Source: a virus
Lineage: Duplodnaviria > Caudoviricetes
IMG/VR virus record: IMGVR_UViG_3300038530_001546
Coordinates: 1-31,438 of that record
Strand: one strand, 5' to 3'
Length of the DNA stretch: 31,438 nucleotides
Below are positions 1 to 31,438 of this stretch, piece after piece. The translations under genes and the position numbers were made by a program. The notes under the pieces were generated by a model, which was not told the origin of the DNA, did no database searches, and was given only the letters and a program-made list of their open reading frames with translations. Position 1 is the first letter of the stretch. Each line of letters begins with the position of its first letter.

Positions 1-239
1 CCAACCGCGACAACAATTGCACCAACCCCGGTCGATATTAATGCAGCCTTAAACGCTTGTAAGGCCGGTATTGCGGTCATAATACCCGTACCGGCTGCTT
101 TAAACGCTGCGCCAATTGAAAGGCCGGACGCGGTACCCGTTGCGCCTGTTGTTGCAAGGTCCTTATTTAATTTTTTTGTTTTTACGGTTGCCTTGCCGGT
201 TTGTATTTTTATATTTATTACCTGTTCTTGCTTTGCCAC
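1..239 (-). CDS. Tape measure protein N-terminus (second tail module), truncated by window edge
   Basis: Not in ORF track. Manual translation from GTG at 239: MAKQEQVINIKIQTGKATVKTKKLNKDLATTGATGTASGLSIGAAFKAAGTGIMTAIPALQAFKAALISTGVGAIVVAVG. The Ala/Gly-rich KAALISTGVGAIVVAVG segment is typical of Bacteroidota phage TMPs. Confidence 0.7.
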   Translation of the reverse strand, partial: MAKQEQVINIKIQTGKATVKTKKLNKDLATTGATGTASGLSIGAAFKAAGTGIMTAIPALQAFKAALISTGVGAIVVAV

Positions 240-370
240 GCCAACTCCTGTTTAATTTGTTTTAACCCCTCTTTAAATGTTTGAGGTAATTTATATTTGC
301 CTTTTGCAATTCTTATGTTTTCGGTTTCGCCTTTTGCTTGCGGCAATAATTTTATTATACTGCTAATCAT
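218..370 (-). CDS. Small hypothetical phage protein (50 aa)
   Basis: Not in ORF track. MISSIIKLLPQAKGETENIRIAKGKYKLPQTFKEGLKQIKQELAWQSKNR; fills the gap and overlaps both neighbours. Confidence 0.65.
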   Translation of the reverse strand: MISSIIKLLPQAKGETENIRIAKGKYKLPQTFKEGLKQIKQELAWQSKNR

Positions 371-2615
371 AACTCTCGTACGTTAAACAATTTATTAACT
401 CGATATCGCTTTCGCCTGTTGTTAAATTTGTTGATATTGAGTTTATATTATATTCCTCTTGTTTGTAAATAAATTTATCAGATAACGAATAATTTAGCAA
501 AATTTTTAAAGGTAGGTATGCCTTTATTTTTATTATTCGCCTTCGCCTGTTAAAAATATCCTTTATGTATTTTGTATATTCCTCGTTAAATAGTGAACCC
601 GTAAACGAGGTGTCTTGGGTATATTCGTTTATTTCGTGTCCAAAGTGTAACGTTTCGCCGCCCTGGCTTGCGCTTATATGCAATGAATTACTTGGGATAT
701 TCGCATAACTCCTTTGCGTAACGGTTGTTATTTGATCCGGATTTTCTGAATCAACAACGCTCCCAACATTATACGCGCCTATATTTTGAAAGATAGGATA
801 AAATAATAACGGTGCGCCTTTATAACTGTTTCGGCTTTCATTAACACTCCAACCCCACTGTATATCCTTTAACGTACCGTTTGCCGGGTCTGTTAAACGT
901 TCAAATTGAAAATGCCCAAACGGCACCTCAACCTTGTATAATTGGCCGCCAATTTCTTTTAATGTTGCCTCGGTATAACTCAACTCACCCCAACCCTTGT
1001 TTGCAAGTTGGCGGTAACGTTCGGCCAAAAATGATTTTGAATCCTTGTATTTAAACAAAACCTTTTTATACGGCAAAGCAACATTTACAACTTCTTTGGT
1101 AATATCAATATACTCGTCAATTTCGTAACGTGCCGGGTTTGCATAATAATCGTCAAGGGGTTTTACAACTATGTTTTTTGTTGTATCTGACGAGTTTTCT
1201 GTATCTACAAACGCAACCAAATTAAACATTTTAAACAAACCACTTAACAAATCAATTGTTTTTAATTCCGGTATTTGTTGCGTTATATTGAAACGAAAAA
1301 CCGAGGCCGTTGAAAATGGACCCGCACTAACAAAAGATTGAAAATTGAAAAATTGCGTACCGCCTTGACTTCCAATAACCTTGCCGCCATAATACGAACA
1401 CGTTACTTTAAACTCACTAACGTTAATAACATTTGCGGCAACAATATCAAACGTTAAAACAGATCCCAAATATAAAAAATCGTCAATATCGCTCGGGTTG
1501 GTGCCGGGTGTGTTTGGGTTCCACGTAAAGCTTGAGTCGCCCGTTACTTGCGCGCTTACAAATACAGGCGTATCGTCTAATTGTGCAAACATTCGCACGC
1601 GGTAAGGATCGGTTTCGGACGGCGGTACATTTACCTCGATTTTAAATTGTGTAAATTGAAAATTAAGAGGAAAGCCTCCCGAGCCTGGGCTTGTTATAAA
1701 AAAAAGTTGGCCATCAGTAAAAAACCCGTTATCGGGGTTGTTATCTGCGCCTACAATTGGACTCGTAACAACTGAATCAAAATCATCAACCGGCGTAATT
1801 GTCTCCTCGTTACCGCTTAAATTTTCAACGTGACCGCTTTTCCTATGTAACCACATATATAAATTGTTCATTTTAGGTATTGAGGCATTGTTAAAAAAAT
1901 CATTGCTAAATCTTAAATTAACAGGATAAGCCGGTGTTGAATACTTGGTCTCAATTGCTTGTATTAATACGTTTACATTAATAGCATATTTCAATTGGGT
2001 CCAAGGTAAACCCTGTTTGTAATTCCCGGCATTGTCCGGGTCGTTTGTTGGTTTTAAATTACCGCTTTGATCGAACGAATCGGCGGCGGTTGATGAATAA
2101 TACAAACGTTTTGTATGCGTAATTAAAGGAGTTATTACCGGTTTTGGTGTGCCGCTACTATCAACAAAATTTTGACTTAAACCGCCCAATACTGCGCCCG
2201 GCCCGTATAATTTAGAATATGAGTCGAGCGGTAAACTGCTTAATTTATCCTCACCAATTAGGTCTTTTAATTCAACGGTTGCGCCGTAAAATGTAACCTT
2301 ATAATTAGCCGGTTTTCGTTCTGTTAATTGTACGCCGTTTAATTGTAATTTACCTTTTTCAAATGTTATATTGTTGACCTGTATTTCTGCATTTACACGC
2401 TCACGCGCATCGTACCCGTCCTCGATATTGAAATTATAATAATGTTTAAATAATTTATTATTTTTTTTGGATGCCGGTAAGGTAAACGTTTGCGTAAATG
2501 CCGTAAAAATTTTAGCAACGTCTTTTATATTTTTGAGGCTTTTAGTTATTTTAATAGTTTCGTCTTGAAACATATCAACTCGCTCACCCTGGACAAATAA
2601 TTGAACCTTTAACAT
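363..2615 (-). CDS. Large minor tail / tail-tip hub protein (750 aa)
   Basis: N-terminus VQLFVQGERVDMFQDETIKITKS..FTQTFTLPASKKNNKLFKHYYN and C-terminus YNINSISTNLTTGESDIEL resemble Bacteroidota siphovirus tail proteins; lies upstream of a TMP. Confidence 0.65.
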   Translation of the reverse strand: MLKVQLFVQGERVDMFQDETIKITKSLKNIKDVAKIFTAFTQTFTLPASKKNNKLFKHYYNFNIEDGYDARERVNAEIQVNNITFEKGKLQLNGVQLTERKPANYKVTFYGATVELKDLIGEDKLSSLPLDSYSKLYGPGAVLGGLSQNFVDSSGTPKPVITPLITHTKRLYYSSTAADSFDQSGNLKPTNDPDNAGNYKQGLPWTQLKYAINVNVLIQAIETKYSTPAYPVNLRFSNDFFNNASIPKMNNLYMWLHRKSGHVENLSGNEETITPVDDFDSVVTSPIVGADNNPDNGFFTDGQLFFITSPGSGGFPLNFQFTQFKIEVNVPPSETDPYRVRMFAQLDDTPVFVSAQVTGDSSFTWNPNTPGTNPSDIDDFLYLGSVLTFDIVAANVINVSEFKVTCSYYGGKVIGSQGGTQFFNFQSFVSAGPFSTASVFRFNITQQIPELKTIDLLSGLFKMFNLVAFVDTENSSDTTKNIVVKPLDDYYANPARYEIDEYIDITKEVVNVALPYKKVLFKYKDSKSFLAERYRQLANKGWGELSYTEATLKEIGGQLYKVEVPFGHFQFERLTDPANGTLKDIQWGWSVNESRNSYKGAPLLFYPIFQNIGAYNVGSVVDSENPDQITTVTQRSYANIPSNSLHISASQGGETLHFGHEINEYTQDTSFTGSLFNEEYTKYIKDIFNRRRRIIKIKAYLPLKILLNYSLSDKFIYKQEEYNINSISTNLTTGESDIELINCLTYESYD

Positions 2616-3818
2616 TTATCTTATATTTTGAATATGATCAAAAGCAAAATCAAAGTTTAATTCATATTGTATATTTGCTTTATTATTTACGCCTGTTTTA
2701 CGTGTTAAATTTTGTGAACGCAAAATAACAGGCCTTACCGTTAATGAACTATCCTCAAGCCATACTTGCTCGCTTGTTAATAATTGCTCAATTGCCGGGT
2801 TTAAACATTCGTTTAACAATTCAGTATTTAACGTTATTGACTGTTGTGCGGTAACTTGAAAACGTTTATTACTATGTTTATACAATGAATACGACGGCCC
2901 GGTTGTTTTCGTTGCTTCAATAGTAACCGACTTGTAATCTTTGCTTTTTGTATTTGTTTTTATTGTGTGTTTTGTAGGCAACCAAAACGATTGTAACGCA
3001 CCAAATTTATTATAATATATTGCGCGGTATGCCTCGTATTTTGGGTGACAAACCTCGTTTAACGTTAGCGTTACGCTTTGCGAATTACCACTCGTTGAGG
3101 TTATTGTAATCGTGTCGCCTGTTACTGCGTTATCGGTTGTTATTTGTAAATAATATATTTTGTCGCCGCTTTCATTTGAGTCCGTTGTTGGTGTTGGTAA
3201 ACTGTTATCGCTATCATTCCAATTTGAATCCTCAACGTCCCAAAATTCATCGGTAAAATTCCAAACCGCATCCGTTACGGTTGTTTGAGCCTGCGGCAAT
3301 GGTTCCGAAAATATAGGTATTTTAATATCGCGCCCACGTACAAACGGGATGCAAGTATTTGTTTGCAAAACCATTGGCGTAAAACCGGCGGAGTTTGTCG
3401 GATCATTTGAGGTCCTTGGGTTAATACCCTCCTCAAATTCGCCATAACCGTCAAAGGCTAAATATGTTTGTTCGTCTGTTGTACCGCCTCCCGGGGCGTT
3501 TAATGTTGCGCCCGTATCATCCTCACGCACCGCGCTTATAAAAACCCAAACCGCGTCAACCGCCTCGGTATAATACTCGGTTTCTAAATAATCGCGTATT
3601 AATTCGCTTATTTCAATAACAACAAAATTGTCGGTTGTTTCTTTTACAAATTTTGTAACCGTATAAGTTGCCGTTGTTGGTTTGTCATTTGTAACGTGTC
3701 CCGAATAAATAAAAATAGAATATATAACCTTAAACAAATTCTCGTTTGCGCCCTGGTCGCTTGGGTTTGATATACTCTTAATATAATACGGGCTTCTTGC
3801 GTTTATTATTGTACTCAT
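2616..3818 (-). CDS. Structural protein, probable distal-tail-like (400 aa)
   Basis: Begins INARSPYYI and contains YYNKFGALQSFW and IEQLLTSEQVWL; beta-rich and located in the tail cluster. Confidence 0.55.
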   Translation of the reverse strand: MSTIINARSPYYIKSISNPSDQGANENLFKVIYSIFIYSGHVTNDKPTTATYTVTKFVKETTDNFVVIEISELIRDYLETEYYTEAVDAVWVFISAVREDDTGATLNAPGGGTTDEQTYLAFDGYGEFEEGINPRTSNDPTNSAGFTPMVLQTNTCIPFVRGRDIKIPIFSEPLPQAQTTVTDAVWNFTDEFWDVEDSNWNDSDNSLPTPTTDSNESGDKIYYLQITTDNAVTGDTITITSTSGNSQSVTLTLNEVCHPKYEAYRAIYYNKFGALQSFWLPTKHTIKTNTKSKDYKSVTIEATKTTGPSYSLYKHSNKRFQVTAQQSITLNTELLNECLNPAIEQLLTSEQVWLEDSSLTVRPVILRSQNLTRKTGVNNKANIQYELNFDFAFDHIQNIR

Positions 3819-3822
3819 TTTA

Positions 3823-4371
3823 TTATTTTTTGCTTTCTATTTTTTTAGCCGTTTTATGTATTTCGTTTGCAACATCCTCACCAACTGCACGAGCCAATTT
3901 TAACTCAACCCACTTTTGAGAGGTTTGAAATGAACGCGTTAAAAACATTGTTGACCTTATGCCTTTGTCGCGTATGCTGCGCGCAATTAAAAAACCTATT
4001 GTATTATAATTGCCTTTTGCAAATTGCCCTTTATCATTGCGTAAACGTATGTTACGTTTTTTGGCCCAATTCGCCAACGTTTCAACGGGCGGTATTTTTG
4101 AACTTGACTTAAACGAATACGGACTTGATGAGGTATTACCATCCGCATAATACGCGTTTGCACCTCGCACCCCTTTATCCAAAAATTTACCGTAACCCAA
4201 CATTGAAATTAAAATATCAATACCTTGGTTATTTTTTTTTATTTCTGATTTTAACGAATTGTATAAATTTTTATCAACGTTATGTTTTCCTTTTGTAAGG
4301 CGCGACCTACTTTGTTGAACAATATATTTACCCCACTTCTCGGCAATTTTATTAACGTTTATGAATTGCAT
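3823..4371 (-). CDS. Neck/tail-completion (HK97 gp10-like, virion morphogenesis) protein
   Basis: Basic 182-aa protein with LYNSL, YGKFLDKGVRG and IARSIRDKGI..FLTR motifs; position in the cluster. Confidence 0.55.
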   Translation of the reverse strand: MQFINVNKIAEKWGKYIVQQSRSRLTKGKHNVDKNLYNSLKSEIKKNNQGIDILISMLGYGKFLDKGVRGANAYYADGNTSSSPYSFKSSSKIPPVETLANWAKKRNIRLRNDKGQFAKGNYNTIGFLIARSIRDKGIRSTMFLTRSFQTSQKWVELKLARAVGEDVANEIHKTAKKIESKK

Positions 4372-4850
4372 CGGTCTATATTATTACGCGTTGTTAATTG
4401 AAAATTAAAACTCCACCCGGCGAGGACGTTTTCAAATCGATCGCGAAACGGCTCGGCCGTTACATTTTCTTTATTTATATAAACGTTACCATCATATAAA
4501 TCGCCAACAAATAATTTATCGACAATATGGTTGCCAACGTTTAACATTGAATTTAAAACGTATAACTCGCTTGAGTTTTGGTATATGCTGGGTTCGCTTT
4601 CAATACCAAGGTCATTGTGAACAATATCCATTATTAAAATACTAACCTCGTAATTTATTGTCGTGCTGCCAAAATTTGCTTGCCCAATTACAATATGCGC
4701 CAAAGGATATATTGTTTGTTTGTCTAAATCAATATCACCAATATCGCCAACCGTTACGGTATTTATTAATTTATTATTTAATAACGCATCCCGTAATTTT
4801 TCAACAATTTTAAAATAACTTTGGGCGCCTATGTTTTGGTCTATGCTCAT
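4359..4850 (-). CDS. Putative tail terminator / tail-completion protein
   Basis: GDIGDIDLDKQTIYPLAHI and EPFRDRFENVLAGW; size and position fit. Confidence 0.5.
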   Translation of the reverse strand: MSIDQNIGAQSYFKIVEKLRDALLNNKLINTVTVGDIGDIDLDKQTIYPLAHIVIGQANFGSTTINYEVSILIMDIVHNDLGIESEPSIYQNSSELYVLNSMLNVGNHIVDKLFVGDLYDGNVYINKENVTAEPFRDRFENVLAGWSFNFQLTTRNNIDRCNS

Positions 4851-5103
4851 TTATATTTATTTTTTATTTGTTTGCTTTCTACTTCTAATTTTTCTTTTTC
4901 AAATGCTAACATTGTTAAACATTGGTTTATATTTAATTCTGTTATTTCATTAAATCGCCTAATATCTCCTTGTGCCAATTGGTATAAACTCGAGTACCAA
5001 CCCCACTTTTTGCCAAAGCCTCCAACTGTTGACGGTGTTTCGCCAACTCCGGGTCCGTTGTATAATTCATCATAACGCTCGACAATTCTATCCCTAAATT
5101 GTA
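4847..5103 (-). CDS. -1 frameshift extension of the 4942..5601 gene (fusion about 251 aa)
   Basis: After CTT TTT TTT the -1 frame is open: LQFRDRIVERYDELYNGPGVGETPSTVGGFGKKWGWYSSLYQLAQGDIRRFNEITELNINQCLTMLAFEKEKLEVESKQIKNKYK. Its TGA overlaps the ATG of 4359..4850 (ATGA). Confidence 0.7.
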
Positions 5104-5601
5104 AAAAAAAAGCATTGAACTAACAACCGCACTCATTGGCATATCCAACATTACATCGTGTAACAGATCCCCTTTATATTCTTGAATTGTATATTTTTCG
5201 CCTCGTTGTTGTGTTACGGGCCTATATAATACACTCATTGCCTTATGTAATTCGTTTACTTTGCCAATAAAATTGTCGAGGTCTATATATTCGCCAAATG
5301 TTATATTTTCCAAATCCGGCACAAAACCAAAGGTTGTTTGCCCAAGTTGAAACGTGCGGACGAGTTTTGGTTCCTGTAATAAAATGTCCGTTAATTCAGT
5401 AACAACCCGGTTAAAATCATTTAACGTCATTGCGGCCGCCTGTTCGTATGTAATGCCACAAAATATCTCAACCATTTTAACTTGAATAAAACGCTCCGAA
5501 TTTTTATCATCAACGTTAGTATTTAAAACGCGATCATATTTTTGGTATTCGCGTAATGTTATATCCTCCAGGCCTTGCGGCATTTGTATTTTTATTTTCA
5601 T
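4942..5601 (-). CDS. Putative tail assembly chaperone-like protein (219 aa) with internal slippery site
   Basis: First gene of the left structural cluster; run of nine T at 5103-5111 (minus strand) in the X XXY YYZ register. Confidence 0.55.
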   Translation of the reverse strand: MKIKIQMPQGLEDITLREYQKYDRVLNTNVDDKNSERFIQVKMVEIFCGITYEQAAAMTLNDFNRVVTELTDILLQEPKLVRTFQLGQTTFGFVPDLENITFGEYIDLDNFIGKVNELHKAMSVLYRPVTQQRGEKYTIQEYKGDLLHDVMLDMPMSAVVSSMLFFYNLGIELSSVMMNYTTDPELAKHRQQLEALAKSGVGTRVYTNWHKEILGDLMK

Positions 5602-5643
5602 ATTGTTATAACGTTTGTTTTAAAAAAGTTTTTAAAAATAGAC

Positions 5644-5674
5644 AAAAAAAAGGGTTGCGCATGCAACCCCTTTT
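5644..5674. terminator. Rho-independent terminator (possibly bidirectional)
   Basis: A8-GGGTTGC-gcat-GCAACCC-cTTTT hairpin with U tracts on both sides. Confidence 0.8.
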
Positions 5675-5697
5675 AATTTGGTATTTTATTTAATCTC

Positions 5698-5931
5698 TCA
5701 TTTTATTTGTGTTTTTAATTTTGTTACTAAATTTTTATGATCCTGTTTTATGCGCTTTTGTTCGTCTGAATATGCCTTGTTTGTAAATTGAAAAATTGCC
5801 GGCAAATCCTTATATAATTCATAAGCGTTAATTTCAAAATCTAAATTTTCGCCTTCGTTAGTTGTTGCGCTTAAATATACCGTCCCGTCCGAGCCGGCTA
5901 TTGTTGTAAAATTGTTTAAGTAAAAATCCAT
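5698..5931 (-). CDS. Hypothetical protein (77 aa)
   Basis: ORF track; A-rich leader; last gene before the terminator. Confidence 0.7.
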   Translation of the reverse strand: MDFYLNNFTTIAGSDGTVYLSATTNEGENLDFEINAYELYKDLPAIFQFTNKAYSDEQKRIKQDHKNLVTKLKTQIK

Positions 5932-5937
5932 AATTGT

Positions 5938-6096
5938 TTATTTAATGTTATATATAATTGTACGGGCCTCACATTCCAGGTCCTCCCATTTTCTCCATTT
6001 TTTAATATCGGCCTCGTCTATTGCCTGGGCTTTCATTTTTTGGCAATGCCTAATTTTGTCTTTTAAATCATCGAGTTGTGTTCTATTGTTTCTCAT
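5938..6096 (-). CDS. Hypothetical protein (52 aa)
   Basis: Manual: MRNNRTQLDDLKDKIRHCQKMKAQAIDEADIKKWRKWEDLECEARTIIYNIK; ATGA-coupled to the upstream ORF. Confidence 0.65.
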   Translation of the reverse strand: MRNNRTQLDDLKDKIRHCQKMKAQAIDEADIKKWRKWEDLECEARTIIYNIK

Positions 6097-6197
6097 AATA
6101 AGTGTGTTTTAATAATTAAATAAATTGTTGTTAGTAATAATCCAACGTAACTCCAAAACGCCATTTTATAAGCGCTTTCATTTTTTGGGTTTTCCAT
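6093..6197 (-). CDS. Small single-TM protein (34 aa)
   Basis: Manual: MENPKNESAYKMAFWSYVGLLLTTIYLIIKTHLL; overlaps both neighbours. Confidence 0.55.
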   Translation of the reverse strand: MENPKNESAYKMAFWSYVGLLLTTIYLIIKTHLL

Positions 6198-6393
6198 TGG
6201 TTGCTTTTTTAATTTGTATTATTGCCGTGCAAATATCCAACGCTTGCCACTCGGTCGGCTTAAGTTTCTCGTGTTTACTCCAAAGGCGGCTTTGGTAATC
6301 CTGTAAATGTTCGAGGTCCCATAACATAAATACCTCCCACATAAACGCGTTAGCGCTTGATCGTATAAAATTTGTGTATTGATTTTGTTTCAT
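6178..6393 (-). CDS. Hypothetical protein (71 aa)
   Basis: ORF track; leader AATAATAAACA-ATG. Confidence 0.65.
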   Translation of the reverse strand: MKQNQYTNFIRSSANAFMWEVFMLWDLEHLQDYQSRLWSKHEKLKPTEWQALDICTAIIQIKKATNGKPKK

Positions 6394-6410
6394 TGTTTAT
6401 TATTTTTAAA

Positions 6411-6554
6411 TTATTCGGCAAAATATGAACCATCCGCTTTTACATAAAAAGCTTGACTTCCCTTTTCTACTAAAACCAAGTCCCCGGTTTTGTAAACATA
6501 TTCAAATCCTTTATTTTCTAATCTTGTAATTGTACTTTTTTGTTGTGATGTCAT
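6411..6554 (-). CDS. Hypothetical protein (47 aa)
   Basis: Manual: MTSQQKSTITRLENKGFEYVYKTGDLVLVEKGSQAFYVKADGSYFAE; leader AATAAACAATAAAACA-ATG. Confidence 0.65.
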   Translation of the reverse strand: MTSQQKSTITRLENKGFEYVYKTGDLVLVEKGSQAFYVKADGSYFAE

Positions 6555-6575
6555 TGTTTTATTGTTTATTATTAT

Positions 6576-6612
6576 ACTGCTAATATACAAACATTTGTTA
6601 ATATACCAAACT
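6576..6612 (-). promoter_or_regulatory. Putative Bacteroidota-type promoter for the small-gene cassette
   Basis: Minus strand TTTG..(spacer)..TATATTAG, a near match to -33 TTTG / -7 TAnnTTTG. Confidence 0.5.
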
Positions 6613-6637
6613 TTTTTTTAATTTTTTTTATTTTTTT

Positions 6638-6781
6638 TTATAGCATATCCGCCTCCGAACACGCCCCGCAACAATACGGGCCTTTGTGTATAGGTTTATC
6701 GCAATATCTGCAATTGTTCTCGGGTTCATTCCAACCCCTGTAATTGTGCTCTTGTTCTACTAACCAATCGTCGTAATTCAT
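6638..6781 (-). CDS. Small zinc-finger protein (47 aa)
   Basis: Manual: MNYDDWLVEQEHNYRGWNEPENNCRYCDKPIHKGPYCCGACSEADML (CxxC..CCxxC); ATGA overlap with the MTase stop. Confidence 0.7.
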   Translation of the reverse strand: MNYDDWLVEQEHNYRGWNEPENNCRYCDKPIHKGPYCCGACSEADML

Positions 6782-7404
6782 AATTTTAATCTTAATTGTT
6801 GTTTATGTTGTTGTATTCGTTTTATTGCTGCGGCATAATAGCCGGGATCTGTTTCGCACGCCGTTAATTGATGGCCCAAATTGTGACAAGCAATAGCAAT
6901 CGAACCGCTCCCCAAATGCGTATCCAAAATTTTATCGCCCGGGTTCGCGTAATTCATTATTAACCATTCGTATAATTTTATTGGTTTTTCTGTTGGGTGT
7001 ATTCTTGGCGTGCCGTTGTTAGCATTGGCGCCAACCCAACTAACCTTATATTTACGTAACGCACGTTTAAAACTTGTAAACGCTAACTCGCCATCACTAA
7101 AATCATTTGAACCCGTACCTTTATCCCAAAATATCCAACCGCTCGAACCTGGCAAAAATTCCGTCATATAATTAGCGCCAAATATAATTTGATTTTTGCT
7201 AACCCTAAATAATTCATCAAAATAATTTTGGTTTGGTACGTTCGCATCCCACTCACTCGATCCCCGGTCAATTTTATTTTTGCCGTTTCCTAAAGTCATT
7301 TTTGTTACGTTAATACCATACGGGGGGTCGACAATCGCCAAATCAAAATATTTGTCTGCGTATCTTGACATTAATTCCATGTTGTCTTCATTTGTTATTT
7401 TCAT
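6778..7404 (-). CDS. DNA N6-adenine/N4-cytosine methyltransferase (beta class)
   Basis: DPPY catalytic motif, HPTEKP, and ILDTHLGSGS SAM-binding motif. Confidence 0.92.
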   Translation of the reverse strand: MKITNEDNMELMSRYADKYFDLAIVDPPYGINVTKMTLGNGKNKIDRGSSEWDANVPNQNYFDELFRVSKNQIIFGANYMTEFLPGSSGWIFWDKGTGSNDFSDGELAFTSFKRALRKYKVSWVGANANNGTPRIHPTEKPIKLYEWLIMNYANPGDKILDTHLGSGSIAIACHNLGHQLTACETDPGYYAAAIKRIQQHKQQLRLKL

Positions 7405-7408
7405 TTTT
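7331..7408. repeat. Direct repeat copy 1 (MTase 5' end; partner 9703..9780)
   Basis: Identical 20-mer acaatcgccaaatcaaaata and 27-mer ttgtcttcatttgttattttcattttt, both at offset 2372. Confidence 0.9.
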
Positions 7409-7419
7409 ATTTTTTATTA

Positions 7420-9093
7420 TCAAAACGGAATATTATCCTTTATTACCTCAAATTTTTTAGTTTCCAAGTCAACATCTTTATAGATTCCGCCATTTTTAAA
7501 ATCCGGTGCCAAATCAAAATCCCCCAATTGGCCGTTTTCTTTTCGTTTAACCTTTTCAATATATATTTTAACAACGTCGGAATTGTATTTTGTACGCTCA
7601 CCAATGCAGCGGTAAACAATCAAACCGTTATAAGCTTTATTAAAAAAATCGGCTGATCCGCTAATATCGTAAAGTGTCGGCTTTTTATACCGTCCGTTTT
7701 CAGATTCTATTTTTCGGGGGTGCGCAACCAAAAACAAATGCGTGTTTGTTTGTTGACAAAATTGCGTTATTTCTGAAAGCGCGCGGCCAATATATGAATG
7801 ATCACGTTGCGCTGAATGATCTAACATATTCCATGGGTCAATAACACAAACGTTGATTCCTTTTTGAAATACTAAATCCCGAAACGCATTTAAAATACCT
7901 TTGAGCGTTAAATTTTCCAAATCTATTTTAACCCAATAAAAATGGTCTTGAATGAAATATTTTGTTTGATTTAATTGGTCGTTGTTGCAATTAGTTTCGT
8001 TTAATTTGTTTGCAATTCGTTTAATGTGGCCTTCATATGGAAATGATTCAGGCGCAAACATAGCGCAACGCATATCGTATTTTAAAGCCATATTACAACA
8101 AATTTGATCCATGACGTCAGATTTGCCCGAATTGGGAATCCCGGTCACAACGGACCATTGTCCTAATTCCATTTTAAAATAATTATCTGCGTTTGGCAAA
8201 CCGATTGAATAATTTTTGACGCCGTTTTCGTTATAAGTTAAAACACTTTGCCAAATATTGTCAAGATTTAAAACGCCTTCCAATGGAAAGTTTTTAGCCG
8301 TTTTAATAACGTTTCGCAAAGTTTCGGCCCCTTTTGTTGTTAATATCTCGTTAGCATCTTTAAAATCGCCAAAATCGACGTATTTGCAACGATACGCGCC
8401 GAAGCGTCGCGCTAATTCATTTCGCAATTGAATGCCTGGATTGTCGTTGTCGGTGCAAAGTATAATTTCTTTTTTGTCTTTAAAGTATTCAAAACAGTTG
8501 TCCAAATATTCCAAACGCTGATTGCCTTTTGACGCGCCGTTTGGCACGGAACAAACGGAATAAATTCCGGCCTCGTGTAATGAAAGCGCGTCAAGTTCAC
8601 CTTCAACAATGTATATTTTTTGCATTGTTTTGATATTATCAAGGCCGTAAAATATTAACTCCGCGCCCGAAACCATTTTAAAATTCTTTTGGCCGTCACG
8701 ATATTTGACATTCACTAAATCATTTTCGCGGTAGTAATTAAAATTAATTGCGCGTCGTTTTTTACCCACTTGAGGAAAATATTGCAATGATTCGCCAATT
8801 TTCCAATGTTGCAACGTTGGTTCGGATATACCGCGATTGACAAACCATTTGATCACGCGTTCGGTCAAATTAACTTTTATTTTTTCCGGGCGAATGAAGT
8901 CTTTTTTCTTTTGAAATTTTGTTGTTCCAGAAAATCCGCAGTTGTGACAATTAAATAAACCTTTGTCAATATCAACGGACAAACATTTGTCGCGTTTGTT
9001 TTTTCGTGTGTGACTGCATTTTGGACATTGTGTTTTTATTTTACCGGTTGTTTTGTTGCCGATATCAATTCCGAAATCGTGAAATGTTTTCAT
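7420..9093 (-). CDS. Primase-helicase (T7 gp4/Twinkle-like)
   Basis: N-terminal Zn finger (CPKC..CHNC), TOPRIM (IVEGELDALS, TDND), Walker A GIPNSGKS, IDPWN and AHPRK SF4 motifs. Confidence 0.92.
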   Translation of the reverse strand: MKTFHDFGIDIGNKTTGKIKTQCPKCSHTRKNKRDKCLSVDIDKGLFNCHNCGFSGTTKFQKKKDFIRPEKIKVNLTERVIKWFVNRGISEPTLQHWKIGESLQYFPQVGKKRRAINFNYYRENDLVNVKYRDGQKNFKMVSGAELIFYGLDNIKTMQKIYIVEGELDALSLHEAGIYSVCSVPNGASKGNQRLEYLDNCFEYFKDKKEIILCTDNDNPGIQLRNELARRFGAYRCKYVDFGDFKDANEILTTKGAETLRNVIKTAKNFPLEGVLNLDNIWQSVLTYNENGVKNYSIGLPNADNYFKMELGQWSVVTGIPNSGKSDVMDQICCNMALKYDMRCAMFAPESFPYEGHIKRIANKLNETNCNNDQLNQTKYFIQDHFYWVKIDLENLTLKGILNAFRDLVFQKGINVCVIDPWNMLDHSAQRDHSYIGRALSEITQFCQQTNTHLFLVAHPRKIESENGRYKKPTLYDISGSADFFNKAYNGLIVYRCIGERTKYNSDVVKIYIEKVKRKENGQLGDFDLAPDFKNGGIYKDVDLETKKFEVIKDNIPF

Positions 9094-9112
9094 TGTTTAT
9101 TGTTTTCAATTG

Positions 9113-9120
9113 CAAAACTA
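9113..9120 (-). promoter_or_regulatory. -7 promoter box TAGTTTTG upstream of the primase-helicase
   Basis: Exact TAnnTTTG in the intergenic gap. Confidence 0.65.
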
Positions 9121-9137
9121 AAAAATATTTTTAAATA

Positions 9138-9776
9138 TTAAAACAATCTTTGTTGAGCCTTATGTTCTTTAATTCTTTTAATGGCTGCCTTAAAATAATC
9201 TTTGTCAAGTTCGCACGCCGTTAAATCAAAACCTAAATTGTGGCATGCAATTGCAATGGTACCGGAACCCAAATGAGTGTCTAAAATTTTATCATTCTTT
9301 TTTGCGTAATTCATTAACAGCCATTCGTAAAGGGATACCGGTTTTTGGCAAGGGTGCCACTTTAATTTGTTTTCCCAATCAATTTTGTTTCCAATAACAT
9401 TGCCAATTGAAGTGTAATGATAAATTTTCATATTTACGCCAAAACTATGTGAAGCTATATCACAATCAGACAATACTTTGGGTGAATTTCTTTTGCCACC
9501 TCCCGTTTTATCGTGTATAATGCGCCCAACATCATCAATAAATTTATTATAATAATTAACTCCAAAAATTATTCTGTTTTTTGTAACTCTAAATAATTCG
9601 TCAAAATATTCTTTGTTTGGTGTTTTATTATTCCAATTAATTTTTTTGTGATGTTTTTGAGATTTTGTACTTCTGAAATCTCCTATTCCATAAGGCGGAT
9701 CAACAATCGCCAAATCAAAATAGTTGTCCGGATACCTTGCCATTAACTCCATATTGTCTTCATTTGTTATTTTCAT
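9138..9776 (-). CDS. DNA N6-adenine/N4-cytosine methyltransferase (beta class)
   Basis: DPPY, HPCQKP, ILDTHLGSGT. Confidence 0.92.
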   Translation of the reverse strand: MKITNEDNMELMARYPDNYFDLAIVDPPYGIGDFRSTKSQKHHKKINWNNKTPNKEYFDELFRVTKNRIIFGVNYYNKFIDDVGRIIHDKTGGGKRNSPKVLSDCDIASHSFGVNMKIYHYTSIGNVIGNKIDWENKLKWHPCQKPVSLYEWLLMNYAKKNDKILDTHLGSGTIAIACHNLGFDLTACELDKDYFKAAIKRIKEHKAQQRLF

Positions 9777-9780
9777 TTTT
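9703..9780. repeat. Direct repeat copy 2 (MTase 5' end)
   Basis: See 7331..7408. Confidence 0.9.
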
Positions 9781-9781
9781 T

Positions 9782-10315
9782 TTAAATTTTTGGCATATAA
9801 TAAAATAAATTTTCAATGTTTTTTAAATCCCTATTTTTTATTTGATAGTTGTTTGTTTTCATTATAAAAGACGTTCCATTGTCTCGACTCATTGTATCGC
9901 CTTTTTTAATATAAATTGATTTTTGCAACAATTCTTTTTTGCTTAAATATCCGCAAATTGTTAATTCGTTTTTTTTCTTGTTTAATGAGCAAAATATATA
10001 TATATCACAATCAAATTTTTTTTGGTGCGCGACAAAATTATTGACAAAATAATCTTTGACATCAACATTGCGTCCCATTGTTTTAACGTCTATTTTTAAA
10101 CCTTTGTAAACCAAATCAAAACCGCCGTCAAACCCATTTTTAATTTTGTGATTAAAACCAAATAAACGTTTGATCATTATTTCGCCAATCAATCCAACAA
10201 ATTGTTGTTCCTTGGTCCCGTTGAATTCAAAGCGGTTGCCAATATTATTTTGATTGACGAAATGCCAAACATCTTTTTTAAGTTTTTCCGGGATTTTAAA
10301 TTTTTTATAAACCAC
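9782..10315 (-). CDS. Putative PD-(D/E)XK nuclease (restriction-endonuclease-like fold); likely start GTG 10315
   Basis: GLIGE..DGGFDLVYKGLKIDVKT fits the E..D..(D/E)xK active site. The ORF-track start at 10351 overlaps the upstream gene more than necessary. Confidence 0.55.
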   Translation of the reverse strand: MVYKKFKIPEKLKKDVWHFVNQNNIGNRFEFNGTKEQQFVGLIGEIMIKRLFGFNHKIKNGFDGGFDLVYKGLKIDVKTMGRNVDVKDYFVNNFVAHQKKFDCDIYIFCSLNKKKNELTICGYLSKKELLQKSIYIKKGDTMSRDNGTSFIMKTNNYQIKNRDLKNIENLFYYMPKI

Positions 10316-11141
10316 AATGTCCGGAATCGCATTCGTTAAAATCATCATCAAAAAGTTTTGTTTGTCGTAAACTGTTTTTTATATTTATATATTTGTATCC
10401 ATTTTTAAATTTTCTTTTTTTATTTTCCTGGTTAATAAACCAATCAAATTTGTTTGGGTGTTTTTCGCTCATGTGTTTTAATAAAACCGGTGAACGATGA
10501 AAACAACCAATGCAGTTGTTCATGTAAGCAAACCGGACATTTTTATTTTTCCAATATTCTTCAATTTGATCTTTATAAATATTGTTTTCAATTAAGGGAA
10601 AAACGGGTTTTTGCCATTCTACAACAGACCAACGATTTTGTTTTCCATTTTTTGATTTTCCAATAATTGTTTTAAATTCCGAATTTCCGTTTTTGTTAGT
10701 TTTTTCCAAAATTTTTTTGGCGCGCCTTTGTTCGTTGGCACGGAATCCGATACGCATTTCAATAACTTCATTTATATTATTAAACCACCATTCAACGATT
10801 GGGCGCAATTTCATTTCGGTTGTGCAAAATCTTTGAACTACGTTTGGCAATCTTTGTTTATTTTCAATAATATTTTCAAAAGTTTTGCCGGCTAACCAAT
10901 TAATTTTTTTGCCGATAAATTGTTCCAAATCTAAAATTGTATAAATTATAGTATCGTCCTCCAACGTTCCGATAAATTCGCGGCCAATTTTGTCACTTAC
11001 AATTTGTCGCAATTTATGATCTGGAAACAAACAATTTTTGTCGTTTGTTGTAATTAAAGCAAAAACATTGAAATCGGCCGGAAAATTTGCCGCGATATAT
11101 GACGAAGTTTTGCCGCCACTTAATGAATTAATTGTCTTCAT
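10305..11141 (-). CDS. PAPS-reductase-family (PP-loop) protein
   Basis: SLSGGKTS PP-loop, RFCTTEMK, IGFRANEQRRA, NNCIGCF and C-terminal ECDSGHCGL. Confidence 0.8.
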   Translation of the reverse strand: MKTINSLSGGKTSSYIAANFPADFNVFALITTNDKNCLFPDHKLRQIVSDKIGREFIGTLEDDTIIYTILDLEQFIGKKINWLAGKTFENIIENKQRLPNVVQRFCTTEMKLRPIVEWWFNNINEVIEMRIGFRANEQRRAKKILEKTNKNGNSEFKTIIGKSKNGKQNRWSVVEWQKPVFPLIENNIYKDQIEEYWKNKNVRFAYMNNCIGCFHRSPVLLKHMSEKHPNKFDWFINQENKKRKFKNGYKYINIKNSLRQTKLFDDDFNECDSGHCGL

Positions 11142-12015
11142 TCAAAACGTATTTTTTTAAATCTTTAAATTCATTTGACATCATTAAACCCCGAATTTGA
11201 AATTCGTGAATGTTGCCATTTTTAGTTTTTGCGCCAATTTCTTTTTTGCCGTTGGACGGATTTTTATATACAAAAAACTCTTGAAGATTTTTAATTTTTG
11301 TAAATCCAACCGGTTTTTGTTTTGCCTTTTGCTGCACCATGAATCGATCAATATATTTGATTCCGTTTTTGTCGGCGTTTCTCAATTTTAAAATTGATAA
11401 AAAATTGTTTTGCCAGAACTGATCATTTCTTAATTGTTTTGAAACGTTGTATACTTCGCGTAAATCGTAACCGTCCAACCTTTGCAATTTGTCCAAACAA
11501 TCCAACCATTTATTTTTTTGGGTTTCTGATTTGGGGCGATATTTTAAATCAAATAATGCTGCAAAATGCGGAAATGCGTTTGTTGTTTTTTCATCAAATT
11601 GGCGCTTTTCCGATTTTGTGTTATTATCTTTTTCTATTTTATTTATATAGTTATATATATTATCCTTTAACTTTTTTTCAAGGGGGGTGTTTAACTTTTT
11701 TTCAATACCTATTGAATTTTTGTTAAAGGGGTCTGCAATAAATATTCGACGTTGTTTGATTTGTTTTGTGCCGGTGTGATATTTATATTTAATTTTTATA
11801 AAGTTGTTGTTTTCCAGGGCCGAAATCCATTTTGAAACACTTGTTTTAGTGACGCCGTATAATTTTGAAAAGTATTCATTTGAAGCATAACAGTAACCGG
11901 AATCATTTGCCAAGGCCGTTATTTCGCCATACATTAATTTTGCGTTTGGTTGTAGTTTTTCACAATATCGAACCGGTGCCGGAATTACAGCAAAATAGTT
12001 TTTTTTGTTTTTCAT
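11128..12015 (-). CDS. Replication initiator-like protein with N-terminal winged HTH
   Basis: YFAVIPAPVRY..AKLMYGEITAL..GYCYASNEYFSKLYGV..VSKWISALE (HTH_36-like), with internal DNA repeats. Confidence 0.8.
   Translation of the reverse strand: MKNKKNYFAVIPAPVRYCEKLQPNAKLMYGEITALANDSGYCYASNEYFSKLYGVTKTSVSKWISALENNNFIKIKYKYHTGTKQIKQRRIFIADPFNKNSIGIEKKLNTPLEKKLKDNIYNYINKIEKDNNTKSEKRQFDEKTTNAFPHFAALFDLKYRPKSETQKNKWLDCLDKLQRLDGYDLREVYNVSKQLRNDQFWQNNFLSILKLRNADKNGIKYIDRFMVQQKAKQKPVGFTKIKNLQEFFVYKNPSNGKKEIGAKTKNGNIHEFQIRGLMMSNEFKDLKKYVLNEDN
11635..11730. repeat. Putative replication origin: iterons plus AT-rich tract
   Basis: tttaactttttttcaa exact at 11666-11681 and 11690-11705, degenerate copy at 11711-11726, adjacent AT-rich tract at about 11635-11665, inside the initiator gene. 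Confidence 0.6.
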
Positions 12016-12037
12016 TCATTCAAAGTAAAAATATTTT

Positions 12038-12283
12038 TTACAAAATCAAATTGTATTTTATACCGTCGCAAAAGGAACGTAATTCGTCAAATATTTTTTT
12101 TAGCTGATCCAATTGAATGTCTTCATCCTCGAATTTATACCAAAGTAACTCAATAAAAAGATCAAATTCAACGCGAGTTGATTTGCCAATATAATTGTAA
12201 GAAACCGCAATATCGTTTGGCGATGATTGCGTAAATCTAATTTTTTGATTTTTGTCGTCGAAATATATTGTTTTATACTTCAT
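12038..12283 (-). CDS. Hypothetical protein (81 aa)
   Basis: ORF track; overlaps the end of the VRR-NUC gene. Confidence 0.7.
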   Translation of the reverse strand: MKYKTIYFDDKNQKIRFTQSSPNDIAVSYNYIGKSTRVEFDLFIELLWYKFEDEDIQLDQLKKIFDELRSFCDGIKYNLIL

Positions 12284-12668
12284 CTAAATTGCGCATAATT
12301 AGTTCATTTTTAAAATATTTGTCAATTGTTTCAATACATTGTTCCAAATCATTTGACCAAATAGCCGCCCAATTGCAGTTTTTAAGCCATTTAAGCCACT
12401 TTTTTTGTCTTTCCGTGGGTTTATTATATTTATATTTTAATTCGAGCGCTAAACCGTTAAAATGACAGTTTGGCGTAAAAATTAATAAATCCGGGATTCC
12501 AGGTTTTGTTCCTAAATATTTCATTTTGTATTGTTCAAACGGTGTTCGTTTTCCTTCATTCATTGGGTGCGTAAATACCGCGTCCGGATGTTGTAATTCT
12601 AAATAATTAATAACAGCGCGCTGCAATTTGTCTTCACCTTTTAAATATTTAGAATACGGATTCGCCAT
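12273..12668 (-). CDS. VRR-NUC domain nuclease (Holliday junction resolvase-like); likely start MANPY at 12668
   Basis: EDKLQRAVI, HPMNEGKR, GTKPGIPDLLI, LALELK and PTERQKKW motifs. Confidence 0.85.
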   Translation of the reverse strand: MANPYSKYLKGEDKLQRAVINYLELQHPDAVFTHPMNEGKRTPFEQYKMKYLGTKPGIPDLLIFTPNCHFNGLALELKYKYNKPTERQKKWLKWLKNCNWAAIWSNDLEQCIETIDKYFKNELIMRNLDEV

Positions 12669-12755
12669 TGCTTTATTTTTTACGTTTTTTATAATACAAA
12701 TATCCAAAAAAACAAAGCGCCAAACAAACCGGGCATGGGTGCAAAATAAACGCAT

Positions 12756-12893
12756 TCACGATTCGGATTTTTTATAAACAATAAACCCGTTGTTTTTTAA
12801 TATTTTTTTTGCCTCCTTAATTTGTTTTTGTTGTTGTCTGTACGCGTGAAAAGTTTCGTTTTCAATCGCGTTGGTTTGGTTTTTATAATTCAT
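12756..12893 (-). CDS. Hypothetical protein (45 aa)
   Basis: Manual: MNYKNQTNAIENETFHAYRQQQKQIKEAKKILKNNGFIVYKKSES; starts just after the MTase stop. Confidence 0.65.
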   Translation of the reverse strand: MNYKNQTNAIENETFHAYRQQQKQIKEAKKILKNNGFIVYKKSES

Positions 12894-12894
12894 T

Positions 12895-13620
12895 TTAAAA
12901 AAGTTTTAATTGTGTTTGTTTTATTCTTTGTTTTGCTATCTCGAAATACTTATTGTCTTGTTCAATCCCTATAAAGTTTCTTTTGGTGTTTAAACAAGCT
13001 ACGCCCGTTGTACCGCTGCCCATTGTAAAGTCTAAAACTGTTTCATTCTCGTTGGTGTAAGTTTTTATTAGGTACTCCATTAAATCTATTGGTTTTTCTG
13101 TTGGGTGTTTTTTATATCTTTTATTAGCGTTGCTTATTTCTATTATAGCTTTTGGATAATACTCATTATTAATAGTGTAATAGTCTAATTTGACCTTACC
13201 AATATGTTCAGGTTGTTTGTTTAATCCTCCCTTTTTTCTTGGCTTACCTCTTTTTTCTTTTATTGGATAGTAATTGTGTTTGTTAAAAACAAGTATGTCT
13301 TCATAAGTTTTTAAAGGCTGTTTTTTTGCGTTTAGTGGATTGCCTCCTTGTTTTTTATCCCATTTCCAATCATATTTGTAATTTTTAATATTACTCATTC
13401 TCAAAGCACTACTAAAAGGTTCATTGCCAAACAAAACTGTTGCACCGTTTGGTTTTATTATTCTGTTTAACTGTTCCCACATAGGCTCAAAAGGTATTAC
13501 ACTGTCCCATTTACATGCTGTTGTTCCATAGGGTGGGTCTGTTATTATAGCGTCTATTGAGGCGTCAGATATTGATTTCATTATTTCAAGACATTCTCCT
13601 TTTACTAAATCTATTTTCAT
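12895..13620 (-). CDS. DNA N6-adenine/N4-cytosine methyltransferase (beta class)
   Basis: TDPPYGTTACKWD, HPTEKP, VLDFTMGSGTT. Confidence 0.93.
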   Translation of the reverse strand: MKIDLVKGECLEIMKSISDASIDAIITDPPYGTTACKWDSVIPFEPMWEQLNRIIKPNGATVLFGNEPFSSALRMSNIKNYKYDWKWDKKQGGNPLNAKKQPLKTYEDILVFNKHNYYPIKEKRGKPRKKGGLNKQPEHIGKVKLDYYTINNEYYPKAIIEISNANKRYKKHPTEKPIDLMEYLIKTYTNENETVLDFTMGSGTTGVACLNTKRNFIGIEQDNKYFEIAKQRIKQTQLKLF

Positions 13621-13994
13621 TTAGTTTGATTTTTAAGTTGTTTTTTTAAAATGTCGTTTTCAATTAATAAAGTATTGTATTTATAAAGCAATGTTTCGGC
13701 GGTCATTTTTTCACTTTCGTAATTACTCAAAACAATCATTTTAATTGTTTCAAAATCAACGCGGAAAAAATCATCAAACCGAATCCAATTATCCAAATTG
13801 GCCAAACCGTATAAAACCGACGCGTGATCCCGGCCAACGGCAGCACCGATCTTTTTCATTGATATTTTACAAACATTTTTTGCGAGCCAAAAATAAACAG
13901 CGCGCGCCATTACAAGTTCGCGATCACGTTTGTTTTGTCTAATGTCACATTTAAAATGTTTGTTTACTAATTTTATTATTTGTTTTAATTCCAT
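13617..13994 (-). CDS. DnaA C-terminal (domain IV)-like DNA-binding protein
   Basis: RDRELVMARAVYFWLA..SMKKIGAAVGRDHASVLYG matches the DnaA signature (IG..F.RDHTTV); C-terminal coiled coil. Confidence 0.8.
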   Translation of the reverse strand: MELKQIIKLVNKHFKCDIRQNKRDRELVMARAVYFWLAKNVCKISMKKIGAAVGRDHASVLYGLANLDNWIRFDDFFRVDFETIKMIVLSNYESEKMTAETLLYKYNTLLIENDILKKQLKNQTK

Positions 13995-13996
13995 TT

Positions 13997-14752
13997 TTAT
14001 AATATTAAACTTCCGTCGTCGTGAAATTCATTCCAGGAATAACCCGAAACAATACCCGTTTCGCAATAAATTTTCCAATCATCAAACGCCCTTTTCCATG
14101 CTTTGCGGCCTTGATCAATCATTTCGTCGCTTAATGTGTAAACTTCAACCGTGAAAGGATGATTTGTTTCAACGGCAATAAATTTAAAATTTTCAATGCC
14201 GCATTGATCCATATAAAAAGCCGCTTGCAAATGATAAGCATATTTATACACGTCACGTCGAAAAGCCGAAGGCGCGTTGTCTTGGCATGTTTTAACGTCC
14301 GAAATAAAACCCGAAACGCGATTAAGACAATCGGGGCGGACCCGAACGTCCAAACCCTCGTGTTTACCATAATGAGACAATTCAATTTCGCCTTGACAAT
14401 ATTTTTTCGCCAAATCGTGTTTTCTAAAGTTTTCCAAAATTTTTGTAATTTTTTCGTGATCATCAAAAGAAACAATTTTTTTGCCTTCGGCTTTTTTTTG
14501 TTCAATTTCAAATTGTTCTTTTCCGGCTTTTGTGCGGCGATCAATTTTTGGCATGACGTGAAAATCTTTGTAATAGAGTTCCGGTTCTAATATGGCGCAA
14601 TGTACCGCCGTTCCAAGCGCCATTGCTGACGATTCAAACGGTTTTTGGTTAATCAAATGATATACCGATTTTTTATAAATAGATTTTAAACCCGAGGCGC
14701 TGATTCCTGGCGAGGAATGATATTTTTCGTTTGTGTCAAATTGTGTTTTCAT
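13997..14752 (-). CDS. RecE/exodeoxyribonuclease VIII-like 5'-3' exonuclease (PD-(D/E)XK, DUF3799)
   Basis: YHSSPGISASGLK, GTAVHCAILEP, RVRPD..SDVKT, YHLQAAFY. Confidence 0.88.
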   Translation of the reverse strand: MKTQFDTNEKYHSSPGISASGLKSIYKKSVYHLINQKPFESSAMALGTAVHCAILEPELYYKDFHVMPKIDRRTKAGKEQFEIEQKKAEGKKIVSFDDHEKITKILENFRKHDLAKKYCQGEIELSHYGKHEGLDVRVRPDCLNRVSGFISDVKTCQDNAPSAFRRDVYKYAYHLQAAFYMDQCGIENFKFIAVETNHPFTVEVYTLSDEMIDQGRKAWKRAFDDWKIYCETGIVSGYSWNEFHDDGSLIL

Positions 14753-14754
14753 TT

Positions 14755-14883
14755 TTATTGTTTTATATCGTTTTCAATTATTTGATAATTATTTATTTCA
14801 TCAATTATTGTTTCAAGTTTATCAATTTTTTTTTGCATTGCTTGAATTCTTAATTGCAAATATTTAATCATCAAATTTTCCAT
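14755..14883 (-). CDS. Small coiled-coil protein (42 aa)
   Basis: Manual: MENLMIKYLQLRIQAMQKKIDKLETIIDEINNYQIIENDIKQ. Confidence 0.6.
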   Translation of the reverse strand: MENLMIKYLQLRIQAMQKKIDKLETIIDEINNYQIIENDIKQ

Positions 14884-14937
14884 TTTGTTAATTTTTTCTA
14901 AAATTAAAAATATATTTTCAATTTACAAAATATTAAT

Positions 14938-14967
14938 AAAAAAAAACGGCCTCACATCTGAAACCGC
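14938..14967 (-). terminator. Rho-independent terminator
   Basis: GCGGTTTCA-gatg-TGAGGCCGT followed by a T run. Confidence 0.75.
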
Positions 14968-14994
14968 TTTTCGCTTTGTTTGTCGTTTTGTCTT

Positions 14995-15231
14995 TTAAAA
15001 CGGTAAATCGTCGGACGTTTCGGCGACCGTTGCCGCTTCCGGCTTGACGTATGGATCGGACAATTTAATTGAAAAGAATTTGCCTTTTGCGCCGTCCTTG
15101 ACCCAAGCGGCTATTTGTTGATTCGTGCCGTCTTGTAATTTAATCGAACCGGAATAATCGGGTTGATTGTCATTTGTTTTGTTGGTGTTTTTGAATAAAC
15201 TTCCATTTCCGTTGTTATGTTCGTATGCCAT
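14995..15231 (-). CDS. Small single-stranded-DNA-binding-like protein
   Basis: GSLFKN..QPDYSG..IAAWVK..FFSIKLS and acidic SDDLPF tail; next to the annealing protein. Confidence 0.65.
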   Translation of the reverse strand: MAYEHNNGNGSLFKNTNKTNDNQPDYSGSIKLQDGTNQQIAAWVKDGAKGKFFSIKLSDPYVKPEAATVAETSDDLPF

Positions 15232-15243
15232 TTTTATTTGTTT

Positions 15244-15747
15244 TTAAATATTAAATTTTTGCTTTATTTGTTCGCTGTATTGTTTTTTCATTAAAAAGCC
15301 GGCCAATACCTTTTCGGCTTGTTCTTTTGTTGCCTTCATTGTCGCATTGAATTGCGCGTCTGTCAGCCATTTTTTACCTTCTTTTATTTTAGGCTTTGAG
15401 GCGTTTTCATTTTTAACGGCGCTTTGTACTTCATCAGCCGAAGCAATTGACGTGTCAATCCCAATACCCAAATAACCCAACGCCCGGCCCAATGCCGAAG
15501 TAAAACCGTTTTCAACAAATGACGTTTTGTTAATATAATTGCTGTCACGGTACTCTTGCGAATGCGCCGAGGCAATTCTAACGCCTTTATTGTCGCTAAT
15601 TGTGACTTTAAAAATACCTTCCTTTTCGTCAATGTGGATCAATGATTCTTTTATTTGCCAACCATTAAATTTTGATTCGCTTCTAAAATATTTTAGACGC
15701 TCGTTAACCGTAATGTATTCGCGCCCCTTAATGTTAATTGTTTTCAT
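15244..15747 (-). CDS. Single-strand annealing recombinase (Rad52/Sak/ERF-like)
   Basis: YITVNERL, INKTSFVENGFTSALGRALGYLGIG, IASADEV; clustered with SSB-like and RecE-like genes. Confidence 0.7.
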   Translation of the reverse strand: MKTINIKGREYITVNERLKYFRSESKFNGWQIKESLIHIDEKEGIFKVTISDNKGVRIASAHSQEYRDSNYINKTSFVENGFTSALGRALGYLGIGIDTSIASADEVQSAVKNENASKPKIKEGKKWLTDAQFNATMKATKEQAEKVLAGFLMKKQYSEQIKQKFNI

Positions 15748-15765
15748 TCTATTAAATTTTAAAGG

Positions 15766-15957
15766 TTATTTAATTTCCAGAATTTCAGAAATACCAAAAC
15801 CGGCGTCAATTAAAATAGTGACTTCGGCAATTGTAAATGAATCCGGATTTTGTAAACGTGATTTTAATGTTGGCATTGTGCAATTAAGTAATTCGCAAAC
15901 ATCGTAACGTTTTAGCTTTAAGCGTTTTAATTCCGCTTTAAATTTGTTTTCAAACAT
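15766..15957 (-). CDS. Cro/Xre-like HTH regulator (63 aa)
   Basis: RYDVCELLNCTMPTLKSRLQNPDSFTIAE; first gene of the early operon. Confidence 0.7.
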   Translation of the reverse strand: MFENKFKAELKRLKLKRYDVCELLNCTMPTLKSRLQNPDSFTIAEVTILIDAGFGISEILEIK

Positions 15958-15980
15958 ATTTTTAAATATTGTATTGACTA

Positions 15981-15988
15981 CAAAAATA
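15981..15988 (-). promoter_or_regulatory. -7 promoter box TATTTTTG of the early operon
   Basis: Exact TAnnTTTG between a terminator and the HTH gene. Confidence 0.65.
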
Positions 15989-16019
15989 AAAAATTTCTTT
16001 AAAATAAAAAAAATATTTT

Positions 16020-16060
16020 AAAAAAAACCGCCGCAAATCAATTCAGAAATTACGACGGCC
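16020..16060 (-). terminator. Rho-independent terminator ending the structural operon
   Basis: GGCCGTCGTAA..TTGCGGCGG followed by T8. Confidence 0.75.
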
Positions 16061-16079
16061 GACAAACAAAGCAAATATT

Positions 16080-18575
16080 TTATTCAGTTGTAACAACAAA
16101 ATTTAAAGAAACATCATCGTCATCGTTTGGAATGTGTGACGTGACATTGAATTCGGCATTTTTTACATTGTATTTTAATTTGTCAACAATTGCCGGTTGT
16201 GCCTCTGATAGTACATTTGGCCAATCAAATAAAATTCGATTATTCATTGCAAGCGGACGCGTTTGCGTATCTCTAAAAGAACCTTCATAACGTGTCACAA
16301 AATCCCTAAAATCATTCATTATTGTTTGACTAACAATCCGATGTAAAGATTTATAAAAATTACTTAAACCGGCACCGGCATTGTAATTGTCGCGCGTACG
16401 ATACCAATAAAATGTTTCCGGGTTTGGAAACATGACGCCTTTAATTTCCGGCACAACAACAGTACCCGGACCGCTGCCGGCAGCATTAACAACAAAATCT
16501 GATAATTCGGTTCTTATATTAAATAAATATGGTATTTTTTGAGTCTTTATATTTGAAACCTCAATTGATGATTGACGTTTTGCCTTTTCCTTAAAGGTTT
16601 TGTTTATGTCCCCAATATCGTCGCCGTTTTTAGATATAACCGATAAAGACGGATTGTCTAATATTGTCATCATAGTGTTGGCGATTGCTGCCCTATCTGT
16701 TTGGAATGCCACGTTGTCAAAGTATAAACCAACATAATCGGTAAATGATGTCGGTACTTCGGGATTTAATATAATTACTTTTAATTTTCCTAAAGGGATT
16801 TCGTAATCGGGCGCACCAATAAAATCCAAACCTTTTAAATCTATATTTATTTTTTGCCATGAATTAAAGGTTTTAACAACCTTTTCATTTGTAATTACTG
16901 AAGTTGTCCATGATTTCGTATCAGCATTAAAATAAACGCTTGAATATGTTGGTGATGAAGCGTCAATTTCGTAAAAAATCCTATAACGAATTGTTGTTTG
17001 GTTTGTTATGACTGTTGATTTTGACGCATTGGCTTCAATAAAAAAACCGATTTGTAATTTCAAACCCATAAAATCCTCAAAATTTAATAGATCTTTGAAA
17101 TTTGCCGGATTTCCTGGAAATGATTCTTCAAAACTTTGTTGACTTAAACCAATAACCGGATATACATTTGACAATGATGTGTCACTTTCAAAACAAACGA
17201 CTTCGGTTGAACCCGTTGAAACGGAATCCGCAATTCTAATTGAATTTATGCCTTGACTCACAATGTCATTTGTTGACAATGCGGCATTTGAACCCGTTAT
17301 TGTCCAACCAAATGTTCCGTATTCAAAACCGGGGTTGTTGTTATAATTCGCAAAATTTAATTGCGATGATTTGGCGTCCCTAATATTTTCACTTAAAGGT
17401 TGTATAAACTCTCTTATTAAATTATTACCAATAGGCAGCAAAAATTCGGGCGCTATTTTTAAAACCTCTTTGTTTAATTGTGATGTTTGCGAAGTTCCGG
17501 CTGAATTGAAAACCGTTGTTTTTAAAACTTCCTTTTTTTGATTTGTTATTTGTGTTGTAATGCTGTCACGAATTCCCGTTGGAACGGTGCCGGTTGATAC
17601 TGATGTTTGAATTTCGTCTTTTATATTTTGATCAAAAATATTTGAATTTTGAACAATATACCAACGACCAAAAGATTGAAAAATTCTACAATGATACAAA
17701 GTCAATAACAATTCAAGTTGTGTTTTTGCGTCGTATAAATCATAGCCATTGTTGAATTCAAATTTGCCTGCCGCAAATGTTATTGTATTCGGAAATATTA
17801 TTTCGCCTAAATCTTCATCGCGTGCTGCAATGTCAGTTCTAAAATGTAAAGGCAAATCCAATCCGAGATTTTGTAGAATTGTTGCAATTCTTTTAACGTC
17901 AGTCAAACCAGTTGTTCCGGCCGGTGTTGCGCCACCCGTAGTTTTTGGCGCCGGTACTGATGAATCATTTGTAAAAATTGGGGCGTCAAATTTTTTAAGG
18001 GTTCCAAGACCGTCAAAGGCTTTGAAAGAAACCGGAAAAGGAAATGAAGTCAATTTTTCTTTGAACCTATCAACGACCAAAAAACCGGTCCAATAAGTGT
18101 CAAAAGTATAAACATTTGAATCGGTGATAACGTTTTGAATACAGCTTAAAGACTCAACAAAACCGCCGTCGTCAATAACACGATGACGATATGTTGTTGA
18201 AATTGTTTCAAAATCTAAAATTTTATTTGATATACAATTTGCAGTTTCGTATAAACCGCCGTCATTTTCAACGCGATCAATGTAAGAATCCGTTTCACTT
18301 TTTGCATAATTAATAACTACTTTGTATTCGCGTTCGTCAAATTTATAAAAATCATCGTATTGAACGGAATCCGTCACCATAAAATTTAATGTACAGCTTG
18401 AACCAATTATGGGCGAATAAAAATCATCTTTTCCGTTCCAAGTTATTATCACGGGGTTTGCTGTCCCAATAATCGGCAAAGATTGACCGGAATAATTTTT
18501 TTTTAAAATTTGAATTTGTTTGCCATGTCCTAAAACATCGGAAAAATCTAATTGGTATTTTACACCGTATGACAT
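16080..18575 (-). CDS. Tail-tip / minor tail protein (831 aa)
   Basis: Directly after the TMP; YGVKYQLDFSD, PIIGSSC, YWTGF, AFDGLGTLK and CRIFQSFGRWYI motifs; internal NPGFE..W carbohydrate-binding-like domain. Confidence 0.7.
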   Translation of the reverse strand: MSYGVKYQLDFSDVLGHGKQIQILKKNYSGQSLPIIGTANPVIITWNGKDDFYSPIIGSSCTLNFMVTDSVQYDDFYKFDEREYKVVINYAKSETDSYIDRVENDGGLYETANCISNKILDFETISTTYRHRVIDDGGFVESLSCIQNVITDSNVYTFDTYWTGFLVVDRFKEKLTSFPFPVSFKAFDGLGTLKKFDAPIFTNDSSVPAPKTTGGATPAGTTGLTDVKRIATILQNLGLDLPLHFRTDIAARDEDLGEIIFPNTITFAAGKFEFNNGYDLYDAKTQLELLLTLYHCRIFQSFGRWYIVQNSNIFDQNIKDEIQTSVSTGTVPTGIRDSITTQITNQKKEVLKTTVFNSAGTSQTSQLNKEVLKIAPEFLLPIGNNLIREFIQPLSENIRDAKSSQLNFANYNNNPGFEYGTFGWTITGSNAALSTNDIVSQGINSIRIADSVSTGSTEVVCFESDTSLSNVYPVIGLSQQSFEESFPGNPANFKDLLNFEDFMGLKLQIGFFIEANASKSTVITNQTTIRYRIFYEIDASSPTYSSVYFNADTKSWTTSVITNEKVVKTFNSWQKINIDLKGLDFIGAPDYEIPLGKLKVIILNPEVPTSFTDYVGLYFDNVAFQTDRAAIANTMMTILDNPSLSVISKNGDDIGDINKTFKEKAKRQSSIEVSNIKTQKIPYLFNIRTELSDFVVNAAGSGPGTVVVPEIKGVMFPNPETFYWYRTRDNYNAGAGLSNFYKSLHRIVSQTIMNDFRDFVTRYEGSFRDTQTRPLAMNNRILFDWPNVLSEAQPAIVDKLKYNVKNAEFNVTSHIPNDDDDVSLNFVVTTE

Positions 18576-18587
18576 AAATTTTAAATA

Positions 18588-20753
18588 TTAAAATAAACGG
18601 TCAGCCGTTTCATTCGCGCGTTGAATCGCAATCAATAAGTCTTGACCTTCCAATCTTATTTGACCGCCAACATTTATATTTTGATTGCCGCCCCCAATCA
18701 TTGATTGTAATTTATTTAGCGGCGCAATAACTTCGGGATTTTGTCGCGCCCCGGGATATTCGCCAACCAAGCCCATTGTTGGACCGCTAACAATACCACC
18801 GTTGGCAAATTTTGGGGGCGCTGAAGCGTTGCCGCCCATTGATATTTTTCCGGCTTGAGATTTTACAAATGCGCCCAATGCAACCAACATAACCCCGGCC
18901 GCAATTGCGATTCCAGGTGATAATGATTGTAAAGCTATTTGAATTTTTTTAAGGCCAATACCAACGCCAATTGCTAATTTACCAAGTTGCGTTGCCATGT
19001 TACCAATTGTAGTCAAAAGCAATTTTGACAATGATTGCGCCAAATTGCCGCCGCCTGCAATTGCTTGGCCTAATGCCTCGCCGATTCCGATTGCTAAATC
19101 ATTCAAACTACCGGTTATAATTTCACCGACTGCGTTGTTAAATTCCATTGCATTTGCCAACGCTATTGATTGTTGTTCGGACAAAACCGATTGTTGTTCA
19201 GCAATGGCCGCAGGAATTCCGGCCGTGTCGGCTTTAATAGCGTTTGTTATTGGGCCGCCGGCTTTTAAATCACCCATAACGCTTTGAACACGTCTACGGC
19301 CACCGGTTGCGCTTGTTGTATCGGAAGTGTCCGTAGATTGAGCGCCGTCACTTGTTGAAACCACTTCAACCGGAACCGTGATTTTTGCAATTTGTTTTCG
19401 TTCTAAAGCCTCGTTAAAATTATCGACAACGCTTGATCCTAAATTTAGGGCTTCGGTTTTAATATCGTCAAACGCGTCTAAAACATTGTTTTTAACGCCT
19501 TCAAACGCAAGTTTAAAGCCTCTTTCAATTTCGTCCGGATCAAGTGTGAAAATCCCCATTATGATTGCGCCGACGCCTTCTAACGCGCTCACAATATTTT
19601 TGGCGGTTAATGTAACTAATGTAACCAATGATTTTAAAACAAATTTTCCAACAGCAAGAAAATTTTTAAATTGCATAATAATAAAATCAACGGCCAATTG
19701 TATCGGCAAAGCGTTGTTATAAAGATCAATAAAATAATTTCCGACTTGAATTAATGCGGCTTTTATGCCGGACCAATTTTTATAAATAACAACGCCAACA
19801 GCCGTCAAAGCAGCGACAACCAATCCAATCGGTCCGGTCATAACAGTCAACGCCGTACCAATAGCCGGCGCCAATGTCAAAAGCGTTCCGATAATTGCAA
19901 TAATCGGCCCCAATGCAGCAACAACGCCGGTAAAAATTAAAATCACTTTTTTTGTTGTTGGCGACAATTCACCAAATTTTTGAATTAAGCCATTTAAAAA
20001 TGTGACTAATTTTGTGAAAACCGGCAAAATAATTTGTCCAAACCGCGCCCCTAATTCTTTCAATGATTCCTGGAAAATTCGCATTTGATTTGCAGCGCCA
20101 CCGCTAGTTCGTGAAAAATCACCTTGGGCATTGGACGTTTTGGCCATTATAAATTCGTATCTCAATGCAACCTTTTCCGCTTGCGACATTGTTTTAAGAT
20201 TGGCATTCATGCCTTGTTCCATTGCAAAGTTTTTCAAATTGACTTCGGTCATTACAACCCCCAATCTTTTAAGGGATTCCGTTTCGCCCGTAAAAACGCC
20301 GGCCAATGCGGTTTGTGCCTCTTCGATATTAATGTTTTTAAAGGACGCTAAATCGCCGGCCAAACCAACCAATTGTGTTGACATTCCGGCCGCCGCAGTT
20401 TTTGACAAACCCATTGATGTCGCCATATCGCCAAACAATGCCGCCATGTCAAGGGCCGAACCTTCGGCAATTCCAAACTCTTTGAGTGTTGTTTTTGCAA
20501 ATTCTTTGACTTCATTCCGTGAATTTCCAAACGCTACATCGACTTTGTTCATTGATTCCTGAAAATCGGACGCGAATTTTATTGCAGCGCCCCCGGCGGC
20601 AACAATCGGCAATGTCAAGCGAAGTGACATTTGTTTGCCAACGTTTTGCATTTTAGATCCAAATGATTGCAGTCTTGATGAAGCGCTTGAAAGTGCGTTT
20701 TTAAGTTTCGACGAATCGCCGGTAATATTTATTTTTAGATTTGATTCGGCCAT
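18588..20753 (-). CDS. Tape measure protein (721 aa)
   Basis: LAGDLASFKNI, GETESLKRLGV, hydrophobic middle region, PKFANGGIVSGPT..VGE tail; follows the chaperone genes. Confidence 0.92.
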   Translation of the reverse strand: MAESNLKINITGDSSKLKNALSSASSRLQSFGSKMQNVGKQMSLRLTLPIVAAGGAAIKFASDFQESMNKVDVAFGNSRNEVKEFAKTTLKEFGIAEGSALDMAALFGDMATSMGLSKTAAAGMSTQLVGLAGDLASFKNINIEEAQTALAGVFTGETESLKRLGVVMTEVNLKNFAMEQGMNANLKTMSQAEKVALRYEFIMAKTSNAQGDFSRTSGGAANQMRIFQESLKELGARFGQIILPVFTKLVTFLNGLIQKFGELSPTTKKVILIFTGVVAALGPIIAIIGTLLTLAPAIGTALTVMTGPIGLVVAALTAVGVVIYKNWSGIKAALIQVGNYFIDLYNNALPIQLAVDFIIMQFKNFLAVGKFVLKSLVTLVTLTAKNIVSALEGVGAIIMGIFTLDPDEIERGFKLAFEGVKNNVLDAFDDIKTEALNLGSSVVDNFNEALERKQIAKITVPVEVVSTSDGAQSTDTSDTTSATGGRRRVQSVMGDLKAGGPITNAIKADTAGIPAAIAEQQSVLSEQQSIALANAMEFNNAVGEIITGSLNDLAIGIGEALGQAIAGGGNLAQSLSKLLLTTIGNMATQLGKLAIGVGIGLKKIQIALQSLSPGIAIAAGVMLVALGAFVKSQAGKISMGGNASAPPKFANGGIVSGPTMGLVGEYPGARQNPEVIAPLNKLQSMIGGGNQNINVGGQIRLEGQDLLIAIQRANETADRLF

Positions 20754-20769
20754 GAGAAGAATAATTTAA

Positions 20770-20783
20770 ACAAAAATACAAAA
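20770..20783 (-). promoter_or_regulatory. Late-type promoter element TTTTGTATTTTTGT
   Basis: Identical 14-mer upstream of three structural genes (also 23717, 25832); contains TAnnTTTG. Confidence 0.65.
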
Positions 20784-20795
20784 AAAAAGACGCTT

Positions 20796-21131
20796 TTATT
20801 TTAAGGTTTTTTTATTGGTCATTTGTTTGACTTTGTTTTCAAATGCCAACATTTGTTCGCGTGTTGATTTTGGTTTGTCACGATTTTGTTTGCGCTTTTT
20901 ATCAACCGGTAATTCAAACAATTGTTCGGGTTTTAGCATTTGCGAACGTTTTTGACATTGGACATTGTGAATCATTGCCGCCAAATATCGCGTTTGTTCC
21001 CATTGTAAATTTATATTGTTGTGATAATGTTCGGCGATTAATGCATTTTCCCGCCAGGTTTGCCGCCAAAAATCATTCGGTTTTATGCCAATCAATCCGA
21101 TATAATAATCGGTCAAACTCTCAAAATCTAT
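20796..21131 (-). CDS. Tail assembly chaperone frameshift extension (gpT-like)
   Basis: The -1 frame from A AAA AAA reads IDFESLTDYYIGLIGIKPNDFWRQTWRE..; the only annotated start is TTG at 21116. Confidence 0.8.
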   Translation of the reverse strand: MDFESLTDYYIGLIGIKPNDFWRQTWRENALIAEHYHNNINLQWEQTRYLAAMIHNVQCQKRSQMLKPEQLFELPVDKKRKQNRDKPKSTREQMLAFENKVKQMTNKKTLK

Positions 21132-21502
21132 TTTTTTGACGGCTTCATCTTTGCCGGTTTAACGGCTTGTTGATTTAAAGAATTGCCCAAAATTTTGGAT
21201 TCTAACATTGTGTTGACAATTTCATTTATTGAATCCGGTTGCAAATCGTCCAACCAAGTACCAACGGTGAAAATATTATAATCAACATTTTTTCCGTTTT
21301 CTTGATCGTTTGCAAGTATTGCCGAATAAATAAGTGCGCGCAATCCTTTTATTGATATACCGTTTTCAAACGCACCGCCAATGTCTTGAAGTGAAATACC
21401 CATTTGTTCCGTAAATTCGGACCAAAAATTCATTGAAAAATGTAATGTTCGTTTTTTGCCACCGACATTGATGTCAATGTAACCTTTGTTTTTGTTTGCC
21501 AT
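21128..21502 (-). CDS. Tail assembly chaperone (gpG-like)
   Basis: Between tail tube and TMP; ends TCA AAA AAA TAG (slippery heptamer at 21131-21137). Confidence 0.85.
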   Translation of the reverse strand: MANKNKGYIDINVGGKKRTLHFSMNFWSEFTEQMGISLQDIGGAFENGISIKGLRALIYSAILANDQENGKNVDYNIFTVGTWLDDLQPDSINEIVNTMLESKILGNSLNQQAVKPAKMKPSKK

Positions 21503-21528
21503 TTGTGTTTTGTTTGTCGTTAATAAAT

Positions 21529-21562
21529 AAAAAAAGCCACCGCCAAAAAAATGACGGCGGCC
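21529..21562 (-). terminator. Rho-independent terminator after the major tail protein
   Basis: GGCCGCCGTCA..TGGCGGTGGC followed by T7. Confidence 0.8.
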
Positions 21563-21583
21563 AAAAATAATAAACTTTTAAAA

Positions 21584-21991
21584 TTAGTTTGTACTCTTGA
21601 CGATTGCGCCGGTGATAATTAGCGAACCGGAATAAGTGACGGCCGATTCCATTTCGCCCGACATTTCAACAGATGTCAAAAATGCGTCGGCGGTATAAAT
21701 AGCGTCACCGCTTTCAACCGTTCCGAATACACATGTTAATTTTGTTCTATTTAAAAGATTGTCCGCAGCTTGTATTGCGTTAAATGAATCATCGTAAGCA
21801 ATTAAACCTTCAAATGAAATTTCGCCGCCTTTGACGCCGCCAATATATTCTGAAAATCCGCTTGAATCTTTTGTTGTTGCTTCTGGCGTGTCTAATGATA
21901 AAGACAGCGAACAAGATGTCGTGTGTCCGACAGTTGTTCCGCCAATTTTTAAAAGTAAATTTGTTCCGTTAAAAACTCCCGTTGTTGCCAT
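21584..21991 (-). CDS. Major tail tube protein (TP901-1-like)
   Basis: GVFNGT, ATTKDSSGFSEYIGG, VTYSGSLIITG; 135 aa; followed by terminator and chaperone. Confidence 0.88.
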   Translation of the reverse strand: MATTGVFNGTNLLLKIGGTTVGHTTSCSLSLSLDTPEATTKDSSGFSEYIGGVKGGEISFEGLIAYDDSFNAIQAADNLLNRTKLTCVFGTVESGDAIYTADAFLTSVEMSGEMESAVTYSGSLIITGAIVKSTN

Positions 21992-22049
21992 TTATTTTTG
22001 TTTTAAGTTTATTAAATTTTTTGTAAATATACGAATTATTTATTTTAAT

Positions 22050-22406
22050 TTACGGAATGTAATCAACGCCCATAAATCGGTGAACGCCTTGATCGTCAAT
22101 ATTAATTTCGTAATCGGCCCAAAGTTTATAATCTAAATCAACATAATTTTCGGAATCATCGTCGTCGGACAAATTATAATTTTGCCAAAGTACGTCAACC
22201 GAATATTTTTCAGCATATTTTGGCGCTTTTATTTGTTCGCCGTTTTCGTCATATTCGCCGTCTTCAATACATATAAAACCAATTTTTACAATAGAATTTT
22301 TATGCGTTGGATATTCATTCCCTTCATCATCTTTTGAGTGCGGTAATTTTTTTATATATTCGTCGGCTTTTTTTTCGCTTGGAAATTCGTATTTTTTAAC
22401 TATCAT
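22050..22406 (-). CDS. Hypothetical protein (118 aa), possible fibre/spike accessory
   Basis: KKYEF, YSVDVLW and GVHRFMG motifs; follows the spike paralogs. Confidence 0.65.
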   Translation of the reverse strand: MIVKKYEFPSEKKADEYIKKLPHSKDDEGNEYPTHKNSIVKIGFICIEDGEYDENGEQIKAPKYAEKYSVDVLWQNYNLSDDDDSENYVDLDYKLWADYEINIDDQGVHRFMGVDYIP

Positions 22407-22416
22407 TTTTTTTTGT

Positions 22417-23703
22417 TTATAGTGTTGTTAATGTTGTTAATTCGCTTGTTGTTAATGTTTCGTCAAAAATAGCTTGTGTAAAAACATCGCCATTAAATTT
22501 GCCGTTTGATATACCAAAATCAGACGCGATTGTTTCGCCATTCAAAACGTCAAAATTTCCGGTCACGGTTCCCGTTTTGATTTGTGATCCGTTTAAAAAT
22601 ATTATAAACTCATTTCCAAACAATCGTATTGCCAATTTATTTTGTTGAAAAAATGGTATCAAATTGTCACTTGTTGTTATTAGGTTATTTGATGATCCGT
22701 TGTTTGAAGTTGCTAAAATTAAAACAAAATAATTTGTTCCAGATTTATAAGATCTTAATTTAATTGATTTGTTTAAACCTGAATTAATTAAAGCTAGTAA
22801 ATTGTCAAAATCTGATTCGTAAGAATTTATCTTAAAATCCAAATAAAATGTTGCGTCGGCGCCTAACGAAAAAGTTTGAGTATTTATACAATCATCAAAA
22901 TTTCGTGAAACGGCAATATTTTCCGTTTTAATATACGACGTTGCGCCGACTCCTTTTTCGATTTGACAGCCGAATAAATAAACAAACGATGTTGATGTTG
23001 AATTTGTACTATCAACAACGCCATCGGACGCGCGCGGTGAAAATAAACTTATTATTGACGCGTCGGCGTCTGTTGTGTATTCTATTTGCAAACGAAACCA
23101 CCCGTCGCCGTACTCTTCAACCTTTGTTCGGCCGGCTGTAAATGTACCGAACGCGTCATATTGATATATTTGTTTCGTGCTAAATCTAAAACGAGCGTCA
23201 ACCCGATTTGGATAAACGCCTTGAGCGCGGATCGCAAAATAATCGCCTTCGCCTTGTTTTACAAAAACCGATGTTGTCATTTGCATAGCAGCGGCGGACG
23301 GTTTTGCTGCGGCGTCACGAATGTAAGCGGCTGACGTTGCGGTCCTTAAAATTTTGTCAGCTGTTGTTGTTCCTTTTGGTGATGTGATTTGATTTGCGGT
23401 AACGGTAACGGCCAACGCGTCGGTTGTCCAAGCGGAGTTGTCAAATTCTTCTGATCTTATTTGTAAATTTGATCTTGTTGCCTCAATAAGTAATGATGGG
23501 CAACCGTTGTTGTGATGATTCAAACGCGGTATATTTGCCGCCTTTGTTTCAATAATACCACTTACATTTTGTCTTGTTGCGTCGTCACCAACGCGCGCAA
23601 ATGTAAAATCAAAACCGCCGGCGCTTGGAAAAATGGAATATAATTTTGTCGCCTTGTAACCCGATGGAATCAATAAAAATTTTGCTTTGTCTAAAATTGC
23701 CAT
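22417..23703 (-). CDS. Spike/fibre protein with LamG/ConA-like domains (428 aa)
   Basis: FDFTFAR, PRL..GCPSLLIE..RSNL, GDGWFR, QIE..ATSYIKT; paralog of 23746..25374. Confidence 0.7.
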   Translation of the reverse strand: MAILDKAKFLLIPSGYKATKLYSIFPSAGGFDFTFARVGDDATRQNVSGIIETKAANIPRLNHHNNGCPSLLIEATRSNLQIRSEEFDNSAWTTDALAVTVTANQITSPKGTTTADKILRTATSAAYIRDAAAKPSAAAMQMTTSVFVKQGEGDYFAIRAQGVYPNRVDARFRFSTKQIYQYDAFGTFTAGRTKVEEYGDGWFRLQIEYTTDADASIISLFSPRASDGVVDSTNSTSTSFVYLFGCQIEKGVGATSYIKTENIAVSRNFDDCINTQTFSLGADATFYLDFKINSYESDFDNLLALINSGLNKSIKLRSYKSGTNYFVLILATSNNGSSNNLITTSDNLIPFFQQNKLAIRLFGNEFIIFLNGSQIKTGTVTGNFDVLNGETIASDFGISNGKFNGDVFTQAIFDETLTTSELTTLTTL

Positions 23704-23716
23704 TTTTGTTGTTTGT

Positions 23717-23730
23717 ACAAAAATACAAAA
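23717..23730 (-). promoter_or_regulatory. Late-type promoter element TTTTGTATTTTTGT
   Basis: Identical to 20770 and 25832. Confidence 0.65.
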
Positions 23731-23745
23731 TTTTGATGTGTTTTT

Positions 23746-25374
23746 TTATGAAGTTAACGCAATCAATTCCGCGTCCGTCAAAGCCTCTTTAAATACTGCA
23801 ACGGATTTTACTTTACCTTCAAATACATTGCTTGCTCCCATTCTTTTAAAATTTAGTTGATTTAATGTATTAGCACTAAAAATAGTTGATTGCGTAAGAT
23901 TTATATTAATTTGTGTTCCGTTAATATAAAACCCAAAATCTTCAGCTTTATATTTAACAGCTATTTTATTAAAATTTTTCACATCAAAGCTTGTTGTAAA
24001 AGAATTATAAACTGCAACATTTGCTACTTTTACTTGACCCCTAATTCTGTTTGTGGCTCCACCTATAAAAATTGATACTCTATTATTGGTGCCTCCATCA
24101 CTTAACTGAATCTCTCTTTCGTTTGTACTGCTATCTAACGCTTCAAATTCAGAATATAAAACGCCCTCCGTTGAGTTTATAAGACTTGTATCACCACTTG
24201 CATTTGCTTCATCTTTGTTTCTTGTTACAGTTGTTCCGCTTGTTGGAATATATGATGTAGGAAAAGATTGTTCTTCTGCTTGCATACCCCAAAGTAAAAT
24301 TGATTGATTTCCGTTTCTTGGGATTGATGTTTGGTTTAAATCGTTGCAAACATTAAATAAAACGGCCCCAACTAAATCCGTTGTTGTGTTCATGGTGACC
24401 GAACATTTATACCACCCATTCCCAAAGTCTTCAATTGTTGATTGTGTGGTGCCGGATTTTGTGCCATTAACTAAATCAAAAAATGCCGCGCGACCATTAT
24501 CAAAACCCGTCATATTGATTCTTAAAACATTTGCGCCGTCTTTTTTGGCGAAAACTGAAATTGTGGAATCCGTCGCAGAAGTCAAATTTGTTGAAAAAAA
24601 GTTAATTGCAACGCTACCACTTGAACCGTCGTTGTTGTCAATTAATTTTTGTGCGGTGTTTGTACCGTCCGGCGCTGTTCCTTGGTTTGCGCTTAAAATA
24701 GAACCGGTAAAACTTGGATCGCCGCTACCGTTAAAAATATCACCTTGCGAAAAATCGTTTGAATATGTAGCGGTGTTTGTTGATTGCGGTTCCAATAAAA
24801 TTTGCCCCGTACCGCCTAAAAAATCAATCCTTGGCAAACCACTTGCGACGTTTTGGATCAAACCGTTAGGGCCAACGCGTGTGGCTGTTGTTGCGCGTGT
24901 GAAATCAAAATCGCCGTCCGTTACCTTTTTGAGGCTGACATTATCAACAACAGCATTCGCGGTAAATGATTTTACACTTATAAAAAATTCACCCCCACCG
25001 CTTGAATTAGTTCTACCAAAAACAGTGTGTGTACCAACAGAAGACGGTAAATCTATCGTCAAAGAACTTCCGCCTCTTGTTGTGTGCAAAACATTGTCGC
25101 CCGAGCTTGAAATAACATCGTAAGTTATTTTATATTTTGTGTTTAATTCTAAAAGTCCTGATTGTCTAATAGCCGCGTTTGCGTTTGGCAAATTTGCTGT
25201 TCCGCCGCTAATAGTAGCGTTGCTGAATTTAGTCCAATTTGTATCGGTTGCAAAATCGCCGTTTGTAATTAATTCATTGCTAAAAGTTTGTATTGGTTTT
25301 ATACTATGAAGTGTGCCACTACTAAACGCCGTCGGCGTTAATACAATACTTGCTTTGTCTAATAAATTACTCAT
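23746..25374 (-). CDS. Spike/fibre protein with CBM-like and LamG/ConA-like domains (542 aa)
   Basis: ELITNGDFATDTNW, DFDFTRATTATRV, LLEPQSTN, GNGWYKC, PTSYIPTSG, KIAVKY..FYINGTQ, ALTDAEL. Confidence 0.75.
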   Translation of the reverse strand: MSNLLDKASIVLTPTAFSSGTLHSIKPIQTFSNELITNGDFATDTNWTKFSNATISGGTANLPNANAAIRQSGLLELNTKYKITYDVISSSGDNVLHTTRGGSSLTIDLPSSVGTHTVFGRTNSSGGGEFFISVKSFTANAVVDNVSLKKVTDGDFDFTRATTATRVGPNGLIQNVASGLPRIDFLGGTGQILLEPQSTNTATYSNDFSQGDIFNGSGDPSFTGSILSANQGTAPDGTNTAQKLIDNNDGSSGSVAINFFSTNLTSATDSTISVFAKKDGANVLRINMTGFDNGRAAFFDLVNGTKSGTTQSTIEDFGNGWYKCSVTMNTTTDLVGAVLFNVCNDLNQTSIPRNGNQSILLWGMQAEEQSFPTSYIPTSGTTVTRNKDEANASGDTSLINSTEGVLYSEFEALDSSTNEREIQLSDGGTNNRVSIFIGGATNRIRGQVKVANVAVYNSFTTSFDVKNFNKIAVKYKAEDFGFYINGTQININLTQSTIFSANTLNQLNFKRMGASNVFEGKVKSVAVFKEALTDAELIALTS

Positions 25375-25526
25375 GAATCAATGTTTTCAATTGCTGTTAA
25401 AATTGTAATTGTGCCGGATTCATTTTCAAAAAAAGTTGCGCGCGCTTTTAAAGCGGATAACAATCCAGGGATTTCGCTAAAATCTAAAGCGACGGTGTTT
25501 TGTATTTTTAAACCTAATCCAATCAT
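25371..25526 (-). CDS. Small structural/adaptor protein (51 aa)
   Basis: Manual: MIGLGLKIQNTVALDFSEIPGLLSALKARATFFENESGTITILTAIENIDS; ATGA-coupled to the spike gene. Confidence 0.65.
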   Translation of the reverse strand: MIGLGLKIQNTVALDFSEIPGLLSALKARATFFENESGTITILTAIENIDS

Positions 25527-25535
25527 AAATTGGTA

Positions 25536-25808
25536 TTATCTTAAATAACAAATAACTTTGCCGGACAAACAATTGACATCGTCAAAATTTCCGTAAATAA
25601 TAACACCGGCGGGCAAAGTCAATGACGTGATTGAAGTGTCACCGGCTGCCGTGTCAATATCGCAAGTAATGACCGAAGTTTCAATAGCTTGGATTGCGCA
25701 AAAGTTTTCGCCGGCGTTTGACGTTCCCGACGCCGGAACGATTCGCAAACCTTTGTCGCCAAAAGATAATTTTTGAAAGTCGCTTGAAAAGTATAAATTT
25801 GAAGACAT
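25536..25808 (-). CDS. Small beta-rich virion protein (90 aa)
   Basis: ORF track; C-terminus IYGNFDDVNCLSGKVICY; precedes the spike genes. Confidence 0.6.
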   Translation of the reverse strand: MSSNLYFSSDFQKLSFGDKGLRIVPASGTSNAGENFCAIQAIETSVITCDIDTAAGDTSITSLTLPAGVIIYGNFDDVNCLSGKVICYLR

Positions 25809-25831
25809 AGAATTTTTTTTGTTTATTATTC

Positions 25832-25848
25832 ACAAAAATACAAAAATA
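25832..25848 (-). promoter_or_regulatory. Late-type promoter element (tandem TATTTTTG)
   Basis: Same 14-mer plus a second TATTTTTG. Confidence 0.65.
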
Positions 25849-25866
25849 AAAATTGTTTGATTTGAC

Positions 25867-25989
25867 CTAATTACGGCCTTGACCAATATATTTTTTTTTG
25901 CGTTGTGATAATGATTTATTTTTGGAATGGCGCCCCGGTCTTTTTTTTCTTTGCTTTTTAAAAAAGTTATTTATTTGTTTTTTAGCCAT
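25867..25989 (-). CDS. Small highly basic protein (40 aa)
   Basis: Manual: MAKKQINNFFKKQRKKRPGRHSKNKSLSQRKKKYIGQGRN. Confidence 0.65.
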   Translation of the reverse strand: MAKKQINNFFKKQRKKRPGRHSKNKSLSQRKKKYIGQGRN

Positions 25990-25990
25990 T

Positions 25991-26473
25991 TTATTTTTTC
26001 CAATTTTTTACAATTTTTTCGGCTGATCTCGCGCCAAAATAACCGCCATAAACAAGAAGCAGCAACGACGACAATAAATCGATCCATTGCGGCGCAATAT
26101 TAAAACCGCCGATTGACGAATCCAAAATAATATAAATAAACAATGTGAGCGTTAAAAATGCCAATACAAGCGGCCGGATGTTTTGCGTCAAAAATGAATC
26201 CGTTGCATTGTCTGAAACCCAACGCGTTGTGACTTCCTTCATTTCAATCATGTCAAATTCTAGTTCCGCCAACAACATTTGTTTGTCAGTTTCGGACAAT
26301 TTTCCGTCAGTTTTAATTTTGTCACTTAATAAGTTAAATGATTCGATTCCCGTTAGGTTGCCGGCAATGTCCAAAATTTCTGGCGCAACATCTTTTCCGC
26401 GAGCAACCAACCAACGCAAAGCGTCACCGACGCGCGTTGTTCCGTTTTTATCTTTATAAGATTTTTTTGCCAT
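25991..26473 (-). CDS. Putative holin (GTA 3TM-holin-like)
   Basis: RWVSD..SFLTQNIRPLVL, hydrophobic helices, YFGARSAEK; adjacent to the endolysin. Confidence 0.75.
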   Translation of the reverse strand: MAKKSYKDKNGTTRVGDALRWLVARGKDVAPEILDIAGNLTGIESFNLLSDKIKTDGKLSETDKQMLLAELEFDMIEMKEVTTRWVSDNATDSFLTQNIRPLVLAFLTLTLFIYIILDSSIGGFNIAPQWIDLLSSLLLLVYGGYFGARSAEKIVKNWKK

Positions 26474-26475
26474 TA

Positions 26476-26871
26476 TTAAATTGTTTTGTCAAATCGGACC
26501 TTTTCATCTCGAATGTCAACATGTGTGAACGTGTTGTATTTTCCGACGCCGCCAAAATATAAAATTTTGCGATCAATTAATTCATTGATTAAATTATATA
26601 ATTCCAACGGGTGTTTTGATTGGGCGACAATGTCCGCAGCTTTGCCAATTTTATGTTGTGAGTTTTTGGCACCTTTAACGTGGTTGTCATTGTATTCGGC
26701 GCAACGAAAACCGGAATTTATTTTAATTGGTTCGCCTATATAATCACGTAAGATTTGCAATTGTTCGGCTAATTTAGAAATATTGTTTTTTACGTTTGCC
26801 GTCATTTTACATTGGCAGTCTTTTAAATTTCCTTTACATTGGAATTCTGAAATATTAAAATTTTTAGTCAT
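26476..26871 (-). CDS. Endolysin, peptidase M15A family
   Basis: NFNISEFQC, INSGFRC..N..GAKNSQH..GKAADI, FTHVDIR. Confidence 0.9.
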   Translation of the reverse strand: MTKNFNISEFQCKGNLKDCQCKMTANVKNNISKLAEQLQILRDYIGEPIKINSGFRCAEYNDNHVKGAKNSQHKIGKAADIVAQSKHPLELYNLINELIDRKILYFGGVGKYNTFTHVDIRDEKVRFDKTI

Positions 26872-27025
26872 TGTCTTTGCCTTTGTTTTTATTCAAGTAA
26901 TACCAACGTTGTGCGGTATAACCGACAGAAATCAACAGCAAAGTAATTTTTAAAATTTCGTCAACCGCCGTGAATGAAATAACAAAAGAAAAAGTGTTCA
27001 ATAAATATAGTTTTAAATCATTCAT
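26864..27025 (-). CDS. Small membrane protein, holin-like (53 aa from MNDLK)
   Basis: Two hydrophobic segments and a basic tail; directly upstream of the endolysin. Confidence 0.6.
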   Translation of the reverse strand: MNDLKLYLLNTFSFVISFTAVDEILKITLLLISVGYTAQRWYYLNKNKGKDND

Positions 27026-27026
27026 T

Positions 27027-27464
27027 TTAAATTTGTTCAATCTTATTTGACAATTCAATGATTGCACGAAAATAAGTAAAATCCGAAAAATCGTCTTGAA
27101 AATATTTTGTTCCCTCGTTTACGCTTGTATAAACGCGAAAACCGTCACTTACTAAATCAATATAATTTGCGGTCCTTGTTCGCAATTGTTGCAAACATTG
27201 GTTGACCATTAAATTACAATCCAATTCGCCGCCGTCATTATTTGAAAACCGCGTAATGCATTCAATCCGCGTGATTGTTTCGGTTGTAAATGACGATTGA
27301 TTTTGGTCCGTTTCGTCACTGGAAACCGAATAAACGCGAATTAAGGGATAAACGGCGTCCGTTGGTATTCTATTGTAAACCAAAACCGTCGCGCCGTCAA
27401 TTGTCACGTTACCGGTCAATTTTGCAATGATTGCTTTGCGAACGAAATAAATTGCCTCTTTCAT
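27027..27464 (-). CDS. Tail terminator / completion protein (DUF3168-like)
   Basis: VYNRIP..YPLIRV; canonical position after the gp10-like gene. Confidence 0.75.
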   Translation of the reverse strand: MKEAIYFVRKAIIAKLTGNVTIDGATVLVYNRIPTDAVYPLIRVYSVSSDETDQNQSSFTTETITRIECITRFSNNDGGELDCNLMVNQCLQQLRTRTANYIDLVSDGFRVYTSVNEGTKYFQDDFSDFTYFRAIIELSNKIEQI

Positions 27465-27916
27465 TAATTTATTGCTTTATTTATTTCACCGGTCAACCGA
27501 TTCAATAAGTTTTTAAAACCAACGCGCGCCGAATTGAAAAAAAACGGACGCGGCGGCAAATTGACATCGCGAATCCCTTTGCCTTTAAATTGTGCTGCAT
27601 ATGTCGCCGGAATGCCTAATCGCAACATGTCATCTAAATCAACGCGACCACCGGTTCCAAATTCTACATAAGGCGCATATTTTGCATTGGCGACAACGTT
27701 GATTGATTTGCCGCTTTTTTGTGCGCTGATTGATTGACGTAGCGTACCGCCTTGAATTTTACCAACCGGCGCCGCACGTTTTGCTAGCCTAACAATTTCC
27801 AGGCCCGTTTTTCCTAATTCATTTGAAACCTTTTGCGATTCAAACGCGCGCAATTTATCTAACTTTTTATTTAGTTTTGACAAATCGGATTCGTTTATTT
27901 TTATATTAACATTCAT
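27464..27916 (-). CDS. HK97 gp10-family neck protein
   Basis: AKRAAPV..GTLRQSI, YAPYVEFGT, PRPFF. Confidence 0.88.
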   Translation of the reverse strand: MNVNIKINESDLSKLNKKLDKLRAFESQKVSNELGKTGLEIVRLAKRAAPVGKIQGGTLRQSISAQKSGKSINVVANAKYAPYVEFGTGGRVDLDDMLRLGIPATYAAQFKGKGIRDVNLPPRPFFFNSARVGFKNLLNRLTGEINKAIN

Positions 27917-28243
27917 TTAGGTTGATTTTGTTGCTAAAAGTTTTGTATAAAAATCCAAATCAAATTCAAATTTGTCGTTTATTCTATATTTTTGAGTTTC
28001 GCCTTCTAACGTAAACACATCGCCCAATTGAATCAAATCTGCGGTCTTTTTACGCATTGTTAACTCAATGTCAATGTCTTGTTGTCTTTTGCCGAATTTG
28101 TCTTTTATTTCGCCTTTTAATTGCGTTAAATTACACCAAACCGTTGCAATGGTTGACAGCGTTGAATTAAAACCACCAAAACCGTCCGCAATCTTTGAAA
28201 AGCGTTTTATCGTTATTTTAGAATCTAATTTTCCGGCTTGCAT
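27917..28243 (-). CDS. Head closure protein (SPP1 gp16-like)
   Basis: AGKLDSKITI..DGFGG..ATVWC. Confidence 0.85.
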   Translation of the reverse strand: MQAGKLDSKITIKRFSKIADGFGGFNSTLSTIATVWCNLTQLKGEIKDKFGKRQQDIDIELTMRKKTADLIQLGDVFTLEGETQKYRINDKFEFDLDFYTKLLATKST

Positions 28244-28755
28244 TAAACAAACATTGATTTAAATGATGTTAATATATTAATTGTTTTTGTTGGAATTTCT
28301 GAAACAATTGTTCCGGTGACAAAATCCGCGCGATTGTCATAATAAGTTGAAATCAATTGCAGCATGGCTTGTTTGATCAATGAATTGTTAATGCCGGCTG
28401 TCACATAGGTAATCAAAACGCGTTCGGCCGGTCCTTGATCCAATTCAATTGTTTCATTGTCCAAACCCAAAATTTCAAAATCTGTTGTCGCCGTTCCTTT
28501 GATTGTGATTTGTGAAATGCTTGCAATCGGCCCAAATGGCAAATCAAAAATTCCGTTTGTTTCGTCTAAATAATAGCTTCGATTTTTGGCGACAATATCT
28601 CGCGATATATAATTTTCACACCAAATCCGCGCTTGCGTGATCATTTCCGAAATCAACGAATCATCGGCGGTTGTATCAATCCGAACATAATCTTTGACGT
28701 TTTGAGTTGTCAATAATTCGGAACCGGTTGTTGTATTGATTTTAATTTGTCGCAT
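28243..28755 (-). CDS. Head-tail connector (HK97 gp6/SPP1 gp15-like); likely start MRQIK at 28755
   Basis: VKDYVRID..DDSLI..AR.WCENY, KQAMLQLISTYYDNR. Confidence 0.88.
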   Translation of the reverse strand: MRQIKINTTTGSELLTTQNVKDYVRIDTTADDSLISEMITQARIWCENYISRDIVAKNRSYYLDETNGIFDLPFGPIASISQITIKGTATTDFEILGLDNETIELDQGPAERVLITYVTAGINNSLIKQAMLQLISTYYDNRADFVTGTIVSEIPTKTINILTSFKSMFV

Positions 28756-28948
28756 TGTCTTTTGTTTCTTTGGATTCAATTTTCAATTCCTTTGTTTCAA
28801 TTTTGGCTTTGCTTTGCTTTTTATTTATTTGCGAAGCGTAACCCCTGGAAATCCAAATTGTTGCAATGTGATCCGGCAAATCGATTTTGTCACCGTTTTC
28901 GTATCGTTTGCCGTCCCTTAAAATTGATGTTTTGATTTTTAATTCCAT
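28742..28948 (-). CDS. Small head-associated protein (68 aa)
   Basis: GKRYENGDKIDL..A..WISRGYA; typical small gene between MCP and connector. Confidence 0.65.
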   Translation of the reverse strand: MELKIKTSILRDGKRYENGDKIDLPDHIATIWISRGYASQINKKQSKAKIETKELKIESKETKDNATN

Positions 28949-28970
28949 TGTCTAATATTTTTGTAAAGAT

Positions 28971-29003
28971 AAAAAAAAAGCGCCACATAAATTGTGACGC
29001 CTT
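28971..29003 (-). terminator. Rho-independent terminator
   Basis: GGCGTCACA-attta-TGTGGCGCT followed by a T run. Confidence 0.8.
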
Positions 29004-29040
29004 TTGAGAATGAAAACAATATGAAAAAACATTAAAGTAG
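28971..29040 (-). ncRNA. Candidate small RNA antisense to ATG-AAA-ACA / ATG-AAA-AAA start regions
   Basis: TAACTTTG box at 29043-29050, U-rich single-stranded region, then a terminator; 14-nt perfect complement to the start of 15244..15747. Function is inferred. Confidence 0.45.
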
Positions 29041-29394
29041 TGCAAAGTTATTAAAATTTTTTGAATACTTTTCCAAGCCAAGTGTGAAGGATTTTAAAAT
29101 CCCGTCGTTTTTTATTATAAAAAAACCGTTTCGTTGTTTTGAAAATATCGCAAAAAATTGAACGTCATACGTTGAATATAAATTGCCGTTTCGGTCACTT
29201 AAAAAAATTCGTTTGCGTGTTCGGTTTGATTCGTCAATTGCTTTGATCTGTACTTTTGACAATCCGTTTGGCGTGTCAATAATACAATCATAAACCGAAG
29301 TGTGAAGCAAAGGAAATGAAACCAAAAGATTGTTTTTCATTGCCTCAACGGCGAAAAGATATTCAGCGAAACAACCAAATCGGCTTGAATCCAT
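29032..29394 (-). CDS. Free-standing PD-(D/E)XK endonuclease (I-Ssp6803I-like family)
   Basis: GCFAEYLF..VSFP..YDCIID..KVQIK motif. Confidence 0.75.
   Translation of the reverse strand: MDSSRFGCFAEYLFAVEAMKNNLLVSFPLLHTSVYDCIIDTPNGLSKVQIKAIDESNRTRKRIFLSDRNGNLYSTYDVQFFAIFSKQRNGFFIIKNDGILKSFTLGLEKYSKNFNNFALL
29043..29050 (-). promoter_or_regulatory. -7 promoter box TAACTTTG inside the endonuclease 3' end
   Basis: Exact TAnnTTTG about 40 nt upstream of a terminator stem. Confidence 0.5.
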
Positions 29395-29407
29395 TTTATA
29401 AAGTTAT

Positions 29408-29440
29408 AAAAAAAAAGCGCTTAAATTAATAAGCGCCTTT
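29408..29440 (-). terminator. Rho-independent terminator
   Basis: GCGCTTA-ttaatt-TAAGCGC followed by T9. Confidence 0.8.
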
Positions 29441-29463
29441 TCAAAACTAACTAATAAATAAAA

Positions 29464-29616
29464 CTAATCACCGCCGTAAAGGGCCAACGATAAACCCAAA
29501 AAGAAAAGAAACAAAGTTCCAATAATATCGTTATAAAGAAACATTTGACGCGTTGCAAACACAAAAAATAAAATTGTTAAAACAAAGTTAATAAAATTGT
29601 TATAGTTGGTCCGCAT
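29464..29616 (-). CDS. Small two-TM membrane protein (50 aa from MRTNY)
   Basis: Two hydrophobic helices; the ATG at 29616 fits the overlap pattern better than 29652. Confidence 0.6.
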   Translation of the reverse strand: MRTNYNNFINFVLTILFFVFATRQMFLYNDIIGTLFLFFLGLSLALYGGD

Positions 29617-29725
29617 AAAAACACTGATTGCAACAATAATATTTGTCTTCACTTATTGGCGCTTGACAAACCCGGCATTCGAATTCGGGTTCGTCGCCCG
29701 GGAAATAATCTAAACCCCAAGCCAT
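29600..29725 (-). CDS. Small zinc-finger protein (41 aa)
   Basis: Manual: MAWGLDYFPGDEPEFECRVCQAPISEDKYYCCNQCFYADQL; homologous to 6638..6781. Confidence 0.7.
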   Translation of the reverse strand: MAWGLDYFPGDEPEFECRVCQAPISEDKYYCCNQCFYADQL

Positions 29726-29868
29726 GACGCAATATTTAAAGTTTGTAAAATATTATTGAAAAATTTATTGAATTTTGTTTGTGATTCAAAATTTTCAATT
29801 TCTTGTTTTGTATATACATTGACGCGTTTTCCGTCGTGTATTATAGTTAATCCGGTTGTTGTTTTCAT
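29710..29868 (-). CDS. Hypothetical protein (52 aa)
   Basis: Manual: MKTTTGLTIIHDGKRVNVYTKQEIENFESQTKFNKFFNNILQTLNIASWLGV; preceded by a promoter box. Confidence 0.65.
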   Translation of the reverse strand: MKTTTGLTIIHDGKRVNVYTKQEIENFESQTKFNKFFNNILQTLNIASWLGV

Positions 29869-29890
29869 TTGTCTAAAATTATATTTAAAA

Positions 29891-29898
29891 CAAAACTA
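29891..29898 (-). promoter_or_regulatory. -7 promoter box TAGTTTTG of the small-gene island
   Basis: Exact TAnnTTTG with TTG upstream, located after the MCP terminator. Confidence 0.65.
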
Positions 29899-29947
29899 AA
29901 AAAAAACTTTCAATTAAAAAAATATTTTTGGTTTTATTTTTATATAT

Positions 29948-29978
29948 AAAAAAGGCCCGGAATAAATCCAGGCCCTTT
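29948..29978 (-). terminator. Rho-independent terminator after the major capsid gene
   Basis: GGCCTGGA-tttat-TCCGGGCC followed by T6. Confidence 0.8.
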
Positions 29979-30000
29979 AAATTAATTGATTTGCGTAAAA

Positions 30001-31173
30001 TTACGGCGTTTCTAATGCAGCTTTTGCAGTTGTAAAATCACCTTTTACAAACGCGTTTGGCAAATAGTTGGTCAATGCGATTCTTTCAGAAACTCGGACC
30101 GTTACAAAACCGTCACGGACGTTTGTTCCGTCTTCTTTAAAGAATTCAACATTGATTCCGTCACGCACCCATAGTTGCGTTCCAATACCAAAGTTTCCAA
30201 TTAAGAAATTACCGGCGCTTATTGCGCTATTTAAAACAACCTTTACTCCCATGAATACGGGTTGTAGTCCGCTATAAACTTGATCTTTTAAATAATTGTT
30301 TTGCGTATCTTTTAACAATAGTATTTTGTGAAAATCTGTTGGATTTAACAAAATTGTATCGGCGTTGTAGTTTGCCAATGCTAATTGATTTAAAGACGCA
30401 ACAATTACGTCAAATTCATTTGCGTTGTCAACCGCGTCGGCTAATGATCCGGCAGCAAATGCAGTTGCGGAATTTTCAATACCGCCCAAATCGTTACCAC
30501 TTAAAATGTTTACGTCTTCAACGTCCAACAGTTTTTCGGGCGCACGGCTTGACAAATATGACGTTAATTGAGCGGTGTCGGCCAACATCTCTTCGGAAAT
30601 TCTGAAATAAGTTCCGATTTTCTTAACATTGGCGTCCGTCGCTGTCATGTCGAAATCGGATTGTGCAAACGTTGCGCCTTCGGCTGTAATGTCGGCGCCG
30701 TTTGAATATCCGCTCTCTTTTACATAACGAACAACGTCTGATGTTGTTGAACCTTGGGCCAATAATTCACGAATGTGTTGCGGGCGTGTGGGATCAAATT
30801 TGTAACCTGGAACGCGATCCGCTGCAATGACGCTTCCGGTGAAATCGGCGCCCGTTGTCATGTCCGCCTTAATTTCAAAGGCCGCGCTTCTTGAATGGCC
30901 TTTTGACAATTTTTCAATTGCGCCATTTTCAAATGCTTCACTTAAGGCACCTTTAAAAGTCATTCGTTTTTTGGCGCTGAATTGCTTTTTGTTTGCAACC
31001 TCAATCGCGTCCAAACGCTCATTTAGTTTTGTTGCCATTTCGGAAACTTCATTTTTTACAATGTCGTTAGCCTTCGATACAACAGTTTCAACCACTTCGT
31101 GATTGGATTTTTCGATTTTTGAATCAATGGCCGTGTTAAATTCGTCCAATTGATTTTTTATATTTTCGTCCAT
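30001..31173 (-). CDS. Major capsid protein, HK97 family, with N-terminal delta domain
   Basis: About 100-aa coiled-coil N-terminus, ISEEMLAD, LNPTDF..LKD..NYL, FMGVKVV, VTVRVSERIA..PNAFV. Confidence 0.95.
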   Translation of the reverse strand: MDENIKNQLDEFNTAIDSKIEKSNHEVVETVVSKANDIVKNEVSEMATKLNERLDAIEVANKKQFSAKKRMTFKGALSEAFENGAIEKLSKGHSRSAAFEIKADMTTGADFTGSVIAADRVPGYKFDPTRPQHIRELLAQGSTTSDVVRYVKESGYSNGADITAEGATFAQSDFDMTATDANVKKIGTYFRISEEMLADTAQLTSYLSSRAPEKLLDVEDVNILSGNDLGGIENSATAFAAGSLADAVDNANEFDVIVASLNQLALANYNADTILLNPTDFHKILLLKDTQNNYLKDQVYSGLQPVFMGVKVVLNSAISAGNFLIGNFGIGTQLWVRDGINVEFFKEDGTNVRDGFVTVRVSERIALTNYLPNAFVKGDFTTAKAALETP

Positions 31174-31176
31174 TTT

Positions 31177-31438
31177 TTATTTTTTTATGGAATTAATTAA
31201 ATAGTTTAAGATTTCGGAATCATTGTTTTTTGCTTCAACATTCGGCAAAGTGGTATCAACAACCGGCTTTGTGAATTCAACAAATAATGATTTTAATTTT
31301 AATAGTTCCGCTTCGATTGCAAATCCCATTTCGTCGGAAATTGAACCTTTGCGAATTAGTTTACATAAATTGTCGTATCTCTTTGACAATTTATTGACGT
31401 CAATATTGCCTTTGACGTCTAAAATTTTTGCTTGGTCA
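31177..31438 (-). CDS. Prohead protease C-terminus (5'-truncated by window)
   Basis: Frame open to the window edge (DQAKILDVKGNIDVNKLSKRY..); directly upstream of the HK97 MCP. Confidence 0.65.
   Translation of the reverse strand, partial: DQAKILDVKGNIDVNKLSKRYDNLCKLIRKGSISDEMGFAIEAELLKLKSLFVEFTKPVVDTTLPNVEAKNNDSEILNYLINSIKK

Follow-up and report, generated by a model that had tools for sequence, protein, structure and literature searches.

A candidate small RNA predicted to pair with the start regions of its own phage's replication genes in a family of uncultured marine phages

The window analysed here, a 31,438-nt stretch of DNA, encodes a tailed phage of the HK97 type whose signals are of the Bacteroidota type. 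At the 3' end of a minus-strand gene encoding a PD-(D/E)XK endonuclease (29394-29032; PF11645, E-value 3.5e-7, above cut-off), the window harbors a compact promoter-seed-terminator unit on that same strand, and the TAACTTTG box, U-rich sequence and terminator that an earlier note on this DNA had described were all found in place (29050-28971). The TAACTTTG box (29050-29043) is of the Bacteroidota -7 type, for which the promoter consensus TAnnTTTG has been reported (PMC7366714), and falls within codons N-N-F-A of the coding end (NNFALL*) of the endonuclease gene. The transcription start was placed by inference 4 nt past this box; the usual spacing in Flavobacterium promoters is 4 or 5 nt (PMC6847099), and the oligonucleotide table of PMC11697453 indicates a spacing of 4 nt for FopS-10 as well. 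This start defines a predicted sRNA of 68 nt (29038-28971) that shares 7 nt with the 3' end of the upstream gene.

The 5' part of the predicted sRNA is a largely single-stranded, U-rich seed (29006-29038, minus strand; quoted in the earlier note as 29040-29006), containing two anti-AUG words that face plus-strand ATG triplets at 29021-29023 and 29010-29012. The two plus-strand mini-ORFs previously proposed as start-codon mimics do read MKTI* and MKKH*. The computed unpaired probability is 0.9-1.0 across the 3' 11 nt of the seed and 0.2-0.6 in a weak 5' hairpin. The remainder constitutes an intrinsic terminator (28971-29005, minus strand), with a 13-pair hairpin (29005-28975) and a tract of nine U. 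Folding of the 78-nt strand yields -16.5 kcal/mol (z -6.3), with the terminator as the sole stable helix, and the sRNA strand presents no ORF beyond the stop codon of the upstream gene. A second promoter-like box, TATCTTTA (28971-28964, minus strand), overlaps the U tract ahead of a DUF7210-like ORF (28948) and the head-tail genes, and is nearly invariant among 16 aligned sequences. As predicted from these elements, the unit would have the features of a trans-encoded sRNA, with its own promoter and terminator and no coding frame.

The endonuclease gene, which would share the terminator of the sRNA, is itself preceded by a TAACTTTA box (29394-29406) located 4 nt ahead of its ATG and overlapping the U tract of the upstream terminator; a spacing of 3-5 nt between this box and the ATG was found again in many relatives. 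Given this proximity, a leaderless endonuclease mRNA is predicted. Upstream of the nuclease gene (29410-29600), another TAACTTTG box (29590) precedes a U-rich stretch and a terminator.

The first 7,435 positions of the window are ~99% identical to a different phage, represented by contigs L422, L423 and L455, in which a terminase and a PAPS-reductase-like gene lie upstream of the segment matching window 1-7435. Judging from these matches, the window is a chimera, whether a misassembly or a recombinant, joined where the primase-helicase gene ends (7435); no terminase, portal or protease start of its own family is present, and there is a second tail module. Since positions 1-7435 derive from another phage, they were left out of the analysis; only the methyltransferase start at 7404 was retained, among the early starts. 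The window contains three DNA methyltransferase genes (6778-7404, 9138-9776 and 12895-13620), two of which have identical first seven codons (MKITNED); one of the three is at the chimera junction. The phages bearing the predicted sRNA make up a family of uncultured marine phages. A search of 50,697 phage records returned a best primase identity of 39% for cultured relatives and no matches for the PD-(D/E)XK nuclease. Family members also appear as stand-alone contigs in Saprospiraceae and Marinoscillum metagenome bins (L418, L419 and L420), which are weak host hints because one of the bins, at 12.8 Mb, looks mixed.

Within the window, the strongest predicted pairing of the seed is with the primase-helicase gene, across its leader and start (9085-9108, minus strand; first among 38 own start regions, -16.3 kcal/mol), with perfect matches of 11 nt in the leader (9098-9108) and 10 nt over the AUG. 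The second rank (-16.1 kcal/mol) corresponds to the start of a gene encoding a 167-aa putative annealing protein (15729-15750, minus strand), which matches the seed perfectly over 14 nt (15737-15750). The assignment of this protein, which returned no Pfam or NCBIfam matches, is only a lead, drawn from Slr1353_N dsRBD-like clusters. They are followed by the start of a PAPS-reductase-like gene (11131-11143, minus strand; third, -15.1 kcal/mol, 13 contiguous pairs with one G:U), a possible target, by the leader and start of a RecE/exonuclease VIII-like gene (14741-14769, minus strand; fourth, -12.5 kcal/mol, 10 nt perfect at 14744-14753) and by the start of the replication initiator gene (11998-12018, minus strand; fifth, -12.2 kcal/mol, 9 nt perfect). 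The start of a 52-aa ORF (29868) is a further possible target (29856-29874, minus strand; 11 nt perfect, -11.0 kcal/mol). The matches reported by the earlier note at six early starts were hence all recovered at their full lengths, and five of these targets do begin with MKT, a start present in none of the 19 structural genes, of which just one begins with MK.

Using early and late labels based on gene order and homology, and start codons from a simple caller that got some wrong (the G011 primase start was mis-called), mean duplex energy was -9.9 kcal/mol for 19 early starts versus -7.2 kcal/mol for 19 late starts (Mann-Whitney p 0.007). Comparison with 500 dinucleotide shuffles gave a divided answer to the proposal that the seed pairs better than shuffled sequence: only 1.6-3.4% of the shuffles equal the real seed on three energy measures, but 6.2% do so on the count of matches of at least 9 nt, and when both UUUUCAU words are kept these figures become 1.2-4.6% on energy and 20% on match count. 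Taken alone, the window thus shows a modest pairing effect that is suggestive only, and it is the relatives, not the window shuffles, that provide the decisive evidence.

A search with the PD-(D/E)XK protein identified 71 related loci (39-97% identity). Inspection by eye revealed that the box, the U-rich stretch, the hairpin and the next box are kept in 67 of the 70 loci having downstream sequence; the full layout is not kept in L070, L076 and L077. A search with the layout pattern added at least 120 further loci, with an estimated total of ~400 viral stretches. Following the removal of two off-family matches, 105 distinct elements were counted among the matches listed. Every one of them folds into a hairpin at least as stable as -10 kcal/mol, and C-G, U-A and G-C pairs replace one another at the same positions of the terminator stem; CAU is present in 75 of these 105 elements. 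The letters of the U-rich seed vary freely between relatives. A pattern search with the exact seed placed 11 of 25 loci in another context, so the seed alone is unspecific.

The lack of conservation in seed letters made it possible to examine whether each seed matches the start regions of its own genome. To this end, gene calls were made by homology and with a start-site matrix independent of the seed, and a double-centred seed-by-genome matrix was used to compare own with permuted seeds. For discovery, 27 related records were fetched and nine near-complete genomes with different seeds, the window included, were kept, the rejected records being near-duplicates or lacking early genes. In this set, the preference of own seeds for their three best own early starts was strongly supported (p 1e-5), and gene-wise signal was observed for the initiator (p 1e-4), the primase-helicase (p 1e-4), the annealing protein (p 0.003) and the first HTH gene (p 0.006), with no significant result for the RecE-like gene in these nine genomes (p 0.16).

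The held-out set was assembled from 30 further records, 24 of which contained a primase; 23 of these were fetched, 22 presented the element within the portion retrieved, and 19 distinct seeds were retained, some of them in genomes that share sub-lineages with discovery genomes. The signal was reproduced both for the top three early starts (z -10.0) and for the preset trio (z -9.7; permutation floor 5e-6), and 14 of the 19 seeds ranked their own genome first. By gene, z values were -8.6 for the primase-helicase, -6.1 for the initiator, -5.7 for the annealing protein, -4.4 for the RecE-like gene and -3.0 for the HTH gene. No signal was detected in this set at the early genes g81, VRR-NUC, DnaA-C and PD-(D/E)XK, and none of 19 late genes reached p 0.05. 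The idea that an entire early regulon is shut off was consequently narrowed: it stands for four or five replication and recombination genes, but not for all early genes. An avoidance of late genes by the seed, seen in the discovery set, was absent from the held-out set (z +1.2 and +0.1) and was discarded.

Over the 28 genomes, 80 of the 84 top-three sites are early, early starts being 501 of all 1,115. Own seeds outperform swapped seeds in 12 of 14 disjoint nearest-relative pairs, with a margin that rises with distance, and restricting the analysis to one genome per seed cluster (seven clusters with no common 10-mer) still yields p values between 1.5e-4 and 3.5e-4 in all six draws. The letters involved differ among genomes, as illustrated by a 14-nt match on the primase leader of G025 and a 13-nt match in G017, and own duplexes can be strong (-29.8 kcal/mol in G054, -25.4 kcal/mol at the G011 initiator). 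Poor ranks also occur: the initiator falls between 29th and 35th in four genomes, and the primase-helicase is 41st of 48 in G045. Two further pre-terminator stretches were tested identically in 27 genomes each. Neither the 36 nt preceding the next upstream terminator (window 29440-29410; z -1.0) nor the 36 nt preceding the capsid-gene terminator (z 0.0) presented own-genome preference, versus z -12.8 for the seed, which rules out composition and a genome-wide leader style as causes. On the same result, a second sRNA ahead of the 29440-29410 terminator was rejected; with no own pairing, any target of that stretch would lie elsewhere. The conserved layout and seed-target co-variation anticipated by the earlier note are therefore borne out in the nine discovery and 19 held-out genomes.

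Co-variation is not confined to coding sequence. In the primase-helicase (leader alone, z -10.7; codons 2-6 alone, z -6.7), the initiator and the putative annealing protein, both the leader and codons 2-6 co-vary on their own, whereas in the RecE-like gene co-variation is limited to the leader; leader co-variation equals or exceeds that of the codons. Seed matches peak at -3 to 0 relative to the AUG, and 72 of the 84 best duplexes span the AUG, with 59 pairing it fully. The primase-helicase begins with MKT in only 7 of the 28 genomes, and an anti-AUG is missing from 7 of the 28 seeds, leading us to reject an invariant anti-AUG or MKT address. Of the proposed address in N-terminal codons, what survives is the co-variation of codons 2-6 in three genes; but since leaders co-vary as well, MKT is only the address of the window's clade. 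In G035, the unrelated primase-helicase and annealing protein start with MKTFKD and MKTFKE, their first 16 coding bases being identical and 15 of them pairing contiguously with the phage's own seed. The G045 seed reads anti-AUG-G and pairs best with three targets whose proteins begin with Met-Glu.

Five seawater RNA runs contain a relative ~90-95% alike, in the form of assembled metatranscriptome contigs. Contigs carrying the head-tail genes end at window positions 28864, 28948 and 28956 (three runs from one study), beside the TATCTTTA box. No assembled RNA contig covers or bridges the ~70-nt unit; short RNAs are lost in such libraries, so these contigs neither support nor exclude the transcript.

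The layout of the unit, its conservation and the phage-by-phage match between seeds and start regions are established at the level of sequence, and the unit qualifies as a real, family-wide candidate sRNA. We consider it likely that it encodes a 68-nt trans-acting sRNA predicted to keep four of the phage's own mRNAs from being translated, those of the initiator, the primase-helicase, the putative annealing protein and the RecE-like gene. Host RNA polymerase would transcribe it from the TAACTTTG box, and the seed would pair with the replication mRNAs across their leaders and start codons. In Bacteroidota, translation begins at A-rich regions of weak structure, with no Shine-Dalgarno pairing (PMC6847099), and the sRNAs GibS and FopS repress through pairing at start codons (PMC7366714, PMC11697453). 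Because these two sRNAs act by covering such regions, we infer that pairing of the phage seed would hide the A-rich, unstructured start region used by the ribosome and block translation. The sRNA would accumulate as phage DNA multiplies and would then curb replication initiation and recombination while packaging proceeds. This role as a delayed negative feedback, and the timer that it implies, has in our view about an even chance of being correct. Joint rewriting of seed and targets in each lineage would maintain self-control and limit the cross-silencing of co-infecting relatives. No tyrosine integrase was detected in 20 near-complete genomes, and neither a resolvase nor a Cro/CI-type HTH_3 domain above cut-off in five complete genomes; a delayed lytic shut-off is accordingly preferred over lysogeny control. 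A bolder reading, which we regard as rather unlikely, is that the rewritable sRNA replaces a protein repressor as master off-switch of replication, each lineage recoding the RNA in concert with the leaders and N-terminal codons for three or four replication proteins that are unrelated to one another. The seed would then act as an RNA-based immunity type that determines whether the phage replicates or stays quiet without integrating, and which co-infecting relatives are permitted.

The same pairing could instead be exerted by the 3' end of the endonuclease mRNA, whole or processed. The seed is the 3' UTR of ORF 29394 and uses a common terminator, the Asn-Asn-Phe terminus is conserved as protein, and FopS-14 derives from a 3' UTR (PMC11697453). 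Against this, the box is fixed even at its synonymous positions: among the 49 distinct 3' ends taken from the protein search, the second Asn codon in the box is AAC in 47, versus 149 of 437 other Asn codons (34%), indicating that the TAACTTTG box is constrained at the DNA level, beyond the protein. Both exceptions lack a terminator, although L076 has a box and no terminator. This origin of the active species hence appears improbable. We deem it equally improbable, or slightly more so, that the sRNA is mainly a maintenance or exclusion factor, sustaining a carrier state of the non-integrated genome or, in the manner of c4, silencing superinfecting phages with the same address. Its targets are the genes required for starting replication, its seed diverges rapidly (105 versions among the matches listed), a host-type promoter could fire at once, and the lack of a Cro/CI-type HTH_3 above cut-off in the five complete genomes is compatible with such a role, but the results for integrase and resolvase in the genomes scanned argue against it. 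So do the lack of a partition protein among 25 scanned ORFs of the complete genome G047 and the occurrence of family contigs in bacterial bins without host flanks.

Returning to the trans-acting sRNA, its predicted pairing must be distinguished from a DNA-level site, in which a motif particular to each lineage would be bound by a phage protein, both at early genes and, as an inverted copy, beside the head-tail promoter. The frequency of G:U among mismatches (40 of 195 versus 511 of 2,649, p 0.71) leaves RNA pairing and plain sequence likeness unseparated, with wobble to anti-wobble ratios of 40:17 for own-early and 535:359 for other-early sites (no formal test), and promoter-like boxes lie near the 63-aa HTH gene in 17 of 24 genomes and near the primase-helicase gene in 9 of 28. 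However, matches are centred at -3 to 0 of the AUG and include promoter-less internal genes: two targets lie inside operons, and the 60 nt upstream of them contain a promoter-like box in only 1 of 19 genomes for one and 0 of 27 for the other, which disfavours an operator. Furthermore, different parts of the seed are used with variable gaps, and the copy is placed within a promoter-terminator unit, making this reading very improbable.

Still less credible is the proposal that the sRNA chiefly silences host MKK/MKT mRNAs, such as those of receptors, with the phage matches as a by-product. The 5' word of the window's clade, UGUUUUU(U)CAUA, also occurs in FopS, a repressor of SusC transporters, and MK starts pair better on average (-9.4 versus -7.1). 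Yet the seed tracks phage genes over 28 genomes, and in a sample of 240 bacterial starts (400 kb from two bins, one of them 12.8 Mb in size and hence mixed, not proven to be the host) only two starts, including 1 of 46 MK starts, reach -14 kcal/mol; the broad host silencing suggested by the earlier note is thus unsupported in this sample. Finally, an ordinary U-rich 3' UTR and terminator resembling A-rich starts by chance, for which one may cite the AU-richness of seed and targets, the MK starts of 10 of 19 early genes and the 13-nt perfect match at the start of gene 5601 in the foreign segment, is already contradicted by the held-out, control and seed-cluster results, the two other pre-terminator stretches and the late genes showing no own-genome preference, and has almost no likelihood left.

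Among known sRNAs, the closest likeness of the predicted phage sRNA is to FopS and GibS of Bacteroides thetaiotaomicron, with which it would share a length of ~70 nt, a TAnnTTTG promoter, a single-stranded U-rich 5' part, a terminator and pairing around start codons, all of them predicted from sequence in the phage. Agreement with FopS at the 5' word is limited to the first 10-11 nt and to the window's clade, and the ~36-nt conserved 5' seed of the Rfam consensus is otherwise absent. The window returned no Rfam match at gathering thresholds and only chance-level matches at E-values up to 10. Membership in the FopS family (RF04319) was rejected, with no match at the gathering score of 56 bits or at an E-value of 10; true copies score 67-82 bits, and all eight FopS loci used as a positive control were matched. 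Unlike FopS, which targets host glycan transporters (PMC11697453), the predicted sRNA is present in one copy per phage, and its seed, instead of being conserved, co-varies with replication genes of the same phage. FopS copies do occur in phage contigs: a 22-nt FopS motif was located in an estimated ~190 viral stretches (L138-L257), and since 8 of 8 tested loci match RF04319, FopS is common in viral contigs.

The c4 RNA of phages P1 and P7 is likewise phage-encoded and of similar size (77 nt versus 68 nt), and acts in trans on phage mRNA around the ribosome binding site (PMC12197685, PMC8198154). Sequence differences in c4 underlie P1/P7 heteroimmunity, which the fast seed divergence observed here recalls (PMC12197685). 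However, c4 is a structured RNA that pairs through its loops, and the operon under its control is that of the antirepressor in a temperate plasmid prophage (PMC12197685, PMC8198154), whereas the predicted sRNA has an open seed and four or more replication-gene targets 13-20 kb away, in phages that yielded neither an integrase nor a CI-type repressor. No C4-type family was present among 31 weak Rfam matches at E-values up to 10, and the best targets are replication genes, so membership was rejected here too. As with lambda OOP, aQ, PreS, P22 sar, phi24B 24B_1, VP882 VpdS and the PAK_P4 antisense RNAs, base pairing would tune phage development, but those RNAs address one regulator gene, mostly in cis, or host mRNAs, in proteobacterial hosts (PMC12197685). 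The main text of that review contains neither "Bacteroid" nor "Flavobact", and no Bacteroidota phage sRNA aimed at its own replication genes was found in the open-access literature searched. The phage unit would work like FopS/GibS and c4, and belongs to neither.

To our knowledge, few phage sRNAs have known targets. The present analysis indicates that in this family comparative sequence suffices to recognise the targets, backed by replication in held-out genomes and by matched negative controls, and suggests how small integrase-less phages that depend on the host polymerase could end replication on schedule with neither a repressor nor a sigma factor. It also points to regulatory pairing as a force shaping N-terminal protein sequence, and provides dozens of natural seed-target pairs as material on the initiation block in a phylum without Shine-Dalgarno pairing.

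Two additional observations concern gene content. Among the six near-complete relatives closest to the window, five lack the PAPS-reductase-like gene (window 10305-11141) and one has only part of it; the gene is 65% like a gene of the foreign phage L422 and is probably a recent arrival. The slot between the capsid and nuclease genes (window 29400-29950; also G001, G003, G009 and G048) holds variable small genes, several of which strongly match their own seed, as exemplified by a 74-aa MKTF gene in G048 (-20.2 kcal/mol).
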